Below are positions 1 through 64,000 of a stretch of DNA of 64,000 nt, piece by piece. Positions within the stretch are counted from its first letter, which is position 1, and each line of letters opens with the position of its first letter. A program made the position numbers and the translations under genes. The stretch lies in sequence record PX880101.1. One strand, written 5' to 3'. Under the pieces are notes generated by a model. That model did no database searches, was not told the origin of the DNA, and saw only the letters and a program-made list of their open reading frames with translations. This stretch comes from a phage.

Positions 1-1
1 T

Positions 2-1141
2 GTGTGGCAAGGTAAGAAAATTGAGTCCAGCCACACCATCTCTTTACTGATTTCTGAACTGGATTCCTCTGATAACCTACTTCAAGGTGGTGAAGAAGTT
101 TGGATCAGTATGGGCGATAAGCTGCTTAAACCGGGTCATCAAGACTCTGTCTCTGTTAAAATTGATGACAAGTGGGAAACCGTAACGCCAGGATGGATCG
201 TAAATATCCCTTTGAAGGCAAACGAGCATAACGGTAAGACCTACTACAAAGGCTCACTGGCTAAGATGGTTAAGCTGGGTGCAGGAGAGACTCCAGCAGC
301 GACTCAGCAGCAAAAACCGCAACAAGGTGCACAATCACAAGGCCAGAAGCAGAAACCTCAGCAGAATGCCAATCAGGACGTTTTACGCATCTATGGTGAT
401 GTGACTCAGATTGTTGGCAACGTGGTTACTGTTAATGACCACAAGATTGGCGAAGGTGCTATGGTTGTAACTGATGAGCAGCTTAAAGACCTGGTGGTAG
501 GTGGTCGTGTTGCAGCCATTGTTGACAAAGACACCGGAAACATTATCAGTGGTTTCAAAGCCTATCCTCCTAAGGCAGAGAACGGTACTCAAGGCTCTGG
601 TGGCAAGCGTAAATCCTCTTACGACCCTATCGGTGTGGAAACGGGGCATAGCATCAATGCGTTGCAAATCATCCTGGATCGCGGGTTTAAGGTAGACGAC
701 CCACTAGGAGTGGCTAAAACACTACACGTAGTCACTATTGAGCTTAAGAAAGAGTATGCTCAAGCCACCAACCGAACTGAAGATGAAGTAGGTGCCAGTG
801 TCGGTAATGCGGTGTTGAACGCTTGTCGCCGTATTGACAAGAAAACGAAAGTTGATGATTTTGCAGCGGCAATTACTGCAGAAGCAAAAGATGTCTTGAC
901 TAATCTGGCTGAGCCGTTGTACGATTGGATCAAGAACGGTGCTGGGTCAACTGACCATCAAGAACCTCAGGCTGCCAAACAGGAAGCAGCTCCACAGCAA
1001 AACACTGTAGACGCTCCTCCTGTAAATGATGGGGAAGATGACCCGATGGATCAGAATCCAGCACAGTATGACTTCTGTGATGACATACCTTTCGCTCCGG
1101 TAGGTCTGCAATATGGTAAAAGTAGAATCTACGCATTGTAA
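2..1141 (+). CDS. hypothetical protein, probably 5'-truncated at window edge; Gln/Pro-rich linker in middle
   Basis: Long ORF open to the window start; no recognisable catalytic motif. Confidence 0.5.
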
Positions 1142-1736
1142 GAGGTGCATCAAGTGCGGAGAGGTGAAAAACCTCTCCGAGTTCTACAAACATCCAAAGA
1201 TGGCTGACGGTCATCTTAATAAGTGCAAAGAGTGCTGTAAGAAGGCCAGCAGAGAGGCTGACCAGTTTTCCCACGACTCTTCAGAAAAAGGTGTAATACG
1301 CGTGCTGTACAAGGCTCAAAAGTGCAACAGCAAGCAAAGAGGTCACCCTCCTCCGACTTACACCAAAAAAGAGTTTAAGGAGTGGCTATACCTGAACGGT
1401 TACAAAGAGTTGTATGATCAGTGGGTAGCCAGCGGATACGACAAAAGGAAAAAGCCTTCTTGTGACAGGATAGATGATTTCAAAGGGTACTCTTTTGATA
1501 ATATCCGTTTAACAACCTGGGGAGAAAATAAAGACAAGCAGACGGAGGATATTCTGTTGCATAGAAGCACCAGCGGTAGACGGTGTAAAAATGTAAGGAG
1601 GCTGGACATGAATGGCAACGTTCTTAAAGAATGGGTATCCCACAATTCTTGTAGAAGAGAAACCGGAATATGTGTTGATTACTACATTCATGAAAAAATT
1701 CCAGCTCCCGATGGATACCTCTATGAATACTTTTAG
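1113..1736 (+). CDS. Cys-rich (zinc-ribbon-like) basic protein; start codon uncertain
   Basis: N-terminal CxxC...CxxC pattern (CKRCIKCG...CKECC); overlaps end of upstream ORF. Confidence 0.4.
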
Positions 1737-1751
1737 CACCTAACTGACATA

Positions 1752-1779
1752 GCCCTGCCCGAAAGGGTGGGGCATTTTT
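1752..1779 (+). terminator. putative intrinsic terminator
   Basis: GC hairpin ccctgccc-gaaa-gggtgggg followed by T-run. Confidence 0.5.
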
Positions 1780-1798
1780 GTATAAGGAGATCTGAAAA

Positions 1799-2215
1799 AT
1801 GACATTAGAAGATATCATTGTTAAACCTGAGAACTATGACCAATACAACCTGTCAACTCAATCTGTAGACCTTGGATGCGCCACGGTCAGTGCGTGGATG
1901 GTTAACGGAAAAGAGCTGGATAAATGCTTAGAAGCTCACATGTCTATTAACAAGTTTCTGGATGAAAATACTCACTGGCTTGAGGGTGCAGGTGTATATG
2001 CTTCATGGTTGGAGAGTATGGGATTCGACTACCAATCTGAAGAGGGGTGGTGGAGCTATTTAGCTATCTGCCCAGAGACGCTGCAATGCTTCATGAAATA
2101 TTCTGAAGATTTGGAGTACCGGGCGGTGGTTGATAGTGCTATTGCCCGTTATAGCCGTAAACCTTTTTCCCACGACATTAAAACTGTGGAAGAATTTGTT
2201 GAAGTTTTCTGTTGA
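1799..2215 (+). CDS. hypothetical protein
   Basis: ORF preceded by aaggaga RBS. Confidence 0.5.
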   Translation: MTLEDIIVKPENYDQYNLSTQSVDLGCATVSAWMVNGKELDKCLEAHMSINKFLDENTHWLEGAGVYASWLESMGFDYQSEEGWWSYLAICPETLQCFMKYSEDLEYRAVVDSAIARYSRKPFSHDIKTVEEFVEVFC

Positions 2216-2311
2216 CACAAGTTGAAAGGTGTGCAATTATAACTTCATAGAACGGGAGGACGTGATGAACGAAGAAAACTGGGATGTATAACTAACAGGA
2301 GGCCACTGCCC

Positions 2312-2509
2312 ATGATTTATCGAATCCGTGTAAGAGAAGATGCACCAGGCTGTTACTTTGACTGGCGTGGGTGGTGGTTTCTCCACCCAATGGATGGACT
2401 CACAGATAGAATGCTGGAGGCTGCCCTTTATACAGATACCGACATAGAATATAATCTTTATCTGAAGGACGGTATAGATAACGGCCTGTTTGAAGCAATT
2501 CCTGTGTAA
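2312..2509 (+). CDS. hypothetical small protein
   Basis: ORF with aggagg RBS upstream. Confidence 0.4.
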   Translation: MIYRIRVREDAPGCYFDWRGWWFLHPMDGLTDRMLEAALYTDTDIEYNLYLKDGIDNGLFEAIPV

Positions 2510-2577
2510 GAGACTATGATAGCCATGTTTTATGATCTTCCTGTAGCACCACCACCTGTTGAACCCGGAGAACTAAG

Positions 2578-3003
2578 ATGATCTATGAAATGCCAAAACT
2601 GATTCGCGACGATGCCCAAAACGCCCACACCTTTATCATGGGCAAGCGCATGGATATTATTTGTCATAAAGACTTCTGGGAAGGGAGTTACTTCACAGAG
2701 TATTTTGGTAAACTGGACAATGGTCTGCTGATCCAGTTCTACACCGATGCGGAAAACAACATTCACTGGGAGTTCGAAACTGAAGATATCCATAAACTTT
2801 TCACCTTCCTCGGTATTAAGGTTGAGGCCAAGTTTGAAGAAGGTGAGTGCGACGATTGTGGATTCTATGAGGTAACAGATTTCTACCTTCCAAGTGGTAA
2901 AAATCTCTACTACGAAAGCCACTTCGGCAACTCAAATATGCCACAGTGTTGGGATGAGTTTTTGGAAATTGCAGAAGAGGAGCTGGAATACCGTGATTAT
3001 TGA
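2578..3003 (+). CDS. hypothetical acidic protein
   Basis: ORF; no motif recognised. Confidence 0.5.
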   Translation: MIYEMPKLIRDDAQNAHTFIMGKRMDIICHKDFWEGSYFTEYFGKLDNGLLIQFYTDAENNIHWEFETEDIHKLFTFLGIKVEAKFEEGECDDCGFYEVTDFYLPSGKNLYYESHFGNSNMPQCWDEFLEIAEEELEYRDY

Positions 3004-3451
3004 TACTGTAGAGGGAGATCTAATCTCCCTTTTCAAGAAAGGGGCAGGACACATGATCCACGGTTGCAACTGCTTTCACACAATGGGTGCAGGCATAGCG
3101 AAAGATATTGCCCGTGAGTTCCCTCAAGCATTGGCAGCAGACAAAGAGACTGCTTATGGTAATCTAGACAAGCTGGGTATGTTTTCTTGTTGGGAGCATT
3201 TTGCCAAGAACAAGGTTGTATATGGAATCAACCTATATACTCAGTTCTACCCAGGACCTAATGCTGAATACTTCTCAATCATGAAAGGCTTTGAGCGAGT
3301 CAACGAGGTATTCAAAGGTATGTCATTACCGTTCTACATTCCTAAAATCGGATGCGGTATTGGTGGTCTAAAGTGGGAACACGTGGAAGACGTCATTAAT
3401 CTTGCCACCACCGACATCGATGTGATCGTGGTGGAGTACAAAAAGTGTTGA
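2993..3451 (+). CDS. macro domain (ADP-ribose binding / processing) protein; proposed GTG start overlapping upstream stop
   Basis: N-terminal GDL...HGCNCFHTMGAGIAKDI resembles the macro-domain signature (GDIT...NAAN...GGGV..AI) from memory; GIGGL near C-terminus. Confidence 0.5.
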   Translation: MIIDTVEGDLISLFKKGAGHMIHGCNCFHTMGAGIAKDIAREFPQALAADKETAYGNLDKLGMFSCWEHFAKNKVVYGINLYTQFYPGPNAEYFSIMKGFERVNEVFKGMSLPFYIPKIGCGIGGLKWEHVEDVINLATTDIDVIVVEYKKC

Positions 3452-3702
3452 CGACCATCTTCTGAGGTGATATAGTTTCCACAACAACTAAGAGAGGAGA
3501 GCACTGTGGAGACTAAAATCTTAATTCTTGCTGTGGTAGATACAACCGAAGGAGCTATATTCGAATCTGCAGGAGGGTATTTCTACCTACCATACGGAAA
3601 AAGAACTTCCGAGCCAAGTAAAGATTCAATCCTCAAAGTGTTCCCGTGTGCTTTCTGGCTGGAGATTTTGGTATAAGATTGCAGAGGATTTTGGAGAGAA
3701 TT

Positions 3703-3897
3703 ATGAGAAACAAGAAAGAGCTTTACTCTGGCGAGTGGATTAACGATCAACAGATCGGAGAGGTAACCTGCTTCCGATGTTTTACCAGGTACAATATTAA
3801 AACTGCACCAAAAAGTGTTCCAAAGACTGACGGTTATTACATAAAAGAACCTCATTGCCCAAAATGTAAATGCCGATTGTACTGGAGCAATCTGTAA
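3703..3897 (+). CDS. small zinc-ribbon protein
   Basis: CFRC...CPKC pairs; ATG with ggagag RBS; the ORF-track start further upstream lacks an RBS. Confidence 0.4.
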   Translation: MRNKKELYSGEWINDQQIGEVTCFRCFTRYNIKTAPKSVPKTDGYYIKEPHCPKCKCRLYWSNL

Positions 3898-3901
3898 GAG
3901 G

Positions 3902-3929
3902 TTGACATCTGAAAACTGCAGTGTATAAT
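3902..3929 (+). promoter_or_regulatory. sigma70-like promoter (TTGACA-N16-TATAAT)
   Basis: Consensus -35 and -10 hexamers upstream of ORF 3961. Confidence 0.55.
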
Positions 3930-3960
3930 ATACGCATAAACTAACAGAGAGTGATGTATT

Positions 3961-4152
3961 ATGGTAATTTTTAACCGGGATGGTATCATAGTTAGACAGC
4001 ACCCGTTCCTTGAATACTATCAAATTGAGCAATGGTGCTACGGGGATTGCAGTCACTCCTATGGGCAAAGTTGGGGATATCGCACAGTTTTTGAATCAAC
4101 AGACCTTGACAAAGTAAGACAGAAAGTTTTAGAACTTATTAACAACAAGTGA
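3961..4152 (+). CDS. hypothetical small protein
   Basis: ORF downstream of consensus promoter. Confidence 0.4.
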   Translation: MVIFNRDGIIVRQHPFLEYYQIEQWCYGDCSHSYGQSWGYRTVFESTDLDKVRQKVLELINNK

Positions 4153-4161
4153 GTATGATAT

Positions 4162-4494
4162 ATGGTAACATTAGAAAGACGTAAAGCTATCGCCGCCACA
4201 CTGGCAGACATCTTTTGGGATTGCAACTTAAAAGATACCAGAAATTGTGGCGCATCTGTAGATGTATTATTCCCACGGCCCACCATTGTTGCAATGGGAA
4301 ACCTGTTAAACGTAGTGTACGGAGCATGGGACAAAGAAGGTGGATTCTATATCTGGCAACCTGACTACAGAGCCTGGAAAGAGGTAAGGGGTGCGGTTGA
4401 CTTTGGGCCTGCAAGTGCTAAGATGGATGGCTGGGAAATTTATGTTGGAAACGACATGAAGCTGAAAGGCGAGATTGTTTACTGGTTACCTTAA
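4162..4494 (+). CDS. hypothetical protein
   Basis: ORF. Confidence 0.45.
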   Translation: MVTLERRKAIAATLADIFWDCNLKDTRNCGASVDVLFPRPTIVAMGNLLNVVYGAWDKEGGFYIWQPDYRAWKEVRGAVDFGPASAKMDGWEIYVGNDMKLKGEIVYWLP

Positions 4495-4514
4495 GAAAGT
4501 GCAGGAGATAAAGT

Positions 4515-4760
4515 ATGAACAAAGGGTGGACATTTGTAGACGGAGTTAAAAACATGCCTCTAGGAAAGTATATCGTAGCCATGGCTGATGAGGATGGCAA
4601 TGTAGATTTCGGAGCTTGCGAGGTTGTTCTTGCAGGATCTGGTAACTATGTGAGTAAAACCGGGATAATTAACGGTCAGTTCTACTTTGATCACAACCCT
4701 GTTGTAGCGTATATGGCTATGCCAGAGTTCAAGTTCCCAAAGGAGGGTGCAGATGTTTAA
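4515..4760 (+). CDS. hypothetical protein
   Basis: ORF with ggagat RBS. Confidence 0.45.
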   Translation: MNKGWTFVDGVKNMPLGKYIVAMADEDGNVDFGACEVVLAGSGNYVSKTGIINGQFYFDHNPVVAYMAMPEFKFPKEGADV

Positions 4761-4950
4761 GCTTAAATCTGCATGGAACATCGCTGTGGGGGACGAGATC
4801 CGTATCCCAGGTGGAAAGACCATTATGAAGATATCTCGTATTGAGTACGAAGGTGACCGTGTATTCCACATCTTCGCAGAAGATGGTCGAGAAATTTATA
4901 TACAGGCAGGTTCTCACATTTATATCCGTAAGAAAGGGGACGACAAATGA
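4747..4950 (+). CDS. hypothetical protein
   Basis: ORF overlapping neighbours, consistent with translational coupling. Confidence 0.4.
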   Translation: MQMFKLKSAWNIAVGDEIRIPGGKTIMKISRIEYEGDRVFHIFAEDGREIYIQAGSHIYIRKKGDDK

Positions 4951-5276
4951 CAGAGATCATCATTTCAACTGCAGGGTATGTGTTCCTGACAATCATTGCA
5001 CTGACTATTTTGGTGACAGTGTATGGGTTTGTTATCCTTCCTATCCTTGAGACATTTAGTTTGTGTCGGTGTTGGAGAAAAGCTTACGGTCCACAACCAT
5101 GGAAGGACTGGCCCCACCTGGTGCGCTTAGCGTTCTCTTATGCTTACGATCACTCCAGTAGTGCATGCATAACCGGATACCACGCCCACAACTGGAGCTG
5201 GGAAGGATTGAGGAAATGGAATGTTACAAAGACCATACCTCTACGCATGTACAAACCTAAAAACAAAGACAGCTGA
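4947..5276 (+). CDS. putative membrane protein
   Basis: N-terminal hydrophobic stretch AGYVFLTIIALTILVTVYGFVILPIL. Confidence 0.4.
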   Translation: MTEIIISTAGYVFLTIIALTILVTVYGFVILPILETFSLCRCWRKAYGPQPWKDWPHLVRLAFSYAYDHSSSACITGYHAHNWSWEGLRKWNVTKTIPLRMYKPKNKDS

Positions 5277-5289
5277 TACTTGAAAATTC

Positions 5290-5790
5290 CTGGCATATCA
5301 AGTGTAAGGGGGATTTCTAAAATGGATTTCCTCCTTTTGATATTTCACCGGGCTGGATATTTTAAAATTCTTAGAAAATCAGAAAATGGATCGAAAACTA
5401 AAATGGATTTTTCAGAGTAGGCGCGACAAGCTGAATAACTCATCCTATCGTTTGCACCATATTCCAGGCCACCATTATAGATTTCCCACACATGCTAACC
5501 TCCCTCTACTAGAACTTCCTCCACTTGCCCTTAACCTTCTATGGTAACAATCTAACCACTATCTTGAAGTTGCGGTGCAGCTTTCCAAGTACTCGATCTA
5601 CTTTTCATTTCATGGCTTGGATTTTCTGAAAATTTTTCTCGATAAATTTCTCAGTACTCGATCTGTTTTTCGTTTTCTGAATCGGATTTTCTGGAAATCG
5701 TTCCGGATCTCGACCTGAAATTTTTGGGGACGAAATCGATTTTTCGTTTTCAGAAATGGATTTTTAAAATTTCTATATGGGAATATTTTA
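5290..5790. repeat. AT-rich iteron-like region (repeated aaaatggattt, ggattttctg, agtactcgatct, tttcgttttc units)
   Basis: Several short motifs each occur 2-4 times in direct orientation in an ORF-free stretch. Confidence 0.6.
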
Positions 5791-5879
5791 TGGGATACTG
5801 TTTTATAGGAAATTGTTACGGAGGGTAATTAGCATGCTAATTAAATTTATTAAATGCGAGGAGTTCTCATTTAGAATTT

Positions 5880-6100
5880 TGAATGATAATCATTCTCGTT
5901 TGCAGAATAACGGGCAGGCCCGGTGATTGTCTCCCGGCCCCTGTTGCCCCGGCTTGTTATTATAGTATCACACAGGACAAAGAAAGCAAGGATTTTTTGC
6001 ATAAATTTTTAAATGATAATGATAACCGTTCTCATTTTATGCAGCGCCCATCCCCGGTGGTTGTCTCCCCCGTCACCGGTGCCTGCCGTCCTTTCGATAG
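5880..6100. repeat. two tandem ~75 bp units sharing core GGTG(A/G)TTGTCTCCC
   Basis: Units beginning aatgataat...gcag...ccggtgattgtctccc occur twice in tandem; the ORF-track reading frame here is probably spurious. Confidence 0.6.
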
Positions 6101-6293
6101 GTATATTTTGCCACCTGGCGGGGCCGCTGTCAACACTTTTCAAAAAAAAATTTCTAACCTGATGCGCTGACCGCTGCAACCTGGCGGGGCCAGCCTGGCA
6201 GGGCCTAACTGACCAGGTAGGAGATAATGAAGGCTTGCAAACCTGGTGGGCCTATGCTATAGGATAGGTAACAATTGAAGAGGAGGTACAAAA

Positions 6294-6470
6294 ATGGAAG
6301 GTAATATGATCCCCCTGGAAAATGTAGCTATTAATGACACTGAGGCTATCGCCCTGGTTGAAAAGGCTATGGCGGGAGCGTTGGAACATAAAGAAGAGTA
6401 CGAAAAAATGATGGTTAACCTGGCAGGGGCGGCGGCTGGAGAATTCTACCCAAAAAATAATTTTAACTAA
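6294..6470 (+). CDS. hypothetical small protein (58 aa, below ORF-track cutoff)
   Basis: ATG 8 nt after gaggagg RBS; hand-translated MEGNMIPLENVAIN... to TAA at 6468. Confidence 0.4.
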   Translation: MEGNMIPLENVAINDTEAIALVEKAMAGALEHKEEYEKMMVNLAGAAAGEFYPKNNFN

Positions 6471-6555
6471 TGGTTGACAGCTCGGACAGTTCTTGTTATT
6501 CTTATCCTCGCAAGGTGAACAACACCACACCAATTAACAGAGAGGATAAAAAATC

Positions 6556-6753
6556 ATGAACGCCTACGGAATTAAAGTACGTCGCAACACTCGCCAGGTG
6601 GTCACCAATCAAGTGATTTGCCGGGTGGATGTAACCATCAACAACGGGCAAGGCCTTTATAAATTTCGTCGCGGTCATAGCTATACCCTGCAGCAGCTTA
6701 ACCGTTGCGCCCTGACAAAAGGTCAGATCAACCACTGGTTTAATAAAAAATAA
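6556..6753 (+). CDS. hypothetical small basic protein
   Basis: ORF with agagagg RBS. Confidence 0.5.
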   Translation: MNAYGIKVRRNTRQVVTNQVICRVDVTINNGQGLYKFRRGHSYTLQQLNRCALTKGQINHWFNKK

Positions 6754-6817
6754 ATATTGACACGTAGTCTGACACAAAATATACTTAAATCACAAAAGAC
6801 ACTAAGAGGATAAAATC

Positions 6818-7216
6818 ATGAAAACTACAACCTTTAATTTTGACAATGCCGACTTCTCTTTTTCTGATGTTAAGAATTGCCGCCGTGATCGTGGATTTTA
6901 CAAGGCTTATAATCTGGTTGGCCTAGACGATGATAATAATTTGCACGAAGTAGCGGAGATCCGGTACTATGCCGCCGCCAGCGGTAACACTAACTACTGC
7001 GTTTTTTGGATACACGACAACAAGAATAATAAGTACGGTTATACTGGTGGCAAGGCGAGCGGTCACGGTTATGATAAGGCCAATGCAGCACTTGAGAGCG
7101 CGTTAAATGCTATGGGGATCACTGCCAACGGCTGGATCTATGAAGATGAGTTTTTGTCAGCACTTGCTGCCCACCTGGGGTATAAAAAGCACATTGTGAC
7201 ATGCGCCCACGAATAA
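6818..7216 (+). CDS. hypothetical protein
   Basis: ORF with TTGACA-N17-TATACT promoter and aagagga RBS upstream. Confidence 0.55.
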   Translation: MKTTTFNFDNADFSFSDVKNCRRDRGFYKAYNLVGLDDDNNLHEVAEIRYYAAASGNTNYCVFWIHDNKNNKYGYTGGKASGHGYDKANAALESALNAMGITANGWIYEDEFLSALAAHLGYKKHIVTCAHE

Positions 7217-7226
7217 AAAAAAATTA

Positions 7227-7254
7227 TTGACACGCTGCAAAATTAAAGTAAACT
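7227..7254 (+). promoter_or_regulatory. sigma70-like promoter (TTGACA-N16-TAAACT)
   Basis: Hexamers read directly; followed by leader hairpin and RBS of ORF 7304. Confidence 0.55.
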
Positions 7255-7264
7255 AGACACAAAA

Positions 7265-7283
7265 GGCGGGAATGTTTCCCGCC
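7265..7283 (+). promoter_or_regulatory. 5' leader hairpin GGCGGGAA-tgt-TTCCCGCC (member of a recurring leader-hairpin family)
   Basis: Perfect 8 bp inverted repeat between promoter -10 and RBS. Confidence 0.5.
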
Positions 7284-7303
7284 AACACAAAGGAAAAAAG
7301 ATC

Positions 7304-7699
7304 ATGAATAAGAACGTACGCCGCATCATGAACGAACTGGCAAACGATGAAAAAATTATTGATATGCATTTGGTAAACATTTGCCGCCGTTGTGTAACAT
7401 ATAACAACCGCGCCGCAAAAGCGCGTGAGATGAACGCAAAAGGCACCTTAAAGCCCTTTCAGGTGGTTGTAAAATCTATAACCAGTGCAGCAGACCAGGC
7501 GCATGACCACAACAACGGGAGCACTAATATTGATCCGTCTTACGTAATGAAACGGATCCGGACTTGCAAGAATAAAGAGCAGGTGTATAACGTCATAGAT
7601 TGGTTGGACTCCCTGGGCGATGTGGTTTATAATAGGTTTTCTGCAGCTATCGAGATCCAGCTTGACAGACTGGACGGGAAAGTACTGAAAACTTACTAA
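7304..7699 (+). CDS. hypothetical protein
   Basis: ORF with promoter, leader hairpin and RBS. Confidence 0.55.
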   Translation: MNKNVRRIMNELANDEKIIDMHLVNICRRCVTYNNRAAKAREMNAKGTLKPFQVVVKSITSAADQAHDHNNGSTNIDPSYVMKRIRTCKNKEQVYNVIDWLDSLGDVVYNRFSAAIEIQLDRLDGKVLKTY

Positions 7700-7710
7700 G
7701 TTTATTTTTA

Positions 7711-7734
7711 GATGGCCTTGACGCCAGGGCCATC
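7711..7734 (+). promoter_or_regulatory. 24 bp palindrome GATGGCCTTGACGCCAGGGCCATC overlapping a -35 TTGAC (operator-like), copy 1
   Basis: 10 bp arms (9/10 match) around a 4 bp centre; near-identical 45 bp element repeated at 8330 and 12068. Confidence 0.5.
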
Positions 7735-7778
7735 AATAAAGTAAACTAATCCCAGTTAAGCTAAAAGGAGGCTTGAAG

Positions 7779-7898
7779 ATGAGCACTACACGCCAGCACA
7801 CAAAGGTAACTATTATCGTTTGCATCATTGGTTATATCCTGGCGCAAATGTTGATGGGTAGCGCCAACGGTGTCGCAAAATTTTTCTTAAACTTTTAA
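7779..7898 (+). CDS. small hydrophobic protein (39 aa)
   Basis: Strong aaaaggagg RBS; hand translation MSTTRQHTKVTIIVCIIGYILAQML... Confidence 0.35.
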   Translation: MSTTRQHTKVTIIVCIIGYILAQMLMGSANGVAKFFLNF

Positions 7899-7926
7899 TT
7901 GACAAGCTAACTTAGATCGGTATACT
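7899..7926 (+). promoter_or_regulatory. sigma70-like promoter (TTGACA-N16-TATACT)
   Basis: Consensus hexamers; followed by hairpin gggaa-aac-ttccc and RBS. Confidence 0.6.
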
Positions 7927-7976
7927 AAACACATCAACGGGAAAACTTCCCAGAACACACAAAAGGAGAAAACACC

Positions 7977-8318
7977 ATGACCACTATGACCGCCGCAGAA
8001 AAAGCTATTCAGATCGCTGCCCTGAAAAAACAGATCGCAGACCTTGAGAATAAGATCGATAACTTTGAAATCGACGAGGACAAGTACGACGAAAACTATG
8101 ATGAATGGTTAGACGAGATCTACGGCGAAATTATGATCGGAAACATTTCTTTTCTTCCGTCGCGTATCCTCAAGGAGCTAGATCCTATCGCTTACCGCTG
8201 CGGATTTAGCGACTACATCGACAGCCTGGATATTGAGGACGATGAAGAATACCAGGAATTACAGACAGAGTTGGAAGAAGCAAAAGAAGAGCTTGCGGAG
8301 CTGGAAGAAAACGAGTAA
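7977..8318 (+). CDS. hypothetical acidic coiled-coil protein
   Basis: ORF with aaaaggag RBS; Glu/Asp-rich. Confidence 0.55.
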   Translation: MTTMTAAEKAIQIAALKKQIADLENKIDNFEIDEDKYDENYDEWLDEIYGEIMIGNISFLPSRILKELDPIAYRCGFSDYIDSLDIEDDEEYQELQTELEEAKEELAELEENE

Positions 8319-8329
8319 GATTATTTTTA

Positions 8330-8353
8330 GATGGCCTTGACTCCAGGGCCATC
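8330..8353 (+). promoter_or_regulatory. 24 bp palindrome GATGGCCTTGACTCCAGGGCCATC, copy 2
   Basis: Same element as 7711, including the flanking ttatttttag...aataaagtaaact. Confidence 0.5.
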
Positions 8354-8407
8354 AATAAAGTAAACTTTATACTGTTAACACTGAACTAATGCATAGGAGT
8401 TAAAACC

Positions 8408-8653
8408 ATGGCAGCACTAATCACTAAATATTACGCCCCTACCAACACCAAAAGCGCCCGTATCATGGTAAAAGGCTTCGGACGTAAAAAGGTTTACACC
8501 TGGGATTATGCCTTAGACACGGAAGACAACTACACCAACGCGATGACAGATTTTATTAATGAGCTGAACACGCGGATCTTGACAAATTATAAAATTACCG
8601 ATATTGCCTATATAGGGGAAGGCGGGATCTGTTTTGTCGGTATCGTCAAATAA
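8408..8653 (+). CDS. hypothetical protein
   Basis: ORF with taggag RBS. Confidence 0.5.
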   Translation: MAALITKYYAPTNTKSARIMVKGFGRKKVYTWDYALDTEDNYTNAMTDFINELNTRILTNYKITDIAYIGEGGICFVGIVK

Positions 8654-8666
8654 ACTGTTTTTTCGG

Positions 8667-8688
8667 TGGTCCTGGTAGCAGGGCCATC
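8667..8688 (+). promoter_or_regulatory. divergent palindrome TGGTCCTGgtagCAGGGCCA, related to the GATGGCC element
   Basis: 8 bp inverted repeat, same position relative to the downstream gene. Confidence 0.4.
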
Positions 8689-8729
8689 TATAAAGATAGT
8701 TTATCAATACAATGAAAGGAGAAAGTAAC

Positions 8730-9083
8730 ATGATCAGTGGGGCAAGTTTTATTATTGGCGCTATTGCTACGGCTTTAATTGTAAACAAGATCCAATCTAA
8801 AAACGAAAAAGAGAGCAACGCGCTCACAGAATACCCATTTTGGATATTCAACGACAATGAAGACTACATTATCAAGTACAAGAATGAGAAGGGCGACCAG
8901 GTAACACCGCGACCGATCCCGGCCTACAAGATGCAAGAAACACTATACCGCCTAAAGGCTGGAGGCGCAAAAATCGTAGACTTTTGGGGATATGATTGCA
9001 AGGATCAGGAGGTTATAAAACGGCGTATCCGGGCTATTCAGGCCAATATTGAAGTTAGCAAGGGGGGAATATATGAAGATTAA
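8730..9083 (+). CDS. putative membrane protein
   Basis: ATG after aaaggag RBS; N-terminal hydrophobic segment ISGASFIIGAIATALIV; the earlier ORF-track ATG lies inside the RBS. Confidence 0.5.
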   Translation: MISGASFIIGAIATALIVNKIQSKNEKESNALTEYPFWIFNDNEDYIIKYKNEKGDQVTPRPIPAYKMQETLYRLKAGGAKIVDFWGYDCKDQEVIKRRIRAIQANIEVSKGGIYED

Positions 9084-9270
9084 TTTTGAGAAGATTGTAA
9101 AGCGATCTCATGATTCCGAAGAGCTGCCGGAACGCCGCCAGCGTAACAATAAACTGAATAAGCCAAAAAGATTTGGGAAGATCTGGCGGAATCATTATGA
9201 TCGTAAATTGCCGGGCCTCCTTTTGGAACGTGAACGGCAGGCGGAACGATACCGCCACAAAGGCAACTAA
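9073..9270 (+). CDS. small basic protein
   Basis: Internal ATG with aagggggg RBS; Arg/Lys-rich. Confidence 0.4.
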   Translation: MKINFEKIVKRSHDSEELPERRQRNNKLNKPKRFGKIWRNHYDRKLPGLLLERERQAERYRHKGN

Positions 9271-9277
9271 CAACCAA

Positions 9278-9307
9278 CGCCCCGCCATCGTGCGGGGCTT
9301 TTTATTT
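9278..9307 (+). terminator. intrinsic terminator
   Basis: Hairpin gccccgc-catcg-tgcgggg followed by ctttttatttc. Confidence 0.6.
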
Positions 9308-9510
9308 CTACCCTACGAATAGCGCCCCTGGTTGGCCCTGTAAGCGCCAAAAAGGCCCCACCTATGCAATCGCCCCCTTTAACCTGAAAACATCGCTTAG
9401 GGCCGTTTTATGGCGTTAAAAATATCATTGACAGTGATTTTATTTAAAGCTTGACATCTTAAACAGGTTAGCTATACTAACCACATCAAAGAGAGAAAGG
9501 AGTAAACGCC

Positions 9511-9771
9511 ATGCGTAAATTAAAAAATTTTGATAAAGTTGATGTTGTCCTGAATAATTTTTACTACTGCAACAACAAGGCCATTTGGTGGCGTGATAGT
9601 TCCACCGATAAAGTCAAGGCGCGCTTTCTCCAGGGGCACTGGCAAGGCCGCCCAGTGATTAAAATCATGGGGCAATTGGTAGCGTTTAAAAATTGCCGCC
9701 GTGTTGATGACGTTGAGGAGATTTTAAACATTTTGCGCCACAATAATTTAAAAAATAGTGTTGACAAGTAA
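9511..9771 (+). CDS. hypothetical protein
   Basis: ORF with TTGACA-N16-TATACT promoter and aaaggag RBS. Confidence 0.5.
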   Translation: MRKLKNFDKVDVVLNNFYYCNNKAIWWRDSSTDKVKARFLQGHWQGRPVIKIMGQLVAFKNCRRVDDVEEILNILRHNNLKNSVDK

Positions 9772-9788
9772 ATCTCAATAAGTATAAT
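9761..9788 (+). promoter_or_regulatory. sigma70-like promoter (TTGACA-N16-TATAAT)
   Basis: Consensus hexamers; followed by hairpin ggcgg-gaaaactta-ccgcc (9799-9817). Confidence 0.6.
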
Positions 9789-9845
9789 TAAACACACAGG
9801 CGGGAAAACTTACCGCCACTAACAAAGAAAACAGGAGAAAATATC

Positions 9846-10469
9846 ATGACCACCGTTAACATTACCACAGGTTACAATTTATCTTTCGACGTGCTGACCG
9901 ACGAACAAAAAGAAAAAGCCATTGAAATGGTACGCGAAAGAGAAGAACACAGCGGGGATGACTTTTTTGCAGAAAGTGTAATTGAACACTACAAAGAATA
10001 TATCTTTCCAGAGTACGGCCTTGAAGATACCGAAGTACATTGGTCCGGCTTTTGGTGCCAGGGTGACGGCGCGTCAATCAGTGCTGAAAACGTGGATTTA
10101 GAAAAATTTTTGCGTAAAGTAAAGGCCCTGACCAAGTTCCGATCAATTCGTCACTTGTTCGGCACAATGCACGATGGCGAGTTATCAGCCAGTGTTGAAC
10201 GCGACAAGTACAGCCATTACAGCCATGAAAACACTGTAAGCGGATACATTGATACCACCTGGCTAGATCTGACCGCCAAACAAGAAAACAAAGTGGAAGA
10301 CCTGGAAGAGCTGATCACCGAGACGGTACGGGAGCTATCCCGCAAGGTTTACGTAGACCTGGAGGAGGCCTATCTAGAACAGTTCACTACCGAAAACCTG
10401 ATCGGCCTTATTGAGGCCAATGATTGGCGGTTTGATGTGGATGAATATGGAGAGATGAGTTTTTCATAA
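9846..10469 (+). CDS. hypothetical protein
   Basis: ORF with promoter, leader hairpin and RBS. Confidence 0.55.
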   Translation: MTTVNITTGYNLSFDVLTDEQKEKAIEMVREREEHSGDDFFAESVIEHYKEYIFPEYGLEDTEVHWSGFWCQGDGASISAENVDLEKFLRKVKALTKFRSIRHLFGTMHDGELSASVERDKYSHYSHENTVSGYIDTTWLDLTAKQENKVEDLEELITETVRELSRKVYVDLEEAYLEQFTTENLIGLIEANDWRFDVDEYGEMSFS

Positions 10470-10560
10470 ATAAAGTGTTGCAATAATCTAAAAACCTGCT
10501 ATATTAAAACTCAAGGGGGGGCAAGACGTTTGCCCCACACAAAACAAAGAGGAAAACATT

Positions 10561-10941
10561 ATGAAAAACACTACTAAAGCTATTGACACCGTTATGTTTA
10601 ACCTGGTTACCTTTCGCGAGGATATGAAAGATCTTCCACGTGAAACAGTGTGCGATCACATTGAAAACTATCGCAAACTAATCAAAGAGTTGCCTTTAAA
10701 ACGTGACCAGTATGCGGCTAACGCTATGCTCAACGCCATGATCAAAAAGATGATTCAGTGTGATTTAACCCTGGCCTATGATTATGCAGGTGGTCGTTTT
10801 GCAGTATACAATCAGCCCGTGCCTGGTATGAGCACCACCGAAGAATTGCACGCGTTAAATCTGAAACAAGATGTATGGGATAACATGCCCCGCGTGGTGG
10901 TGTGGGCAGAAAGCGGAAAGATTTACGGCGATAATTTTTAA
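10561..10941 (+). CDS. hypothetical protein
   Basis: ORF with promoter, hairpin gggggcaagacgtttgcccc and aagagga RBS. Confidence 0.55.
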   Translation: MKNTTKAIDTVMFNLVTFREDMKDLPRETVCDHIENYRKLIKELPLKRDQYAANAMLNAMIKKMIQCDLTLAYDYAGGRFAVYNQPVPGMSTTEELHALNLKQDVWDNMPRVVVWAESGKIYGDNF

Positions 10942-10951
10942 TCAGGTAACA

Positions 10952-10978
10952 GGCGGCATATTTGCCGCCTTATTGTTA
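10952..10978 (+). terminator. intrinsic terminator
   Basis: Hairpin ggcggca-tat-ttgccgcc followed by ttattgtt. Confidence 0.5.
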
Positions 10979-11005
10979 AACAGAACTGCAAAAGAGGTAC
11001 ATAGA

Positions 11006-11377
11006 ATGGAATTTATTATTTTGGCTGTAGTAGTTGCCTTGTTCAACGCCTGGATCGCTGGCAAGATAGGTAGATCCGCTTTTCTATGGTTTGTTATATC
11101 TATTTTCCTGGGAGTGGTTGCAACTATTGTATTGGTTATCCTTGCAATTGTTGACAAGGGCGATAATAGAAAGGGTAAAGTGTTTTCCGACCTGTATGAC
11201 GCACAAACGTTTGTCAACGCCTATTATAGTGATCTTCCAGTCTCCCTACGCTGCAGCCTGGCACAACAGGTTTTTGATGAGGCTAAAACCAGAGACCAAG
11301 CCCATGAGATATGTTTAACTGAAGCGGATCGCCTATTTGAGAGGAATAGAAAATATGTGGACCAGCCGTTTAAATAA
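11006..11377 (+). CDS. membrane protein with two predicted TM helices
   Basis: ATG after aaagagg RBS; MEFIILAVVVALFNAWIAG and FLWFVISIFLGVVATIVLVILAIV. Confidence 0.5.
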   Translation: MEFIILAVVVALFNAWIAGKIGRSAFLWFVISIFLGVVATIVLVILAIVDKGDNRKGKVFSDLYDAQTFVNAYYSDLPVSLRCSLAQQVFDEAKTRDQAHEICLTEADRLFERNRKYVDQPFK

Positions 11378-11596
11378 CGCCACGTTAATTAATCCCTTTA
11401 GTGAAGATTTGAAGCCAGCCGCCTGGCGTGACGGATTCAATAACGAACGCTTTATTTTCAGGCCTGATCTTGAGGAATTTTATAACAATGGATCGAACAA
11501 CAGCGGAGATAATTTTTCTTGTGGTGTGCGTGGTGATAGGACTCCTGGGGGCCATTGTAAACCACGTCACTACTAACAGGAGGGAAGGGGGAGACG

Positions 11597-11716
11597 ATGA
11601 CAACCAAGGATAAGCCATGCGCTGATAAGGTGCGCCGTGTTATGGTATGGCTTGAGATTATCGCCCTTGAAATATTGTTAGGCGTAGGGATGTACTTTAT
11701 CGCTGTAAGTAACTAA
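11597..11716 (+). CDS. small membrane protein (39 aa)
   Basis: Strong aggagggaaggggg RBS; hydrophobic C-terminal half; terminator follows. Confidence 0.3.
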   Translation: MTTKDKPCADKVRRVMVWLEIIALEILLGVGMYFIAVSN

Positions 11717-11720
11717 GAGC

Positions 11721-11750
11721 GGCCCCCGATCATGGGGGCCTATCTTTTAA
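11721..11750 (+). terminator. intrinsic terminator
   Basis: Hairpin ggccccc-gatcat-gggggcc followed by tatcttttaaaaaattttt. Confidence 0.6.
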
Positions 11751-11854
11751 AAAATTTTTCTTCCGGGGTGTTGCAATCCGGTCCGGAATGTGGATAATAA
11801 CAATCAACGGGGAGCTAATCCCCACCACCACAAAAACCAGAAAGGAGAAACAAA

Positions 11855-12055
11855 ATGAGCAACAATATCCGCGTTATTAACTTCAAAAAAGAAGAAAAAA
11901 TTGCCGTGCTGATTGACGGTCAAGAAATCTTCAAGGGCGACTATGAAGATCATCAAACGGCGATTAGTATCACTCGCGTGATTGGTTATCATAATTTCTA
12001 CCCCCAAGGCGCTGAGGCAGCAGTTAAACGAATCAAAGAGATTGTAGGCCTGTAA
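11855..12055 (+). CDS. hypothetical small protein
   Basis: ORF with promoter, hairpin cggggagctaatccccacc and aaaggag RBS. Confidence 0.5.
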   Translation: MSNNIRVINFKKEEKIAVLIDGQEIFKGDYEDHQTAISITRVIGYHNFYPQGAEAAVKRIKEIVGL

Positions 12056-12067
12056 AATTTATTTTTA

Positions 12068-12091
12068 GATGGCCTTGACTTCAGGGCCATC
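12068..12091 (+). promoter_or_regulatory. 24 bp palindrome GATGGCCTTGACTTCAGGGCCATC, copy 3
   Basis: Third copy of the 45 bp element. Confidence 0.5.
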
Positions 12092-12148
12092 GATAAAGTA
12101 AATTTAAACCCTGTTAAAATACCACGCAGTTAACAAGGAGTGATAGAC

Positions 12149-12448
12149 ATGTTTATCCAGGCTAATAATCTTTATTTCTTTGATGGTCAGATCGTAGATG
12201 GTGTGGAAGTGGAGATCACCGGGTGCCCTGGCGGTCAGGCTATGACTTTTCGGAATAATGCCTTTGATGATTCTCATATCGTTATGAGAATGGAAGTTAC
12301 GAAGCTGGACGACAAGAAAACACTTATTGACTATTCTGTGAAAGATCATCCAGACTACCGCATGATCCATGGTGATTTGTGCATTGTTGACCGTGACAAG
12401 GTGGGCGGCATTGTGATCGCTATTGTGAACGATGTTTTCTCAAACTAA
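12149..12448 (+). CDS. hypothetical protein
   Basis: ATG 8 nt after aaggag RBS. Confidence 0.5.
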   Translation: MFIQANNLYFFDGQIVDGVEVEITGCPGGQAMTFRNNAFDDSHIVMRMEVTKLDDKKTLIDYSVKDHPDYRMIHGDLCIVDRDKVGGIVIAIVNDVFSN

Positions 12449-12840
12449 TTTCAGCAGGCGATTTTATGAAAGTCAAACTATATTACCTTAATGAGCTTAA
12501 CCCCCTTGCCCAGGTCCGCGCCCTAGCTAATACCTTGATTTGTGAGAAATCTGTATATTGTGTTGAGCTTAACACGTCTCAAAGGTGGTTACTTTGACAT
12601 CCATGCTGCAATCAACGGCCTGAATATGGAATTTATACGCTTACGTAACAGCCGCCGGAATCTGGCAAGAATGGAACAAGATCCGGCCCACCTTCGCAAG
12701 CTGGTTATTGAAAATCATCTGATGTTTAATGCCGAGGGGGATTATTACCATTTTCACCGCAAACGCTGGTACCGTGGCGGCAATACAGGCAAGAATGCAA
12801 AATAAGGCCCCTAGCAGGGCCTGCAGCAATATAATCACAT

Positions 12841-12875
12841 AAAGGCCATGCGGTTGCATGGCCTTTATTATTTTG
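12841..12875 (+). terminator. intrinsic terminator
   Basis: Hairpin aaaggccatgc-ggtt-gcatggccttt followed by attatttt. Confidence 0.6.
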
Positions 12876-13007
12876 GCGTTACAACGGCATACGGGGCGCT
12901 TAAAAAATTTTTAAAGAAGTACTTGCATCATTCCCGACAATATGGATAATAAGAGTTGTCGAGGGGGAGGCCCCCAATCGTTGACCAGATAGATAGGAGT
13001 TAAAATC

Positions 13008-13292
13008 ATGGCTATTGTTACCGCTGGCGATGTAGTAGAAATGGAAGCAAAATACTTAAAAGCGGGTATGCACATCCTACGGAATGATCAAGAGTTATTA
13101 TTAACGATGGTTGACTATAATCACGGCCAGGATTATCCAAGCATCGACTACTTTTTTGAGTATGTTGATGAAGAGTTGAAAGAGGATGAGGCCTATTGCG
13201 GTGAGTTCTGCAACTTCTTTTGTCCTGATGAGGTTGTAAAGGTTATTTATCAACCTGGCGTAGCTTTCCCGCTGCACGCTATCAATAAATAA
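13008..13292 (+). CDS. hypothetical acidic protein
   Basis: ORF with TTGCAT...GATAAT promoter, hairpin gggggaggccccc and taggag RBS. Confidence 0.5.
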   Translation: MAIVTAGDVVEMEAKYLKAGMHILRNDQELLLTMVDYNHGQDYPSIDYFFEYVDEELKEDEAYCGEFCNFFCPDEVVKVIYQPGVAFPLHAINK

Positions 13293-13347
13293 ACCTGGCG
13301 GGGCCGAAAAGGCCCCCAATTATGAAAATAAAGAGAGGCAAATCATC

Positions 13348-13581
13348 ATGATGGAACAAATTAAACGCGCCGAGGCTATTAATGGCAACGTGATCTATTT
13401 TGTCAGCAAAAACGAAAAAGGCGTACCATATGCGGCAGTAATAGTACAACCTGACGGCGATTATTGGTTTACTGTGTACGGCGCTTATTCTTTTGGGCGT
13501 CCAGTGCATGATAAAATTTTGAAAGTAGCGAACCCTACCGGGAAGAATATCACAGCAGAAAAATTTTTTGAAAATAGTTGA
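13348..13581 (+). CDS. hypothetical protein
   Basis: ORF with aaagagagg RBS. Confidence 0.5.
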   Translation: MMEQIKRAEAINGNVIYFVSKNEKGVPYAAVIVQPDGDYWFTVYGAYSFGRPVHDKILKVANPTGKNITAEKFFENS

Positions 13582-13605
13582 CATGACCATATAAGACTGT
13601 AATAT
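13578..13605 (+). promoter_or_regulatory. sigma70-like promoter (TTGACA-N16-TAATAT)
   Basis: Hexamers; followed by hairpin ggggcaacgaacccc and aagagga RBS. Confidence 0.55.
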
Positions 13606-13656
13606 ATAAATCAAAGGGGGCAACGAACCCCACCAACTACAAAGAGGATAAAAATC

Positions 13657-13836
13657 ATGGCTATTATTGCAAAGACTGAGATCGTAGGCTTAGATTCTAT
13701 TCTCCTCGCATATGAGGAAGCTATAGAAATGTATGTGGTTTCCTATGGTGAGTATATCCGTGAATATAAATCTATTGATCTGGCTTTTGAATGTTATATC
13801 CGCCAGGTTAATAAAGCGTACGATGATTATCGTTAA
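13657..13836 (+). CDS. hypothetical small protein (59 aa)
   Basis: ATG after aaagaggataaaaatc; hand translation MAIIAKTEIVGLDSILLAYEEAIEMYVVS... Confidence 0.4.
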   Translation: MAIIAKTEIVGLDSILLAYEEAIEMYVVSYGEYIREYKSIDLAFECYIRQVNKAYDDYR

Positions 13837-13923
13837 AATAGTTTGACAACAGCCATCTTACAAAGCATAATACATAAGGCGGTGGAATGGTCCGCCACCT
13901 GGAACAAAGAAGAGGTAAACACC

Positions 13924-14169
13924 ATGAAAAGCAATAAAGGTTATAACGGTTACAAAAACAAAACTCATTGGAATGTAAGCCTTTGGATTAATAACGATGA
14001 GTCATTGTACCGGTTGGCCCAAGGCTTTATTAACGCCAATGCTAATCGTAATGATGCGGCGCGGGATATGATGCTTTTTCTGGAGCTAACCGGACAAGAT
14101 AAGACCCCGGACGGCTTCAAGTACAGCACTACGGCGATCCGTGCCGCGATGGTTGGAATGAAACACTAA
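13924..14169 (+). CDS. hypothetical protein
   Basis: ATG after aagaagagg RBS, downstream of leader hairpin ggcgg-tggaatggt-ccgcc; the upstream ORF-track start would run through the hairpin. Confidence 0.5.
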   Translation: MKSNKGYNGYKNKTHWNVSLWINNDESLYRLAQGFINANANRNDAARDMMLFLELTGQDKTPDGFKYSTTAIRAAMVGMKH

Positions 14170-14360
14170 AAGCACATAGCTGCCTTACCCTGGGGCTGTG
14201 GTAGCGGCCCCATGAATAAGGTTACTAACAGAAGAGAATAAACACCGTGAAACAGAAATTAATCGATGCAGTGATCTTGGTTATTGCCCTGGGTATTGGC
14301 CTGATTGCAACCATGTCTAATATGATCTTGTCTTCCAACGGTATCTGGTGAGGTTGGCAA

Positions 14361-14576
14361 ATGATCACTAACAAAACAGGCAAAACGGAATTTTTACGCA
14401 ACTTACAGATCGGCAAGCCTGAGATCTGGTACTGCACTAAAACACCGCGTGACGAAATGAAAGACTTCACCGCCACGCTGCAACGGGTAAAGATATCTAT
14501 CACGCAGAAAAAGGCCTTACTAGTGGTGGAAGGGGAGATCCCCCAAACCGTTGTTATAGTTGAGCGTACAGCATAG
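14361..14576 (+). CDS. hypothetical small protein
   Basis: ORF. Confidence 0.4.
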   Translation: MITNKTGKTEFLRNLQIGKPEIWYCTKTPRDEMKDFTATLQRVKISITQKKALLVVEGEIPQTVVIVERTA

Positions 14577-14667
14577 TTTAATTTATACAGATACCTGAAA
14601 ATTAACCAACAAAGCATAAACAGGCGGTTACCGCCGCCTTAAACGTAGCAGAAAGAGGATAGACACA

Positions 14668-14952
14668 ATGAAAAAGATGATCGCAGTGGTTACCCTGGTT
14701 GTTGGACTTAATGCGCCTGTAATGGCTAAAGAGCTGGCAAAAGAGGTTAATCTAACGGATATTCATGCCGTCAATCAAATCGGGGTTACTTATCGCTTAT
14801 GCCTTGCCGCTAAAACTTTTAAGGACGGCACAACAGAGTACTACGGATTCGAGGGTATCCGGTGCGGTGAGCTTGCTCGCGACCTTAAGGAAGATCCAGA
14901 CCTGGAGGAACTGCCCATAACCGTGAACGGGAAAACTTACGTGAACCGTTAA
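14668..14952 (+). CDS. putative secreted or periplasmic small protein
   Basis: Signal-peptide-like MKKMIAVVTLVVGLNAPVMA; aagagga RBS; leader hairpin ggcgg-tta-ccgcc upstream. Confidence 0.5.
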   Translation: MKKMIAVVTLVVGLNAPVMAKELAKEVNLTDIHAVNQIGVTYRLCLAAKTFKDGTTEYYGFEGIRCGELARDLKEDPDLEELPITVNGKTYVNR

Positions 14953-14954
14953 CC

Positions 14955-15089
14955 ATGAGAAAGATAATTATTACCATGGGGATCGTGGCGGCAATGTTGG
15001 CGATCTTTCCCTTTATGGTTAGGTATGTGCTGATTAATGTTGTCCTGGTAGTCAGCGATCTGGTGTTATATATTAACTCATTGTTTTAG
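14955..15089 (+). CDS. small membrane protein (44 aa)
   Basis: ATG overlapping upstream stop; hydrophobic throughout. Confidence 0.3.
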   Translation: MRKIIITMGIVAAMLAIFPFMVRYVLINVVLVVSDLVLYINSLF

Positions 15090-15097
15090 GCGCGATA

Positions 15098-15289
15098 ATG
15101 ACAGCGGAAGAAGTTAAAAAAGTACTGGCGGTACTGCGTTATCATAATCATTGCAAGGTGAAGAATGATCCTGATTATCTTGATTCATCCCTTGAAGAGG
15201 ATACACTACAAGCCATAAGCAACATGCAAGAATTGCTTAAGCGTATGACAGAGAAAAACCGACCGGACTACATAGGGGGTAAAATATGA
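15098..15289 (+). CDS. hypothetical small protein
   Basis: ORF. Confidence 0.4.
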   Translation: MTAEEVKKVLAVLRYHNHCKVKNDPDYLDSSLEEDTLQAISNMQELLKRMTEKNRPDYIGGKI

Positions 15290-15597
15290 TCGCTATTACG
15301 CCAACCGTTTTAGATTGGTATCGGCAACGCATAGCGCCTCCGCTGGCTATCTTCAAAGATGCGGAAGCAAAACAACGCCGGATCTCAATACATGAGATCA
15401 TCAACCTTAACGCTGGAGGCACACCATACCGCCCAGGACCTGGCCGTGAGATGGACAATACATTGGCGATCCTGAAGATACGCCGTAAACGGTCCTCCCT
15501 TACGCTGGATTCATTACACACAATGCAGTCTCCGTTCCAGGTGACTGGGAAACGGATCGCCAGGTCCTGGACAAAGGCCAATGACCGGACCGTATAA
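15286..15597 (+). CDS. hypothetical protein
   Basis: ORF overlapping upstream stop by 4 nt. Confidence 0.4.
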   Translation: MIAITPTVLDWYRQRIAPPLAIFKDAEAKQRRISIHEIINLNAGGTPYRPGPGREMDNTLAILKIRRKRSSLTLDSLHTMQSPFQVTGKRIARSWTKANDRTV

Positions 15598-15651
15598 ATA
15601 AAAAGTGTTTTGGTACTGATTTTGGGGTTGACTTGTTCGGCCCCTTTTGCT

Positions 15652-15707
15652 ATTCTTATTAAACGGGCGGCACTTGGGAACAGGGGGAGACAATCACCAG
15701 GCCTGCC
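15652..15707 (-). repeat. inverted copy of the GGCAGGCC-GGTGATTGTCTCCC element seen at 5913-5958
   Basis: Reverse complement caggcaggcctggtgattgtctccccctgttccc closely matches gggcaggcccggtgattgtctcccggcccctgttgccc. Confidence 0.55.
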
Positions 15708-15816
15708 TGTCATATAAGAACTATAAAAACCGTTGACATCTGCCAGGGGGGTGGGGTAACATTTATCTTGAAGGGGCAAAGGTGCCCACACAACAACCAG
15801 AAGAGAGGAAAACACT

Positions 15817-16089
15817 ATGTCAAGCTGGATTAATCAAGAAGTCGAATCACGTTTTAATGCTATTTGGGATCTCATCGAAAAAGAAGACGGCACATCAAGC
15901 CCCTACCTCAACAATTTGGAATTCCATTTTGTGGAAGCGATGAACGCAGAACATGATCACGAAGGTGGTGCGGACGAGTTCGCTAAAGGGTATGGCTTCA
16001 ATAATGCCAACGAAATGATCGAGGCGGTTGTACTCCAGGCTGAGGAAGATTATCAATTAAAAACGCTTGAATTCTGCCGCCGTAAGTAA
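15817..16089 (+). CDS. hypothetical acidic protein
   Basis: ORF with promoter, hairpin ggggcaaaggtgccc and agagagg RBS. Confidence 0.5.
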   Translation: MSSWINQEVESRFNAIWDLIEKEDGTSSPYLNNLEFHFVEAMNAEHDHEGGADEFAKGYGFNNANEMIEAVVLQAEEDYQLKTLEFCRRK

Positions 16090-16149
16090 TAGGATAATGA
16101 CACGGGCCGGGAGGCCCACTAATCAGAACCACACAAAGAGGTAAACATC

Positions 16150-16413
16150 ATGAAACGTCTTGATCAGCTTAAACTAGTTCAGTACATGGCCTACAAAGTT
16201 CTTGAAGTCCAAAAAGGTAGCAAAAAAGAGGTTTGCGAGAAAGCATATAAGATCTTTACCCGTAAAAAAGATGATTGGATGTTACGCCAGACCAAAAAAG
16301 CCGATATCCTGGGATACCTGGAAGAAGAGATCCGACTTGAAGAACAAGAAGAGATCCGCCGTAGTGAGGCAGATTATCAGGCAGCTTGGGAAAACTGGAT
16401 GAGTAACAAATAA
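16150..16413 (+). CDS. hypothetical protein
   Basis: ORF with hairpin gggccgggaggccc and aaagagg RBS. Confidence 0.5.
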   Translation: MKRLDQLKLVQYMAYKVLEVQKGSKKEVCEKAYKIFTRKKDDWMLRQTKKADILGYLEEEIRLEEQEEIRRSEADYQAAWENWMSNK

Positions 16414-16480
16414 TACAACAAGTTACATGGTCAGGGGCAATAAAGCCCCTTGATCGCATAAAAAATTATGCTATCCTTGG

Positions 16481-16509
16481 TTGACAAGGATCGTCAGTTT
16501 TGCTATATT
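16481..16509 (+). promoter_or_regulatory. sigma70-like promoter (TTGACA-N17-TATATT)
   Basis: Hexamers upstream of ORF 16558. Confidence 0.55.
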
Positions 16510-16557
16510 CTTTTTGAAGGGAAGTTGTAAGAAAATTAACTAAGAGGTAAAAACACC

Positions 16558-16977
16558 ATGAACATTAAATCTAATAATCCGGCATATAGCTTTGATAACG
16601 CTTTTTGTCACGGTCCGGCGGCGAAAGGATTCGAAATCGATGGTAAACTAATTATTGTCAATGTTGACGGGGAAGAGGTTGCAGTATATCCGGTGGCAGA
16701 CGTAAAAAGCCGTTTACAATGCCGCATTGATGTTACCGCCTATCAGCTTGATCCGGTCCGCATAGTTGCCCTGGTCCTGGAAGAAGAAATTAAAGCCATG
16801 CACCATAGCAACAGATTTATTGGTGACGCGCAGGATAATATGAAAGTATGCCGCCATAAAGTTAATGAAGTGCTTAAAGAGTACGGCTATAAAGATCTTA
16901 TGATCAAACGTGAGGAAAAATTCCGCTACCGTAACGACCTGGCAAATCGAATCTATGAAATATACGAATCATTATAA
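16558..16977 (+). CDS. hypothetical protein
   Basis: ORF with aagagg RBS. Confidence 0.55.
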   Translation: MNIKSNNPAYSFDNAFCHGPAAKGFEIDGKLIIVNVDGEEVAVYPVADVKSRLQCRIDVTAYQLDPVRIVALVLEEEIKAMHHSNRFIGDAQDNMKVCRHKVNEVLKEYGYKDLMIKREEKFRYRNDLANRIYEIYESL

Positions 16978-16994
16978 TTTCTTAACTAAACTAT

Positions 16995-17024
16995 CAGGGG
17001 CTTTAAAAGGCCCCTTTCTTTTTG
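16995..17024 (+). terminator. intrinsic terminator ending the plus-strand small-gene array
   Basis: Hairpin aggggc-tttaaaa-gcccct followed by ttctttttg. Confidence 0.6.
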
Positions 17025-17599
17025 TCTGTATTTCTCCTACCACAAACGGCCCAGCCTGGCAAGTGGAATAATTGACTAGCCATCAATCCCACACACTGTA
17101 CAAATATACATGGAAAATAACTATTGCATAATTTTTCATTGTGTGGTAGCAAGTCCATTTTTACCCGTTTTCTCTCTCAAAATTGCACGTAATGCCGCTA
17201 TTGCACAAATTTTAACCTGATGCACATCTCCAATATCTTGTCAACAACTAAAAATCTTTATAAGTCATACACTTACACAGCATCGAAAGCGTGTTCTACG
17301 CGAAAAATCGAGTATAACTATAGCCGCCAGATCTCAGAATTCACGTACGCACGCCATTCTATAGCCTGCAAAGTATTTATTCCAACCACAGAATAACGGA
17401 ATAGTCAATACCTGCATAAAATAATTATTCGTGTAAACTGCATAACATAAATCAGCTCAGGTGTCAACATTTTTCGTAAACAGTCCGAAATTATCACGAT
17501 GAGTTATCATAAACAGAGAAATCTTTAGTCGTCTAATGTTTACTGTACATTACTATACTGACTGGAATCATTAGATGACTAAGAGAAAGATAAGAAATA

Positions 17600-18020
17600 A
17601 TTAATAATGTAATTATTTTACCTGTAACAATAAGGCAACTATGCAAACGAATGGCATGGCGCGACGGAGTCGCGACATAATATAAAAGCAGTAACCATCA
17701 CCCCCGTGATAGTTTGTCTGCAATCTATTAATCAGATCATAGTTGCCTTGTATTCAGTTAATCATGACATAATAAGCAAGGCAACTATAGATCTGCTAAT
17801 AGTTGCCCTGCTTTTATATTATGTCATAGAAACACCCGAAGGGGTGACCAAAGGTCACCTGGCATGGCCAGTGAAAGATTATTAACTTGTTAATTGTTAA
17901 CTTGCTAATTGTTTTCATGCAAACGAATGTCATGGCTTATCCTATCTGTGTAAACAGTTAAGGTGTAAACTATCCAGGCGTAAACAGTCTATGCGGGAAC
18001 AATCTATACGTGAACAGTGA
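17600..18020. repeat. cluster of direct and inverted repeats
   Basis: AGGCAACTAT x4 in both orientations; catgcaaacgaatg(g/t)catggc x2; palindrome ggtgacc-aaa-ggtcacc; five copies of a G(T/C)GTAAACAG-like iteron between 17945 and 18015. Confidence 0.6.
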
Positions 18021-18629
18021 AACATGAAATAATAACAATCGTTATTGTGTCGAAAGTGTATAAGGTGTCATAGTATGTCAGACAAGTTTTTCTCCTCTTT
18101 GTCAAGTGCTGCATGAAAATTTACAAACTGGTATGGTAGCATTTTTGCGGCCCTGTTTACATTCAGTTGTGTATGTATAACCCTTGTTGTGTGGGCGTTT
18201 AGACGTCTGGACGGTTGGAAGTCTACAGGTCAATATCTAATCTATTGGCTGCTAACTATATCCCACACAAATAGTAAGAAATACAATTGTTATGTGAGTA
18301 AACGGTAACTCATGTTATCAATCCCTGTATGGATCGCCAGTGGTGCGCATAATGGGTATTATGTTAAATTGCCCGTAATGATAACTATTCTCACAATGAT
18401 AGGTATTCTCATTCACTCCCACAAGATAGGTTGCAAATGTTGTGCCACTGTGTGAACGGCCTCACCTATTAATTTGCCTCACTGCCTCGATATTTGAGAA
18501 TTGTTATAAGAATGAGAAGTATTCCCATTTCGTCCGCCTGGCAGCACTCCAGTCGCTACCGCTCATGACAGGGCAGAACTGGGTCCATTCAGATATTTCT
18601 GGCTGACTCTTCAGGTCTGTGTGGGAAAA

Positions 18630-18810
18630 GCCAACCTCTCCGGCGGGGCAGGGGTAGGTCAATTAAAAAATTTACGTGGTGTATGAAGAGCCCTTCAGGT
18701 AAGGCATGTATTATGGGATGAAACACCCTTCAGGCAATGATATTTGTGGGTGGGATATTTGCTGGAAAGCCAGATATGACGGGACTCCTGGCGGGGCAGG
18801 GGTAGTACAG
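18630..18810. repeat. direct repeats (ggcggggcaggggtag x2; cccttcagg x2)
   Basis: Two ~17 bp units about 148 bp apart, plus a second repeated unit between them. Confidence 0.55.
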
Positions 18811-19500
18811 ACAGGGGAAATATGGTGGATGTAGTTGGGTGGATTGATCAGGCAGGTAGAGTATGGAATATGTTACAAGTATGTTAAATATGGAGGATGA
18901 ATATCTGTAGGATTTGTGTGTAAAATCAAAGACTTAAGTGGTGTTGTGGTATTTTCTATAAATAATTCAAGTTTAATAGGTAATATTTGTCTCTATCCGC
19001 TTTGTGTGGTAAACAAATTCAGATGGTGTTGGTTTACAAGTGTATACATAATATACAAATTAAAGATACAAGAAACCCCCCTCCCCCTTCGGCTACCATT
19101 CACCTTTTCCTCTGACTGGTACTTAAACACTTATTCAGACTCTTCAGGTTATCACCCATATATCATATGGCAGTGACTGGTGTCCTCCGGCCCCTCTTTC
19201 GTCACCCGTCCGCTTCGCCATGCTAATGCCATAGCCAACGGTTCGGTTGTTCACCCTGTTCACTCAGGTGTATCTCCATACCCCTTCAAACCGAAGAGAA
19301 CAGAAAACCCGAATTACTCGGTAAAAGAAAAGAGAAGAACTTAATTTTATCAGGATAGGCAAGAATGTCAAGGCATGACTGCTCACTAAACAAGCAAACA
19401 GTCATGTGTGGAAGGTAAGTGATTGTGGTGGTAGGAAATTTAGTTGAAAGATGTGTTATAGGTGCGCTTCCAGCACTTTAGCCGGGCAGCTAATTGTGTG

Positions 19501-19716
19501 TCAGTCCAGCGGTTCATCCTCTACTTCACTGAAATCAATGTTCATGGTCTCTTCCCAACCATCGATCTCAGCACAAGAGTGGAGTTCTTTAGGGTTTACT
19601 CCCAAAGCCTCAGCAACAGAGTCTATATTTAACACCTCTGGCAGGTATGATTCATCGAATTCAAGGTAAATCAGGCCACGAGTGTTGTCAGCTCCACCAA
19701 ATATTTCTATCTTCAT
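19501..19716 (-). CDS. small acidic protein (N-terminus MKIEIFG resembles paralog family A)
   Basis: ORF at the distal end of the minus-strand block. Confidence 0.4.
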   Translation of the reverse strand: MKIEIFGGADNTRGLIYLEFDESYLPEVLNIDSVAEALGVNPKELHSCAEIDGWEETMNIDFSEVEDEPLD

Positions 19717-19837
19717 AAAATCTCCTCTGGAAATGAGAGTGTGAACAGGGTTTTATACGTTCTAATGCACAGGAATTATACACGTTTTCCTCTTCAGGCC
19801 ATGCTTTAGCATGAGGAACCTGTGTGGGCTCGGTGCT

Positions 19838-20050
19838 TCATAGTCTACCACCCCTGAACTCTTCGTGCTCAGGCATAATAGAGAACCAGATATCTACGAT
19901 GTCTTCCCACGTTAGGTCATCAGCCTCAGGATCTACCTGGAGCGAAGATGGAGAATCTTCAGAATCGAAGTTTTCCTCTTTCACTGGCTCAGCCAAGGGA
20001 CATATAGTCACTCCTTTGGATGTCTCTTCAGATGCATGTGTGTTTATCAT
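19838..20050 (-). CDS. small acidic protein
   Basis: ORF, Asp/Glu-rich. Confidence 0.4.
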   Translation of the reverse strand: MINTHASEETSKGVTICPLAEPVKEENFDSEDSPSSLQVDPEADDLTWEDIVDIWFSIMPEHEEFRGGRL

Positions 20051-20354
20051 GTTCCACCCGTGAGTATTCCGGCAACAGCCGCTATGGACGTAATGATCAT
20101 CAGGATCACCACTAAAACTTCGGACAATGTTCTCATTGTGTACCTCATATTCTCCAAACTATGTGTGGATACTATCACGAGAGTGGCAATGTGTCAACAG
20201 AAACGCCGCGAGGGTTTGGTTAAAATCCGAGCGTATGGTGATTTGGGTCAAAACGGACGTGCGTTCTCGCTACGCTCGAAATATGGAGTTGTTTGTAGGA
20301 AGCTCTTAAACGCTCTGTAATGAGATTATCTGTCCAAGGTATGCAATCGTGCAC

Positions 20355-20387
20355 CAGATAAAGAAAAGGACGCCACAGAGCGTCCTA
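20355..20387 (-). terminator. putative intrinsic terminator on minus strand
   Basis: Palindrome aggacgccacagagcgtcct with a T-run on the minus strand. Confidence 0.45.
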
Positions 20388-20410
20388 GGTGTCTTAAATT
20401 TGATATTTTG

Positions 20411-20722
20411 CTATACCCATGAGGGCTTATCAAGGTTGGAGTAGCTGAAAGGTGTCAAAAGGTGACTGTCAAAATCCCTCAAACTATCCAAATCTTTTTC
20501 CTCGTCCTGACACCATCTGTGCCTACATTTATTGTTGTAGTGCATGGAATGCATGGCGTTCTGCAACTTAACAGGCACAAGTGATTCAGGAGTAGATAGT
20601 ATTGTTGGGTATGCCAGAACCACCTCAAACAGTGGAAACACATCGAAACTAAAGTCTACCTCTGCAGAGGTTGATGGCATATAGGAGTATTTAGCCGCCT
20701 TTGTAGACATAATCCACCTCAC
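20411..20722 (-). CDS. hypothetical protein
   Basis: ORF. Confidence 0.45.
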   Translation of the reverse strand: MRWIMSTKAAKYSYMPSTSAEVDFSFDVFPLFEVVLAYPTILSTPESLVPVKLQNAMHSMHYNNKCRHRWCQDEEKDLDSLRDFDSHLLTPFSYSNLDKPSWV

Positions 20723-21051
20723 ACAGGTTTGATAATACCTTTACCGAATAACTCTTCGTATCTAATCTTGTCCGGATCCCACTCCTGGATAATTTCGAAG
20801 ACAATATCCAACCCAGGAACAATCACTTCTCCAGTGTCAAGCTTAGCAAGAACAAAACCGGAAGGTTGAATGGTTTCCCAGTTACGGCGATCAGAATAAA
20901 ATACTTCGAAAATATCACCAACCTCAATCCGTTTCTGTTGCTCAAGATGCTCAAGGTTCTCTTTCATACGGATGCAACGGATTTTTCGTACAGGCCATAG
21001 ACCACCTGCATCACGTTCATTCAATTCTTTTACAGTGATCGGCATACCCAT
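20719..21051 (-). CDS. hypothetical protein
   Basis: ORF overlapping neighbour by 4 nt. Confidence 0.5.
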   Translation of the reverse strand: MGMPITVKELNERDAGGLWPVRKIRCIRMKENLEHLEQQKRIEVGDIFEVFYSDRRNWETIQPSGFVLAKLDTGEVIVPGLDIVFEIIQEWDPDKIRYEELFGKGIIKPV

Positions 21052-21106
21052 CTCAAATCTCCTTCATAGATAGTAAAAAGAGGGGCCTAAGCCCCCCTCT
21101 TTGTCA

Positions 21107-21412
21107 TTATTCTACAGAGCGTTTGAACAGAATGTCTGCCTCAGACATGTGCTCAACCTCTTCTTCGATTTTAGCTCGACGTTTTTCAGCCTCATATCGA
21201 ATATCGAACTCGGTAGCCACCAAAGATTTGATGAATTTAGGAGAATACAGATGATCCTGCTTCTCAACAAGAATGATATCCTTGATGGCATCTTTCAGAT
21301 CTTTAATCTGAAGCTGGAGTTCCACCAGTTCTTCGATTGTTTTGCGAAGGCGATCACGTTCTGCAGTGTCAGAAGGAAGAGAGGTGAACAGTTCAACTTT
21401 AGATTTAGCCAT
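21107..21412 (-). CDS. coiled-coil protein
   Basis: Heptad-like charged/hydrophobic pattern. Confidence 0.45.
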   Translation of the reverse strand: MAKSKVELFTSLPSDTAERDRLRKTIEELVELQLQIKDLKDAIKDIILVEKQDHLYSPKFIKSLVATEFDIRYEAEKRRAKIEEEVEHMSEADILFKRSVE

Positions 21413-21440
21413 AGTAAGAGTCTCCTTATGTTGTTTTAAA

Positions 21441-21758
21441 TTAACGTTCTACAAAAATACCGTTCAGTTCAATAACCAGGAATTTCTGGTCTTCACTATC
21501 GTCTCGTGCCAGCACCTCACAGACGTATCGGTCATCCCCATCATCATCGCAGTCAAATACAAGACTGAGGACTTTATCATGATAAACCTTCGCCACTACC
21601 GCCTCATAAGTATTGCCGATTGTGAATCCAAGATAATCTCCGATGCATTTGACAACAACATGGTCGCCAGCATTCAAGTCAATCTTCGTCATTACTGCGC
21701 TCCTTGGGTAATAATACTGTATGTAAAACTTTAACCAGAGATGTGAATAACGCCCCAA
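21441..21758 (-). CDS. hypothetical protein
   Basis: ORF. Confidence 0.45.
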   Translation of the reverse strand: MGRYSHLWLKFYIQYYYPRSAVMTKIDLNAGDHVVVKCIGDYLGFTIGNTYEAVVAKVYHDKVLSLVFDCDDDGDDRYVCEVLARDDSEDQKFLVIELNGIFVER

Positions 21759-21847
21759 AACACACCGATAGCGCTAAAACAGACAAGGCCATCATTAAAG
21801 CTTCAGTAAAATCAGTCACTCCTCACCTCTTGTTAGTCACTATACTG

Positions 21848-22111
21848 TCATTTATCCTTGCCGTCAAGAACTTTTTTAAATCTTTCAGGAATATCACCTG
21901 TTCTTAGATAGTTCATGACCTCACAAGGTTCCCACTTGAATTTCTTACAAAGCAGGGCGGCTGAGATTGTTTCATTGCGAAAAGAAAGGATATTAATATC
22001 CCATTCTGAGAACCCCAACTTCCGAAGGGTAGCTACAGAAATCCTCACCGCAACCCAGCAGCAAAAACATGCAACAAACGCCACTGCTATAACCCACATC
22101 AGGATGTTCAT
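21848..22111 (-). CDS. small membrane protein
   Basis: N-terminal TM segment ILMWVIAVAFVACFCCWVAV. Confidence 0.45.
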   Translation of the reverse strand: MNILMWVIAVAFVACFCCWVAVRISVATLRKLGFSEWDINILSFRNETISAALLCKKFKWEPCEVMNYLRTGDIPERFKKVLDGKDK

Positions 22112-22200
22112 ACAAGCACCTCACTGAAATACAAGACACAGTGTTAAGGTTACTGACCAGCAAATAATTAACAGTACCGTTGCAACCTTGGCAAGATTTA

Positions 22201-22488
22201 TCATAGTGCCTCTAAGATTTCATATCCTTCGGGTCGGAATACAAGCCACTCCGTGGCTCCGTTTGGTCGATACGCTTTATACAGAACAACCTGGTCTCGG
22301 CACATGCACATGGCTACATAGTTTTCATCCACACCTGCAGCCTGCATTGCATCTTCTTCTCCGGCAACTGCTTTGCTTACAACTTCCTTGGTAGGCAGGT
22401 GTGCGATCAGCTCGTCACCATCATTAATTCCAAAATGGCTGAGTTCGCCGTTGGTATCTTTAATCTTAATCTTAACCAGATCTTTCAT
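22201..22488 (-). CDS. hypothetical protein
   Basis: ORF; start overlaps upstream stop. Confidence 0.5.
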   Translation of the reverse strand: MKDLVKIKIKDTNGELSHFGINDGDELIAHLPTKEVVSKAVAGEEDAMQAAGVDENYVAMCMCRDQVVLYKAYRPNGATEWLVFRPEGYEILEAL

Positions 22489-22817
22489 TAGTCTTCCCCC
22501 AGGTTCAAAGGTCCTAAGATTTCATATGCCAGATTAGAAGTTACAAGAGGGTCTTCTGCGTCTTTAGTATTATACCACCCGTGAATAACCAGAGTCCCAC
22601 TTTGTTTCATGTCCAACTGGAACTCTTCTGCCGTTTCCTCATCCAGCTCCAAGATTTCCATAAGGTATTTGATGTTAGGGAGGTATGCAGCTGTTACAGT
22701 CCCCTCTACCAGACCTTCAGGCCAACCTACATCTGGATGACAAGTAGGAACCAGGTTGGTCAGCTTAATGGTGTACGCTTTTTCTGCACGAGCCTTCAGT
22801 AACGGGTCAATCTTCAT
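22488..22817 (-). CDS. hypothetical protein
   Basis: ORF; coupled to neighbours. Confidence 0.5.
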   Translation of the reverse strand: MKIDPLLKARAEKAYTIKLTNLVPTCHPDVGWPEGLVEGTVTAAYLPNIKYLMEILELDEETAEEFQLDMKQSGTLVIHGWYNTKDAEDPLVTSNLAYEILGPLNLGED

Positions 22818-23167
22818 TATTCGTCCTCCTCTTCGGTACCTGCTTCCAGTAATAAGTTAAGAATATCTTCTGCACAAGGCTCATAGAACTCTTGGCCTTC
22901 ATTATCGATGATTTTATAGTCATCTCCACGAATAATCAGGGGATCACTCTCAAAATTATCGAGACCTTTAACAACGACAACACGATCGATTGCCATCATT
23001 GTAAGAACTTTATCGACATCTTCCTCTGCTACACCATACTGCAGCAGAATGTCTTTGGTAGGAGGAACAGCATCCACCACAACACCGTTACCAAAACCTT
23101 CCGGGAGTTTAGCTAAAATATCTTCCGGAACCACATTCACATCAAAACCAGTAATTTCTACTTTCAT
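22817..23167 (-). CDS. small acidic protein (family A-like MKVEITG N-terminus)
   Basis: ORF; acidic C-terminus. Confidence 0.5.
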   Translation of the reverse strand: MKVEITGFDVNVVPEDILAKLPEGFGNGVVVDAVPPTKDILLQYGVAEEDVDKVLTMMAIDRVVVVKGLDNFESDPLIIRGDDYKIIDNEGQEFYEPCAEDILNLLLEAGTEEEDE

Positions 23168-23428
23168 TTACAGCACCTCTTCGTCAACTACTTCATAAAA
23201 ATGGCTTGGGATTGCAATAGCGTTCTCACCTTCACCCAAGAACACTGTCCCACTAACGATTAACATTAGAAGAACGTCTGCGATACCTTCCTCGGGGACG
23301 TTGCCAAAACCTTTGATCAGCTCGTAGGTTGGAATATTTACCTCTAAGATGTCACCATCTTTAGAACGGAAATCAACACCGTCCTGAATCTCTGCCGTTT
23401 CAAGGTTTTTCAATTTAATCTTCATCAA
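23168..23428 (-). CDS. paralog family A small acidic protein
   Basis: N-terminus MMKIKLKNL and C-terminus YEVVDEEVL shared with other family members. Confidence 0.5.
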   Translation of the reverse strand: MMKIKLKNLETAEIQDGVDFRSKDGDILEVNIPTYELIKGFGNVPEEGIADVLLMLIVSGTVFLGEGENAIAIPSHFYEVVDEEVL

Positions 23429-23504
23429 TCGGTCTCCTGTCTTGTTAAGATGAAGGTATTATTTCACACAGGGTTGGCGTTGTCAACACCTGTGTGCAAG
23501 AAAA

Positions 23505-23900
23505 TTACTGAAACAGTGCAGATAAATTACCTTCTGGTGGGAACTTATCTGCCAAAAACGGTGTTAGCACAGTAGCCTTCTGAAGATCTGGGGTCCACTC
23601 GTTGTTCAGAACATCCCAGTAGTACGCAATATTGCTGTGTGGGTGCCGCATTACGAACTTTTTCCCTTCGTAGTCATCTGAAACCTCTACAGAAGAAATA
23701 ACAACAGAATCTTCAAGGGTTTCTTCATAGAAAGATCCACCTTCAAATTTCCAACGAGATGCAAGAGCCCCTGCCTTGAACGCTGCAGATAACGGACTGT
23801 CGGCAAGAACATACATTTCTTGCACTCTGTCGCTGCGATCTTTGCTTCTTACGTTGTATACAGTATCTGAGCTATACTCAACACGGTATAGGCTTACCAT
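23505..23900 (-). CDS. paralog family B protein
   Basis: Shares AFKAGALASRWKFEGG and HPHSNIAYYWDVLNNEWTP with ORF 25712-26110. Confidence 0.5.
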   Translation of the reverse strand: MVSLYRVEYSSDTVYNVRSKDRSDRVQEMYVLADSPLSAAFKAGALASRWKFEGGSFYEETLEDSVVISSVEVSDDYEGKKFVMRHPHSNIAYYWDVLNNEWTPDLQKATVLTPFLADKFPPEGNLSALFQ

Positions 23901-24259
23901 TACCGCACCTCCTCAATAACTTCCACATCTGAACCTACCACAAATGCAAAAGGACAGGTTTCATGAAAGATATCCGGATCGCCGCCAAGCTTGCTAACAA
24001 TTTCTCCACCACTAATAAACACAAGCTCACCGATATTCATCAGATTGCTGAAATAGTACCCATAATGATTAAAGAATGCAGCAGGGTCAGGTAGACTAGT
24101 AGCCTCAAGCACTACATCGGTTGAGGTTACTTTCTTATCATAACCTCTCGCCTTTTGAGATGCAAGATCTGCAGAATCCTCAGGAGACCGGAGATGCACA
24201 GGAATTGTTTCACCAATAAAGCGTACTTTCATATTATCACCCAACAACCATAGCTTCAA
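23900..24259 (-). CDS. hypothetical protein with family A-like C-terminus (VGSDVEVIEEVR)
   Basis: ORF; C-terminal motif shared. Confidence 0.5.
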   Translation of the reverse strand: MKLWLLGDNMKVRFIGETIPVHLRSPEDSADLASQKARGYDKKVTSTDVVLEATSLPDPAAFFNHYGYYFSNLMNIGELVFISGGEIVSKLGGDPDIFHETCPFAFVVGSDVEVIEEVR

Positions 24260-24500
24260 AAGGAGTCATGAACGAATAAACGGCATCATCATCTGCTTCA
24301 GGGAATGCTCCCAAAGACTTCATGTCTGAGCCCTTGACAAATACAAGGTTTTGATCAAAAGCTTCTTGGGGGTCAATCCGATACATATTTCGTAGAATAT
24401 CGCTTACCTCCTCATCAAGAGGTGAGTATGCTGTGCACGTTTTTCCGATCAAGCTTTGAGAATCAGGGTAGCCACCTGAAGTTTTAAAATAAACAATCAT
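24237..24500 (-). CDS. hypothetical protein
   Basis: ORF. Confidence 0.45.
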   Translation of the reverse strand: MIVYFKTSGGYPDSQSLIGKTCTAYSPLDEEVSDILRNMYRIDPQEAFDQNLVFVKGSDMKSLGAFPEADDDAVYSFMTPFEAMVVG

Positions 24501-24591
24501 ATAGTATCACCTCTGGTAAGAGATTGGGATTCCTTTCCCATAAATAATTACAAATCTTCCTTAGCGAGGAAGTATGCTAATCCAAGCAGGA

Positions 24592-24861
24592 TTATTCCTC
24601 TACAATCTCATACACATCAGGAGTTACAATCAACTCTTCTCCATTACCAGGTGCAACAAACACCACCAAACCCTCAGGTGTGTGCTTTTTAGCCATCTCG
24701 ATAACATCTTCTCGCAGAGCTGGCTCCATCAGATCAAAACCTTCACCCAGGGCATCACGAACCACCTTCATATAGTCCACTGGTTGTGCTTCAACAATCA
24801 TGCCTTCAACCAGACCACAATTTTTGTCTGCCAGCTCAGTTTTGAATAATTTAATTTTCAT
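24592..24861 (-). CDS. paralog family A small acidic protein
   Basis: MKIKLFKTEL...PDVYEIVEE. Confidence 0.5.
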   Translation of the reverse strand: MKIKLFKTELADKNCGLVEGMIVEAQPVDYMKVVRDALGEGFDLMEPALREDVIEMAKKHTPEGLVVFVAPGNGEELIVTPDVYEIVEE

Positions 24862-24998
24862 TTAGAGGTCTCCTCAATTATTTGATATTAATAGCCGTAA
24901 CCTAACACATTAACTACAACTGCGATTGCAAACATAATTTCAAAGCATGCAATCTCTACATTTGGGACTAATTTCTTAATCACACCCATTGTAGCACC

Positions 24999-25319
24999 TC
25001 ATTCTCCAAAGTCAATCTTTACTTTGCCTTTCCCCTTACCTTTCTTTCCACCGCATTTAGCCAGCTGACGTGCTGCAACATCTACCATACGGTCAGTTGC
25101 CTCGTAAGCATCACTGCCTTTAGCCTTGGCAATAACTTCTTTTCCAGAATTGTCAAAAATGAACGCCATAACTTCCTGGTGATCATTTTCAACTTTTACA
25201 CTCACACGTGCATAGTTAACAGAGGGATGTAAACGCTCCAGCTTGGACATTTTGCGGGAAATAAAAGATACCATACCTTCTGTGATTTCTACATTGTTGC
25301 CAGTGATTTCAATTTGCAT
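24999..25319 (-). CDS. hpf: ribosome hibernation promoting factor / RaiA-like protein
   Basis: MQIEITGNNVEITEG...KLE...VSVKVE...AKG.DAYEA.D...ARQL closely resembles the E. coli HPF N-terminal signature as recalled from memory; Lys/Gly-rich tail. Confidence 0.65.
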   Translation of the reverse strand: MQIEITGNNVEITEGMVSFISRKMSKLERLHPSVNYARVSVKVENDHQEVMAFIFDNSGKEVIAKAKGSDAYEATDRMVDVAARQLAKCGGKKGKGKGKVKIDFGE

Positions 25320-25403
25320 AACGTGTTCCTTTTAAGGAAGAGGGAATAACTATCTCTCTTTGAAAACAATGATACTAAATCTGAAGCGTTGTGTCAACAG
25401 TTT

Positions 25404-25694
25404 TTACAGCTTGTTGTCGATAGTTTTTAAAATATCCACAGCAAGATCTGCCATTTTTCGAACATACTCTGCAAACTCAACAGGATCCTTGATCAAAGAA
25501 TTCACAGGGTCGTACCCTAGAGCGTTTAAAATGGCTGCAGCATCTACAACCTTCTCATCATTTGCGAAGATCTCTCCGTCAAACTTGTAGGTCCATTTTG
25601 AGTCAACCTTAGCAGAGCAGGGTTTGTCCATGCTTGTTACACCATCGTCTTTAAACTCTCCTGCGTTATCAATATTTAGAATTAAATCCATCAT
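25404..25694 (-). CDS. hypothetical protein
   Basis: ORF. Confidence 0.45.
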   Translation of the reverse strand: MMDLILNIDNAGEFKDDGVTSMDKPCSAKVDSKWTYKFDGEIFANDEKVVDAAAILNALGYDPVNSLIKDPVEFAEYVRKMADLAVDILKTIDNKL

Positions 25695-25711
25695 GGTGAC
25701 ACCTCACTGTT

Positions 25712-26110
25712 TCAGTTTAGCTTTTCTTCAACAACCCCATAACTTGGGGCAGAGTCAAGAGCTTTCTGGTTTAAAAGTGGCGTAGCAGAATCTGCAAACG
25801 GTGTCCAAGTTTTTGTTCTGGCATTCCAGTAATGCTTCACTCTGGAATCTGGATGCACTATAACAAAAACTTTTTCACTTGTCAACACATTAATTTCTTC
25901 TACACCCTTGCTGATAATTTCTCCGTCATAGCCCCCAGTCTGGTATCCTTCGTACCAGGTTCTTGCATAGGCATAGCCAGCCTGCCAGCATGCAGCCTCC
26001 TCCGAGGTGGAGACTACGTAGAAGTCTTTCTCAAATTCCGGAATACGCCCTTGCTTTACGCTCCAAGCTCCGCGAATTTTCATTGTTACTTTGAAAAGCT
26101 TGTTCTTCAT
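25712..26110 (-). CDS. paralog family B protein
   Basis: Shares CWQAGYAYARTWYEGY and HPDSRVKHYWNARTKTWTP with ORF 23505-23900. Confidence 0.5.
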   Translation of the reverse strand: MKNKLFKVTMKIRGAWSVKQGRIPEFEKDFYVVSTSEEAACWQAGYAYARTWYEGYQTGGYDGEIISKGVEEINVLTSEKVFVIVHPDSRVKHYWNARTKTWTPFADSATPLLNQKALDSAPSYGVVEEKLN

Positions 26111-26111
26111 A

Positions 26112-26366
26112 CTACCGCTCTACAATCTCTACGTCTGTTCCTACACCGAAGGCATAGTAATGTTCTTCCCCAAAGTAATACTTGGGGACACCCGCTTTGA
26201 TCAGATCTAACCCGCGAATAAATACCACACCGTGTGATACAGTGGAATGCTTCTGACGCACAGGATCGTTGTCAGGCAACCATTCAAAGTACACCGCAGG
26301 TACAACCTTTCCCTTCAGGAAGGATTGTCCCAAGTAGACGTTAGAATCAAGAATTTTAACCTTCAT
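26112..26366 (-). CDS. paralog family A small acidic protein
   Basis: MKVKILDSNVYLGQ...GTDVEIVER. Confidence 0.55.
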   Translation of the reverse strand: MKVKILDSNVYLGQSFLKGKVVPAVYFEWLPDNDPVRQKHSTVSHGVVFIRGLDLIKAGVPKYYFGEEHYYAFGVGTDVEIVER

Positions 26367-26583
26367 TCTCGTCCTCCACTATCTCTACATCCTCACCAAG
26401 GGCAAAGTTGTAGGTCCACTGGCTGTCAAAGCAGTCCTGAGATGCACCAGCGGCAATAAGATCTGCACCTTTTATTTTTAAAAGGTCAGGATAATCTTCG
26501 TTAGGGATAGCGGTAAACACTTTCCCCACTAAGGGCTCCTGACCAATATAGAAGCTTGAATCTAAAACTTTAACTTTCATCAA
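26356..26583 (-). CDS. paralog family A small acidic protein
   Basis: MMKVKVLDSSFYIGQ...GEDVEIVEDENEG; tandem with 26112-26366. Confidence 0.55.
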   Translation of the reverse strand: MMKVKVLDSSFYIGQEPLVGKVFTAIPNEDYPDLLKIKGADLIAAGASQDCFDSQWTYNFALGEDVEIVEDENEG

Positions 26584-26867
26584 CGGTCTCCCTCAGGCGG
26601 TTGTGGGACGTAAACACTGTTACGAATATCGTCAGCAGTGTAGTAATAAGTGGTTCCAACCCTATCTCGGGCTGCAATGTACTCTGCTATACCAACAAGT
26701 GCCATTGATTTGGTGGCGTATCTTCCCCACTCGTTAGCTCCCCAGTAGAATTTAGACCAGTAGGGAATAAGACCGAACAAATATACCTTTTGACGAACTT
26801 CCCAGTAAGTGCCTTTTCCGACAAGTTTAAACTCTACTTCACTACTGTTAATCTTTTTCATTATCAA
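26580..26867 (-). CDS. hypothetical protein
   Basis: ORF; 4 nt overlap with neighbours. Confidence 0.45.
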   Translation of the reverse strand: MIMKKINSSEVEFKLVGKGTYWEVRQKVYLFGLIPYWSKFYWGANEWGRYATKSMALVGIAEYIAARDRVGTTYYYTADDIRNSVYVPQPPEGDR

Positions 26868-27160
26868 TCTCCCTCTACCGTGGTCGGATTGTCAGTAAGA
26901 AATTGAGCATTGGCTGGAGGCACGCCTGACATTTTCCACACAACCATAAGTTTATAACCAGGCACTCTATTAAGTGCAGATCGAGTAGAGTTTGTGCACG
27001 TATACTTTCGCTTTCCAAACCCGTTCTCCATCATAATCCAGTACCCAGTATCTTTGTCACCAGGTATCGGTAGACCACCTTCATCAACCCACTGAATTGA
27101 CCACGGCACGATGGCTACAGCTTTATATTTAAACTTTTTAAACCACTCAAAAAGTTTCAT
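26864..27160 (-). CDS. hypothetical protein
   Basis: ORF. Confidence 0.45.
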   Translation of the reverse strand: MKLFEWFKKFKYKAVAIVPWSIQWVDEGGLPIPGDKDTGYWIMMENGFGKRKYTCTNSTRSALNRVPGYKLMVVWKMSGVPPANAQFLTDNPTTVEGD

Positions 27161-27255
27161 AATTCAGCCCCGCATAGACATAATCACTATAAACAGGCAA
27201 ACAATGAATCCGAATGCCACGCCACCCATAAACGTTAATATTGATGCAATCATAG

Positions 27256-27519
27256 TCAATCAGCCTCGCCTGGCAACTCTTCTACCTTAACATGCCGAAA
27301 AGTGTTACCGTAATGGTTGATCCATGACATCAGCTCACTTTCTTGCTCTTCCTCTGGGATGAACTCTCGAATACTGACAAGTTTTAAGAAAACCCAATCA
27401 CAATCTGCACCCATTCTACCAGACAGACAATAGTGCTTCATAAAAACCCTCCCGCCCGGTTTAGAATATTGCTTCTTCCATTGCGCCTGAGAGCAACAAA
27501 GAGGCAATCTGGCTAACAT
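27256..27519 (-). CDS. hypothetical protein
   Basis: ORF. Confidence 0.4.
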   Translation of the reverse strand: MLARLPLCCSQAQWKKQYSKPGGRVFMKHYCLSGRMGADCDWVFLKLVSIREFIPEEEQESELMSWINHYGNTFRHVKVEELPGEAD

Positions 27520-27651
27520 TCATCTCAGACTCTACTTCCTCCCCTTTGAAAGGTTCGCGGCAGAATAGGACTGTTTCAGGACTTTTACTTCGAACAATAT
27601 AATACAAATCATTCAATGTGTTGTAGTAATAAGTGTTAAAACGTAAGTTTT

Positions 27652-27939
27652 TCATTTTCTAGTCCCCTTCTTAGATTTTTGTGCAGAAACGCTTTCTGCA
27701 ATACGAGACAGGCGTTCTTCTGAAGCTTTACCTATCCCAGGTTTCTTGAGCGGGTTATCTTTATGACCGCAATCCAATTGGATATTGGATACCTCCCCAA
27801 TCTTGTAAGTCAATTCTAGCAAAAGGTTGTCGTCCTTGTCAAATGTTTTTACGATAAATTTTTTATCGTTCTCCTGAACTTCATATCTGGTACCTGCAGT
27901 ATACAGCATGGTGCCATCAGCATAGGATATCCAGATCAT
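27652..27939 (-). CDS. hypothetical protein
   Basis: ORF. Confidence 0.45.
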   Translation of the reverse strand: MIWISYADGTMLYTAGTRYEVQENDKKFIVKTFDKDDNLLLELTYKIGEVSNIQLDCGHKDNPLKKPGIGKASEERLSRIAESVSAQKSKKGTRK

Positions 27940-28283
27940 TGAGCCTCCTTTTGCTGCAACAGCATTAACTCTTTGTTAGAGATCTTTACTGCTGTTTTTA
28001 TTGTTCCATCTTCACGAAACCACGACCAGAACTCTACAGTGTCACCACTATCAAGTAAAGCATACCCATGGTAAAAATCTTTGTCCTTAGACAGTTTCTC
28101 ATCGATATCTGCATCGACACATTCGTGATCCATAGCATTTTGCCTGAACGCATCGGTTATGCCAATGCACGCCTTGCTCTCAAGACTGGTATATCCGATA
28201 TCTTTTAATTCAGTTTCCCAAGTCCAGTACCCTATAAAAGCTAAAACAGCTACCCACAGTAATAACGTTTTAATCTTTGGCAT
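27936..28283 (-). CDS. membrane-anchored or secreted protein
   Basis: N-terminal signal/anchor IKTLLLWVAVLAFIGYW. Confidence 0.45.
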   Translation of the reverse strand: MPKIKTLLLWVAVLAFIGYWTWETELKDIGYTSLESKACIGITDAFRQNAMDHECVDADIDEKLSKDKDFYHGYALLDSGDTVEFWSWFREDGTIKTAVKISNKELMLLQQKEAQ

Positions 28284-28345
28284 TCTCTCTACCTCTTTCT
28301 TAGTTTATTTCACTATGGCACATCCTTTGTGCCATATCTCAACTA

Positions 28346-28816
28346 CTACTTAAATAGTAGTTCAAAATAGTGCAAAATTAACAGAAGTTGAACTACACCT
28401 AGTGCAACGGCGAGTATGTTAATCTTAGAATCGAAAAACTTCTTAACTTTTACTCTAAAAGGTTCCTTAATGTCCTTTACGATCCTATCTATAGATGACC
28501 TCATATCCCTGATTACCATCCTGAACATTAAAGACGGATGCTCCCCCATCTCTGTAACGGAATCGAAAACATACTCTCTTCGGTCATAAGGGCCGCCAGC
28601 TCTGCGTATTAACCTCTCCACAGAGACCTCGAACGTCACACCTGTAACGTAATCATCTATAACAAGTCGTGACGGGTCTTTACCTTTACTATCAAGAGGT
28701 ATCAAAGTTATCTTTCCAGATTTTGTTAAAATTTCCCCTTTTTCAAGCAAGGTGTACCAATGCTCTCTGCCAAGACTGTTGAGGCACGTTTTTACATATT
28801 TAACAAACATCGTCAC
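28346..28816 (-). CDS. hypothetical protein with C-terminal TM segment
   Basis: ORF; hydrophobic C-terminus NILAVALGVVQLLLILHYF. Confidence 0.45.
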   Translation of the reverse strand: MTMFVKYVKTCLNSLGREHWYTLLEKGEILTKSGKITLIPLDSKGKDPSRLVIDDYVTGVTFEVSVERLIRRAGGPYDRREYVFDSVTEMGEHPSLMFRMVIRDMRSSIDRIVKDIKEPFRVKVKKFFDSKINILAVALGVVQLLLILHYFELLFK

Positions 28817-29016
28817 CCCTCATCGCACGTCTGATATAACCACTCTATAAAATCTTGATACCATTCGCCCTCTGAGCGCTCCGTAGGCCAATAATCTTCA
28901 CCCTCTCGTGCATTAAAATCTGAGTATTCAACTTTCCACTCCTTTACCAGCTCGTGGAGAAGGTTTTCAGCCTGCTCTAAAGATTTATTTTTTACCATTG
29001 CTGTCTCCTTTTTCAA
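28813..29016 (-). CDS. hypothetical small protein
   Basis: ORF. Confidence 0.4.
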   Translation of the reverse strand: MKKETAMVKNKSLEQAENLLHELVKEWKVEYSDFNAREGEDYWPTERSEGEWYQDFIEWLYQTCDEG

Positions 29017-29217
29017 GATAGTTATACATCAGAACTGCACCACCTAAGATGGCTACCAGTAACAATATCCCAGATAGCATCTCAATAAACATGGCTTGAA
29101 ACACTGGAAGGTCTCCCTAAATTAACGCACCATTTTAAATACATGCTCTTTTCCCATAAAGGTGCCTGGCTAAGATCTGCGTAGAACGCAATCTCTTTAA
29201 GAACAGTATAGATAGTT

Positions 29218-29445
29218 TTAGGTGCGGTCTCCATCCCTACTCTCCTTCCTGATATTCTTGTAGTAATCAACTAGGCACATTATTACGATGAAGATAACAA
29301 CAGGCCAAAAAGGTGCAGCAGTGATGATGGTGATAAAATCATCAAACTTCACCCTTCGTCTGGACACGATGCATACACCTGTCAAGAATACCGCTGTTAT
29401 AACGGACATTACCAGGTAACCTATTAGCACAACATTTATACTCAT
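29218..29445 (-). CDS. small membrane protein (two TM segments)
   Basis: VVLIGYLVMSVITAVFLTGVCIV and ITAAPFWPVVIFIVIMCLV. Confidence 0.4.
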   Translation of the reverse strand: MSINVVLIGYLVMSVITAVFLTGVCIVSRRRVKFDDFITIITAAPFWPVVIFIVIMCLVDYYKNIRKESRDGDRT

Positions 29446-29475
29446 TGGTCCTCCCTTTGTAGGTTAAATTGTATA

Positions 29476-30009
29476 CTACAAATGGTCGCTGAGGGTGTCA
29501 AGAAAATTATCCCGTTCTTTCTCAGAGTTTTCATGTGTGTAGCTGAAAAACATATCGAGAATAACCTTATTGATATATTCCAGCTCCTCTGTGTTCAGAT
29601 GCTTAGCAGGATCTACAATGACATCCCAAATATCATACAGACCACACTCATGATACCCATAACGCCACTCAATTGTCAAGCTGAGCGGCAAATCTTTACC
29701 TTCACAAACAACCTTCCATCTACATATGTTGGTATCTGGTCGTACCTGTGCACGGTACACCTGCACAAAATCCAATTTGAATTTGAGGTACTCGTCATAC
29801 AATTTAAGCACAAAGCTCTCGATTTGTGGAGACACTTTTGCAGCAAACTGTGCGTATTTGTACTTGCACTGGATGATCTTTCTGCGTTTTGCAGTTAAAT
29901 TTTTTGCCGCCAGTTGTTCTTCAGTGTATCTCCACCTACGATCAACAAACGCAACAGGGTCTTTGTCCCCATATAGGTCTTCCCAGTTAATCAGAAGCAT
30001 ACCTGTCAC
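29476..30009 (-). CDS. hypothetical protein
   Basis: ORF. Confidence 0.5.
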   Translation of the reverse strand: MTGMLLINWEDLYGDKDPVAFVDRRWRYTEEQLAAKNLTAKRRKIIQCKYKYAQFAAKVSPQIESFVLKLYDEYLKFKLDFVQVYRAQVRPDTNICRWKVVCEGKDLPLSLTIEWRYGYHECGLYDIWDVIVDPAKHLNTEELEYINKVILDMFFSYTHENSEKERDNFLDTLSDHL

Positions 30010-30239
30010 TCCTCCACAACTTCAAGGCCTTTACCGCCTCGCTCTGGCAGATTACTTAAAGATAGGTAATACATATAATCAGGAGAGATCCTGCCAGACT
30101 CTGCACCTGCAGCTAGTAAATCCTTCCCTTTAACCAGGACAACATTCTCGTTTGCAGATAGCCGTTTTGCTTCCACAATTTTACCAACACAGTCAACCAA
30201 GGAAGGGTACCCTAAATCTGTAAGAAATTTAACTTTCAT
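30006..30239 (-). CDS. paralog family A small acidic protein
   Basis: MKVKFLTDLGY...GLEVVEE. Confidence 0.5.
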   Translation of the reverse strand: MKVKFLTDLGYPSLVDCVGKIVEAKRLSANENVVLVKGKDLLAAGAESGRISPDYMYYLSLSNLPERGGKGLEVVEE

Positions 30240-30276
30240 GCTACCTCCTACCTACCGTCCCTGGTAAGATAAATTA

Positions 30277-30675
30277 TTACTGAACAGAGCGCGGTGCTGG
30301 GAAGGATAACTCTTCTAAAGAGAAGATTTCATTTCCTACCACCCAAGTTGCTGGGTCATCTGGATCAACAGGTTGGATAATCATTACCTCATCCGCCTCG
30401 CACACACGTTTCCCACCCATAGTAGCGTCAGCCACTAACATACGCGGCTCTTCAGAAATGCACAGGTAGCCACCTCGGCCCACTGTTCCTTCCACGGGAT
30501 CCTGCCCTTTGACCACAATGAATACCTTCTCTCCTGTGGCGATATTACTTTTCACACTAACAGTTTGACCAACTTTAGATGTACCGATCTTGGTGGCTTC
30601 AAACATTAAATCCCGAATTACTGTTGCATAGTTGCCGGACACTTTCTTACCTTCTTTAGTAATCTCAATCTTCAT
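30277..30675 (-). CDS. hypothetical protein
   Basis: ORF. Confidence 0.45.
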   Translation of the reverse strand: MKIEITKEGKKVSGNYATVIRDLMFEATKIGTSKVGQTVSVKSNIATGEKVFIVVKGQDPVEGTVGRGGYLCISEEPRMLVADATMGGKRVCEADEVMIIQPVDPDDPATWVVGNEIFSLEELSFPAPRSVQ

Positions 30676-30947
30676 AATCTAGGCTCCTTAAATGAATCTA
30701 TGTAATCAATTAAATCCCAAGCATCGCGATGGGCTGTCAGAGGGTATACTTCTCCGAGAGGGATCATAGCAATAAGTCTATCAAAAACCCAGTCTGGACG
30801 CAACATTTTATGGTGATATTCCCACTCACCTTCCACAGATTTTTTCTCAGTGATCAGGATCTCTGTGTAGTGTTTCGCCTGTCTTGAGTAGATTGAAAAT
30901 GACTTGTACATAAATGACCCCCTCTTGTTGAAAACAACAATACACAA
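30672..30947 (-). CDS. hypothetical protein
   Basis: ORF. Confidence 0.45.
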   Translation of the reverse strand: MCIVVFNKRGSFMYKSFSIYSRQAKHYTEILITEKKSVEGEWEYHHKMLRPDWVFDRLIAMIPLGEVYPLTAHRDAWDLIDYIDSFKEPRL

Positions 30948-31262
30948 CTACCAGGTTACTGTCAAGTAGGCAACCGTATTATTTTTCTCTGGGGAGATGC
31001 CAACAACATCTACCTGCAGACCTCCTGCCCTTAAATCTCCAACAATGTGCGGGAAGTAATCTGAGAGATGCGAGGGTAGATTTATCGAAAATCCGCACCC
31101 CAGAAAGCCTGCTAACGCTTTATTTTGTATCTCCCCTACAATCGCATCATAAATGGAGTTAAGCTCGTCAGGGAGCGTTACAGGACGTTTTAGCGCTAAC
31201 TGGTGTAATTTGTCCTTAGCACTCATTTTCATTTCAGGTCTACCTCTGGTGGTGCCAACCAC
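30948..31262 (-). CDS. hypothetical protein
   Basis: ORF. Confidence 0.45.
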   Translation of the reverse strand: MVGTTRGRPEMKMSAKDKLHQLALKRPVTLPDELNSIYDAIVGEIQNKALAGFLGCGFSINLPSHLSDYFPHIVGDLRAGGLQVDVVGISPEKNNTVAYLTVTW

Positions 31263-31762
31263 ATAAATGGCGGCAAGCCTAAACGGTTTTTCTTATCCCA
31301 CACAAAATATGCATATGCTTGCCCGTCAGTTCTGCCATTTGATTGAAAAGATGGACGCTTAGATATTGTGATCACAGTGGTAGGTGCATTATCAAGCCAC
31401 CATTCAAATCTGGCTTTGCTTTCCAGAAAATTAAGACGCAAAAGCATAATAACTACGTCAGCATCTTTCAACGCCTTGTCTACAAACTCACGAGCCAAAC
31501 TGTATGGTGGGTTGGTGATAATACAGTCAACATGGTTGTATTCTGTATTCAGATAGTCAACACCTTCTTGGATTTCTCCCCATGCAGATCCTAACGGCAT
31601 ACGGGAGTAGAACACACCTGAGGCACTATTCCTGCAAGGCTCTAAGTAGGTCCAGTCTTCTGGGAACGGAATAAGGTCATACAGCCCTTCTGCACACCAC
31701 TCCGGTGTCACATACTCATCGTAGGCGTTACGTTGTTCATCAGGTTTTCGAGCACAAGTCAT
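31229..31762 (-). CDS. putative small DNA N6-adenine methyltransferase
   Basis: NPPY tetrapeptide (IITNPPYSLAREF), the catalytic motif IV of amino-methyltransferases. Confidence 0.5.
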   Translation of the reverse strand: MTCARKPDEQRNAYDEYVTPEWCAEGLYDLIPFPEDWTYLEPCRNSASGVFYSRMPLGSAWGEIQEGVDYLNTEYNHVDCIITNPPYSLAREFVDKALKDADVVIMLLRLNFLESKARFEWWLDNAPTTVITISKRPSFQSNGRTDGQAYAYFVWDKKNRLGLPPFMWLAPPEVDLK

Positions 31763-31775
31763 GCAAATCTCCAGA

Positions 31776-31802
31776 TCATAAAAGCCCTCCGAAGAGGGCT
31801 TT
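31776..31802 (-). terminator. putative intrinsic terminator or attenuator on minus strand
   Basis: Hairpin agccctc-cgaa-gagggct with flanking T/A runs. Confidence 0.45.
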
Positions 31803-31813
31803 AGAATTAATGT

Positions 31814-32863
31814 TTAAGCTTCTTCGACAATCCCTGCACCCAGGATTTTTTCATTGAGCTCTTTTGCTGTTTTAATAATATTGTCCACCAGACGCTTGCG
31901 AGTCTTATCTTTTACCTTAACCTCTTCACCGCCGTTCAGGGTTGTCTTCAATTGGGACAGAATGTCTTGAAGTTCAACGACAGAGAATCGCTGCAGATCT
32001 TCTGAGGTAATCTCGCCTAAGGCAATCTTAACGGTCTCACCACTTTCCATCTGCAGGTTCAGGAACACAGTGTGAACATCACCTTTCGAACCACCCGCTT
32101 TTGCAGATTCAACAGCATGAACTAGCTCATCTAAAGAGGTGCACTGGTGAATCTCCGGAAGACCTGCTTCACCTAGCACACCTTCTTCATCACCTTTTGC
32201 CAAAAGCTTTTTAGGTTTTTGTCCGTTCTGGATGCGTTGTATGTTGCCTTCATCCAGAATGATAGCTCCAGTTCGAGCTGCCAGCTCCTCTCCGTCCAAC
32301 CACACTTCGCCACCAGCTGTGATGGATGCGATCTCATCTTCTGTCAGCACCCAACCGTAGTATTTTTCGATCAGGCGTTCGAAACGTTTTTTCCAGTAGC
32401 TGACCTGAGTATTCATGTTCACACCATTGCCATAAGTGCCGCCTTGATAGTAGTGGAACATAAACTCTGTGTCCGGAGCCACAGTGCGTTCTTTGCAACC
32501 CAGCCATAGGATTGTTCCAGCAGAGCAGCACATCCCTTCAGCATGTGCAACAACGCTTGCCTGAGACTCGCGGAATGCCTGTAGATAAGCCATTGCAATG
32601 TGCACGCAACCCCCAGGGCTATTGATGATCACACGAATGCTTTCTTCCGGCTGAGCCATACGGATCGTCTGCAGACGAGACATATGATCCTGCAGGTCCT
32701 CCAAATCGTCGATATAAAGAACGTGGTCAACAACAGGTGTTGGGTAGCTGTATGTTTCCATAATACCACCCGGCATACCAAACATTTTATTACTCATAGG
32801 TTCGAAACCGTTCTGTTTTTCTTTCATGCCGTGTACCATGGTGCTGCGAGGTGTTAAATTCAT
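31814..32863 (-). CDS. ClpP-family (S14) serine protease homolog with ~150 aa C-terminal extension
   Basis: INSPGG motif and GMCCSAG active-site-serine context typical of ClpP and prohead proteases; C-terminal region charged, predicted helical. Confidence 0.6.
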   Translation of the reverse strand: MNLTPRSTMVHGMKEKQNGFEPMSNKMFGMPGGIMETYSYPTPVVDHVLYIDDLEDLQDHMSRLQTIRMAQPEESIRVIINSPGGCVHIAMAYLQAFRESQASVVAHAEGMCCSAGTILWLGCKERTVAPDTEFMFHYYQGGTYGNGVNMNTQVSYWKKRFERLIEKYYGWVLTEDEIASITAGGEVWLDGEELAARTGAIILDEGNIQRIQNGQKPKKLLAKGDEEGVLGEAGLPEIHQCTSLDELVHAVESAKAGGSKGDVHTVFLNLQMESGETVKIALGEITSEDLQRFSVVELQDILSQLKTTLNGGEEVKVKDKTRKRLVDNIIKTAKELNEKILGAGIVEEA

Positions 32864-32923
32864 GAGAAATCCTTAATATTGGAAGTTGAAAGCTATTTAT
32901 TTAAACCTGATTCACATTTACCT

Positions 32924-33235
32924 TTATTTAGCAATCACTATGGAATACTTACGATTGTCAGAAGCATCACAACTCAATGATTGCCAGTCTACCACATACC
33001 ACGTATCATTGTCAACAATTACTTTATCGCCTGTTCTGTAGCAGATGCTGCTTTCAATAATTCGAGACTCGATAAAGAATCTGTGTCGGCGCTCACGTAG
33101 CAACGCTAAGTTGATTATGTTACCACCGCTGTCCTTGATCCACACATTCTTGGATCCTTTATTTGCCAAAATTGTCTCGCCGTTATAGACAAACAGGCAG
33201 TATATTTTATTCAGTTTCTCTTGTATTGTAGCCAT
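32924..33235 (-). CDS. hypothetical protein
   Basis: ORF. Confidence 0.45.
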   Translation of the reverse strand: MATIQEKLNKIYCLFVYNGETILANKGSKNVWIKDSGGNIINLALLRERRHRFFIESRIIESSICYRTGDKVIVDNDTWYVVDWQSLSCDASDNRKYSIVIAK

Positions 33236-33336
33236 ACTGTCCTTCTCTCTGTTTTGTCCGATAATAATATCTAAAGTTTACCTATTTGTCAACAACTGTT
33301 TTAGATATTTAAGGGTGGAATAACCACCCTTCTGTA

Positions 33337-34125
33337 TTACTCGGAAACAGGGGTCCAAATATGATTTGCACGATCCTCAATAAGATTGAGTGCGATCTGA
33401 CGACCCAACCCAGAACGAACGACATCGTCTGGACTATCAAAGCTGATCATTCCAACCTCAGGATCTGGATGACGAGTAAAGAAATCCGTCACCCATGCAA
33501 GGCCAGATTTACCAGGGATGTCACGTTGGCTATTATCACCCATAATTACAAGGGTGGCTTGATCAGAGATCCTTGTGATAATTGACAACATTTCTTCAGG
33601 GTTAGTTTGCTGTGCCTCGTCAATCAGGACAAAGCATCGCTCATCGAAACTACGACCACGAATGCTTTCAACTTCACAAATCTCGATACGGCTGTTCTGA
33701 CCGTCTCCCAGCATTGCGGCAAAAGCACCTTTGCCAACACGACGACAAATCGTGTCCATCATGCTTCGAAGATAGGGCCACAGTTTCTGCATTGCATTTC
33801 CAGGTTTAAATCCTGAAGTCTTTCCTGTCTGAACGTAAGGACGTGCAACAATAATCTTATCAATCTCGTTCTTACGCAGAAGATCACCTGCATATGCAGA
33901 TGCCATGAATGTCTTACCGGATCCAAACACACCGTTTACAATAATAATCTTACGTGACCCTAGATAATCAAGATACTTTTGCTGCTTCTTATTCATTGGT
34001 CGGAGAGCTGGAGCGGTGTGCTCTCTTTCGTCAGCAAATTTCTCAGCAGCCTTACGCAGGCGATCAGATTTGCGAGCCTCTCTAGCTTCATCACGCATGC
34101 GCTTTGTTTCTTTAGCTCGACCCAT
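33337..34125 (-). CDS. phoH: PhoH-like ATPase
   Basis: Walker A GVFGSGKTF, Walker B VLIDEAQ, overall PhoH-like arrangement. Confidence 0.8.
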   Translation of the reverse strand: MGRAKETKRMRDEAREARKSDRLRKAAEKFADEREHTAPALRPMNKKQQKYLDYLGSRKIIIVNGVFGSGKTFMASAYAGDLLRKNEIDKIIVARPYVQTGKTSGFKPGNAMQKLWPYLRSMMDTICRRVGKGAFAAMLGDGQNSRIEICEVESIRGRSFDERCFVLIDEAQQTNPEEMLSIITRISDQATLVIMGDNSQRDIPGKSGLAWVTDFFTRHPDPEVGMISFDSPDDVVRSGLGRQIALNLIEDRANHIWTPVSE

Positions 34126-34163
34126 GTTGGGACTCCTTTCAGATTGAGATGTGCCAAGTACTT

Positions 34164-34514
34164 TTACTGCAACAGTTTTTCAATAGCCGCTTCCATGCTG
34201 CTTGCAACAGCCTGAACTCGGATATTCATCTCTTCTTGGTGGATCAGCTCCTTAAGCTCTTTAATGGTAAATTCTTTAGAGAAACCTTCCACCATAATCT
34301 TGTGCAAGGCTTCTTGCGTGTCTACTTGCAAGAACTTTTCCAGTTTGTTGGCAGAGGCTTCTAAATCAGCCCGAATACGAGGGTCATCTGTGCGATTCAG
34401 CATTAGGCGTAAGCCATCAAGATTAGTAGAAATAGCATCTGCATGTTGAGTAACTAACCGTGGCAAAATGAGATCTACAAACTTATTAGCCAAATCGATA
34501 CGTTCTTGTGTCAC
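34164..34514 (-). CDS. hypothetical protein
   Basis: ORF. Confidence 0.45.
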   Translation of the reverse strand: MTQERIDLANKFVDLILPRLVTQHADAISTNLDGLRLMLNRTDDPRIRADLEASANKLEKFLQVDTQEALHKIMVEGFSKEFTIKELKELIHQEEMNIRVQAVASSMEAAIEKLLQ

Positions 34515-34686
34515 TGTTGCACCCCCTCTTCATCTTCATGATGTTTCTTTTCACGCTTGTGTTTTTTCTTAAGCTCAAGCGCAATCTCTTTCTTGTACGC
34601 CTTCTTCAAGGCTTTTTTAGCCATTTGGCACCTCCTCTGCTTTCATTACGGCAATTATAACCAACTCAACAAAGCTTTGTCAACAA

Positions 34687-35160
34687 CTAGTCTACCTGAA
34701 CCCAACCGCCTGATACTTTTTTAAACATTCTTTGGTTATCACTGCCTCGGAACGGTTTCTTGGTTGGTAAATCTTTTACATACTTACCGTCAATGATGAT
34801 ATCAGCCAGTTTAAGAACATCACTAGAGATATGGTCAAATGTGAACCCAGTATATACAAGAATAGTTTTCTTGTCACCAAATTTTTCCTTAATTTTCTCC
34901 ATCAGGCTAATAATATCTGGCTCATTATAGTATGCTAAGGGTTCTCCACCCAGTAGAGAGATACCGCACACAGACGGGTTATCTAAATCTGACAAGATTT
35001 TTTGCAAGTCTTCTTCAGTGAACTTCCTCCCCTTATCTTTTGACCAAAATGCCTGATTAAAGCAACCAGGGCAAGCGTGTGGGCACCCAGATACCCACAA
35101 GGCAGTTCTAATACCTGGTCCTTCGGTGTAAGATATTTCTGTGTATCCAGCAATGTTCAT
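34687..35160 (-). CDS. nrdG: anaerobic ribonucleotide reductase activating protein (radical SAM)
   Basis: Cys cluster GCPHACPGC near N-terminus, size ~157 aa, adjacent to nrdD. Confidence 0.8.
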   Translation of the reverse strand: MNIAGYTEISYTEGPGIRTALWVSGCPHACPGCFNQAFWSKDKGRKFTEEDLQKILSDLDNPSVCGISLLGGEPLAYYNEPDIISLMEKIKEKFGDKKTILVYTGFTFDHISSDVLKLADIIIDGKYVKDLPTKKPFRGSDNQRMFKKVSGGWVQVD

Positions 35161-35273
35161 AGATACTCCGCATCACATTTAGGGCAATGCCAAATAAAAT
35201 CGTCTAGTGCCTTGCACCAACGAAGATTACAACTACAGCCGCACTTGCAAATTTTATAAATACCTGATGACAT
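35157..35273 (-). CDS. small Cys-rich zinc-ribbon protein (38 codons) between nrdD and nrdG
   Basis: Hand translation MSSGIYKICKCGCSCNLRWCKALDDFIWHCPKCDAEYL; stop overlaps nrdG start (ATGA). Confidence 0.35.
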   Translation of the reverse strand: MSSGIYKICKCGCSCNLRWCKALDDFIWHCPKCDAEYL

Positions 35274-35336
35274 ACTGCACCTCCTAGCTCACTGTGTGTC
35301 AATAATATGCCACATCCTTGTGGCTTTTGTCAAGAA

Positions 35337-37460
35337 TCAGCAACCACAACTTCCGTAGTGCTTAACTCGCTCGATAACTTCCGCTTGCTTACCTTTATTG
35401 TAAGGACGGGAGTTAGGACTGGAAAGGTATCCAGACACACGTCGAATTACACTGATCGTTCCCTCTTCATGGTTTCCACACTCTGGGCATACAAAGCCTT
35501 TAGCTGTTGCACTGAACTCACCAGAGAAACCACACTTGAGACATTTATCCACAGGTTGGTTAATACCAAAATACATAATGTGTTTATACCCGAAGTCAAC
35601 AAGAGCCTCTAAAGCATCCAGGTTGTTTTTCAGGTTAGGTGTTTCTACGTATCCGATGTTGCCACCAGAGGAGATCATAGCAAAACCTTCCTCATACTCC
35701 CACTTATCAAAAGGAGAGCTATTTATCCATACTGGCTGATGGAAACTGTTGGTGAGATATTCATGCTCGTGCTTCAACACTTCCGGATATTCACGATCCA
35801 GACAGGTTGCAGCTTTATAGCATAGACTCTCAGAAGGAGTGCCGTACAAGCTAAATGCTAGTCTACTTTCCTTCTTGTATCGCTCACAAGCATCTCTCAT
35901 GTGCTGAAGGATTCCAAGAGCTAAAGCCTTGTCACCCTCTCTGCCCAAAATCTGACAGGTTTCATACACACCGATATACCCAATACTGATGGAAGCGTAC
36001 CCGTCATAGAAGAGTTTATCAATACTCTCTTCAGGATCCAGGCGAGCAAGAGCGCCTTCACACCACATGATGGGGTTCTGCCCTGCCTTTGTTCCTTTTA
36101 GACGATTAACCCTTACAAGGTGAGCCTCGTATGCAAGATCCAAGTATTCGTCAAGAACTGCAAAGAAATCAACACCTTCCGTCTTGGCTTTTGCCGCAAT
36201 CATTGGCAGGTTAAGGCTAACAACGCCTAAGTTAAATCTGCCAAGGTATTTCTCCTCGCCTGTTTCCAAGTCATTGTATTTGCTAAGAAAACTCCTGCAA
36301 CCCATGCTAGTTACTTTGCCATCTGTCGAGCCTGTCACTTTTCTATTTAGTGGTACAGATACGAAGTCAGGATAGATACGTTCTGCACAGCATTCCAGAG
36401 CTAATCGTTTCAAATCATAGTTAGGATCCCCAGGGTTCATGTTGACACCCTCTTCCAGGAAGAACAGCACTTTAGGGAACACAGGTGTGATACGTTCTTC
36501 ACCAAGACCCATTTTGTGGACTTTCAGGTAGTTTTTGGTAATCATTCTACCAAAGACCGAGGTATCCAGTCCTAAACTCAATGTGATGAATGGAGTTTGC
36601 CCGTTGACAGAAGTTAACGTGTTGATTTGATAGAGCAAAGTCTGCATGCTGTCAAATACGTCTTTATCTGTCATTTGCATTGCAACAGTTTCAGCATCCG
36701 GCAACCAATGTTCCTGGCAAAATTTAAGGTTCTTCTCATAGGTTGCTTCAGCATACTGTGCCAGATAATGATCAATATGGCTCATAGTCTGACCACCATA
36801 TTGAGCACTAGCTACCGCACTAGAGATTTGGCTAAGGATTGTTGTTGCAACCCCTATTGACTTCGGCTTACTGACATAGGCGTTACCAATGTTGAATCCG
36901 TTTTCCAACATATCTGGATAATTTACCAAACAACAGTTTGTTAACGGACTGATCAAGTAGTCAAGATCATGCACATGGATGAATCCTTTATTGTGCTCTT
37001 CGGAGACACGGTCTGGCAGGATCTGTGTTGATGCAAGGTGTTTGCTAAGAATACCTGCAAGCAGGTCGCGATGAGTGTGTACATGATTAGTAGGCTTATT
37101 TGCGTTTTCTTTTGTAAATTCATCACAAGTTCGATCCAAGAAGCCACTAATATCTGCAAGCAGTTTTCCACCTGCCTCTCTGTTATTATCTCTTGTCTGT
37201 CTATACTGGATGTATTCTCTGGCTGCACATTTTAAACCCATATCCATAAGAGCATCTTCAACAAGGATATGGATATTTTTTACAGAGATCGTGCACTGGT
37301 CGGTTGGTAGATTGTTAGCAACAACTTCATTAACCGCGCAGGCGATCCGGTAAGCTTCTTCTTCAGTATGTCCAGACTCAAGTAAGGCGGACTCTGCCGC
37401 CTTGATCACCTTAATTCCGTTATAGAACTCTTCTCTACCGTCCCGTTTTACAACTTTCAC
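35337..37460 (-). CDS. nrdD: anaerobic ribonucleoside-triphosphate reductase (class III)
   Basis: C-terminal glycyl-radical motif RRVSGYL, zinc ribbon CLKCG...CPECG, N-terminal ATP-cone, 707 aa. Confidence 0.9.
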   Translation of the reverse strand: MKVVKRDGREEFYNGIKVIKAAESALLESGHTEEEAYRIACAVNEVVANNLPTDQCTISVKNIHILVEDALMDMGLKCAAREYIQYRQTRDNNREAGGKLLADISGFLDRTCDEFTKENANKPTNHVHTHRDLLAGILSKHLASTQILPDRVSEEHNKGFIHVHDLDYLISPLTNCCLVNYPDMLENGFNIGNAYVSKPKSIGVATTILSQISSAVASAQYGGQTMSHIDHYLAQYAEATYEKNLKFCQEHWLPDAETVAMQMTDKDVFDSMQTLLYQINTLTSVNGQTPFITLSLGLDTSVFGRMITKNYLKVHKMGLGEERITPVFPKVLFFLEEGVNMNPGDPNYDLKRLALECCAERIYPDFVSVPLNRKVTGSTDGKVTSMGCRSFLSKYNDLETGEEKYLGRFNLGVVSLNLPMIAAKAKTEGVDFFAVLDEYLDLAYEAHLVRVNRLKGTKAGQNPIMWCEGALARLDPEESIDKLFYDGYASISIGYIGVYETCQILGREGDKALALGILQHMRDACERYKKESRLAFSLYGTPSESLCYKAATCLDREYPEVLKHEHEYLTNSFHQPVWINSSPFDKWEYEEGFAMISSGGNIGYVETPNLKNNLDALEALVDFGYKHIMYFGINQPVDKCLKCGFSGEFSATAKGFVCPECGNHEEGTISVIRRVSGYLSSPNSRPYNKGKQAEVIERVKHYGSCGC

Positions 37461-37735
37461 TTTTTCTCTCCAAAACCATTCTTAACAAAAGAGATGAAAT
37501 CGTCGGCACCGCCTATATGGACACTGTCAAGATCGCTTTCTAAGAAGATCTGCGGCAACGTTCTGGGGACAATTGGACTGCACTTCTCAATAAGCTCTTC
37601 TTTTGTGTAGCCCTCGCCAAGTGTCTTATATACAAAAGGCAGACCTTTGCTGATTGCAAATTCTTTTGCTCTGACACAATGTGGGCAGTTATCCTTACCG
37701 TAAATGATGATGAAAAAAGATTTTTCGCAGCTCAT
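37457..37735 (-). CDS. glutaredoxin / NrdH-like redoxin
   Basis: CPHC active site in thioredoxin-fold context (IIIYGKDNCPHCVRAK); overlaps nrdD start by 4 nt. Confidence 0.7.
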   Translation of the reverse strand: MSCEKSFFIIIYGKDNCPHCVRAKEFAISKGLPFVYKTLGEGYTKEELIEKCSPIVPRTLPQIFLESDLDSVHIGGADDFISFVKNGFGEKK

Positions 37736-37738
37736 ATA

Positions 37739-38827
37739 TTAAAACTCCCAAATTTCTTCTTCAGCGTCGTTAACAGTTGTGTTGACGCGGTAGTCAGTGT
37801 TCGACATTTCTTGGTTCGCCGTCTGTTGTAATGAAGGTTTCATCCACACCTGCATGAACGGTAGCGGGTCCTTTGTTGGCGGCACAAAGTCTTTGTCGAT
37901 GTCGTAGTAATCATAAATCGGTGAGCAGTTATAGTCAACCCACTCTTTAAGCAACGGTGAGTTAAGACCTATAATCGCTCTTCCTTCGCTGAAAATATAG
38001 TCACTCCAACCGTACTCTTTGGTTCGTACTTCATCAAAAATCTCTTTTAACTCCCCCTTTATCTCAAGGAAGCTTTTCTCCCATGCGGGATCATTAAGCA
38101 AGATATCAATGATGGCAAAATCACCTTTCGAATGTAGCATTTCGTCAAGCATGATTTTTTGAACAAGCTGCGCCACCTGAACAAAGATACCCTGTTCAGC
38201 TACTGCGAAAGTGCATGCAAAACTTGCAATAAACTCAATACTTTCCAGAGCTAAAAGCGCAAAAAGCGCTCTAAGAATGCATTTCCGCACAATATCTTCT
38301 TCAACACTAGAAGGATCCAAGCGGTATTTTGCACCAATAACCTCAAGCTCTTGCATGTATTTGACAATAACGCCGGATCTGCTCAGAACGTTTTGGTTTT
38401 CCTGAATCTCTTCTATAATCTCACGGGCATTGGGGAGGCATTGTCTAACAATCTCTGAGTAAGTTAGTGCGTGAAGAACTTCAATCTCTGACTGTTTCAT
38501 CAATAGAGTGAAAAGCTCACTATTAGTGATGAATGGTGAAAAGAGGCAGATGATCGATCTTGCCGCAACGCTATCAGCCTCCCATTGCCACATCAAGGTC
38601 TGCACCATCACGTCATAAGTTGACTTTGAGCATGTTACAAAATCTGAAATAGATTGCGACAAATCCACTTCATCCTCTGCCCAATCTTGCTCTTTTTGTT
38701 TTTTGTATAGTTCAAACAGTTGTGGATATTTTTTGTTGATAGAGTCGTACATACCCATTTGCTGTCCCAGAAACAGCGGATAGTCACCAGTTTTATGAGC
38801 GGTGTTCTCAGCATTAAATACAGCCAT
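37739..38827 (-). CDS. nrdB: ribonucleotide reductase class Ia small subunit
   Basis: Ferritin-like R2 pattern with conserved E/H residues; start set at ATG after agaggtag RBS rather than the upstream M that would overlap nrdA. Confidence 0.85.
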   Translation of the reverse strand: MAVFNAENTAHKTGDYPLFLGQQMGMYDSINKKYPQLFELYKKQKEQDWAEDEVDLSQSISDFVTCSKSTYDVMVQTLMWQWEADSVAARSIICLFSPFITNSELFTLLMKQSEIEVLHALTYSEIVRQCLPNAREIIEEIQENQNVLSRSGVIVKYMQELEVIGAKYRLDPSSVEEDIVRKCILRALFALLALESIEFIASFACTFAVAEQGIFVQVAQLVQKIMLDEMLHSKGDFAIIDILLNDPAWEKSFLEIKGELKEIFDEVRTKEYGWSDYIFSEGRAIIGLNSPLLKEWVDYNCSPIYDYYDIDKDFVPPTKDPLPFMQVWMKPSLQQTANQEMSNTDYRVNTTVNDAEEEIWEF

Positions 38828-38844
38828 TATTCTACCTCTAAAAT

Positions 38845-38858
38845 GGGGCCGAAGCCCC
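38845..38858 (-). promoter_or_regulatory. intergenic hairpin between nrdA stop and nrdB start
   Basis: ggggccgaagcccc perfect stem-loop. Confidence 0.4.
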
Positions 38859-38865
38859 TTTAAAA

Positions 38866-41181
38866 TTATAGTGCACAGCTTTCGCAATACGGATCTTCAA
38901 CTGAACTATCTGCAATCAAAGGATAGTTCTTTCTGGTTTCATCTTCAGCCTGTTTCTTGGCATGAAGTTCCTCTGCCAAGGAGTCACCAGCACCAACCCT
39001 AGAGTTTAAATAATACCATGTCTTCATCCCGAATTTAGTGGCACGGATAAGGTACCCTAACTGCTCCTTCATTGAAATTTTACCATCTTTCAACTTGGTG
39101 TAGTCTATGTATAAATCCGCGCTGATTGCCTGACCTGTGAATTTTTGAATCACGGCATACATATCGATCATGTCGTTAGTATCAACGTCCCAAGCCGAGG
39201 TGTAATACTCTTTCAACTCATCATAGTCAGGAACGATAAACAGCACCTGCCCTTGTGGCGACTTTTTAAAGATAATGTGCTCACGGACAGGATAAACCCC
39301 GTTAGTGGTGTTTGTTGCCAGCGAAGAGCTTTCATTAGGCATATATGCTTCAAGAACGCTATTACGTAGCCCACCATTCTCAATGATTTCTTTACGTAAC
39401 CCTTCCCAATCCTGTTTAAGAGAAGGATCTTTCACCACGCTATCGACCTCTTTGTTATAGGTGTCGATTGGTAACCAACCTTCTGGATATTTTGTTTTAT
39501 GCATCCACTCGCAGACACCACGCTCTTTTGCCAACCGTAAACTTGCCTTATGCAAGCTGTAGCTGTGAAGTTCTGCAAGATCGTGAACGAGCTGTTTACT
39601 TTCAGGAGACCCGTAAGTAACCTTGTGGCTGGCAATAAAATGTGCAACATTGGTAAGGCCAACCCCGATGGATCTGCGTTTTTTAACTGTGCTTTCCATA
39701 TTTTCATACGGATATGTCATGATTTCCATAACATTGTCAATCATAAGCACCGTATAGTATGCAACATCCTCATACTCCTCTGGAGTAACCCTCCCAGCTA
39801 CAAGAGATGACAGGAAGCACAATGCAACCTCTCCATCATCAGCATCGTACTTGAAGATATTACGCATATCTGAATAGCCTTTTGTCGGGAGGGCTATTTC
39901 TGCACACAGGTTGCTTGAATAGATCACATCTTTAAAAGGTGTATGTCTATTCATCTCATCTGTCCAGTATACGTACAGCCTTCCCACCTCAGTGCGCTGC
40001 GTGATCAGTTCAACAGCAAGATCTCTAGCTCGGATCCATGTTTTAGGAATACTGTCATCTTTAGCAATACGATCAACCTCTGCATCAAACTCCTCCATAG
40101 ACATGGTGAAGATACCCTCATGCAGTTGAGGCGCGTGCTTATAAGAAACAAGCATCCAATCTAAATTCTTAGCCACACGGTTGATAAACGACCTATTAAT
40201 ACCGATGGAGTAGTCCATGGTGTTGATTCTTTTTGAAGCAACAGTCATAGGGTTTCTCAAACGGATTAGCTCATCAATCTGCGGGTCCAGTGCAAGGAAT
40301 GATACTGTTGCAGAACCACCACGTGATTGTTGTCTGTTCTCCTTAACCCCAGCATCAATACCTCGATAATATGGAATCTTACCCATATGTTTAATAGTGT
40401 TACCACGAACACCATCGCCTGCAGATCTTGAGGATAAGTAGTAGCCGATACCTGCTTGGTTAACCGTCATTGTGTACGCAACTTCACGTGCCACACCAAT
40501 AGATTTTGCTGTATCGTCAGCTTTTATTACACAACAAGATGCATACCCTGTCTTACCTGTGCGCAGCCCGTTTAAGTACGGTGTTGGGGCATTGATCTTT
40601 AAGTCGGACAGATAAGTGTATAATTTTACAACATCGTTGATACGACGTTCTTTCGGCATATTCTTCATGACAGCCATTGCTATCCCCATAAACATCATCT
40701 GGGGAGATTCAAACAAGGTGTCTTTAAGAGTATCCTTGATCCCGTATTTGTCGCGAAACTGTTTAAGGACTGCATAGCCATAACCGAGATCTTTACTGTG
40801 GTCAATAACAGCGTCTAAAGTGTTTAGCTCGGTAAAGCTATAACCCATATCCTCCCAATAACCTTTCTCAACCATGTCATTGTAAAATGATGGTAAGGAA
40901 GGGATCTTTGTAAACCCTCCAAAAGCCTCTTTATAGATCTGACCAATAAGAACACGACCAGCCATACGGGAATGTGCTTCGTCTTTACGGCTAACACAAG
41001 AGTCTATAATAGCTTGGTTAACTTCTTTGGTTGTACATCCATCATACAACCGCTTGTAGGCATCCAGTGCAATATGTGACCAATTGCCGTTACCATCGTC
41101 ACCGAAAATAGCTGCCTTATTTAAACGTTCTGGATCGAATGCCACTTCACATCCGTTGCTTTTAATTACCTTGGTGATCAA
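38866..41181 (-). CDS. nrdA: ribonucleotide reductase class Ia large subunit
   Basis: N-terminal ATP-cone, active-site NLCAEIALPT motif, 771 aa. Confidence 0.9.
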   Translation of the reverse strand: MITKVIKSNGCEVAFDPERLNKAAIFGDDGNGNWSHIALDAYKRLYDGCTTKEVNQAIIDSCVSRKDEAHSRMAGRVLIGQIYKEAFGGFTKIPSLPSFYNDMVEKGYWEDMGYSFTELNTLDAVIDHSKDLGYGYAVLKQFRDKYGIKDTLKDTLFESPQMMFMGIAMAVMKNMPKERRINDVVKLYTYLSDLKINAPTPYLNGLRTGKTGYASCCVIKADDTAKSIGVAREVAYTMTVNQAGIGYYLSSRSAGDGVRGNTIKHMGKIPYYRGIDAGVKENRQQSRGGSATVSFLALDPQIDELIRLRNPMTVASKRINTMDYSIGINRSFINRVAKNLDWMLVSYKHAPQLHEGIFTMSMEEFDAEVDRIAKDDSIPKTWIRARDLAVELITQRTEVGRLYVYWTDEMNRHTPFKDVIYSSNLCAEIALPTKGYSDMRNIFKYDADDGEVALCFLSSLVAGRVTPEEYEDVAYYTVLMIDNVMEIMTYPYENMESTVKKRRSIGVGLTNVAHFIASHKVTYGSPESKQLVHDLAELHSYSLHKASLRLAKERGVCEWMHKTKYPEGWLPIDTYNKEVDSVVKDPSLKQDWEGLRKEIIENGGLRNSVLEAYMPNESSSLATNTTNGVYPVREHIIFKKSPQGQVLFIVPDYDELKEYYTSAWDVDTNDMIDMYAVIQKFTGQAISADLYIDYTKLKDGKISMKEQLGYLIRATKFGMKTWYYLNSRVGAGDSLAEELHAKKQAEDETRKNYPLIADSSVEDPYCESCAL

Positions 41182-41486
41182 TTTGCTTCCTCCACTTCAC
41201 TAACGTATTTATCAAGGCAGGTATCAGTATCTTGCTGGATAAAAGTATCCTCTTCTACAGAGATATTTATAATTTTACCTGTATACTCGTCATAATAGAC
41301 ATCATCATACATTTTAATATCGTTTGTCAGGCCATTGAACCAAAGCCAACCAACATACTCTGCCCGACTTGCAAAACCAAGATCCTTCCACTTGGAGTTA
41401 TGACTCATCTTCACCACCTTAGCTTTCAATACCGAATAATTTTTCCAGGCGATGCAGATCTTCAAAATTGAAAGGTTCATCAACAA
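41178..41486 (-). CDS. hypothetical protein
   Basis: ORF; 4 nt overlap with nrdA. Confidence 0.4.
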   Translation of the reverse strand: MLMNLSILKICIAWKNYSVLKAKVVKMSHNSKWKDLGFASRAEYVGWLWFNGLTNDIKMYDDVYYDEYTGKIINISVEEDTFIQQDTDTCLDKYVSEVEEAN

Positions 41487-41919
41487 TATGAATATCTTCA
41501 GCCTTTTCAGATTGTTTTGTATACTTTCTTACATTAACACGATCCTCTACAGGGATATCATACGGGAGATCTTGAACAAGCATTGCCTCACCAGGTGCTT
41601 TATCTACATCTAAAATATCTACACCGTTATACATTTGTGGGTATCTAAAGTCTGCACGCATGACACCAGCAAATACATCTGCCTTTCGATAATGTGTTGG
41701 CTTATTTTTGCATCGAACGTTTTTTCCACGAAGAACATCAATACTTTTTAAATCAAACCCTACGGCAAAGAGTGCAGCTCGGAGACCGTTTCGTGTGCGA
41801 ACGTTAAACCCGGGGACGGTAGATAGAAAATCTAAAGTAACTGAAATAAATGTCTTTTTAGGAATCATAACATTACTCATATCTGTCTCCATTTCTGGCT
41901 CACCAACAAAGTGAGCCAT
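41419..41919 (-). CDS. hypothetical protein
   Basis: ORF. Confidence 0.45.
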   Translation of the reverse strand: MAHFVGEPEMETDMSNVMIPKKTFISVTLDFLSTVPGFNVRTRNGLRAALFAVGFDLKSIDVLRGKNVRCKNKPTHYRKADVFAGVMRADFRYPQMYNGVDILDVDKAPGEAMLVQDLPYDIPVEDRVNVRKYTKQSEKAEDIHIVDEPFNFEDLHRLEKLFGIES

Positions 41920-41978
41920 TATTATAGATTATCTAATACTATTAGTCAACACAAAAGTTACCTATCGCTGTGATAGGA

Positions 41979-42962
41979 TTAACCTTTCACGAAGTGGTTA
42001 TTAAGCAGTTGTCTGTGCTGAACCCACCCACAAAAGTTGGCAGACCAGAATTTACCATCACGGTCTTGATGGGTTACACCTTCCTGCCAAGTACTGATGT
42101 CTTGTGTGATTTCACATGAAGACAGGTAGTAGTTTAAACGTTCCATTGCGTTATCGTGATCCATAGGTGTTGCCTGGTGCTCGTAAGGGCTTGCATGAAT
42201 ACGATCCCCACCAATCAATTTTTTAGCCACACTATCTGCCTTTTCAAACGTGCTGTCAATATTTCGATAAGATACTTGTGCACAGCAACTAGCACTGATA
42301 GACAGAGCTTCTTTAGTATCGAGAATGCAGAGCTTTCCTTCTGTGTCACGTACAGCGTAGTTAAACTCTCCGTCCAAATAAACGTGCTCTACATATGGGG
42401 TGTGCCATTGACCCGGTTTAAGGATTTCAGGAGTGCTATTCTCAAGAGCCTCCCACATACAATTAGCTAACATCTGAATCGTAGGATCCGCATCGTGCCA
42501 GCAACGGAGGTGGAAAAAATTATTCCACTCGGTGCTTGTTACAACTGTTTTCATGCGCTGGAACGGCTCCACTAAGCGGTTACATACTTGCTTATGGTAA
42601 CCAGCAAGGGCGAACTTCTCTGCATGCCAAGCGGCGTTTTTTGCAGCTTCTTTCCAAAACTCTTCAGGAGTTAGCTCCATGTCAGTGTACTCTACACGGA
42701 TCTTTTGATCGTGTTCCCCACCATCTTCCATTCCTCGCTTATTTACACCGAAGCGAACTGGCATTGCCGGATTCTCCACAATCTGTTGCAGCATCTTGCC
42801 GACAGGTACTGCACGGGAAGACATGGCGTTTCGGCTGAACACTCGGTGCGTCATAAGCTCTGAGTGAATAATTCGAGGGTACTCTAGTTCAAAAGTGGTG
42901 ATACGCTTACCTTTCTCGGAAATGCTGTCAGCAATAATCTTTGCAGTGCACAGTTTTAGCAT
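41979..42962 (-). CDS. putative flavin-dependent thymidylate synthase (ThyX-like, divergent)
   Basis: THRVFSRNAMSS fits the ThyX RHR-x7-S signature with T in place of the first R; longer than typical ThyX. Confidence 0.4.
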   Translation of the reverse strand: MLKLCTAKIIADSISEKGKRITTFELEYPRIIHSELMTHRVFSRNAMSSRAVPVGKMLQQIVENPAMPVRFGVNKRGMEDGGEHDQKIRVEYTDMELTPEEFWKEAAKNAAWHAEKFALAGYHKQVCNRLVEPFQRMKTVVTSTEWNNFFHLRCWHDADPTIQMLANCMWEALENSTPEILKPGQWHTPYVEHVYLDGEFNYAVRDTEGKLCILDTKEALSISASCCAQVSYRNIDSTFEKADSVAKKLIGGDRIHASPYEHQATPMDHDNAMERLNYYLSSCEITQDISTWQEGVTHQDRDGKFWSANFCGWVQHRQLLNNHFVKG

Positions 42963-43162
42963 TATTTAGCTCTCCTTGTTTTAATTTTGGAAATTTCGTC
43001 TGGGTTTATGTTGGCCTTAAATGCAAGGTATCTGTTGAACATGTCAGAGCACATATCTTGGGTGATCCTAGAGGCATACACTAGCTTACCTCCTAGATCA
43101 TACACCTCTAGCCAGTCACCGTATCTGACTACAGGATCGCCACCTTTAGAACATCTGCCCAT
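42962..43162 (-). CDS. hypothetical small protein
   Basis: ORF. Confidence 0.4.
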   Translation of the reverse strand: MGRCSKGGDPVVRYGDWLEVYDLGGKLVYASRITQDMCSDMFNRYLAFKANINPDEISKIKTRRAK

Positions 43163-43163
43163 T

Positions 43164-43757
43164 TCAAATACCTTCTAAAAATTTTCCTATTTTATACCAG
43201 CTATTAGCGGTATAGTCAACACTGACCTTTAACTCCTCGAATTGCTCATAAGGCGTATCTTTTAGGATTTTAATAACTTCAGGTCGTGAAGCGAATTGGT
43301 TCAGGTATTCATGCCTGTCGTCAATTATAACATCTACAGCCACATTCCCTTTGAAATGTGTGGCGTAGAAGCCGTGGCCCTGGGTGTGATCGTCCAGATC
43401 CATAAAATCACTGGTCCAACGCTTTAAGAACCTTGATTTAGATGCAAGGTGACCTTTCTTGCATACCGAGATAAATGCAAGCTTGTGACCACGAGCCACC
43501 AAATCTTTCATAACCTCAATAGCCCCCTCTTCAGGCTTAAGGAAGTCGTAGAGGAACGGATCACTCCAGAAATCAAAAGGTCCTATGATGTTTTCTTTGG
43601 GACGATCAGGCCAATACTTTGACAGATCGTAATACATTAGCCCATTAGAAGGTTTAGCCACTGTCTTACTGGCTGGACCATACAAACGCTCCAACCACTC
43701 CCACCATGCTGTTCCTGAATCTACCAGTGTCAGATCTACATCAATTCCGATTAACAT
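43164..43757 (-). CDS. HAD-superfamily 5'(3')-deoxyribonucleotidase-like protein
   Basis: N-terminal DxDxT motif (IGIDVDLTLVD). Confidence 0.55.
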   Translation of the reverse strand: MLIGIDVDLTLVDSGTAWWEWLERLYGPASKTVAKPSNGLMYYDLSKYWPDRPKENIIGPFDFWSDPFLYDFLKPEEGAIEVMKDLVARGHKLAFISVCKKGHLASKSRFLKRWTSDFMDLDDHTQGHGFYATHFKGNVAVDVIIDDRHEYLNQFASRPEVIKILKDTPYEQFEELKVSVDYTANSWYKIGKFLEGI

Positions 43758-44368
43758 TCTTCTTGGGCCTCTTTAGCATCAATATACTTGCACACAATCT
43801 CCGATGCACACTCCCAAGGTGCACCTTCAGGGTTTACAACATCAAACTCAACCCCTTTTATTCCGTTCTTTTCCAGACTTAGATAGGTTCTGGAATCATT
43901 TCCCCAGTCATATCCTACACGGTGAATACGGAACAACAACAGATCTCCACCTGTGCTGTATGCGTACTCGCTAAGGCATGCCAGCTCCTCTTTGAATCCC
44001 CCATCGGAGTAAACAATAACCCCTTTACCTTCAGGGAAATCTTTCTTCAAAGATGCGACTGCGGCTTTACCGAAAGCATCTTCACCAAAGATAGGTTTAA
44101 TCAGATTTTCACTACAATGGATCATCCATTCTCGCGGAGAAACATGCTTGCCGTCTATCATTAAGAAAGGGCAAGGCTCTTCTTTGTAGTGGCGGTCATA
44201 AAGTGCATTCCAGAGTTGAGGAGTTACACCAGCTGCCTTAATTGCCACGCTGAAGAGCATCTCCTTAACCTCACGGTGGTGTGAGTTAGGAATAGCTTCC
44301 AACAAGAGATCTGCAATGTGATCCTTACCACTGCTGGGTGGGGCGTTAAGAACAATAATATCCATCAA
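43751..44368 (-). CDS. P-loop nucleotide (dNMP) kinase-like protein
   Basis: Walker A NAPPSSGKD at N-terminus; located within the nucleotide metabolism cluster. Confidence 0.5.
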   Translation of the reverse strand: MMDIIVLNAPPSSGKDHIADLLLEAIPNSHHREVKEMLFSVAIKAAGVTPQLWNALYDRHYKEEPCPFLMIDGKHVSPREWMIHCSENLIKPIFGEDAFGKAAVASLKKDFPEGKGVIVYSDGGFKEELACLSEYAYSTGGDLLLFRIHRVGYDWGNDSRTYLSLEKNGIKGVEFDVVNPEGAPWECASEIVCKYIDAKEAQEEC

Positions 44369-44568
44369 AAACCTCCGTGGTATTCTTCAACTGCATCAAT
44401 AATACTTTTACACTTATCTACCAGCTCGTTAGCCACTACAGCATCGTCTTCCCAAACAGCTTCCTCAATCTGATCAAGCAATGATCGCATCTTACCCATC
44501 ATTTCTGGGATAAAGTTTTCTGAAAAGCTGTCTGGAATTGTTAACTTTAGTGTCATTGCGGTCTCCAA
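44365..44568 (-). CDS. hypothetical small protein
   Basis: ORF. Confidence 0.4.
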   Translation of the reverse strand: METAMTLKLTIPDSFSENFIPEMMGKMRSLLDQIEEAVWEDDAVVANELVDKCKSIIDAVEEYHGGF

Positions 44569-44583
44569 TCATACTATGCGTTA

Positions 44584-45042
44584 TTAGAAGTTTGTTTTTA
44601 CACGTCCCTTTTCATCAACTTCGTTGTTAGCTAAAAGCGTTACAAAGTCTGTGAAACGGACATGAAGAACTCTTTTCTTGTCAAGGTATCCTAAAGCCAC
44701 CCCTGAGAAATTTAGCATCAAAGGGGCTAAAGAAGCTCTAGCACTGAAATGCTGTTGTTCTACCCTTCCAACACCCTTAGTATAGGATGGGTTGAGATTG
44801 TAAGTTCTGAATCCAAGTTTTGTTGGAGCTTTAGAATTAAAAACAACTTTGTAGCGTTTCTTACTCAACTTATGCTCCAGGATAAGCATTCCCTTATCGC
44901 CCTTGATAAGTTGAAAATCTGTAAAGTGCTCTTTTAAGACGAAAGGTAGTGCCAGTCCCATCGCCTGCCCCCTTTGTACCGCTGTCTCACCAAAAGCTTT
45001 TGCATCAGTAAGTTCTTTGGTCAAGTCTATGCTTTTGATCAT
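44584..45042 (-). CDS. hypothetical protein
   Basis: ORF. Confidence 0.45.
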   Translation of the reverse strand: MIKSIDLTKELTDAKAFGETAVQRGQAMGLALPFVLKEHFTDFQLIKGDKGMLILEHKLSKKRYKVVFNSKAPTKLGFRTYNLNPSYTKGVGRVEQQHFSARASLAPLMLNFSGVALGYLDKKRVLHVRFTDFVTLLANNEVDEKGRVKTNF

Positions 45043-45853
45043 ACCTAGTCTCCAAAATGTATTGTAGTTCTTTCTTACCTATACTCTTCATTCCGGCAGT
45101 CTTACCTGCTTCTTCTTGAAAGGAAGAATAGCATTCAGCAAACACTCTGTCAACACCGTCAACTAAAGATTTTATGAAATATGTTGATTCTTCAGATTTT
45201 GGGTCATCCTCCCCCAATACTTTTCCAGCATTATACCCAACACGTCTTACACAGAAGTCGTAGTCATCTGGAGTGCTAAAAGAAAATAACCTATTCTCCC
45301 CAATCTCTACAGGATCCCTATTGCACTCCTTTTTCTCCCAAATTTGGAAAACACATGGCACGTCATAAGGTTTGCCATTAAGTAAAAACGAATTCTTAGG
45401 GCACCTTTCGCTGTAGACAAGGTGCATCGACATGTCCAGTTTGTTTGCAAAAAATATTTTTTCAAATGTCCGTGGCAAGATGAAGGCTATAGCCCCTCCA
45501 AGCTCTAGCAATGATGCACAATGGTTGAAGAATTTGCAAGCTAAAGATGAATTCTTGCCAAATGGTGGGTTACCTATGAAGACATCTGCCTTGGGATGAA
45601 CCTCCAAGAAGTTTGCCTGAATGCACGGTGTTGGTCCTTCAAATTCAGGATCTGGTACTAAATCGTACGACAGTATCTCTGAAAATAGTTTTGAAAAAGA
45701 ACCCCTTCCAGCAGAAGGCTCAACGTATGCACAATTCCCATACTTATCTTTTACTTTACCAACAAGATATTCTGCATACTCAGGGTTTGTGTAATATTTG
45801 TCGTTGGACTCTTTCTTGCTCAAAGTGCCTCCAAAAGGAAAAGGGAGGCGCAA
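45005..45853 (-). CDS. DNA N6-adenine methyltransferase
   Basis: SAM-binding-like EPSAGRGSF and catalytic NPPF (FIGNPPFGKN). Confidence 0.6.
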   Translation of the reverse strand: MRLPFPFGGTLSKKESNDKYYTNPEYAEYLVGKVKDKYGNCAYVEPSAGRGSFSKLFSEILSYDLVPDPEFEGPTPCIQANFLEVHPKADVFIGNPPFGKNSSLACKFFNHCASLLELGGAIAFILPRTFEKIFFANKLDMSMHLVYSERCPKNSFLLNGKPYDVPCVFQIWEKKECNRDPVEIGENRLFSFSTPDDYDFCVRRVGYNAGKVLGEDDPKSEESTYFIKSLVDGVDRVFAECYSSFQEEAGKTAGMKSIGKKELQYILETRYDQKHRLDQRTY

Positions 45854-45868
45854 GCCTCCCTATAATTG

Positions 45869-46852
45869 TTAGATTATCTGAATCAGGGTGTTTTTCATTT
45901 CTTCTCTGGTACGGATGTTGTTACGGTCACGAACAACAGATCCACAACCTTCGCAGCGGTATGTTTTAAATGCACTCAGCTGAGTATATGCCAAAGCTTC
46001 TTCCTCGTGAAGGTGTTCTCCACCACAGCGTGGGCAACGAACCTTTGGCTCCTCGTCCTGGTAGTACAATGACATGTTTGGGTGCTGCTTAGCAAACGGG
46101 CGAGCCAGCAAATACAGTCCTTCCAGAGACAGGATATCACCAACATTATACTCCCGCATCTGTTTAAATGCCTCAAGATCGCCATGGACACACTTGATCC
46201 ACATTTCAAATGTGTGATCAATCAGTTTCTGTCTGGCCAGTTGGAAGTATTTGCATGCATACTCCAAAGTGTTTGCATTCAAACGGAATGCCTTCTTGAT
46301 CATTTTAAGGGTGTCAACCTCTTTGTAGGGGCTTGTTGGAGGCAACCCGTGAAATGCAAATCGTTGGTTGGCCCACCCGCAGTCAAAACCTGAATTGTGG
46401 GCTACTGCGACATCGCATTTATCCAGATAATACCACAAATCCTGAATCAATTCGAGATCATTGTGAATATCCTCATCCCACATTTTGTAATCGGGAAGAG
46501 CGCAGTCAACCACACTAGGGCTGTCTAACCACTTACCTGCGAAAGTTAGCATATAAGGCATAACTTCAATACCACAGGTTTGAATGTTGGTCTTATAGTG
46601 CCCAAAGAACCAGCCGTTTGTTGGGGATGTCTCTGTATCATACACCCAAACTTTAGCGCCTTTGTGCTCTTCAAGGAAGCGCTCCGTTGCTTCTCCTACA
46701 ATCTCTGACATATTCTCTTGTGCACGTTTAAGCTGTAGTCGGATCCAGCTCTCACGTGACTCACGGCCTAAAAATTCACGAGCAATTTGTCTATTAGTGT
46801 ATCCCTGTTGCTTTAGTGTTAAAATTTGCTCAAGAGTTAACTTTGTCATCAT
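45869..46852 (-). CDS. DnaQ-like (DEDD) 3'-5' exonuclease with N-terminal HTH and C-terminal zinc ribbon
   Basis: Exo I VWVYDTETS, Exo II HNSGFDCGW, N-terminal LTLEQILTLKQQGYTNRQIAREF, C-terminal CPRCGG...CEGCG. Confidence 0.5.
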   Translation of the reverse strand: MMTKLTLEQILTLKQQGYTNRQIAREFLGRESRESWIRLQLKRAQENMSEIVGEATERFLEEHKGAKVWVYDTETSPTNGWFFGHYKTNIQTCGIEVMPYMLTFAGKWLDSPSVVDCALPDYKMWDEDIHNDLELIQDLWYYLDKCDVAVAHNSGFDCGWANQRFAFHGLPPTSPYKEVDTLKMIKKAFRLNANTLEYACKYFQLARQKLIDHTFEMWIKCVHGDLEAFKQMREYNVGDILSLEGLYLLARPFAKQHPNMSLYYQDEEPKVRCPRCGGEHLHEEEALAYTQLSAFKTYRCEGCGSVVRDRNNIRTREEMKNTLIQII

Positions 46853-46864
46853 CGTTAAGATTCC

Positions 46865-47086
46865 TTAGTAAAACTGAAGAATGTCTTTTAAAGCGAAGTC
46901 ACGATATTCGCCCTTGTCTACATCGAAGGCACGCATCAACCACTGCTCTTCTTTATGATACTCTGTAGAGCCAAACCATAAATTAGGCTCAGTAACGCAG
47001 CGATCTGCAACAACACCTTTCCAGTTACGGTATTTCATCCTGATCAGGACTGAGTCGCAAGGATTGAATACCTTTTTCATCCCCAT
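46865..47086 (-). CDS. hypothetical small protein
   Basis: ORF. Confidence 0.4.
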   Translation of the reverse strand: MGMKKVFNPCDSVLIRMKYRNWKGVVADRCVTEPNLWFGSTEYHKEEQWLMRAFDVDKGEYRDFALKDILQFY

Positions 47087-47630
47087 AGAAATCTCTCTCC
47101 TCAGTTTTCTTTATAAACTCCTGCATGTAGAACTCAATAGCCTCATGCTTGGTGCACTCCGGATTAATGACAAGATTGAGATCTGATTCTGCTCGTGCAA
47201 TGATCGTAGCTTTAGAGCATCTCCTCAAGAACTTTGTCATATCATCTCTGTAGTTTTTGTGGAGCGGGAAGTCGCTGTAGTCTTTCTCCAAATAGTCAGC
47301 CATCCGGCGCAACGCCTCTGATAAACTGCAATCTGTATACTCGTTACAGTATTTCATCCAGTATTTAAGCACATACCCCTCAAAGGTATTAGTGCATTGA
47401 GACAAAACACCCCTGCAACGACCAGTCAGATGATCATGATCTAAACAAGGCTTACGAAGTGGCTCGCACAAGATTGGATCAAGACCATCCTGCTCCTCTG
47501 ACAATTCTTTTCGAAAGTTGGCTATGTCCTTAGAATCTTTTAACCACCCGTTATGAACGGGAGCTTTGACAGCTTTCTTTCTTATTTTACGCTTTGCGAT
47601 AATCCCTCCAGATGCGCCCTGCCTATCCAA
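47025..47630 (-). CDS. endonuclease VII-like (T4 gp49 family) junction-resolving nuclease
   Basis: CLDHDHLTGRCRGVLSQCTNTFEG resembles the endo VII HNH-type core (C..C...DHDH..G..RG.LC..CN..EG) as recalled. Confidence 0.6.
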   Translation of the reverse strand: MDRQGASGGIIAKRKIRKKAVKAPVHNGWLKDSKDIANFRKELSEEQDGLDPILCEPLRKPCLDHDHLTGRCRGVLSQCTNTFEGYVLKYWMKYCNEYTDCSLSEALRRMADYLEKDYSDFPLHKNYRDDMTKFLRRCSKATIIARAESDLNLVINPECTKHEAIEFYMQEFIKKTEERDFYGDEKGIQSLRLSPDQDEIP

Positions 47631-48211
47631 TAAGCATCTGCAAGATCGGCCTTACCTTGTACCAAATTGATCCCATCTAGGAACCCAGGTTCAGATACTT
47701 CGCAGGCCTTAACCATCAACTTTTTATCCATCGTAACAGGTTTCTTCACAGTATGCTCTTTACCTGTCCTTTTGTCAAGCTTTTTCTTCTCCTCAAAAGC
47801 AAGTTCCTCAGGAAGATGACTACGAGCAAACTTTTTGGCAGTTGTTGGTGTCACTGTGTGAACCTTAAACAGGCCGTCATTTTCACAATCAGCTAAAGCA
47901 TCCCAAAGCATAACTTCGAGACCGTAAAACAACCCAGCCAGTTCACGTGTGGCATCCCCGCGTGATCCAAAGGAAAGCCCTTCCATAACCACGGTGTCAA
48001 CGTGGTGCGTGTGGATATAATATCTGACCTGTTTGCAGATCCAGTCAATACGCTCAGCAGCTGTTGCAAAAGAAACCGTCCCTGGTTTCTTCTCTTTTGC
48101 AGATGAGCTTTGAGTTCGTAACACAACCTTGTGAACAGGCTTTCCATCGTCCCATACAACGCAAGCTGTGTGTGTCAACGACTGGTCTATGGATAATAGA
48201 CGCTCTCTCAT
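47582..48211 (-). CDS. putative RuvC-like Holliday junction resolvase
   Basis: N-terminal LLSIDQSLTHTACVVW resembles the RuvC start ILGIDPG..TG.GV; candidate acidic residues VVMEGLSFG and ADLADAYW. Confidence 0.4.
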   Translation of the reverse strand: MRERLLSIDQSLTHTACVVWDDGKPVHKVVLRTQSSSAKEKKPGTVSFATAAERIDWICKQVRYYIHTHHVDTVVMEGLSFGSRGDATRELAGLFYGLEVMLWDALADCENDGLFKVHTVTPTTAKKFARSHLPEELAFEEKKKLDKRTGKEHTVKKPVTMDKKLMVKACEVSEPGFLDGINLVQGKADLADAYWIGRAHLEGLSQSVK

Positions 48212-48543
48212 GCTTCCTCATCCTCCTCTCCTTCATCAGGAGCATAAGCCTTATCTTTGAACAGGACGAGAGAGCAAAGCTTAACATCTGTTTCCACACT
48301 GGTGAACATGCATAACCGCTCGCCCTCAATCAGCTCACAATCCTCTTTTAAAACAGCAGACCATACACGGTCATCTGCGTAATCATCCGTGTACAGGATG
48401 TATGAAATGGTGTCATCTTCGTACAACCGCCACATACCTGTGGCAACAATAAATGTATTTTTTGTTTTAATGGTCCCTGTTGTATGATCATCCTCAAAAA
48501 CAGCTTCCATAATTGCATTATCTACAGAATTTTTAGTCATCAA
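48208..48543 (-). CDS. hypothetical protein
   Basis: ORF. Confidence 0.45.
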   Translation of the reverse strand: MMTKNSVDNAIMEAVFEDDHTTGTIKTKNTFIVATGMWRLYEDDTISYILYTDDYADDRVWSAVLKEDCELIEGERLCMFTSVETDVKLCSLVLFKDKAYAPDEGEEDEEA

Positions 48544-49679
48544 ATTGCTCCAACATTTCTAAGAACGTTAACAAGTTTTGTTTGATCATTGAATGTTCGC
48601 TTCATATACAAACAGTCAAAAATTATACTCATCCATTGACCTACGGAAATTCTACGATCAACACCATTGAAGTCAGTATACTTAACAACACCTTTCGGGA
48701 ACCACTTCTTGTACTGATCAATAATAGCCACCCACATCTCCTTTGGAGTGCTGCACTGAGACAGTAGGTAGAATGCTGAGGCATCCCCGAACTTACCCTT
48801 ACCGATAAGTCCTTGATACGGCTTGATATTGTCAGCAGAGTCACCACACAGCATTTGGTATCCGAAGAACAGCATTCCGTAACCACCAACCTCTCCATTA
48901 GGCTTCATGAAGATGTTCCCCATACCGTTATCGATCAGCATAGGGGTTTCCCTTACAAAATCTCCCTTATCGTTTCGCATGGGATCGAACACAAGCCCCG
49001 GTAGTGTTCTTTGGTCCTTATCAATAGAGATAATAAACTTGTTGAACTTACCTGTTTTTTGGTAGTGGTTCCAACCTTCAAATTGCTGAATAGCTAACCA
49101 GTCGTCAGCCTCGATACCGTTGATCACTTGAGCATTATACTGCTTTTGGAGATACTGTCTTGCATCTCCAAGCAGCAGTGGTCGAAGAGTATTGTTACGG
49201 TTGGCCTTGTATCTTTCCGGCATTGGAAGATCTAGTCTGAAGTTACCTGTGCCTCCCAACACCCCGACACATCGCTCTTCCGGAATACCCAGATAGTTAA
49301 GAACTGCATTAGCTTTACACTTAATTGTGTGTAAGCAGTTCTCTACAGGATCAGGGGTTTGGATATCCAAGACATCGAAATCTTCTCGTGTCCACGGAAT
49401 AAACTCCTTGCCAGCCTTTTTACATGCAGCTTCACGGTTGGTATTCTCAGCTTTTAACCAACCACCAACGGTGTTCTTCTGCCGCCCCCAGAACTCTGTT
49501 CGTGTTTTAAACATCTTCTTACGTCCGGAGGCTTTGTGTGTTACCTCAATTGTCCTTTTTTCACAACTTGCTGCAGCTTGATATGCAACCTGATCGAAGT
49601 CATAATAAACTATAGCGTCAGGTTCAAGAAGATCAGCCAGACAATCTATGGACTCAATAAGTGGATATTCTCTACTCAA
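48540..49679 (-). CDS. 5'-3' exonuclease / flap endonuclease (FEN / RNase H family)
   Basis: GIEADDWLAIQ and SIDKDQRTL motifs characteristic of the 5' nuclease family. Confidence 0.6.
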   Translation of the reverse strand: MSREYPLIESIDCLADLLEPDAIVYYDFDQVAYQAAASCEKRTIEVTHKASGRKKMFKTRTEFWGRQKNTVGGWLKAENTNREAACKKAGKEFIPWTREDFDVLDIQTPDPVENCLHTIKCKANAVLNYLGIPEERCVGVLGGTGNFRLDLPMPERYKANRNNTLRPLLLGDARQYLQKQYNAQVINGIEADDWLAIQQFEGWNHYQKTGKFNKFIISIDKDQRTLPGLVFDPMRNDKGDFVRETPMLIDNGMGNIFMKPNGEVGGYGMLFFGYQMLCGDSADNIKPYQGLIGKGKFGDASAFYLLSQCSTPKEMWVAIIDQYKKWFPKGVVKYTDFNGVDRRISVGQWMSIIFDCLYMKRTFNDQTKLVNVLRNVGAI

Positions 49680-49980
49680 AGACCCTCCTGTTAGTTATTC
49701 TGCAAGATGGTTGGATGCTGTAATGGAATGCATCATCACTCTCTGCAATAAGTGACTCAACATCCCAATACTTTTCAAAAAGGAACGGATTAGACCCCCA
49801 GTGGTGGGTTATTTTCATCAAGGAGTCTGGTATCATATAACCACAGATCTTAATTACATCGCCAGGTTGAATTGTGTTTTCATGAAGGTTGCTTGCCTTC
49901 TTCAGAATCATACCTTTATGATTCTCGTTTGCATACAACTGGACAATATCTTTATCTTCAACAATAAAAATTTTAAGCAT
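49672..49980 (-). CDS. hypothetical protein
   Basis: ORF. Confidence 0.4.
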   Translation of the reverse strand: MLKIFIVEDKDIVQLYANENHKGMILKKASNLHENTIQPGDVIKICGYMIPDSLMKITHHWGSNPFLFEKYWDVESLIAESDDAFHYSIQPSCRITNRRVFE

Positions 49981-50039
49981 ATCTAGTTCTCCTAGTTTAT
50001 AGATATCTGACCGATAATATCAGATTAATAACACTTTTG

Positions 50040-50333
50040 TCAAGACTTTTTAGTCTTTCTTGGAGAGCTTTTTGTTGATCTTTTCCTTTTGTGGTAGATT
50101 CCAAGTGCAGCGTTTTCTTGGGCGCACGTTTTAACAGTTCTCAGACAAGAACTTTCAGCTTTAGGCAGGTTTAACTCCCACCAACCAAGCCAGTAAAGTT
50201 CTGATTCAGACAACTGCTCAGATTCAGCCTTCCGATACAGGGCTTGCATACCTCTGATGATATCGTCCAGAGGTGTATCGAATACAAAAGCTGTCTTATC
50301 AAATTTCTCTTTTGCAGGTTTCTTAGCCATCAA
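50040..50333 (-). CDS. small basic protein
   Basis: Lys/Arg-rich termini. Confidence 0.4.
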   Translation of the reverse strand: MMAKKPAKEKFDKTAFVFDTPLDDIIRGMQALYRKAESEQLSESELYWLGWWELNLPKAESSCLRTVKTCAQENAALGIYHKRKRSTKSSPRKTKKS

Positions 50334-50787
50334 GGTAACCCTCTATCCACGAAAAGTCAGTCTTCCATTCTGGAACTTTACTAAGCTCACGCCACTCTGC
50401 AAAGCAGTCTCGGTAATACGCCTCTGCCATACCTTTGGTGATCTTATTCACCTTAGCCAACTGATTAACTGCTTGAGCATACTTTCCACGGATATTTGCT
50501 AACCCAGGATGCACAGATGTGTGACAATCTGGGCACAACGCTATCAGTCCGACAAGCCGGATCACTCCCTCTTCGAAAGTGTAAAGTTCATGACACTCCA
50601 CTGGATGTTTGCTGCCTTTACCTCCGCACACCTCACAAGTGTAGTTGGCTTCTCTGTAGCACTTCTTACGGATCTTATCCCACTCACTCTTCTTCACAGC
50701 GTTTCGTAGGTTATTATACCAAGCTGTTTCTGGGATCAGTTGCACAATAAGCCTGCGTTCAGACTTCATTAAACGTCCGTCTTCCAC
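50323..50787 (-). CDS. Cys/His-rich putative zinc-binding protein (HNH-like assignment not supported)
   Basis: CEVCGG...ECHEL...CPDCH cluster. Confidence 0.4.
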   Translation of the reverse strand: MEDGRLMKSERRLIVQLIPETAWYNNLRNAVKKSEWDKIRKKCYREANYTCEVCGGKGSKHPVECHELYTFEEGVIRLVGLIALCPDCHTSVHPGLANIRGKYAQAVNQLAKVNKITKGMAEAYYRDCFAEWRELSKVPEWKTDFSWIEGYLDG

Positions 50788-50796
50788 GTATTCTCC

Positions 50797-51003
50797 TCAT
50801 TCAAAGAAATGGGTGCGAGGACAAGATCCAGCCTCGCCTTGTTTCACAAGCTCGTAGAGCTCACCTTGACTTGTCTCATAAAGGCAAATACGTTTACCAT
50901 TGTCCCGATATACATCGACAAGATACGCTGTTTCACCTGCAAACACGACACCACAGGCCAGACATGCTGCCATGAACAAAATTGCCAACAGAAAATCTTT
51001 CAT
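50797..51003 (-). CDS. small secreted or lipoprotein-like protein adjacent to endolysin
   Basis: N-terminal signal-like LLAILFMAACLACGVVFAG. Confidence 0.4.
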   Translation of the reverse strand: MKDFLLAILFMAACLACGVVFAGETAYLVDVYRDNGKRICLYETSQGELYELVKQGEAGSCPRTHFFE

Positions 51004-51066
51004 GGTTAAACCCTCCTAAACATTTTATGAGGCAACAATACCACGTCCGTGTGGTTATGTCAATGA

Positions 51067-51537
51067 TCAATCAAGGACAACACCGCCTGCCTTTTTAAAC
51101 ACCTCGATCAACTTCTCAATCTTCTGTTCATGCTGACCATATCCAGCACCAGGTAACGAAGCCCAGCGGGAACGGCATTTATGGATAGCCTCGTGGATAC
51201 GCCCTTCGTCAATGTCGGCGAGAGCCTTGCACTCACGGATCAGTTGCAACGCAATCTTGTCCTGACTGGCAGGGCCAAAATCTGGCAATCCTAACTGTTC
51301 CATGTAGTGTTTAGCAAACTTCTCCAAAACCTGGTAACGCCCAGCAGCGGAGGAGGTAAGTTTAGCATTTAGCTTAACGTACACACCTGGATGCTTGCTG
51401 TAATCGCTAAACAGCTTGCCACCAACTATGACATCATAGCCCCGATCCTTGGTGGGTTGTCTACCATTATCTGTGCCTTCTGAATATGCGATCATATCCA
51501 AGAAAGCTTTTCGTTGAACATTTTTATCAAGTTTCAT
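51067..51537 (-). CDS. endolysin, lambda R-like lytic transglycosylase
   Basis: MIAYSEGTDNGRQPTKDRGYDVIVGG...ASLPGAGYGQHEQ matches phage lambda R sequence recalled from memory. Confidence 0.8.
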   Translation of the reverse strand: MKLDKNVQRKAFLDMIAYSEGTDNGRQPTKDRGYDVIVGGKLFSDYSKHPGVYVKLNAKLTSSAAGRYQVLEKFAKHYMEQLGLPDFGPASQDKIALQLIRECKALADIDEGRIHEAIHKCRSRWASLPGAGYGQHEQKIEKLIEVFKKAGGVVLD

Positions 51538-51661
51538 TTTTCATACTCTCCAGTTTACTCATAACTAACCAGATCAACAACACTACACAGTGTGGTTATG
51601 TAGGTGCCAATTGAAAAACCATCATTCGATTGGCTACCGTTACCTACTAAACCTTCCTACA

Positions 51662-52945
51662 TCATTCCAGAACCTCCCAAGTGTCTGGGTCAACATTTCG
51701 GACGCATATACCGACAGGGAATTGGTAGTTGTTGTCTTCTGTCCTTGATTGATATTTGAAGGTGACAAACTTGCCGATCATTTCCTGCATCCTGTCATAG
51801 CTACGCTCCTCGTGCGTGCCTTTCATCTTCATTTTAACAATAACACCTTCCTTGTCAACACAGATAAGAACACCTTCATCATTCTTATCTTTCTCAACGT
51901 CAATAACTTTCACCTCTGCGTCGTTGAACTTTTTCCATTTCAATGCTTCAGATGTTCGCTGACCGTACTCGTATTTACCGCAGAAATTACGCATGATAGT
52001 ACCTTCATATCCTTCGGACATGAATATACCAACAGATTCTTCGCAATGATCAACTGTGTACGCAAGCTCTGCGTCAACAACCTTGATATGGTCAAGCATC
52101 AGAGTGGTAACGGTATCCTCTGCATCCATAAGATCCTTGCAGCGTCCAGACTCTGTTTCTGGATCCCACCACACCTTGTCGCTAGGAATATCAAAAATGT
52201 GATACTCCAGATCGTAGCTACAGTACCCACCGTAACGCAAATCATCACGAACAGGCTCAACATCGACAGGAATATCTACCTTGTTGAAGTTTTTGTATGT
52301 TGATAAGCCTGCCTTAATTGCTGCATGACGGCGTTTTTTATCTGCCTCATAGTCTTTATCGATCTCGGCCTGAATCTCTTCCTGTGTGCGCCACCGTTTA
52401 GCAAGAGACACTATTTTCTGCAAAGGAAGACCATGAATGTATAGTTCCCCATCAAGTTGTTTAATCCCAGTGGTAGAATGGAAAGAACGAAGTTGCTCTA
52501 AAAGCTTTCCTTGAATAGGGTAGGACTTATTACCACGGGAAATAAATTTAGGCTCACCATTTTGGAAAACAACAAGCAGACGAAGGCCATCTAACTTACG
52601 CAAGATCCAGCAAGGTAATTTAAGTGCCTTGCCACGCTTCAGGTAGTCATGCACCAGCATGGGTAAAAGATCAACACCCTGCTCGCAATCTTCCATGTTT
52701 TCAACATACCCCAGACGGACTTGTTTTTCCCACTTGCTGATAGCCTCAAGCTCGGCCTGTTGCTCAGCTGTAGTCTCGTTGGCACGACCTACGTTCTTAG
52801 GTGTGCATACCGTCTCTTTGTACTGCAGTTTACCATCAAGCTTGCCAAACTCTACGATAACCTTATCACCATCCGTGAATACTTTCCACTGTTGGTAGCT
52901 GCCATCTTTATTCAGTGCGTACAGTGTTGTTTTGATCTGATGCAT
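51662..52945 (-). CDS. ATP-dependent DNA ligase
   Basis: Nucleotidyltransferase motifs: I LRKLDG, III LDGELYIHG, IV EGYEGTIMRN, V LKWKKF. Confidence 0.6.
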   Translation of the reverse strand: MHQIKTTLYALNKDGSYQQWKVFTDGDKVIVEFGKLDGKLQYKETVCTPKNVGRANETTAEQQAELEAISKWEKQVRLGYVENMEDCEQGVDLLPMLVHDYLKRGKALKLPCWILRKLDGLRLLVVFQNGEPKFISRGNKSYPIQGKLLEQLRSFHSTTGIKQLDGELYIHGLPLQKIVSLAKRWRTQEEIQAEIDKDYEADKKRRHAAIKAGLSTYKNFNKVDIPVDVEPVRDDLRYGGYCSYDLEYHIFDIPSDKVWWDPETESGRCKDLMDAEDTVTTLMLDHIKVVDAELAYTVDHCEESVGIFMSEGYEGTIMRNFCGKYEYGQRTSEALKWKKFNDAEVKVIDVEKDKNDEGVLICVDKEGVIVKMKMKGTHEERSYDRMQEMIGKFVTFKYQSRTEDNNYQFPVGICVRNVDPDTWEVLE

Positions 52946-53214
52946 TACTCGGTCTCTTCCTTAAAAATTTTAAACATCTCTTCTTTACTCATTACCAACC
53001 AGTCTCCCATAAAGTCAACTAGCCAATCTCCCTGGTACAAGACAAGGTTACCAAAAGGCTCGACAAGCTCACACATGCGACGAAGATCTCTGGTCCGAAC
53101 AGGTGACGATGTAAACACACCTGTATCAATCCACCGTTGCAGATCAGATACTGATGAAGAGCTTCCGTCAAACTGATGTGCTTCTACAGGTTTAGCAAGA
53201 TTAAATAACGGCAT
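52945..53214 (-). CDS. hypothetical small protein
   Basis: ORF. Confidence 0.4.
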   Translation of the reverse strand: MPLFNLAKPVEAHQFDGSSSSVSDLQRWIDTGVFTSSPVRTRDLRRMCELVEPFGNLVLYQGDWLVDFMGDWLVMSKEEMFKIFKEETE

Positions 53215-53509
53215 TGCAGTCCTCCTTCTGTAGTAGGTCTTTTATAGGATAAACAAGTAAGTGTGGGTCGTAATAACGTATAGTCCTATTCTGCCACACT
53301 ATGAACTTTATTACAACCAAATTTACAATATCTTTATCACCATGTAGCCCAACACACACATTTGTCCATATTTTGTGGTTGAAGACCTTGCTATCGATGT
53401 AGATTTTAGTGTCAAACTTATCTTCCATTCTACCAATAAGTTTGATCAGCTCCTTCATCTGGTCGCCAAACACAGCATCTTTTTCAAGATCTCTGGAATG
53501 CTTGTACAT
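53201..53509 (-). CDS. hypothetical protein
   Basis: ORF. Confidence 0.4.
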   Translation of the reverse strand: MYKHSRDLEKDAVFGDQMKELIKLIGRMEDKFDTKIYIDSKVFNHKIWTNVCVGLHGDKDIVNLVVIKFIVWQNRTIRYYDPHLLVYPIKDLLQKEDCNAVI

Positions 53510-53571
53510 AACTGACTACCTCACTGCATACTTTCCATAATAAGTAAAGCCGGGTAATCCCGGCTATGTTG

Positions 53572-54285
53572 TTAAATATACTCTGTTACATCCTTGAAGC
53601 TCGAAGGCTTCATAATCTTACCTTTACTGTCAAGGAATATAATAACTTTATTGCCGTTGTAGAACTCCTCTTTAGCAACGAAACCTTCGTAGCGACCACC
53701 AAAACGACGCTCAAGATCTTTAATCTCCAACTCGATGAGTTGTTCAGCAGGCATATCTGCACTGGCACCGTGTGAATGCCGTAGATGGTTGATCCGTGCA
53801 AACTTACTGTCATTAGATTTTAGAACCTTCCGCATCATCCCACACACATCCCCGCTAAGCTGGAACAGCAAAGCTGTTGATAACTCCGCTAGTCGGTAAG
53901 ATGACGCTCTTTGCTTGGATGTGTTTTTCGCAGCGATCAGTGTATCATAGAACTCACCGATCTTGAACTTAAGACCTCGCGGATTATCAAACAGGTTTGA
54001 CCACTTTTCGTGGTTATCATTAACAAGATAAGCTGCATAACTTGTGACAACGTGAAGATCGCAGGCCTCTTTTAGCAGGTGATCTCCACCATCACCTTTC
54101 TCCAGCTCTTCCAAAACCTCATTGAACTCTTCCTCAATGAAGCTAAGCTGTAATTCGAATGGTGTGTATGATTTTTTCACTTTAGCTGCCACACGGTTCC
54201 AGTTTTCCACCCAGTTGGCAGACCAAAGGTAGTTTTCAGGCTGGGACAGTTTTTCCAGGTTGTCGATCAGTTTAGTATTCAGCAT
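53572..54285 (-). CDS. hypothetical protein, possibly MazG-like NTP pyrophosphohydrolase
   Basis: EEEFNEVLEELEKGD...LLKEACDL resembles the MazG EExxE...D pattern; weak. Confidence 0.3.
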   Translation of the reverse strand: MLNTKLIDNLEKLSQPENYLWSANWVENWNRVAAKVKKSYTPFELQLSFIEEEFNEVLEELEKGDGGDHLLKEACDLHVVTSYAAYLVNDNHEKWSNLFDNPRGLKFKIGEFYDTLIAAKNTSKQRASSYRLAELSTALLFQLSGDVCGMMRKVLKSNDSKFARINHLRHSHGASADMPAEQLIELEIKDLERRFGGRYEGFVAKEEFYNGNKVIIFLDSKGKIMKPSSFKDVTEYI

Positions 54286-54298
54286 TAAAGGTCTCCTT

Positions 54299-55060
54299 TT
54301 AAAGTTCCATAAAGTTTTCTACAGTTTCAATAAATGCTTTATCAGAGAAAGCGTCAACAGCACCGTTAAACCATACAGGGATCCCGCGATCCTCATATTG
54401 ATAAAGGTCGCTACGTGAAATGCCACTTCCATCTGCACTCTGCGAATCATACTTGTTTACAATCAGCAGTTTTGTGCCTTTACAAGTAGCAGGAAACAAT
54501 TCCCAGTTAAAATTAATAACTGTGTTAGAACAACCTACCAGGATCACCATATCATTGCTTGTGAGAGATGTCAACAGGTCATACATGTCTGTATACTTAG
54601 GAGCAACCTCACCGAAGAACACTACATTGGGCTTAACCCAGGTATACTTGCCTGTATCTACCTCCGTGTATCCGATATTTTTAATTACATCATTACCTTC
54701 AGCATCTTCGTAGGTGATTTCAGGCAAATACCCGTGGACATGTAAAATATCTTCATGTTTTACACCAGCACGCTCCAGCAAATCATCTACATTGGTAGTA
54801 AGGTTGATCACACGACCAGACCAGCGGGAATACCACTCAGCGATCCGAAGATGTGCAAGGTTAGGATCAACACTGCCCAGAGCTACACGACGTGCATTGT
54901 AAAAGTCATGCACCTTATAGTAGTTCTTGGCAAAGGTGTGGATGTTGCACACCTCATCGATGCTGAAATTCTCCCACATTGCAGTGCTACCAGATCGGAA
55001 AGTGGGAATACCAGATTCAGCGCTCAAACCAGCACCGGAGATAATAATCAGTCGTCGCAT
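54299..55060 (-). CDS. Sir2-family (sirtuin-like) NAD-dependent enzyme
   Basis: GAGLSAESGIPTFRS and NVVFFGE match sirtuin signatures; no CxxC zinc ribbon seen. Confidence 0.7.
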   Translation of the reverse strand: MRRLIIISGAGLSAESGIPTFRSGSTAMWENFSIDEVCNIHTFAKNYYKVHDFYNARRVALGSVDPNLAHLRIAEWYSRWSGRVINLTTNVDDLLERAGVKHEDILHVHGYLPEITYEDAEGNDVIKNIGYTEVDTGKYTWVKPNVVFFGEVAPKYTDMYDLLTSLTSNDMVILVGCSNTVINFNWELFPATCKGTKLLIVNKYDSQSADGSGISRSDLYQYEDRGIPVWFNGAVDAFSDKAFIETVENFMEL

Positions 55061-55068
55061 AAGTGTCC

Positions 55069-55449
55069 TCAGTAGATGTTTTGTTTAATCTCTATTCCAA
55101 ACTTCTTGAATGAGTCAGCAGCAAGCATAAATTTACGAGCTGCCGATGGATTAGAAGTATGCACGAAAATAATCACGTTGTCAATAAGTGGTGGCTTTCC
55201 GAATACAAGTTTCTCCTCTAGCGCAGAGAAGCAGTCGTACCCTTCAAGCACTTCACCTAGATCATTGTCAAAATGCCACTCAGAAACGCGCCTGTAGAGC
55301 TTTCTATTATCGTTAATAAAATCCATGAACTCAGAAGAGTTCTTCAGCCAAAGAGCATCTTGGATTCCGTAATTTGACGGATCTCTCAAGTCATCTAGCC
55401 ACACAATCAACTTCTTCATTGCATATAGTCCTCGTTGTGAAAATAGCAA
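55069..55449 (-). CDS. hypothetical protein
   Basis: ORF. Confidence 0.4.
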   Translation of the reverse strand: MLFSQRGLYAMKKLIVWLDDLRDPSNYGIQDALWLKNSSEFMDFINDNRKLYRRVSEWHFDNDLGEVLEGYDCFSALEEKLVFGKPPLIDNVIIFVHTSNPSAARKFMLAADSFKKFGIEIKQNIY

Positions 55450-56333
55450 TCAAGTATCTCACGGCGTTCCTGCTCCAGGAGGCAGTTCCACACATCTTCT
55501 GTGTAATTGCTACGAATGAAGTTTACCATGCCATAAAACTCTTCGTCAATACGTTTAAAGATATCATCATCCCAAATCTTCCAAGCTTTACCCCTCATTA
55601 CGGCCTTCCGTGCCAAATAGTATGGAGACTTGATCTTCAGCTGCAGGTCATAAGGGTAGTAAGGCTTACGGATCATATACCCTTCGCCCCTTGTTTCTGC
55701 AGCTAATTCTTTTGCATAGCTGAACGGGATTTCACGCACAGTGTGAGGACGTTTTGCACCAAGGTATTTGGCAATCCCATCTAAAGCTGCTTCTGGTAGC
55801 ATTATTCCAGAATCATTATATCTGCAACCTATCAAATATGCGCCATGGTCTTCTTGAACAATATGCGGATCTGAAGGGTGACAAATTTCAAACATGAATG
55901 TCATGTTTTCATTGCCCATAACCTTCTTGATAAGATCTAAATTACCACATTGCTCTTGGATGGTTTCCTTTGCAAGGTTACAATATGGAGAATCAAGAGA
56001 CCCGGTTGTTGAGAACAATAGGTCACCTTTATGAGATGATACCACACCAAGGAATCCGTTCTTTTTCTCTACCGCAGTCACAAGCTTATTGTCAGGCAGG
56101 TTGGTGGAGTTTTCTCCCAAGTTAAACACTTTTGTGAAGGGCCATGCCACAACATTTCCTTCATTACCTACAACAATGCCTCGGCACTCCAGTAAACGAG
56201 GGGACAAATGCCATAAATTGTTGTAAAATACTTTTCTAGCATATTTATAGATCTTTAACCCGAGATCTGGGTAATACCTACTGGTTACAAGACCTTTGTC
56301 AACTAGGTCGTCTGCATTAAAATACTTCATCAT
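55416..56333 (-). CDS. putative RNA ligase (Rnl2-like nucleotidyltransferase)
   Basis: Candidate motifs I EKKNG, III FMFEI, IV EGYMIRKP, V LKIKS; no DNA-ligase OB fold evident. Confidence 0.45.
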   Translation of the reverse strand: MMKYFNADDLVDKGLVTSRYYPDLGLKIYKYARKVFYNNLWHLSPRLLECRGIVVGNEGNVVAWPFTKVFNLGENSTNLPDNKLVTAVEKKNGFLGVVSSHKGDLLFSTTGSLDSPYCNLAKETIQEQCGNLDLIKKVMGNENMTFMFEICHPSDPHIVQEDHGAYLIGCRYNDSGIMLPEAALDGIAKYLGAKRPHTVREIPFSYAKELAAETRGEGYMIRKPYYPYDLQLKIKSPYYLARKAVMRGKAWKIWDDDIFKRIDEEFYGMVNFIRSNYTEDVWNCLLEQERREILDCYFHNEDYMQ

Positions 56334-56395
56334 ACGTTCCTCATTTGTCGTTTTGTCAGTCTATCCTGTCACACAAATAACCTAGTGTCAACACT

Positions 56396-56424
56396 TGAAA
56401 TTAACAAAACAGTTAGATATACTA
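56396..56424 (+). promoter_or_regulatory. sigma70-like promoter (TTGAAA-N17-TATACT)
   Basis: Hexamers upstream of the kinase gene. Confidence 0.45.
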
Positions 56425-56451
56425 TCGTTGAAATTAAAACGGAGGGTCACT

Positions 56452-56862
56452 ATGTCTAAAATGCTATATATCGTGCGTGGTCTACCAAGGTCTGGCAAAT
56501 CAACACTGGCAAATGCGCTATCTTTAGAGGGTCTGTATCCACATTTTGAGAACGACATGTTCTGGTATGACGATGACGGCAATTACAACTGGGATGCAAG
56601 TAAAGTAACACTCGCAGCGAAATGGTGCAAAGATAACGTAGAAGATATGATGCGTATGGGATACGACCGTATCGTGGTAAGTAATACGTTTACAAAAGAA
56701 AAACATGTGCAGGAATATGTTGACATGGCAATCAGTCATGGGTATAGTTATACCGTGATCGTGGTTGAAAACCGCCACGGTAATAAAAGCATTCATGATG
56801 TTCCAGACAAGGTTGTGGATCGTATGGAACGCCAGCTTAAAAACTGCATTAAACTTAAATGA
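56452..56862 (+). CDS. P-loop polynucleotide-kinase-like protein
   Basis: Walker A GLPRSGKST at N-terminus; start set at ATG after ggaggg RBS. Confidence 0.5.
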   Translation: MSKMLYIVRGLPRSGKSTLANALSLEGLYPHFENDMFWYDDDGNYNWDASKVTLAAKWCKDNVEDMMRMGYDRIVVSNTFTKEKHVQEYVDMAISHGYSYTVIVVENRHGNKSIHDVPDKVVDRMERQLKNCIKLK

Positions 56863-56869
56863 GGAATGT

Positions 56870-57424
56870 ATGAAATACTTTGTAACAAGCGACACACACT
56901 TTCTCCACCAGCGGGTCATGGAGTTTGATTCATGTCAAAAACACAGATCTCAGTATGATCACAATCTTGACAGTATGAATGCGGGAATCATCGCCGAATG
57001 GAACTCTGTTGTGTCACCTGCAGACACTGTGTTCCACTTGGGAGATATTGCGTGCACTAATGATAAGAATATCAACAACTTACTTCCAGATATTCTAAAT
57101 ATGTTGAACGGACATATTATTCTTGTTCGTGGCAACCATGACACAAGGACGACTGTCAGAATTATGAAAGAGTTCGGTCATGAGGTTGTAGATTATTACG
57201 AGCTTCGCCACAACAAGAATTTGATCTGTATGAGCCATTACCAATTTGCAAAGTGGAACAGAAAGCCTCACGGATCAGTCCAACTGTTCGGTCATGCTCA
57301 CGGAACCACACAACAGTTGTTTGGCAGGCAGCTTGATGTCGGTTGGGATGTGTGGGGGAGACTCTTACCATTAGAAGAGGCATACCGTATTGCAATGAGT
57401 TTTGCTATTGACAGCGGGGAGTAA
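56870..57424 (+). CDS. calcineurin-like metallophosphoesterase
   Basis: SDTHF, GDIA and GNHD motifs; start set at MKYFVTSDTHF rather than the upstream in-frame M inside the kinase gene. Confidence 0.6.
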   Translation: MKYFVTSDTHFLHQRVMEFDSCQKHRSQYDHNLDSMNAGIIAEWNSVVSPADTVFHLGDIACTNDKNINNLLPDILNMLNGHIILVRGNHDTRTTVRIMKEFGHEVVDYYELRHNKNLICMSHYQFAKWNRKPHGSVQLFGHAHGTTQQLFGRQLDVGWDVWGRLLPLEEAYRIAMSFAIDSGE

Positions 57425-57471
57425 TCCCTGCTATTTTAAAGAAAATTGCCACACAAGGAGAATCAGGAGAT

Positions 57472-57822
57472 ATGAAAGATGGGGATAAGCTGCTATATCT
57501 TAAAGTCCCCCTTGAAATACTGTCTATGTCAAAAGTTTTGAATGACACAACTGGAGAGGTTGTTGTTCTTGACTTGTATGACAAGATCGTATACTGCTAC
57601 CTGCACAACTGGTATAAGCTTGGAGGAAATTCACGCTTCACACCCAGCACAAGGAAAATTGCAGCAGATGTTGGGATAAAGAAAACAAAAGCAGCAGCGT
57701 GCGTTAAAACTTTAGAGTGTGCAGGGGTGGTTGAAATATCCACACAAGGGAGAGGTAAAAGATGCACATTTTCCAAAGTTTTGCCACCAGAAGAAGTTAT
57801 TCGGATGTCAACAACTGGTTAG
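57472..57822 (+). CDS. hypothetical protein, possible HTH DNA-binding
   Basis: C-terminal STRKIAADVGIKKTKAAACVKTLECAGVV resembles a helix-turn-helix; lies just upstream of the palindromic iteron array. Confidence 0.4.
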   Translation: MKDGDKLLYLKVPLEILSMSKVLNDTTGEVVVLDLYDKIVYCYLHNWYKLGGNSRFTPSTRKIAADVGIKKTKAAACVKTLECAGVVEISTQGRGKRCTFSKVLPPEEVIRMSTTG

Positions 57823-57896
57823 ACCAGTAAAAACTTAAATATCTGTACTATAAGGATTCGTATGTTTTATGTTCGCTCTAGAATAGAGGTCAGTAA

Positions 57897-57979
57897 CTGT
57901 CCGTGATACGGACACTACTGTCCGTCACGCGGACACATCTGCCCGTAATACGGACACTAACTGTCCGTGATACGGACAC
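57897..57979. repeat. four tandem ~19 bp units each containing inverted repeat GTCCGT-N-ACGGAC, ~21 bp period
   Basis: ctgtccgtgatacggacac at 57897, 57918 (variant), 57938 (variant), 57961. Confidence 0.7.
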
Positions 57980-58120
57980 ATAAAGAATATAACTAAAATA
58001 ACTAAATAATAAAAAAATAAAAGATCTAGTACTTATGGTACTAAAGTACATATACTTAACTTATGTAGAATATACCAGATCCTAAGTACCATGTTTTAAA
58101 TTTATTACTTACTATAGGTA

Positions 58121-58370
58121 GTGTCGGCCCTTCATTGGCACTCGCCTACGAGGGGCGAGATGCCGGGCCTCCATAGTGCACACATGCAGGTCTGTTAACA
58201 TGTGTGGGAGCGAAGCGATAGAGCAGGCCAAAGGCCGAGCACTAATGTGGACCACCGACGAAAGCTTGCCAGCGCCGTAAGGAGTCGGTTGAGAGCCTCC
58301 CGCGCGAGTTTGGATAAAGTTTATGTGTGGAAACGGACAATGAGGCCCCTAAATCGCTCCACAGCCATAT
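58121..58370 (+). other. GC-rich ORF-free island, candidate structured non-coding RNA
   Basis: Sharp GC-rich island without a long ORF between an AT-rich stretch and gene 58467; several local inverted repeats. Confidence 0.3.
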
Positions 58371-58466
58371 AAACTATACCAAGTAAGGCAATCGCACCAG
58401 TTCGATAGAAAAGCTCGTTACAAAGCGATACAGTGAGTTTTTCTATAACTTGAAGAGGAGGCAGCT

Positions 58467-59045
58467 ATGAGTCCACGCAAAGATGACCGTGAAAAGATTG
58501 CAAAACGTTATCAGAATGAAGAACAGATGGAGAAAACTTTCAAGTGGAAGCCAGGTTTCCAGCGTAATCATTCTAACGCTCGTGATCGTAAGCATCCGGA
58601 TAAGTGGCTAACACCGCCAAATGATGGCATACAGGTTGGTAATGAGAAGGAGCTGTCACCAGGAAAAGATGGCAACTACATTCGCACTAAGGAAGCAGGT
58701 CCAAAGGATGACAGCTATCTTGTAGATAAGGTTCTTGATGGTATTGATGTAGATGTTGACACTTCACGAAACCTTTTTCTTGGTTGGTATCGTACAGGGT
58801 TTTTCGACATCAAGGCTATTCGTCGTGTTTGTGATATTAAAAAGTCTGCCTATGATGATGACTCTCTACATCGCACTCTGAGACAATACTCAGAGAGATA
58901 CGGTCATCCAGTTATCACTCTTGACGATATTAACGAAGTGATGTATCATGCAGAGGTTGTTGCAGGTAGATTCGGTGATGCATATCTCGGTATTCTTTCT
59001 GCAAAAGATGAGGTAATGTTAAATAAAATTTACTATGAACGCTGA
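58467..59045 (+). CDS. hypothetical protein
   Basis: ORF with gaggagg RBS. Confidence 0.5.
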   Translation: MSPRKDDREKIAKRYQNEEQMEKTFKWKPGFQRNHSNARDRKHPDKWLTPPNDGIQVGNEKELSPGKDGNYIRTKEAGPKDDSYLVDKVLDGIDVDVDTSRNLFLGWYRTGFFDIKAIRRVCDIKKSAYDDDSLHRTLRQYSERYGHPVITLDDINEVMYHAEVVAGRFGDAYLGILSAKDEVMLNKIYYER

Positions 59046-59244
59046 GGGGCGCTTAATGAACAACCCGGTAGCAAAGAACTGTAATAAGTTCAACAAGTCT
59101 GCAATTCACACTGACAGGAAAAAGAGCTGGTCTCCTGACATTGACGAGGAGCTTGAGAGTTACTTTGAAGACCTGGTCACCAATGCAGATGAGGTTGCGA
59201 TTAAAGAATACGCAGACAGGAAGGATAAGGCCGGAATCTGTTGA
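59035..59244 (+). CDS. hypothetical small protein
   Basis: ORF; start uncertain. Confidence 0.35.
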   Translation: MNAEGRLMNNPVAKNCNKFNKSAIHTDRKKSWSPDIDEELESYFEDLVTNADEVAIKEYADRKDKAGIC

Positions 59245-59320
59245 CAAAAATAGTGTTACCTGATAAGATCTGCAATATGATGTGATGCAATTTTAACTTA
59301 CGAGGTCTACAGGTAATGCT

Positions 59321-59563
59321 ATGTTTAAGGTTAAGCTCGTTTTTCGTTCCATGAATGAGGATTATTTAGAAGATGAAGGTGAATTTCGTGCACTGGATGA
59401 TGCAATAGATTTTGCCAACGACTTAGCTTGTATGAATACAGGTTATGGGCTATGTTGTTGGGATGGTGGTGTTCAGATCGGTGATAGCAAGATCTTCTAC
59501 TTCTACCCTGAGCCTGATAACAAACAAATTAAGTATGTTTTATTTATTTGTGCTTTACAATGA
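59321..59563 (+). CDS. hypothetical protein
   Basis: ORF with TTGACA...-10 promoter-like sequence upstream. Confidence 0.45.
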   Translation: MFKVKLVFRSMNEDYLEDEGEFRALDDAIDFANDLACMNTGYGLCCWDGGVQIGDSKIFYFYPEPDNKQIKYVLFICALQ

Positions 59564-59852
59564 GGTTGTTTTCGTGTATCATGATGAATATCCAATTTAA
59601 AGATGAATTTGATGGCTTTATCTCTGGATGCTTTGAAACAGGGTTCAGAGAAGACTGAGTTCCCCTTAGAGGGCTTGATAGTGCACCACACTTAAAATGG
59701 TAGGGGCAGCCAGCACATGACGATGTGACCCCAGCCAACCTGTAACAAGGTCGAGCCGAAGCGCGGGTAATAGGCCTCTGGTAACCCACTTGTTGGGTCT
59801 TGCTGGTCCAGGACGCTGGACAAGTCGCAGGGAATACCACCCTGCGGCGAAC

Positions 59853-59881
59853 TTGACAATCAGTATTTGCTATGATAAAAT
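59853..59881 (+). promoter_or_regulatory. sigma70-like promoter (TTGACA-N17-TAAAAT)
   Basis: Hexamers upstream of ORF 59910. Confidence 0.5.
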
Positions 59882-59909
59882 CCACCTATCACGTGATAAT
59901 GGAGGAAAC

Positions 59910-60248
59910 ATGGCGGATACAACTAAAAAGCGTCGCCGTAGAGGCAGACCTCTGAAAGAGGAGTCCAACGCCATTCAGCTAGAGAAGAACATCCTTGATA
60001 TGAAGGAATCTTTTATAGCGATGGTTCCAGAAGCTCACAAAGTTTTAAGAGAGCTGATGTTGGACCCGAAAACCAAACAAAATATTCGTCAAAGCATTGC
60101 AGAGTATGTTCTTGATAAGGCAGACCGAATGCAGGAAGAATATGATGAGATGTTTGGTGAAGAGGAAGAGGTGGTAGTGGAAGAGGCTGAAAAACCAGCA
60201 CCTTTTATGCCATTTACTACAGAAATACAGCCTGTTAGCAATAGCTAA
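59910..60248 (+). CDS. small DNA-binding-like protein (RRRRGRP N-terminus, acidic C-terminus); possibly terminase small subunit
   Basis: ATG after ggagga RBS; KKRRRRGRPLKEE; the ORF-track start further upstream lacks an RBS. Confidence 0.4.
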   Translation: MADTTKKRRRRGRPLKEESNAIQLEKNILDMKESFIAMVPEAHKVLRELMLDPKTKQNIRQSIAEYVLDKADRMQEEYDEMFGEEEEVVVEEAEKPAPFMPFTTEIQPVSNS

Positions 60249-60257
60249 AATATTTTC

Positions 60258-60286
60258 TTGACAAACTTTGCTTAACAGTGTAATAT
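60258..60286 (+). promoter_or_regulatory. sigma70-like promoter (TTGACA-N17-TAATAT) for the tRNA cluster
   Basis: Consensus hexamers ~60 bp upstream of the first tRNA. Confidence 0.55.
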
Positions 60287-60344
60287 TGTAAACATGGTCT
60301 CCCACCTTTTCTGGCGGCTAAGGTGTAAAAGAAAGCCACCCAGT

Positions 60345-60419
60345 GCCCTGTTAGCTTAGTGGATAAAGCAGCGGCCTTCTAAGCCGTTGACACTGGTTCG
60401 AGTCCAGTACGGGGTGCCA
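60345..60419 (+). tRNA. tRNA-Arg (anticodon TCT)
   Basis: Hand-folded cloverleaf: acceptor GCCCTGT/ACGGGGT with G-U pairs, loop CTTCTAA, T-loop TTCGAGT, encoded CCA. Confidence 0.75.
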
Positions 60420-60423
60420 AATT

Positions 60424-60510
60424 GGGGAGTTATCCCGTAGAGGTAGCGGTGTAGACTGTAAATCTATTGTCATTGCGACTCGGGTGGTTCGACTCCACCA
60501 CTCCCCACCA
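60424..60510 (+). tRNA. tRNA-Tyr (anticodon GTA)
   Basis: Acceptor GGGGAGT/ACTCCCC, loop CTGTAAA, long variable arm, T-loop TTCGACT, CCA. Confidence 0.8.
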
Positions 60511-60624
60511 AATTTATATTTTTAGATGCATAAATAATACAGATAATGGCATTGATATTTATCGTCGTTTATACTAGTCACTAACTGCTCGAAAATCAGT
60601 GTCATTATCAGTATAATTTATAAA

Positions 60625-60715
60625 GGAGGGTAGGGAGCAATGGTGCTCAAGCGGTCTTGAAAACCGTCCCGTTGGGTATGACTCGATGATGGTTCGATTC
60701 CATTACTCTCCGCCA
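60625..60715 (+). tRNA. tRNA-Ser (anticodon TGA)
   Basis: Acceptor GGAGGGT/ACTCTCC, loop CTTGAAA, long variable arm, T-loop TTCGATT, CCA. Confidence 0.7.
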
Positions 60716-60813
60716 CATTGTTGACCTTGTAATTAAGCGAAAGCCGGAAGCAGAACCGGATTATCAAATGTTACAGTCGTCATCGCCGACTAGCAACATG
60801 GTCAACATACTGA

Positions 60814-60912
60814 GCTAGGTAAGCCCTTTGGCAAGGGCGAGGATTTTTAATCCTGAAAATAGACGAGGTAGTAGTTGAATACATAGGTGGTTCGATTCCA
60901 TCACCTAGCACC
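60814..60912 (+). tRNA. aberrant tRNA-like element (possible Lys-TTT loop) with ~29 nt insertion before the T-arm
   Basis: Perfect acceptor GCTAGGT/ACCTAGC, D-arm GCCC-TTTGGCAA-GGGC, T-loop GGTTCGATTCC, but oversized variable region and imperfect anticodon stem; no encoded CCA. Confidence 0.35.
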
Positions 60913-60917
60913 TTTTT

Positions 60918-60993
60918 GCTGATGTAGCACAATCGGTAGTGCAATTGATTTGTAATCAATAGGTTGTAGGTTCAAGTCCTGCCATCAGCACCA
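60918..60993 (+). tRNA. tRNA-Thr (anticodon TGT)
   Basis: Acceptor GCTGATG/CATCAGC, D-arm GCAC/GTGC, loop TTTGTAA, T-loop TTCAAGT, CCA. Confidence 0.8.
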
Positions 60994-60994
60994 A

Positions 60995-61069
60995 GGCCCT
61001 GTAGCTGGAAGGTTCAAGCAAGCGACTCATAATCGCCAGACGGTGGTTCAATTCCACCCAGGGCCACCA
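60995..61069 (+). tRNA. tRNA-Met (anticodon CAT; could be Ile-lysidine type)
   Basis: Acceptor GGCCCTG/CAGGGCC, loop CTCATAA, T-loop TTCAATT, CCA; no initiator-type features. Confidence 0.7.
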
Positions 61070-61080
61070 AATAATAAATA

Positions 61081-61157
61081 CTCCGCGTAGCTCAGCTTGG
61101 TAGAGCGCCTGATTTGGGATCAGGAGGTCGAGTGTTCGAATCACTCCGTGGAGACCA
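61081..61157 (+). tRNA. tRNA-Pro (anticodon TGG)
   Basis: Acceptor CTCCGCG/CGTGGAG (C1:G72), D-arm GCTC/GAGC, loop TTTGGGA, T-loop TTCGAAT, CCA. Confidence 0.75.
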
Positions 61158-61205
61158 CTTTCAGTTATACTTTAAACATATATATAAACAAAAGGAACCT
61201 TTAAA

Positions 61206-61475
61206 ATGTATACACTTAAAATTGTAGAGCGTGTAAATCCAACCCATACCGTAGATTTTCGTGACGATTTCAATCCTCTGGCTGTAAATCTTCGAGAGTC
61301 ATATCATGAACTCAGCTGCGATGCAGTGGTGGTCTTTTTTGAAGACAACTCTGAAGGGGCGGTAGCTTGTGTTGTTGATAGTGAGCAGAAGTTTTATATT
61401 TACAGAGATGTAGATGCATACTTGATGAATGAAAACGCAGTTACTGTTAGAATCATCCACCGAGTGCCTCGATAA
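61206..61475 (+). CDS. hypothetical protein
   Basis: ORF with aaggaa RBS just after the tRNA cluster. Confidence 0.45.
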   Translation: MYTLKIVERVNPTHTVDFRDDFNPLAVNLRESYHELSCDAVVVFFEDNSEGAVACVVDSEQKFYIYRDVDAYLMNENAVTVRIIHRVPR

Positions 61476-61580
61476 GTATTAGTCTCCTTTTAGTTAGTTT
61501 CGATCTATTTAGGTTACTCAATTTTAACCCGCCCCGTTAGCTGTATAGCTGCGGGGTTTTTTCGTTTCTGGAGCCTTAAA

Positions 61581-61979
61581 ATGATTTCAGGTTTAACATG
61601 GCTGAGTAGGTATAGAGGGATCATAAAAGGTTTAGTTTTTGCAGCGGCTATAGGTACAGCTTATCTTGGGGCCGTGTATTGGTTTAACTCTAAGCTTAAT
61701 GAAGCCTACCAAGAAGGTGTGTTAGCAACAGAGTTGAAGTGGGAACGGATCCTTGATCAGCAACAAAAGCAGGCCGACAAAATTAAAATGGGCCACGCAG
61801 AGGAGGTTAAAAACCTTGAAAAATCCCTTTCTGATCTACAGGATAAATTAAATATAGCTGAGAGGGCAGGTAGAGAAAAGCAGATTATCTACCTCCAATC
61901 ACCTGAAGGTAAGAAGTCAACACTTCCTGATCAGCTTATAGATATTTATAATGAGAGTATCAATCAGGAGGATCGATGA
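61581..61979 (+). CDS. putative i-spanin (Rz-like)
   Basis: N-terminal TM segment GLVFAAAIGTAYLGAVYWF followed by charged coiled-coil; next gene is a Pro-rich lipoprotein. Confidence 0.5.
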   Translation: MISGLTWLSRYRGIIKGLVFAAAIGTAYLGAVYWFNSKLNEAYQEGVLATELKWERILDQQQKQADKIKMGHAEEVKNLEKSLSDLQDKLNIAERAGREKQIIYLQSPEGKKSTLPDQLIDIYNESINQEDR

Positions 61980-62263
61980 GAGTTGCCACACTGTTTATTG
62001 CGTGCTTGTTATTATGTGGGTGTGCAACCAGCGTTGAGAGAGAATACAAGATTGACCCTCCGGATGTAGGAAGGTTGATTGTTAAACCCCCAGAAGGTGC
62101 CATGAAACCACCTGCTAAAGCTATGCCTTTGAAGAAAGGTGCGCCAGATGCAGTGAATTCTGGCATTATGAGGGATAATAATCTGTCTTGTAGCAATGAT
62201 AGAGCTAAATTGATCATTTTGCAAGACTATATTAGAACACTGTTTCCAAAGGAGAGAGGTTAA
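61976..62263 (+). CDS. putative o-spanin (Rz1-like outer-membrane lipoprotein)
   Basis: Signal peptide with lipobox-like LLCGC, proline-rich mature part; start overlaps upstream stop. Confidence 0.5.
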   Translation: MRVATLFIACLLLCGCATSVEREYKIDPPDVGRLIVKPPEGAMKPPAKAMPLKKGAPDAVNSGIMRDNNLSCSNDRAKLIILQDYIRTLFPKERG

Positions 62264-63810
62264 TGTCTAAGATTTACGGACCGTGTTCTGAAAAGCAGAA
62301 GATGATCCTCGAAAACGATGCAGATATCTTGGTAATCGGCGGTGCCGCAGGGTCTGGCAAGTCGTTCCTCTTGCAGTTGATGCCACTTAAAATTATTGAT
62401 GACCCCCACAGCTCTGTGGTTATGTTCCGAAGAACAACCCCACAGTTGGAAGGTGAGGGTGGACTATGGCCTAAAGCAGTAGCTATTTATAGTGATCTGC
62501 CTGAAAACATTAAGCCAAAGTTCAGAGAGAAGGATCATAAGTTCATTTTTCCACGGTTTGATCCGAACACTGGTAAGTGGGATAGAAGCAAAAAGGGAGC
62601 TGTTGTAAAATACTGCCATATGGAGTATGTGCAAGATAAGCTTAACCATCAGGGGCTTGAGTACACCATGGTTTGCTTCGATGAGGGCACGCAGTTCGAA
62701 TGGGAGCAGATAGACTACCTGATGTCTCGTCTGCGATCTCAGTCAAAGTATCCATCAAGAATGGTTATCAGCTGTAACCCCGATTCAGAACACATGCTTG
62801 CCAAACTGGTTAGATGGTGGTTGGACGATGAAGGGTATCCAGATCCGGAGAAATGCGGTAAGAAAAGATATTTTATCCGACGCGACGGGGAATTTATCTG
62901 GGGAGATTCTAAAGAAGAGTTGATAGAGAAATACACCACGGTTAACGGACTTGGTGTAGAGATCAAGCCAAGACCGTTGTCATTCTCGTTCATAGGCGCA
63001 ACAATATTCGATAATCCTGTCTGTTTGAGAGACAACCCAGAATACCTTGCTTTCCTCGAAGGTCTACCAGAGCTGGAAAAAGCTCAGCTTCTCCATGGTA
63101 ACTGGTTTGCAAAGCCTGAGGGTGCAAACTATTTTCAAAGATCTTTCCTTCGTGATGCCGATAGAGTACCTCTTGGGTCAGTATCTTGCAGGGCATGGGA
63201 TAAGGCAGGAACCGAGAGAACTTCCGGTAATAAATTTCCTGACTTTACTGCCAGTATTAAGGTAAGTAAAGATAGCGACGGCTTTTATTACCTGTCCGGT
63301 GATTATTGTCCTGAGAACGTGGATGACGGGAGGTATTCCACAGGTCTGGAAGGCAAGTTCTGTAAAAAGGCTGGTGAACGAGATGTGATCATCAGGAAAC
63401 AGGCGCAGTTCGATGGTGATGATTGCATAATCGTCTTCTCTGTAGACCCAGGGCAGGCAGGTAAGAGTGAGTTCTTAACCTCCTCCAGATCCTTGCTTGC
63501 CGAAGGGTTCAGGGTTGAAGAAGACCCAATGCCTTCCAACAAGTCTAAACTGACAAGGTTCTCACCTTTTGCCAATCTTGCCCAACAAGGAATGGTGAGG
63601 ATTGTAAAATCCAGTTTCCATCCTGATACTCTGGAAGCATTTCTGACTGAACTTGAAAAATTCAACGGGGAAAGATCAACATTTAACAGAAAAGACGACT
63701 GGGCCGACTGCGTAGCTTCTGCGATTAATTTCCTGGAGAAAGAGGAGGTAGCACTTCCTTGTGTGATTCCATCAATCTCATCACCTTCTATGTTCAAGCG
63801 TTTTATCTAA
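62263..63810 (+). CDS. terminase large subunit
   Basis: Walker A ILVIGGAAGSGKS, Walker B MVCFDEGTQ, C-terminal nuclease-like acidic residues, 515 aa. Confidence 0.8.
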   Translation: MSKIYGPCSEKQKMILENDADILVIGGAAGSGKSFLLQLMPLKIIDDPHSSVVMFRRTTPQLEGEGGLWPKAVAIYSDLPENIKPKFREKDHKFIFPRFDPNTGKWDRSKKGAVVKYCHMEYVQDKLNHQGLEYTMVCFDEGTQFEWEQIDYLMSRLRSQSKYPSRMVISCNPDSEHMLAKLVRWWLDDEGYPDPEKCGKKRYFIRRDGEFIWGDSKEELIEKYTTVNGLGVEIKPRPLSFSFIGATIFDNPVCLRDNPEYLAFLEGLPELEKAQLLHGNWFAKPEGANYFQRSFLRDADRVPLGSVSCRAWDKAGTERTSGNKFPDFTASIKVSKDSDGFYYLSGDYCPENVDDGRYSTGLEGKFCKKAGERDVIIRKQAQFDGDDCIIVFSVDPGQAGKSEFLTSSRSLLAEGFRVEEDPMPSNKSKLTRFSPFANLAQQGMVRIVKSSFHPDTLEAFLTELEKFNGERSTFNRKDDWADCVASAINFLEKEEVALPCVIPSISSPSMFKRFI

Positions 63811-63910
63811 GTGTTGCCAATCTTAATTAGATGTGGTACAATAAAGTAATTGGAGATACTAGCCCTCTGACGAGGGCTATTTTGTTATACTGTTTTGAGG
63901 GGTAAAGCTT

Positions 63911-64000
63911 GTGTCCAAAAAGAACCGCAGGAAACACAACGCCACAGCCAAAACTGTGAATAAATCTGGGAACGCAGGCGCACCAACTCATAATGTTCGT
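63911..64000 (+). CDS. start of downstream gene, 3'-truncated (possibly portal)
   Basis: GTG after gagggg RBS; open to window end. Confidence 0.3.
   Translation, partial: MSKKNRRKHNATAKTVNKSGNAGAPTHNVR

Follow-up and report, generated by a model that had tools for sequence, protein, structure and literature searches.

The gene-free gap at 5277-6293 of the window (the whole 64-kb stretch of phage DNA analysed here) contains a locus for which the evidence shows a DNA-level cis-acting element, conserved without coding or RNA structure. The most economical reading of its repeated boxes is that they would be binding sites for a phage-encoded protein, and we tentatively place a transcription-activated or transcription-primed replication origin first among the possible functions. 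A first-pass annotation had flagged the left half of this gap (5290-5790) as a possible second origin-like or regulatory region; a conserved cis-acting element is what the comparisons below support, and the sequence by itself does not decide between an origin and transcriptional control. A description of the locus was not found in the literature searched on these phages (transcriptomes, origins, Fur boxes).

Source phage, extent and coding status of the locus

On sequence similarity, the source of the window is a Vequintavirus, i.e., an rV5-like coliphage. The region 4900-6300 matched 122 phage records, with 99.8% identity to the Escherichia phage MaxTheCat and 96-99% identity to many further Vequintavirus genomes (rV5-like myoviruses, ~136 kb); 16 of the 122 matching records carry the label Campylobacter phage. 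The window also contains ribonucleotide reductase genes, a tRNA cluster and the large terminase gene (TerL, 62263-63810). The gap is ~1 kb long, lies between the upstream gene (4947-5276) and the next conserved gene, which starts at 6294, and separates two + strand gene blocks rich in strong sigma-70 promoters. Its neighbours are a small protein without known function, other unknowns, an endonuclease VII and a phosphatase, and no replication or Rep gene was present among the flanking genes inspected within several kb. The flagged segment had been described as 500 bp long, ORF-free and AT-rich. Its non-coding character held up, the gap proved twice as long, literal absence of ORFs was incorrect (ORFs of 46-95 aa are present), and the AT-richness is moderate only (60-77% AT in the repeat blocks, 55% AT in the middle). 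The parts of the locus, from left to right, are as follows.

5275..5330, + strand: left repeat L1, GATACTTGAAAATTC...CTAAAATGGATTT, whose start coincides with the upstream gene's stop codon; variable among relatives
5356..5415, + strand: left repeat L2, GATATTTTAAAATTCTTAGAAAATCAGAAAATGGATCGAAAACTAAAATGGATTTTTCAG, nearly invariant in 8 genomes
5416..5585, + strand: variable spacer in three sequence classes, evolving faster than any other part of the locus (pairwise identity ~0.69-0.80)
5579..5643, + strand: repeat unit 1, with Box I AGTACTCGATCT at 5588-5599 (containing GATC), a 19-nt T-rich spacer, Box II TGGATTTTCTG at 5618-5628, and an A4T5 tract at 5629-5637 after Box II
5644..5717, + strand: repeat unit 2, with Box I AGTACTCGATCT at 5653-5664, a 19-nt spacer, Box II CGGATTTTCTG at 5683-5693, and a variable patch at 5695-5717 holding the half-box GGATCTCGACC
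5718..5767, + strand: repeat unit 3, whose Box I is degenerate (CGAAATC, 5731-5737), with a 19-nt spacer and Box II TGGATTTTTAA at 5757-5767
5755..5854, unstranded: easily melted AT-rich segment, conserved in sequence, with a perfect 18-bp palindrome TAATTAGCATGCTAATTA at 5826-5843
5853-5871 and 5882-5900, unstranded: two palindromic boxes of the family AATGAnAAnnnTTCTCATT, the second matching the Fur box at 15/19 positions (5879-5897)
5909..5960, unstranded: GC-rich core with the near-invariant motif CGGTGATTGTCTCC; GGTGATTGT starts at 5922
5962..5989, - strand: P_L1, weak leftward promoter-like site TTGCTT-16-TACTAT with TG (score 7.7)
6015..6068, unstranded: second copy of box and core (box at 6018-6036, core GGTGGTTGTCTCC at 6056-6068)
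6105..6133, - strand: P_L2, leftward promoter-like site TTGACA-17-CAAAAT with TG (score 12.7, >99.99th percentile)
6109..6205, unstranded: GC-rich direct repeats TGCCACCTGGCGGGGCC (three copies) at the right edge of the conserved block, followed by a 46-48-nt indel at ~6201-6248 and then by the Shine-Dalgarno sequence and start of the gene at 6294

The gap is non-coding. GenBank records differ in which of its ORFs they annotate, with several annotating none, and the hypothetical ORFs annotated here in many of these records (e.g., rV5 ORF198 and ORF199) are probably not genes. Codon-position profiles were derived from eight aligned genomes that were 82-92% identical. An excess of third-position changes was present in three of the four flanking control genes (19/11/49, 7/3/40, and 10/7/20), with the fourth (6294-6470) being flat (10/13/13), and it was absent from all ORFs of the gap on either strand (23/27/22, 13/14/11, 5/4/5, 3/1/4, 8/9/10, 3/3/2, and 7/7/8). 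Because of 1-nt indels the frame that is open in the middle of the gap differs by clade. Frames and codon profiles also led us to reject small coding ORFs, among them one of 17 aa on the minus strand and one of 30 aa with a good Shine-Dalgarno sequence at 5834.

These profiles bear most directly on the view that the locus is nothing special, i.e., that it consists of decayed or tiny genes with repeats left by old duplications and that ORFs of the ORF198/ORF199 type are real proteins. Several GenBank records do annotate ORFs here, and one frame through 5575-5718 is open in 8 of 8 Vequintavirus genomes. Against this stand the flat profiles and the shifting of frames between clades, the three repeat units, which would fall in three different frames given their spacings of 65 and 74 nt, conservation that equals or exceeds that of coding DNA, and an architecture kept across genera with differing flanking genes. 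We regard this explanation as the least credible of those considered.

Repeat units and their conservation

The short direct repeats that drew attention to the region are fragments of larger units. All four families reported are present in the sequence and almost confined to the locus within the 64 kb. Exactly two copies were found of both AGTACTCGATCT (5588 and 5653) and GGATTTTCTG (5619 and 5684), and copies of TTTCGTTTTC lie at 5668 and 5742, with one further, unrelated minus-strand copy at 841. The fourth family had been given as four copies of aaaatggattt, which is true of the 8-mer AAATGGAT (5320, 5384, 5401, and 5754, a 442-bp span and the sole four copies in the 64 kb on both strands) and untrue of the longer form; the 10-mer AAATGGATTT occurs three times vs. 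0.44 expected.

The larger units are three direct repeats of 47-62 nt at 5579, 5644, and 5718 (65 and 74 nt apart, identical at 74-76% of positions), accompanied by a left pair of repeats at 5275 and 5356, 81 nt apart. The grammar of a unit is Box I (AGTACTCGATCT), a T-rich spacer of exactly 19 nt, and Box II (yGGATTTTCTG), with 26 bp from the start of Box I to the start of Box II; the repeat first reported as agtactcgatct is Box I, and those reported as ggattttctg and aaatggattt are Box II. At the 65-nt offset 37 of 47 positions match, compared with 25.4 +/- 1.2 (maximum 31) in 300 dinucleotide shuffles, and the composite CTCGATC-N19-YGGATTT occurs twice in the locus vs. 0.00 times in shuffles. 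A repeat finder had been proposed as a check, and Tandem Repeats Finder returned trivial arrays only, missing the long units because they are too diverged. No second copy of the locus was found elsewhere in the 64-kb window, and an apparent second genomic copy (“2 places” in the BLAST table) was rejected since both places are internal repeats.

The term iteron used in the first-pass annotation does not fit these units, which are ~62 nt long, spaced 63-78 bp apart and out of helical phase, are not phased at 17-22 bp, and have conserved boxes of 7-12 bp. AA/TT periodicity is weak. Box I contains GATC, with the Box I of unit 3 being degenerate, four GATC sites lie within 5389-5709, and AnTn tracts lie between the units. 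These are also properties that would suit a pac site for headful packaging, at which the terminase small subunit would read GATC repeats between bent A/T tracts. Like P1 pac and lambda cosB, the locus has repeated GATC-containing sites with bent DNA between them in a headful-packaging phage, and its three repeated sites recall cosB in particular; unlike them, it is far from the terminase genes and includes promoters and operators. Vequintaviruses are reported to be terminally redundant and circularly permuted, as headful packagers are (PMC8407724, PMC13211470), but the one published PhageTerm run gave permutation only, with no defined pac end (PMC8407724). With the large terminase gene 57 kb away, neither terminase proximity nor mapped ends at the locus, and conserved promoters into the array that have no obvious packaging role, a pac site is very unlikely.

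Within Vequintavirus the repeat blocks are conserved as well as coding DNA or better. In a 3.5-kb alignment the pairwise identity of the flanking genes was ~0.92, and that of the blocks 5377-5416, 5617-5696, and 5737-6136 was 0.94-1.0 (5377-5416, 0.97; most of 5617-5776, 0.94-0.99; 5857-6136, 0.94-1.0). No indels occurred in 5586-6140 among 8 genomes. The lowest identity of the alignment, setting aside the indel at ~6200-6250, was found in 5417-5576 (0.69-0.80). The locus is thus under purifying selection without coding. L2 holds one GATATTT and two copies of AAATGGAT, and its counterpart in other genera consists of two to four copies of GATATTTG followed by two of GAAATGGTTTT; L1 is missing in phage YP-6, where an HNH endonuclease gene adjoins the locus.

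The variable spacer is held at a length of 169-172 nt, has no conserved reading frame, and shows the strongest C>G bias of the window on the + strand, a bias that other genera do not share. It was therefore treated as a lineage-specific spacer; a conserved Rho-loading site or R-loop element was rejected for this C-rich, G-poor stretch, the bias being extreme here and absent in other genera. An identification of the variable middle with the pseudo-ToxI antitoxin-mimic RNA of phage phiTE was likewise discarded, since pseudo-ToxI sits elsewhere, at 106.7 kb of phiTE.

Outside the genus, conservation of the two halves differed. BLAST searches with the left half returned Vequintavirus genomes only, and those with the right half (5841-6200) returned 251 records sharing a core of ~60-110 nt at 72-86% identity, including Seunavirus, Certrevirus, Klebsiella phages, and Phapecoctavirus of the separate subfamily Stephanstirmvirinae. 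The GC-rich core was recognisable in Seunavirus, Certrevirus, the KP12/Mydovirus group, W70, and Phapecoctavirus. A scan of IMG/VR with a 16-mer yielded 32 matches, 31 of them by chance and one a true homologue.

In the related loci an ORF-poor gap of 0.9-1.3 kb contains its parts in a common order, with flanking genes that change from genus to genus: the stop codon of an unrelated upstream gene, GATATTT(G) in two to four copies, short repeats of the GAAATGGTTTT type, a variable middle, a long-repeat array, one to four palindromes AATGAGAAT-N-ATTCTCATT, a GC-rich core with CGGTGnTTGTCTC, and minus-strand promoter-like sites. The array grammar of the window recurs as three full units in GAP31, GEC_vB_MG, KP12, phiTE, F4M1E, and POP15, where it reads Box I (G)GTnCTCGATC(G), exactly 19 nt of T-rich sequence, and Box II CG(T/G)ATT(T)TTCT; Box I in these other genera is a DNA-type palindrome, CTCGATCGAG. 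The units of the relatives are spaced 76+67, 75+67, 74+67, and 78+63 bp vs. 65+74 bp in the window, and the span from unit 1 to unit 3 is 139-143 bp in Vequintavirus, Seunavirus, Klebsiella phage KP12, and Certrevirus. Unit 3 lies ~190 bp from the GC-rich core, the corresponding distance in other genera being 155-197 bp. At the equivalent position the repeats of two further phages differ in sequence: W70 carries GAGAACTTGAGAGGTTTTTC four times, and Phapecoctavirus ukendt carries a 72-nt repeat, different again, two to three times. This is the pattern expected of a binding protein co-evolving with its sites. Lack of conservation in related genomes had been named in advance as the outcome that would count against the annotated region; the repeats are kept in relatives, and the conservation of layout and repeats across genera makes a cis-acting function well supported.

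Promoter-like sites, palindromes and DNA stability

In a position-weight scan the flanking gene blocks proved rich in strong sigma-70 sites on the + strand, in agreement with the published rV5 list, and P_L2 was the sole strong sigma-70-type site inside the gap. The counterpart of P_L2 ends +183 to +207 from the core in 8 of 8 genomes scanned, and P_L1 is offset from the core by +40 in the window and by +39 to +42 in five other genomes, good sites at this offset being TTGCAA-17-TATATT and TTGATC-16-TATTAT. In the leftward sites the hexamers and the spacer length are conserved and the spacer sequence varies. In Seunavirus and KP12 a third, strong leftward promoter-like site would fire straight into the array. 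No minus-strand gene lies downstream of P_L1 and P_L2 in the window, the small minus-strand ORFs of other genera having no homologue here, and no intrinsic terminator was found on the minus strand inside the gap. A leader motif, GGGAGACAAyCACC, is located ~+22 to +45 after three promoters of the window (P_L1, P_L2, and a + strand site at 15628-15656), and the promoter-plus-leader module at 15628-15707 drives real genes.

Conserved leftward promoters with no ORF downstream would be accounted for if a long leftward non-coding RNA of ~0.6-0.8 kb were itself the functional product, its A-rich units, for example, soaking up an RNA-binding protein or a nuclease in the manner of a sponge or decoy, or its sequence serving as antisense to the 3' end of the upstream gene. 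The extra strong promoter into the array in Seunavirus and KP12 and the lack of an intrinsic terminator on the minus strand of the gap are consistent with this, and a phage-encoded repeat RNA is known in the group, namely pseudo-ToxI of phiTE, which lies at a different locus (PMC3475682). The structural evidence speaks against it. A comparison with Rfam matched nothing in the window at E<=1, and six related loci yielded no more than microRNA noise. Folding energies were no better than those of shuffles for the array on both strands, the spacer and the core (z = -0.9, -0.9, and +0.2), with a marginal exception at 6100-6215 on the minus strand (z = -2.5). By inspection, no consistent compensatory changes were present in the core, and the short dyads inside the units lie in different registers. 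The phiTE annotation gives a small hairpin, CACC-CCT-GGTG, as a terminator; this was rejected as a conserved structure, being broken in the window and in some relatives by an uncompensated GG for CC. Box I forms a DNA-type palindrome in other genera, and the exact 19-nt spacing with variable spacer sequence suggests protein-DNA contacts; we consider a functional RNA unlikely.

The right half of the locus also contains a weak rightward promoter-like site, TTGAAT-18-CAGAAT (5879-5908, score 7.3), that faces P_L1. The second palindromic box lies exactly between its hexamers, an arrangement conserved across genera. Enterobacterial promoters repressed by Fur carry a 19-bp Fur box, GATAATGATAATCATTATC. 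The best match to it in the 64 kb is the box at 6015-6033 (16/19), with shuffles giving an expectation of 0.04 matches at >=16 and 0.58 at >=15; matches of 17/19 occur in relatives (counted from the alignment). The 19-bp match at 5879-5897, overlapping the promoter-like site, is a predicted Fur-type operator. Like Fur-repressed promoters, the phage palindromes are arranged in arrays with one overlapping a promoter-like site; unlike the Fur box, they have their own symmetry centre (AATGAGAAT-N-ATTCTCATT). The palindromic box family is confined to this locus and a second non-coding locus (18377, 18395, and 18511), and the region of the Fur-like boxes had no significant similarity to E. coli chromosomes. 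The Fur-like boxes fall outside the segment originally flagged.

With such a promoter- and operator-like right half, a purely transcriptional role is nearly as likely as an origin. The locus would then be a transcriptional control region or switch without a replication role, the palindromes being operators for host Fur or a phage repressor that gate the rightward TTGAAT-18-CAGAAT site facing the leftward promoters, and the units and the left module binding a putative phage regulator, which would time the early-gene blocks on both sides by looping or wrapping the DNA. The position of the locus between two + strand blocks with many strong sigma-70 promoters agrees with this, as do the conserved placement of box 2 between the -35-like and -10-like hexamers, the matches of 15-16/19 to the Fur box, the restriction of the box family to just two non-coding loci, which fits a regulon, and the reuse of the promoter-leader module upstream of real genes. 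In KP12 and phiTE, small proteins encoded on the minus strand next to the locus resemble helix-turn-helix proteins when their translations are read by eye; Pfam found no domain in the phiTE protein. Several observations are at odds with a switch: the unit array lies 190-330 bp from the weak rightward promoter candidate, in Vequintavirus there is nothing for the leftward promoters to express, and a fixed unit count and a fixed span of ~141 bp are unusual for operators. We rate this alternative as possible, if somewhat doubtful.

A transcription-activated or transcription-primed origin, our tentative preference, would make use of the leftward promoters, which presumably fire, with initiation of DNA replication as the putative outcome. 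Host-type P_L2 and P_L1 would fire leftward, against the flanking genes and without a gene to express, their transcripts would cross the operator-like palindromes and the meltable AT-rich segment 5755-5854, and they would then reach the three composite sites (Box I CTCGATC, 19 nt, Box II yGGATTT), on which a lineage-specific phage DNA-binding protein may organise or open the DNA. As in transcription-primed origins, leftward promoter-like sites are directed into an ORF-free unwinding segment. Segment 5755-5854, at -1.117 kcal/mol/bp (mean of the window -1.327, sd 0.061), has the low stability of an AT-rich unwinding element; only three 100-bp stretches of the 64 kb are less stable. The unique motifs, the fixed architecture, the promoters that keep their offsets, the GATC in Box I, and the low stability all argue for an origin. 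So do the purifying selection without coding, the reuse of the promoter-plus-leader module at real genes (15628-15707), and the rV5 paper, which reports a primase/helicase related to podovirus ones and located no origin by skew analysis (PMC3606486).

Other observations argue against it. No perfect DnaA box (TTWTNCACA) or IHF consensus (WATCAANNNNTTR) was found in 5200-6300, GC skew has no turning point at the locus, and helical phase and an adjacent replication gene are lacking. A leftward fork would meet the left-hand genes head-on, and a second ORF-poor region, located at 17.4-19.3 kb, shares the palindromic boxes and contains repeats that are shorter and closer to iterons. The “non-coding” box of the rV5 paper is probably this second region; it was not equated with the gap because the rV5 record annotates ORFs 198 and 199 here.

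Relation to known origins and meaning

Several phage and plasmid origins are primed by transcription: the primary origin of T7 consists of the tandem promoters phi1.1A/B and an AT-rich region, T4 oriF and oriG of a promoter and a DNA-unwinding element, and further examples are ColE1 (RNA II) and the ori transcript of the lactococcal phage c2. The locus resembles these in having tandem promoters directed into an ORF-free, meltable AT-rich segment without DnaA boxes, and the phage, according to the rV5 paper, uses a T7-like primase-helicase (PMC3606486). It differs from them in its array of three long composite repeats, in its promoters, which are of the host sigma-70 type and stand behind operator-like palindromes, with priming or an R-loop being hypothetical here, and in the leftward transcript over 5416-5585, which would be G-rich, with the strongest skew of the window, and whose composition is Vequintavirus-specific.

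Iteron-type origins (lambda ori, P1 oriR, R6K, pSC101, and RK2) have iterons of 17-22 bp at 11/22-bp phasing. The direct repeats of the locus likewise adjoin an AT-rich segment, they contain GATC as do P1 oriR and oriC, and, as in the co-evolution of initiators and iterons, the repeat sequence differs by lineage with the layout kept. Unlike iteron origins, the locus has units of ~62 nt made of two short boxes 26 bp apart, with periods of 63-78 bp, and it has no adjacent or enclosing Rep gene, DnaA sites or IHF sites.

A combined model, in which the locus is an iron-sensing switch of replication and transcription, is improbable as a whole: Fur on the palindromes would gate the facing promoters, and the leftward transcripts would activate a three-repeat origin served by a co-evolving initiator. 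If it were true, an iron switch would be common to the rV5-like phages (Vequintavirinae and Stephanstirmvirinae), and the start of phage replication would be tied to the iron status of the host.

The rV5-like phages are widely isolated and are applied in the biocontrol of E. coli O157 and in phage therapy. This analysis defines a conserved cis-acting locus common to several genera in two subfamilies, with named parts that include three composite repeats, leftward promoters, Fur-like operators, and a GC-rich leader motif. In genome engineering or minimisation of these phages, 5356-6140 should be treated as potentially essential in cis.

Palindrome-core modules and a third copy of the core

Within the genus almost no variation was found in the right half (5853-6140) of the gap, the conserved non-coding region at 5277-6293. 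This half holds the same module twice, each time pairing a palindrome that resembles the Fur box (15/19 and 16/19 matches) with a GC-rich core, CGGTGrTTGTCTCC, and a weak rightward promoter-like site in it opposes a leftward promoter-like site with ~40 bp between them. The first module was detectable in Seunavirus, Certrevirus, Klebsiella phages and Phapecoctavirus (72-86% identity). A further core copy lies outside the gap:

15628-15707, third copy of the GC-rich core, orientation opposite to the copies in the gap

This copy is located ~22-45 nt downstream of a plus-strand promoter (TTGACT-17-TATTCT) and is followed by a second promoter matching the published rV5 promoter P168. Because core and promoters are arranged in this way, a reusable promoter-plus-leader module is suggested, with GGGAGACAAyCACC in the transcript.

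Flanking genes and related records

The first gene past the gap (6294-6470) has 10/13/13 substitutions by codon position, without an excess at the third position; its constraint may be relaxed, or else one relative may be misaligned. Just upstream of it, FV3, Mangalyan and YP-6 carry a 46-48-nt deletion (6201-6248). At the left edge in YP-6 (761-1405 of its locus) an HNH homing-endonuclease gene is inserted immediately left of the conserved block of L2 (the left repeat at 5356), and L1, the repeat at 5275 in the window that other Vequintaviruses also have, is missing.

In three phages of other genera a small minus-strand gene lies directly right of the non-coding locus (positions within each locus):

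1807-2016, minus strand, KP12
1776-2207, minus strand, phiTE
1817-2008, minus strand, GAP31

No homologs of these genes were found in the window. On visual inspection, the proteins encoded in KP12 and phiTE resemble those with a helix-turn-helix or winged-helix fold; they are candidate regulators of the locus.

Sixteen GenBank records (MG0656xx) titled "Campylobacter phage", with C. jejuni as the stated host, share 93-98% identity with E. coli Vequintaviruses over the non-coding locus and look like coliphage genomes, mislabelled or contaminant.

A second ORF-poor region

The stretch with the lowest stability and highest AT content of any 100 bp in the window (57980-58080) lies close to one transcription switch point (~56-58 kb). 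A tRNA cluster was located at 60345-61157, and inside it ARAGORN reported a 99-nt tRNA-like gene (60814-60912) with the four-base anticodon ATCC and no amino acid assigned.

The other switch in transcription direction coincides with a second ORF-poor region (17400-19350), larger than the gap, in and beside which the following were recorded:

~17949-18015, short GTAAAC(A/T)G-type repeats
18377, 18395 and 18511, the only copies of the palindromic box family outside the gap
18489-18760, GATATTT, four copies
18642 and 18790, GGCGGGGCAGGGGTAG, two copies
19371..19344, minus strand, strong leftward promoter directed into the region

The "non-coding" box of the rV5 paper probably corresponds to this region, a candidate origin that rivals the 5277-6293 locus.

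Follow-up and report, generated by a model that had tools for sequence, protein, structure and literature searches.

The 64,000-nucleotide stretch analysed here (the window; sequence record PX880101.1) comes from an rV5-like virulent myovirus of the genus Vequintavirus, and Escherichia phages A6-1 and MaxTheCat match the region with 99.5% identity. The units that form the subject of this study sit in a non-coding stretch of approximately 870 bp (about 5420–6293), to the right of which small early genes on the plus strand follow one another in a long array as far as about 17.4 kb; to the left of the units the non-coding DNA is AT-rich, with A/T tracts and three 65-bp repeats. The map in the rV5 genome paper shows a 'non-coding' box, within which no element is described. 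An open reading frame at 5883–6170, annotated as a hypothetical protein in several records, is probably spurious, as its start lies within one of the Fur boxes described below (F2) and it is frameshifted in rV5_ev147. Pfam searches with ten early-region proteins were uninformative, returning neither Fur-like nor other DNA-binding matches, and among these proteins no iron-related gene adjoining the boxes was recognised.

Two similar units (5880–5960 and 6005–6085) and an inverted copy of them some 9.6 kb away had been described in the original prediction, and our analysis located all three at these places and above chance. The 14-nucleotide core GGTGATTGTCTCCC occurs at 5922 on the plus strand, at 6056 on the plus strand with one mismatch, and at 15685 on the minus strand, the chance value being 0.41 at up to two mismatches. 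The inverted match pairs 5907–5935 with 15685–15713 over 29 nt at 90% identity, and about 7e-4 inverted pairs of this kind are expected per 64 kb. The shared unit start AATGATAANNATTCTC was found at 5882, 6018, 18377, 18395 and 18511, always on the plus strand (five matches compared with 0.87 expected, a number reached in 0 of 100 shuffles). Core, inverted match and unit start all exceed chance, and the similarity is accordingly not one that falls below background. The geometry, however, differs from that first proposed. Units 1 and 2 are not arranged head to tail as a tandem repeat: 52 of 90 aligned columns are identical between them, their Fur boxes are 136 bp apart, and Tandem Repeats Finder identified no array, with no row over 5880–6100 even at a minimum score of 30. 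Nor does the inverted copy flank the small-gene array, since the array continues to about 17.4 kb.

The aatgataat...ttctc starts of the units are strongly supported as predicted boxes for the host iron repressor Fur, to which Fur would bind in vivo. Box F1 (AATGCGAGGAGTTCTCATT; 5853–5871; 17.4 bits) lies 29 bp from F2 (AATGATAATCATTCTCGTT; 5882–5900; 24.8 bits), which forms the start of unit 1 and matches AATGATAANNATTCTC exactly, while F3 (AATGATAACCGTTCTCATT; 6018–6036; 23.9 bits) forms the start of unit 2. A second cluster of three boxes is located at 18377–18395, 18395–18413 and 18511–18529 (16.8, 20.4 and 18.2 bits), and in the non-coding region around it a promoter scan found promoter-like sites to be no commoner than in shuffles. 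Compared with the classical Fur consensus GATAATGATAATCATTATC, the sequence at 6015–6033 agrees at 16 of 19 bases, where 0.02 such matches are expected. The scores were obtained from a weight matrix built from 41 distinct palindromes of relatives only, window sequences being excluded, and applied with a cut-off of 12 bits; the consensus of the phage boxes is AATGAGAATCATTCTCATT. In the 64-kb window exactly six matches reached the cut-off (16.8–24.8 bits) in comparison to 0.42 in simulated sequences, and all six fall in two large non-coding regions. When the same matrix was applied as a control to 28 kb of E. coli MG1655 (606000–634000), matches of at least 12 bits occurred only in the fepA|fes, fepD|entS and fepB|entC divergent promoter regions, which are textbook Fur targets, and the next best match in this stretch, with the first matrix, scored 6.8 bits.

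Relatives of the window phage carry 10–13 boxes per approximately 15 kb, including arrays of up to four boxes with a 29-bp period, the spacing that separates the window boxes at 5853 and 5882 and that recurs in the box arrays of KaOmega and phAPEC8. KaOmega and CR8 also possess 5–6 boxes at the place equivalent to the 18.4-kb cluster. The same box precedes the unit in Shewanella phages, and the same palindrome was found in unrelated viral contigs, a distribution more in keeping with a conserved host protein than with one peculiar to the phage.

A search of phage genomes with unit 1 showed that it is kept in the non-coding DNA of 251 phage records, and its range covers Vequintavirus, Certrevirus, Seunavirus, Mydovirus, Henunavirus, Avunavirus and Phapecoctavirus; the corresponding host search matched none of 5,426 E. 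coli genomes at E ≤ 1. The constant part of unit 1, retained in seven Vequintavirinae genera and in phAPEC8, consists of the Fur box and, at a fixed distance from it, a GC-rich module of approximately 30 nt (GGAGACAAWCACCGGnnCTGCCCGYTATTC) that contains the core, whereas the Shewanella phages have kept the Fur box and only part of the module. In the window the module of unit 1 is located at 5905–5935 on the minus strand (GGGAGACAATCACCGGGCCTGCCCGTTATTC) and reads GAATARCGGGCAGSYCCGGTGWTTGTCTCC on the plus strand that was originally described. The unit 2 element (6041–6089, reading ACGGCAGGCACCGGTGACGGGGGAGACAACCACCGGGG... on the minus strand) is homologous over its full length to the third copy, referred to here as site 2 (ACGGGCGGCACTTGGGAACAGGGGGAGACAATCACCAGGCCTGCCTGT; 15663–15710, plus strand, located by sequence match), and unit 2 and 15628–15720 are identical at 71 of 110 aligned columns, promoter included. 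Site 2 is also present in Vequintavirus, Certrevirus, Seunavirus, Mydovirus and Phapecoctavirus at about 7–10.7 kb from unit 1 and was not found in the 15.5 kb of Av-05 that was searched. The three window copies are paralogues. A search of the whole window against Rfam at gathering score returned only tRNAs and noise, as did a search of the unit region and KaOmega at E ≤ 10 (PrrF at E = 7.2, with 15 bits compared with a gathering score of 90).

Sigma-70 promoter-like sites were defined by −35 and −10 hexamers with a 16–18 bp spacer, in a position that is kept while the spacer diverges. The leftward site of unit 2 (6105–6133, minus strand) is TTGACA-17-CAAAAT with a TG and scored 10/12 in the scan, and the rightward site of site 2 (15628–15656, plus strand; TTGACT-17-TATTCT), likewise reported by the scan, lies within the terminator-like hairpin of the upstream gene. 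The leftward site of unit 1 (5959–5989, minus strand) combines TTGCTT (5989–5984) and TATAAT (5964–5959) across a long 19-nt spacer, and falls outside the scan criteria. Minus-strand equivalents of the unit 1 and unit 2 sites were reported by the scan in KaOmega (723..695 and 885..857), Mydo (1628..1600 and 1788..1760) and Hena1 (1617..1589 and 1769..1740), and the unit 2 site of Av-05 scored 12/12. Further equivalents were recognised by eye, those of the unit 1 leftward site in CR8, GEC_vB_MG and phAPEC8, and those of the site 2 promoter in KaOmega, CR8, GEC_vB_MG, Mydo and phAPEC8. The hexamers are kept across genera, the −10 having A as its second and T as its sixth base, and the spacers between them are unrelated, which is the signature of real promoters. 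The best-conserved promoter-like sites would drive units 1 and 2 on the strand opposite to that of the earlier reading, and the 'inverted copy' is therefore a third paralogue with its own promoter-like site and not simply a target. When units 1 and 2 are read on the minus strand, the order in all three window copies is promoter-like site, then module; beyond the module, both units reach a Fur box, and site 2 does so only in other genera, the Vequintavirus site 2 having none. A weak terminator-like hairpin with a T-rich tail, read from the sequence at 5986–6000 on the minus strand (GCAAAAAATCCTTGC), overlaps the −35 of the unit 1 leftward site and is possibly the 3' end of a unit 2 RNA; in KaOmega the scan reported a minus-strand terminator at the same relative place.

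Every copy of the module is able to fold as a hairpin that places GAGACAAnCACC in its loop or close to it, the loop sequence being GAGACAATCACC. In unit 1 the hairpin-capable segment (5912–5950, minus strand) is no more stable than shuffles (z = −0.49), and fold stabilities relative to shuffles were ordinary overall (z from −2.5 to +0.5). RNAalifold, run on 17 copies aligned with MAFFT, gave no consensus structure, neither strand was favoured by the folding energies of 29 copies (10:7 and 6:6), and ungapped arm complementarity was 119 compared with 115.8 ± 3.0 in shuffles. As none of these structure tests gave statistical support, the hairpin is treated here as a potential only.

Our preferred interpretation, which we hold tentatively and at somewhat less than even confidence, is that the units would encode small RNAs or 5' leaders gated by Fur, as parts of a conserved control cassette in the early region of rV5-like phages. 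The cassette would have two components, namely near-consensus Fur operators (three by units 1 and 2, three at 18.4–18.5 kb) and the approximately 30-nt module with hairpin potential, immediately preceded by a sigma-70 promoter-like site. Transcription of units 1 and 2 would proceed leftward, counter to the gene array, from predicted starts near 5952 and 6098, and that of site 2 rightward from a predicted start near 15663, so that host RNA polymerase would produce short RNAs or leaders beginning with the module. Iron-loaded Fur, bound 5–45 bp past the module, would then block onward transcription as a roadblock or repress it, and the length or amount of the RNA would track the iron status of the host. 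This can be interpreted as suggesting that the phage reads or manipulates host iron status. The earlier proposal that the elements may be protein-binding sites or sRNA genes is upheld in its first part by the strongly supported Fur boxes, and in its second part is plausible.

Several observations fit this cassette poorly. Classical Fur operators overlap the promoter, and a Fur box located 45–95 bp downstream of the start would be unusual. The leftward transcripts of units 1 and 2 would reach no obvious gene, the unit 1 leftward site of the window, with its 19-nt spacer, fails the scan, and site 2 of Vequintavirus has no Fur box. Hairpin formation is without statistical support, and the layout in Av-05 is the opposite one, with rightward Fur-overlapped promoter-like and terminator-like sites.

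Alternatively, Fur may repress a rightward promoter that overlaps F2, a reading in the originally described orientation that we consider unlikely. Under low iron an RNA would start near AACGGGCAGG, and the unit would act as an iron-triggered sense/antisense switch; the first approximately 30 nt and the loop of this RNA would have their complement in cis in the leftward RNA of the same unit and in trans in the leader of site 2. The candidate promoter (TTGAAT-18-CAGAAT; 5879–5908, plus strand) was read from the sequence, and in every genus its Fur box fills the −35/−10 interval at a fixed distance to the module, as is classical for Fur, with A/T tracts directly upstream of TTGAAT in several lineages. 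The site matches at only 8/12, on account of which the scan does not report it; neither in the window nor in KaOmega, Mydo and Hena1 was a rightward Fur-overlapped site reported. The supposed −10 has A, T, G or C as its second base (the −11 position), depending on the genus, giving the variants CAGAAT, CTGAAT, CGGAAT, CTAAAT and CCAAAT. Of the convergent sites that face each other across the unit, the leftward ones are supported and the rightward one is weak. Av-05 is the exception, as here the scan reports a rightward TTGAAT-18-TAGAAT (9/12), followed after about 60 nt by a rightward terminator-like site, and the hairpin arms AGCCG/CGGCT of Av-05 become TGACG/CGTCA in Shewanella phage 1/40 through two compensatory changes. 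Outside Av-05 no rightward terminator was seen, the scan having found no plus-strand terminator-like site after units 1 and 2 of the window or after unit 1 of KaOmega.

The sense/antisense switch draws further on the pairing between copies. The predicted duplex of the rightward unit 1 RNA with site 2 reaches −53.7 kcal/mol in comparison to a window background of −13.6 ± 4.8 and a next best value of −36. Rightward RNAs from both units would be complementary to the leader of site 2 by construction. Perfect complementarity over 29–31 nt is present in SYGMH1 and in an IMG/VR Certrevirus contig, and a GG-to-CC dimorphism in unit 1, found in 28 records, often travels with the matching change in site 2. 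Strict covariation of unit 1 and site 2 was nevertheless rejected: the alleles are associated, but mismatched combinations are frequent (for example in EduardKellenberger, V18, Gotham, CM1 and CR8), phAPEC8 and Mydo show independent divergence of the two copies, and a search of 15.5 kb of Av-05 gave no site 2. Linkage or gene conversion between paralogues, and not selection for pairing, could therefore explain the association. Targeting of phage ribosome-binding sites was also considered, as the core resembles GGAGAAAACACCATG, and was discarded when a duplex scan of the first 20 kb gave site 2 as its only outlier.

It is a good deal less probable that the boxes serve as a decoy, in which hundreds of replicating genomes with 6–13 very strong boxes each would titrate Fur, derepressing host iron uptake and the RyhB regulon to the gain of the phage, while the module and the promoter-like sites would have a separate function. 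The Fur titration assay works on the same principle. The boxes are more numerous and nearer to the consensus than a single promoter needs, with phage boxes of up to 30 bits in comparison to at most 19.4 bits for the E. coli ent/fep sites. The 29-bp periodic arrays of up to four boxes, the second cluster and the retention of boxes in phages whose hosts share the gamma-proteobacterial Fur box also favour a decoy. However, box and module in unit 1 are separated by exactly the same number of base pairs across genera, a constancy that speaks for a link with local transcription, and the E. coli phages carry only six boxes in the window.

An accidental resemblance to Fur boxes, with a DNA-binding protein encoded by the phage as the true binder of the palindromes, is in our view very unlikely. 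Such a protein would accommodate the systematic departure from the E. coli consensus (TGAGAAT in place of TGATAAT) and the phage-specific 29-bp period, but the phage-derived matrix picks exactly the known ent/fep Fur sites and nothing else in 28 kb, the palindrome is shared by Shewanella phages and unrelated viral contigs, and the ten early-region proteins have no Fur-like or other DNA-binding Pfam match.

At the origins of T7 and T4, promoters fire into an AT-rich region. A comparable role at the DNA level, as a transcription-primed replication origin or as hairpin sites for priming or recombination, has a similarly small chance of being correct: the successive promoter-like sites do aim leftward at an AT-rich stretch with A/T tracts and three 65-bp repeats, the copies are mutually inverted, and in unrelated viral contigs the same Fur palindromes adjoin DnaA boxes, but GC-skew extremes lie near 19–20 kb and 56 kb with no turning point at 5.9 kb, the compared genomes show no rearrangement between the inverted copies, and no replication protein is linked to the site. 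The recombination hot spots of the original prediction are likewise without support, the matching variants in both copies of some phages being a possible outcome of gene conversion.

The predicted Fur-gated cassette was compared with several known systems. The E. coli fepA-fes, fepD-entS and fepB-entC operators and the aerobactin iucA operator array use the same palindrome (GATAATGATAATCATTATC, or TGATAATnATTATCA in its 7-1-7 form), and resemble the phage boxes in having adjacent boxes within a non-coding control region and promoter-like sites on both strands. The phage boxes differ in belonging to a virulent phage, in having no recognised iron gene beside them among the ten early proteins, in their higher scores and 29-bp arrays, and in their position downstream of the start relative to the best-conserved promoter-like sites. 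As in RyhB, PrrF, NrrF and HrrF, a Fur box adjoins a short, non-coding and possibly structured transcription unit, and Av-05 in particular shares the layout of a Fur-repressed sRNA, with a box-overlapped promoter, approximately 80 nt and a terminator. The units differ from these sRNAs in having no Rfam match, no E. coli homologue and, in most genera, no terminator. While the boxes have the sequence properties of Fur operators, the units thus lack, Av-05 excepted, the terminator and the homology of Fur-regulated sRNAs, and the RNA part belongs to no described family among those searched in Rfam.

Facing promoter-like sites across about 45–55 bp, hairpin potential and extra copies elsewhere that could act in trans are shared with RNA-IN/RNA-OUT of IS10 and CopA/CopT of R1; unlike in those systems, only one of the facing sites is well conserved, pairing is predicted only, and no regulated gene has been identified. 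Like the cis-acting RNA elements nutL/nutR of lambda and putL/putR of HK022, the units are paralogous copies directly downstream of early promoter-like sites, in opposite orientations, and they have a conserved loop-like motif (GAGACAAnCACC), but neither boxA/boxB nor the two-stem put architecture appears in the sequences read, the leftward copies lead to no genes, and the association with Fur boxes has no counterpart in the nut and put systems.

Among temperate phages, stx1 is a Fur-controlled cargo gene. The sitABCD genes of lambdoid coliphages are likewise Fur-controlled cargo (PMC6969025), and in both cases, as would hold for the units, a host Fur box in a phage genome ties phage-borne expression to iron. 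The units differ from them in that the arrays occupy early control regions of strictly virulent phages and accompany no cargo gene. Within the rV5-like group itself, PhiTE carries a pseudo-ToxI non-coding RNA at 106.7 kb (PMC3475682), which is alike as an intergenic non-coding RNA locus of the same phage group and does not coincide with the locus studied here. ToxI mimicry by the units was rejected, as no ToxI-like repeat was found in the part of PhiTE with units 1 and 2 (first 15 nt of the 36-nt repeat, up to three mismatches) and the escape locus is elsewhere in PhiTE. In the literature searched, no paper was found that describes Fur boxes or small RNAs in virulent phages, rV5-like or otherwise, nor was Fur control of early control regions in virulent phages described.

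It is possible, although we would put it at clearly under an even chance, that the strictly virulent Vequintavirinae and Stephanstirmvirinae, whose hosts range from E. coli to Shewanella, are wired to Fur through arrays of super-consensus boxes joined to an undescribed small-RNA family. If so, the phage would either sense host iron through early transcription or an antisense switch, or soak up Fur and thereby derepress iron uptake, and the module would represent a new family of non-coding RNAs, of which sequenced phages contain hundreds of members. It would also provide a simple, testable case in which a lytic phage responds to a metabolic signal of its host, from a prediction that is sharp and can be tested cheaply. 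Iron is limited in the gut and in infected tissue, and the in vivo performance of therapy phages would be affected if infection depends on Fur or iron. The rV5-like phages have a broad host range (PMC6969025) and are studied for therapy and biocontrol.

A recurring CCTGGCGGGGCC-type motif near the units, also part of the original prediction, was found and exceeds chance: CCTGGCGGGGC occurs at 6114, 6180, 6194 (one mismatch), 13294 and 18787, five occurrences in comparison to 0.37 expected. These motifs are separate from the unit element and represent GC-rich promoter spacers and hairpin arms, the copy at 6114 lying in the spacer of the unit 2 leftward promoter-like site and the copy at 13294 forming one arm of the hairpin GGGGCCgaaaaGGCCCC. 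Similar GC-rich spacers were observed in the early promoter-like sites of the phage, which are often nested within terminator-like hairpins.

Comparison of related phages at the position of unit 2 showed that a small minus-strand ORF lies between this element and the early genes in PhiTE (L064, 7475–7756) and in Mydo (L005, 1808–1993). The Mydo ORF encodes a DUF7170 protein, and that of PhiTE had no match in Pfam. In some genera, then, leftward transcription near unit 2 is matched by a coding sequence. The 'unit 2' element of other genera (compared sequences L003–L007 at about 1650–1790; L052 at 1925–2045) was longer and conserved, lacked a Fur box and carried the sequence ...CCGGCGATCCACCTTCC...GTTAGCCCCGCCTTTTCGCCGTGGGGTGGCG. 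A strong promoter-like site on the minus strand drives it; the Av-05 version of this site matched the consensus at 12/12 positions. The longer element is probably a separate small RNA of ~110–150 nt. Several GenBank records annotate a 95-codon ORF as a 'hypothetical protein' at window 5883–6170, spanning both units. This ORF is probably an annotation artefact rather than a real gene, as its start lies within a Fur box and it is frameshifted in rV5_ev147.

Three more strong Fur boxes form another cluster at 18377–18529, inside a 2-kb non-coding stretch (17400–19450) that also carries 15-bp tandem repeats at 17878–18018. At the equivalent position, KaOmega and CR8 each had 5–6 Fur boxes. Outside this phage group, the palindrome TTGAATGAGAATCATTCTC was found exactly in the unrelated IMG/VR viral contigs L045, L046, L053 and L065, where several DnaA boxes (TTATCCACA) directly adjoin it; these segments look like origin regions bearing Fur boxes.

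A family of 51-nt repeats recurs at 7697–7747, 8316–8366, 8651–8701 and 12054–12104. Each repeat consists of a GC hairpin whose loop contains TTGAC, and then a T-run and TAAACT, and these copies between small early genes resemble combined terminator-plus-promoter cassettes. At 57896–57979 a 21-bp unit, ACTGTCCGTGATACGGACACT, is repeated four times in tandem; the copies contain the palindrome GTCCGTnnnACGGAC and look like an operator or an origin. Three direct repeats of ~65 bp (74–76% identical) were also found at 5579–5764, immediately left of the Fur boxes and within one shared non-coding region. The cumulative GC-skew minimum falls close to the 21-bp repeats, and its maximum coincides with the non-coding stretch at 17400–19450.

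In GenBank, 17 to 22 'Campylobacter phage' records (MG0656xx) showed 95–98% identity to the E. coli rV5-like region of the window; their host labels are probably wrong. Lastly, ARAGORN made seven calls in the tRNA cluster at 60345–61157, including one of 99 nt (60814–60912) with a four-base anticodon, 'atcc', that scored 35.5 bits against the Rfam tRNA model.

Follow-up and report, generated by a model that had tools for sequence, protein, structure and literature searches.

Promoter-early stem-loop (PeSL) cassettes are known from T4-like phages such as RB49 (PMC2839356, PMC4122927), and the coupling of a promoter to a stem-loop is thus an already described design. When the stem-loop of RB49 PeSL211/210 was placed in a reporter assay, expression dropped to a degree comparable to that caused by rrnB T1, and in the same phage a crossover was mapped inside the loop of a stem-loop (PMC2839356). 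Stabilisation of mRNA by 5' structure is likewise an established mechanism in E. coli (reviewed in PMC3997798). The window studied here, a stretch of 64,000 nucleotides (PX880101.1), comes from a Vequintavirus (rV5-like) coliphage with 99.8% identity to Escherichia phage A6-1, and contains a hyperplastic ORFan block that is the counterpart of rV5 ORF197–164. On balance we favour the view that this block is built of portable PeSL-type cassettes, whose 5' mRNA hairpin probably stabilises or insulates the message. We found no earlier description in the literature of promoter–stem-loop cassettes in the rV5-like group. The initial annotation of this DNA described the architecture and did not recognise it as a known cassette type.

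Anatomy of the cassettes

The block comprises 33 small ORFs with no gene on the minus strand, and all 10 of the block proteins scanned against PHROGs fell into families of unknown function. Roughly 17–18 of the 33 have a sigma70-like promoter site, and the initial statement that nearly every small ORF has its own promoter was therefore overstated; ORFs without a module of their own are packed in operons, many of them overlapping or coupled (e.g. 8730/9074, 11006-11597, 14247/14361 and 14668-15286, on the plus strand). A full module runs in the order promoter, about 10 A-rich nt, a hairpin of a G-arm and a C-arm, an A/C-rich leader, Shine-Dalgarno (SD) sequence and ATG. Nine ORFs possess it and three more have the hairpin and leader, in agreement with the earlier count of at least ten copies, and the three hairpins first quoted were located at 7265-7283, 10518-10536 and 13878-13896. 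The pairing of promoter with hairpin, proposed for each gene, holds in the nine full modules and fails at four promoters that lack a hairpin.

All modules lie on the plus strand. Module 1 (7227-7306; -35 TTGACA 7227-7232, -10 TAAACT 7249-7254, ATG 7304) forms the hairpin GGCGGGAAtgtTTCCCGCC at 7265-7283 (dG -14.6, z -4.4), followed by its A/C leader and SD, and module 2 (7899-7979; -35 7899-7904, -10 TATACT 7921-7926, ATG 7977) has GGGAAaacTTCCC at 7939-7951 with the leader agaacacacaaaa. The promoter of module 3 (9761-9848) is a 12/12 match (-35 9761-9766, -10 TATAAT 9783-9788) with its hairpin at 9799-9817 and ATG at 9846, while in module 4 (10478-10563; -35 TTGCAA 10478-10483, -10 TATATT 10500-10505, ATG 10561) the hairpin GGGGCAAgacgtTTGCCCC at 10518-10536 precedes the leader acacaaaacaaag. 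Modules 5 (11771-11857; -35 TTGCAA 11771-11776, -10 GATAAT 11793-11798, hairpin GGGGAgctaaTCCCC 11809-11823, ATG 11855) and 6 (12923-13010; -35 TTGCAT 12923-12928, -10 GATAAT 12945-12950, hairpin GGGGGaggCCCCC 12963-12975, ATG 13008) are followed by module 7 (13578-13659; -35 13578-13583, -10 TAATAT 13600-13605, hairpin 13616-13631, ATG 13657), module 8 (13843-13926; -35 13843-13848, -10 CATAAT 13866-13871, hairpin GGCGGTGGAatgGTCCGCC 13878-13896, ATG 13924) and module 9 (15733-15819; -35 15733-15738, -10 TAACAT 15757-15762, hairpin GGGCAaaggTGCCC 15774-15787, leader acacaacaaccagaagag, ATG 15817).

Hairpin and leader without a clear promoter occur at 13300-13350 (GGGGCCgaaaaGGCCCC 13300-13316, ATG 13348), 14623-14670 (GGCGGttaCCGCC 14623-14635, ATG 14668) and 16104-16152 (GGGCCgggaGGCCC 16104-16117, leader with CACACAAA, ATG 16150). 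The four promoters of the converse kind are TTGACA-17-TATTCT with an A/C-rich leader and no strong hairpin (6474-6558, ATG 6556), an 11/12 match with a leader (6757-6820, ATG 6818), a tandem arrangement of -35 TTGACA at 9428-9433 and 9451-9456 with -10 TATACT (9428-9513, ATG 9511), and a TG-extended 11/12 match (16481-16560, ATG 16558).

A second type of element (class 2), overlooked in the initial annotation and serving 4–5 ORFs, places the -35 hexamer in the hairpin loop. It is represented by the 51-nt repeat D1 in four plus-strand copies. Copy a (7697-7781) has a T-rich tract and the hairpin GATGGCC-TTGACGccag-GGCCATC at 7711-7734, with -35 TTGACG (7718-7723) in the loop, -10 TAAACT ending at 7747 and ATG 7779; copies b (8316-8410; hairpin 8330-8353, -10 TAAACT ending at 8366, ATG 8408) and c (12054-12151; hairpin 12068-12091, -10 TAAATT ending at 12104, ATG 12149) also keep the -35 in the loop. 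The degenerate copy (8651-8732, ATG 8730) has lost the -35 and folds, as its pairing reads from the sequence, into a 10-bp hairpin with two G·U pairs (GGTGGTCCTGgtagCAGGGCCATC, 8665-8688). A composite element on the same strand (15624-15656) consists of the hairpin GGGGTTGACTTGTTCGGCCCC with -35 TTGACT in its loop, then TTTTGCTATTCT, which holds both a T-tract and the -10 TATTCT; the scan lists it twice, once among the promoters (15628-15656) and once among the terminators (15624-15644). In the annotation of phage Murica, stretches equivalent to the D1 elements, copy c among them, are labelled terminator.

These arrangements are not random. The promoter scan returned 42 promoter-like sites where shuffled sequences gave 26.7 +/- 5.3, and the 10-12/12 matches are nearly all on the plus strand and ahead of genes. 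The best hairpin begins 8-13 nt past the -10 in 6/12 strong promoters (score >=10/12) compared with a fraction of 0.043 at random positions; for the rest of the window the figure is 1/19 promoters, and for the phages vB_EcoM_REC and phi92 it is 12/21 and 11/17, respectively. In the window the class-1 hairpins, those of the modules, keep a constant register of 6-12 nt downstream of the -10. If transcription starts about 7 nt past the -10, as we assume, the stem would begin ~0-6 nt into the transcript, which bears out the suggestion that the hairpin sits at the predicted 5' end. The spacer from hairpin to SD contains 56% A, 23% C, 12% G and 9% T (region 32/20/23/25), the AT fraction upstream of the -35 is 0.75 (region 0.57), and 12/12 leaders are predicted to fold into a hairpin at the 5' end and to leave the SD region downstream of it unpaired.

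Conservation and turnover

In a comparison of the modules with their orthologs in 9–11 related genomes, 12/12 modules had retained a stable hairpin in the corresponding position in each ortholog examined, in a total of 51 distinct variants with hypervariable loops. The sole weak variant is that of rV5 at ATG 16150, where the gene is a different one, an additional ORF having been inserted, its junction marked by an overlap of 36 nt in the leader/RBS. Loops vary or invert, and stems are conserved or compensated (G-C to G·U to A-U). Thus the MiataMamis ortholog of module 1 has a different stem, GGCGGTTGAtacTCAGCCGCC, that is paired equally well, the module 2 hairpin has the same sequence in 7 orthologs, and the stem of module 3 is weakened in the window by a C to A change (TTACCGCC vs TTCCCGCC in 6 relatives), with the loop inverted in JohannBauhin (AAC to GTT) and a U·G pair in IMG2. 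Six different hairpins occur among the module 4 orthologs; each is stable (-11 to -16.6 kcal/mol), and they include a longer, re-paired stem in HMD-6 and an inverted loop in YN3 and FV3. Across 10 orthologs of module 5 the loop varies and the stem is constant, and among the 8 distinct variants of module 6 one stem pair is GC in 6, GU in 2 and AU in 1 of 9 orthologs. A C-G pair of module 8 in the window is U·G in typing phage 4 and Murica, and module 9 has a G·U variant, TGCTC, in MiataMamis. The partial modules behave similarly: the loop at ATG 13348 is inverted in Phage 203 (ttttc), the palindrome at ATG 14668 is inverted in FV3, and the loop at ATG 16150 reads gggA, aaaa or gaaa.

The sense fold is the more stable in 31 vs 15 of 47 distinct hairpins (Wilcoxon p 0.004, which is optimistic because the variants are related by descent), compared with 49 vs 41 in a control set. 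A chimera test gave -10.6 kcal/mol for native and -9.7 for mixed arms, a poor separation since any G-arm pairs with any C-arm. As far as the folds can be read, the variation among orthologs points to selection on the RNA stem of the sense strand.

When the block was compared with 9 relatives, most indel junctions coincided with modules or gene boundaries, in a region of which only 23% is intergenic. The module 8 cassette is missing entirely from rV5, Phage 203 and JohannBauhin, the cassette 16421-16991 is absent as a whole from FV3 and HMD-6, MiataMamis has an insertion of 542 bp precisely at TTGACA 9428-9433, and the 15291-15644 indel found in 6 relatives has the composite element as its right-hand junction. 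Stretches of homology at the junctions, 32 and 36 nt long, map to the leader/RBS.

What the stem-loop may do

The reading we prefer would begin with unmodified host RNA polymerase recognising a near-consensus sigma70 promoter behind its AT-rich upstream tract, and we infer that the block is expressed early. In the dominant class the stem-loop, about 10 nt past the -10 and with ~0-6 unpaired nt ahead of it, would thereby be the first structure in the mRNA, while the A/C-rich leader, poor in G and U, should be unable to fold back on the SD, and the cassette would itself supply a strong SD and start codon. The hairpin may hinder 5'-end-dependent decay (RppH, RNase E) and wall off the ribosome-binding region from upstream sequence, and on read-through transcripts it could double as a barrier at the 3' end. 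Recombination between cassettes, favoured by their likeness, could add, remove and swap ORFans. With the assumed start, several modules keep 4-6 unpaired nt before the stem, which counts against protection; from the work of Emory, Bouvet and Belasco in 1992, this length is said to reach or exceed what a 5' stem-loop can tolerate while still protecting the message. The four strong promoters without any hairpin also count against a 5' hairpin function, as do the three hairpins without a recognisable promoter, which cannot be 5'-terminal in a primary transcript.

The original interpretation of PeSLs, that the stem-loops are terminators or attenuators stopping or damping transcription from upstream cassettes, is the alternative we take most seriously, although we consider it unlikely here. 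It has the RB49 reporter result in its favour, as well as the Murica labels, the T-tract after 15624-15644, and the position of the class-2 hairpins 7711-7734, 8330-8353 and 12068-12091 some 12 nt past the preceding gene's stop codon, where, with the -35 in the loop, they would be transcribed by read-through only. The cassette hairpin, however, is not a canonical terminator: we found no U-tract after the module hairpins, whose A/C-rich downstream sequence has 0-3 T in the 8 nt past the stem compared with 5-7 in the region's five canonical terminators. The latter are positioned upstream of promoters, and include one at 9279-9306 (hairpin then TTTTTATT, 7 T in 8 nt) and those at 11721-11748 and 12839-12876, which already stand just upstream of modules 5 and 6; another closes the gene block at 16996-17023 (all plus strand). 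Moreover, the class-1 hairpin sits in its cassette's own transcript, so that efficient termination would silence the very gene served, and its fixed spacing of 6-12 nt from the -10 would serve no obvious purpose in a terminator. Were the hairpins attenuators, class 1 might throttle its own very strong promoter, giving ORFan expression at set levels with no downstream spill of early transcription. We give a smaller chance to the palindromes acting mainly as DNA, in which cruciforms or hairpins would form hot spots of recombination or template switching and so promote the shuffling of cassettes, with an incidental RNA role; this reading is compatible with an RNA function and not strictly exclusive of it. 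Loop or palindrome inversions in 4/12 modules among ~10 genomes (AAC/GTT, GACGT/ACGTC, GAAAA/TTTTC and GGCGGTTACCGCCGCC/GGCGGCGGTAACCGCC), indel junctions inside the module 8 hairpin (13882) and at the class-2-like hairpin 15624-15644 (15645), and the RB49 crossover all speak for it. Yet the G·U intermediates would be A·C mismatches on the other strand, and the sense-strand folding bias, the constant register relative to the -10, and junction homologies that lie mostly in the leader/RBS or -35 and not the hairpin argue against it.

That the hairpin could be a common regulator-binding site had been raised at the outset, and an element repeated ahead of many co-regulated genes, with GGGCGGCAATGGTGCCGC and GGGCGGGAAnnnTTCCCGC recurring nearly unchanged in phi92 and phAPEC8-like phages, might suggest a switch for early genes or a lambda N/boxB-like antitermination site. 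We regard this as very improbable, since nothing in stem or loop sequence is common to the 12 window hairpins apart from a G-arm and a C-arm, their loops change freely and even invert between orthologs, no boxA-like motif was found in 5800-17500, and an Rfam search of the hairpins matched no family; on the reading we prefer, the hairpin is not a sequence-specific regulator site. It is scarcely credible that the hairpins are intrinsic terminators of antisense transcription, with the A-rich tract serving as a T-tract on the minus strand. Minus-strand hairpins at 7265-7283, 11805-11827, 13617-13631 and 14623-14635 did score as terminator-like (e.g. GGCGGGAAACATTCCCGCC then TTTTGTGT), but a usable minus-strand T-run is present in only ~2-4/12, the block has no genes on that strand, and folding is better on the sense than on the antisense strand.

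Cassettes in related phages and RB49

The same promoter–hairpin design is present in phAPEC8, REC, phi92, SSE121 and DU_PP_I, and is shared by phi92, phAPEC8-like, Seunavirus and Certrevirus phages. Compared with the PeSLs of RB49, from their sequences and published descriptions (PMC2839356, PMC4122927), the window modules have in common a near-consensus promoter with an AT-rich upstream tract, a Gn-loop-Cn stem-loop, an A/C-rich leader and a strong SD, and they match each testable feature of the RB49 PeSLs, among them that genes are gained and lost in units delimited by the modules.

Gene content, promoters and modules of the block

Our comparisons suggest that the block of small genes at 6290-16980 is very probably an array of cassettes of the promoter-early stem-loop (PeSL) type, a design described from T4-like phages. 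The block shows a 99.8% match to Escherichia phage A6-1, and about 60 further Vequintavirus (rV5-like) genomes match it over at least 80% of its length. Its rV5 counterpart is the run from ORF197 to ORF164, small hypothetical genes on one strand, and its end is the ORF-poor stretch termed "non-coding" in the rV5 paper, which lists 33 sigma70-type promoters genome-wide and leaves hairpins unmentioned. We read 33 ORFs in 6294-16977, the ten largest products of which matched PHROGs of unknown function only and gave no domain in a Pfam search. All nine promoter-plus-hairpin modules fall in 7227-15819 and, similar to PeSLs, the modules cluster among small ORFans in a hyperplastic region. The host-type promoters and the gene content suggest that the block would be expressed early; literature searches on rV5-like phages returned no usable transcriptome or start-site data. 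The rV5 annotation notes ORF167 as a gene common to RB49, and a tblastn search with its homologue did not have RB49 among the 40 matches listed.

The flanks of the block have features of their own. An ORF-poor stretch just upstream holds three ~65-bp direct repeats of 74-76% identity (5579-5764; repeat families D3 and D6). It is followed, still upstream of the block, by a Fur-box-like site at 5882-5897 (AATGATAATCATTCTC, one mismatch to the AATGATAATCATTATC core) and weaker overlapping ones at 6012-6033; the window has 10 Fur-box-like matches at up to three mismatches, vs 1.35 expected. Copies of CCGGTGATTGTCTCCC lie at 5920 and 6054, each about 25 nt downstream of a Fur-box-like site, and a third copy, at 15685-15700, has the inverted orientation (0.29 expected). 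Folding of 5898-5975, which carries the CCGGTGATTGTCTCCC motif by the Fur-box-like site, was no better than shuffles (z -0.23), and the combination of both elements could mark an iron-regulated small transcript, or a repeat. On the other side, 17020-19450 is an AT-rich, ORF-poor stretch of ~2.4 kb between convergent gene blocks (the 'non-coding' box of the rV5 paper) with tandem repeats of 15 bp at 17878-18018 and of 18 bp at 18377-18411, and may be an origin or packaging region. Elsewhere in the window, seven tRNA genes (Arg, Tyr, Ser, Thr, Met, Pro) cluster at 60345-61157, among them a 99-nt ARAGORN call (60814-60912) with a 4-base anticodon without assignment.

Promoter-like sites number 42 in the block vs 26.7 +/- 5.3 in shuffles, and the high-scoring ones lie nearly all on the + strand ahead of genes. 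Seventeen or 18 precede genes, 12 of them near consensus for sigma70 with scores of 10-12/12 (one of 12/12), and the 22 nt 5' of the -35 have a mean AT content of 0.75 vs 0.57 for the region, an AT-rich upstream tract as in PeSLs. A complete class-1 module, in which the promoter is followed by a hairpin after the -10, an A/C-rich leader, a Shine-Dalgarno sequence (SD) and the ATG, stands at nine genes (modules 1 to 9 in order; ATG 7304, 7977, 9846, 10561, 11855, 13008, 13657, 13924 and 15817). Three further genes have hairpin and leader with no clear promoter (hairpin-only; ATG 13348, 14668 and 16150), and four have promoters without a hairpin (ATG 6556, 6818, 9511 and 16558). The initial annotation had estimated at least ten copies of the module, which agrees with our count of nine complete and three hairpin/leader modules. 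It had also given nearly every small ORF its own promoter, which is wrong since about half of the ORFs lack one and are packed in tight operons.

A repeat finder recovered the hairpin modules independently (family D2), along with leader-SD-ATG segments (families D4, D5, D7 and D8). It also found an element absent from the earlier description, the 51-nt D1 repeat (class-2). It occurs in four copies and is made up of a T-rich tract, a hairpin GATGGCC-TTGACnnCAG-GGCCATC whose loop holds the -35 hexamer, and a -10 of TAAACT. A tandem -35 pair lies at 9428-9456 and a composite hairpin/promoter at 15624-15656. Outside the block, strong promoter-like sites at 41949 (-) and 56720 (+) have a stable hairpin (about -15 kcal/mol) within 2-3 nt, with register and leader features unlike those of class-1 modules.

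Anatomy and conservation of the hairpins

The class-1 stem-loop lies at a fixed short distance past the -10, is conserved as a structure and has no U-tract after it. The last -10 base and the start of the stem are 6-12 nt apart (10-12 nt in 8/9 modules), with 54% A in this tract, and at promoters with a score of 10/12 or more the best hairpin on the downstream side begins 8-13 nt past the -10 in 6/12 cases, vs a rate of 0.043 for the same register at random block positions and 1/19 at strong promoters elsewhere in the window. The spacer from stem to SD is composed of A 56%, C 23%, G 12% and T 9% (32/20/23/25 in the region), and SD and ATG follow 20-32 nt past the stem in all 12 hairpin modules, at the 3' end as in PeSLs. 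All 12 leaders fold into a single 5' hairpin, past which the SD and start region stay unpaired, with z-scores against shuffles of -0.5 to -4.4. Nine hairpins in the window are placed after the -10 and four to five have the -35 in the loop, and the arms are strongly biased, with 223 G vs 71 C when the 5' halves of 44 different hairpins are counted. Scanning 5000-20000 with Rfam at an E-value limit of 1 gave two sub-threshold chance matches only and no known RNA family.

We compared the 12 hairpin modules with their orthologs in nine Vequintavirus records and two IMG/VR contigs; IMG/VR relatives of the 207-aa protein comprised two close ones, too few for covariation. A stable hairpin is kept at the same place in every orthologous copy (51 distinct variants), and the single weak variant, in rV5 at ATG 16150, belongs to a different, inserted, non-orthologous gene. 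Loops are free to vary while stems are constant or re-paired, which is conservation of structure and not sequence, as in ompA-type stem-loops. One pair of module 6 forms a compensatory series: the GGGGG/CCCCC of the window is GGGGG/CCTCC, with a G.U pair, in both Phage 203 and typing phage 4, and MiataMamis has GGAGG/CCTCC, which RNAalifold counts at that pair as GC:6, GU:2, AU:1 over the orthologs. Moreover, module 1 of MiataMamis has a different inner stem of equal pairing, the stem of module 4 in HMD-6 is re-paired and longer, and modules 3, 8 and 9 have U.G or G.U variants among orthologs. The MAFFT/RNAalifold analysis of the module-4 orthologs scored no compensatory pair, its alignment being spoilt by indels in the G and C runs, and folding each sequence was more informative. 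In the window copy of the module-3 hairpin (9799-9817), a C->A change (TTACCGCC) breaks three inner pairs of a stem that is a perfect TTCCCGCC in six relatives, which lowers the stability from -13.1 to -8.5 kcal/mol.

Chimeras that join the 5' arm of one ortholog to the 3' arm of another gave weak separation (-10.6 vs -9.7 kcal/mol), since a G-arm will pair with C-arms of any origin, and we give this test no weight. With hairpins chosen symmetrically and by Watson-Crick cores only, the sense strand folded better than the antisense in 31 vs 15 of 47 distinct promoter-proximal hairpins (Wilcoxon p 0.004; variants related by descent), compared with 49 vs 41 for control hairpins from the coding block at 18-56 kb. 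This bias lends modest support to selection on the sense RNA, modest because the variants share ancestry. In four of the 12 modules and across about 10 genomes, the loop or the whole imperfect palindrome is inverted between orthologs: AAC/GTT at 9799-9817 (vs JohannBauhin), GACGT/ACGTC at 10518-10536 (vs YN3 and FV3), GAAAA/TTTTC at 13300-13316 (vs Phage 203), and the whole palindrome GGCGGTTACCGCCGCC/GGCGGCGGTAACCGCC at 14623-14638 (vs FV3). We read these inversions as the signature of template-switch or cruciform events, and since they occur in four modules, DNA-level palindrome events are frequent here.

Cassette turnover and related phages

An indel census by co-linear BLAST of 5500-17500 against nine relatives gave about ten distinct events, and most of their junctions lie in modules or a few bases from start or stop codons, vs an intergenic share of 23% in the block; the indels are thus bounded by the elements, similar to those of PeSLs. 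The module 8 cassette (13939-14229) is missing in rV5, Phage 203 and JohannBauhin with a 32-nt junction overlap in the leader/RBS, and the extra ORF of rV5 at 16118-16153 has a 36-nt overlap, likewise in the leader/RBS. MiataMamis carries an additional 542 bp exactly at TTGACA 9428-9433, the upstream one of the two tandem -35 hexamers. The indel at 15291-15644 has its right-hand end at the composite hairpin/promoter, and the last cassette (16421-16991) is missing in FV3 and HMD-6. Selection for intact genes, which also favors junctions at boundaries, could contribute to this pattern, and independent events are few. The motif ACCTGGCGGGGCC occurs in 8 copies at up to two mismatches vs 0.48 expected (6113, 6179, 6193, 6418, 13293, 17857 and 18786 on the + strand, 5110 on the - strand) and looks like another short recombination repeat. 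A 170-bp segment missing in Murica (6247-6416) is flanked by aacctggtgggcc (~6240), a sequence similar to this motif, and by the motif copy at 6418.

We found the same design, still more uniform than in the window, in the Stephanstirmvirinae phages phAPEC8, vB_EcoM_REC and phi92, where TTGACA-N16/17 and the -10 are followed by gtatCACATA, GGGCGGCAATGGTGCCGCTC or GGGCGGGAAnnnTTCCCGCC, leader, SD and ATG, and where strong promoters have a hairpin past the -10 in 12/21 cases (REC) and 11/17 (phi92). In phAPEC8 (NC_020079) the 20-mers GTAGGGCGGCAATGGTGCCG and GGGCGGCGGGAATAGTTCCC are such hairpins of sigma70 promoter cassettes. The record annotates 556-575, 937-956, 1787-1806 and 3202-3221 as 'putative promoter determined with PHIRE', a phage-specific-promoter label that is probably mis-assigned because the 20-mers lie directly 3' of sigma70 promoters and form hairpins; the annotation of such hairpins as terminators in Murica is probably mistaken as well. 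Salmonella phage SSE121 (Seunavirus) and Pectobacterium phage DU_PP_I (Certrevirus) have hairpins past the -10 together with others placed between -35 and -10 or across the -10. Upstream of the DU_PP_I CDS starts at 964, 1500 and 4860, single cassettes contain two hairpins, one in the spacer (GGGGCC...GGCCCC) and a second ~10 nt past the -10, an arrangement that suggests two separate functions.

Proposed function and relation to known systems

We expect transcription to start ~7 nt past the -10, in many cases on a CA step of the conserved ACACA/CACATA tract; the stem would then begin ~0-6 nt into the mRNA. With this start, the gap of 6-12 nt between -10 and stem would leave ~0-6 unpaired nt, the figure to compare with the very few of ompA-type stem-loops. 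Single-stranded 5' ends are required both by RppH and by the 5' sensor of RNase E (PMC3997798), and a 5'-proximal stem would hinder the two. The leader, poor in G and U, would be unable to pair with the SD, and a stable local hairpin would part the ribosome-binding region from upstream sequence, a separation that suits a moved cassette. The hairpins of class-2, like those in the spacers of relatives, lie outside their own transcripts and may act on read-through RNA or as DNA. We consider it fairly likely that selection on the class-1 hairpin acts on an RNA structure in the sense-strand 5' UTR; that stabilization is its main effect we hold as a tentative idea, slightly on the doubtful side.

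The authors of the PeSL studies read the stem-loop differently, as a terminator or attenuator (PMC2839356, PMC4122927), and for one RB49 stem-loop they measured a terminator-like effect (PMC2839356). Intrinsic terminators and the window hairpins are alike in being short, GC-rich and intergenic. However, class-1 hairpins lie downstream of a promoter, and their lack of a U-tract argues against canonical termination: together with the hairpin-only modules they have 0-3 T in the 8 nt 3' of the stem, vs 5-7 in the five canonical terminators of the region, which themselves sit upstream, not downstream, of promoters. The proposal of the initial annotation that the 5' hairpin protects the mRNA is plausible, and has against it the RB49 effect and the three hairpins without a promoter. 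Four promoters without a hairpin are a further weak point of a stabilizer, and in some modules 4-6 unpaired nt may exceed what protection allows. A common regulator-binding site, also put forward there, does not fit loops that vary freely; because they are even inverted between orthologs, loop sequence would not be read sequence-specifically. We set this reading aside, as well as that of antisense terminators.

A broader scheme, which we think unlikely as a whole, would make the transcribed 5' hairpin and A/C-rich leader a cross-family 'plug-and-play' expression standard that lets any ORFan be expressed predictably at whatever site recombination has put it, shielding early mRNA from 5'-end-dependent decay, with spacer (RB49 type) and 5'-UTR (rV5/phi92 type) hairpins as two functional devices and cassettes exchanged between unrelated myovirus families. 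The Certrevirus cassettes with both hairpins would be the evidence for the two devices. The decay in question may be one that the phage promotes in order to attack host mRNA. In T4, Srd is an activator of RNase E. A Srd homologue is reported in the rV5 paper.

PeSL-type cassettes would account for the expression and reshuffling of a large, fast-changing early gene set in rV5-like, phi92-like and related therapeutic phages, and would extend the PeSL concept past T4-like phages. A stem-loop moved into the transcript gives experiments a clean handle to separate an RNA stabilizer or insulator from an attenuator, and offers expression design in E. coli a set of compact natural promoter–5'UTR parts.

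Among known systems, lambda nut sites (boxA and boxB hairpin) similarly place a small hairpin in early leader RNA. However, a search of 5800-17500 found no boxA (CGCTCTTA, GCTCTTTA or TGCTCTTTA), loops are unrelated among the modules with none conserved, and the window has a hairpin per gene and not per operon, and we rejected this reading. The 5'-terminal stabilizer stem-loops of E. coli ompA and papA (Emory, Bouvet & Belasco 1992, cited in the review PMC3997798) are similar to the window in that a sequence-independent stem-loop, predicted in the window to be close to the 5' end, precedes a ribosome-binding region that is single-stranded; unlike them, the window element is multiplied over many phage genes in a mobile cassette, with a predicted 5' overhang of 0-6 nt.

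The closest likeness is to PeSLs, reported from the T4-like RB49 and phi1 and subsequently from PST/T4 and nt-1/KVP40 (Arbiol et al. 2010, PMC2839356; Comeau et al. 2014, PMC4122927). They fall into five positional subclasses, are concentrated in ORFan-rich hyperplastic regions, and recombine with one another to give indels and excised mini-circles (PMC2839356, PMC4122927). PeSLs and the window have in common a sigma70 promoter that is near consensus and preceded by an AT-rich tract, a stem-loop of the form Gn-loop-Cn adjoining or overlapping that promoter, an A/C-rich leader with strong SD and ATG at the 3' end, clustering among ORFans, and element-bounded indels between close relatives; class-2, with the -35 in the loop, is itself a described PeSL subclass, and the Seunavirus and Certrevirus relatives have spacer and -10-straddling hairpins in the style of RB49. 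Every PeSL feature that we tested on sequence is thus present, save the T4-like carrier: known PeSL carriers are Straboviridae, whereas the lineage here is Vequintavirinae and Stephanstirmvirinae. This restriction reflects the taxonomic range of the descriptions published so far and not a functional criterion, and our literature search found no paper combining PeSLs with rV5, phi92, PVP-SE1, phAPEC8 or Vequintavirinae. Read directly, the RB49 hyperplastic region has TTGACA-GGGGATCnnnGATCCCC-TATAAT or a -10-straddling hairpin, then an A/C-rich leader and AGGAGAATCAAA-ATG, and one of its cassettes has the hairpin 12 nt past the -10, similar to the window. The commonest RB49 stem-loop sites, however, are between -35 and -10 or over the -10, and such stem-loops are therefore absent from their own mRNA, whereas in the window and in phi92- and phAPEC8-like phages they lie ~10 nt past the -10 and are thus predicted to be in the 5' UTR. 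The architecture is already known, and is present here in another phage lineage and with a shift in the dominant position of the hairpin.
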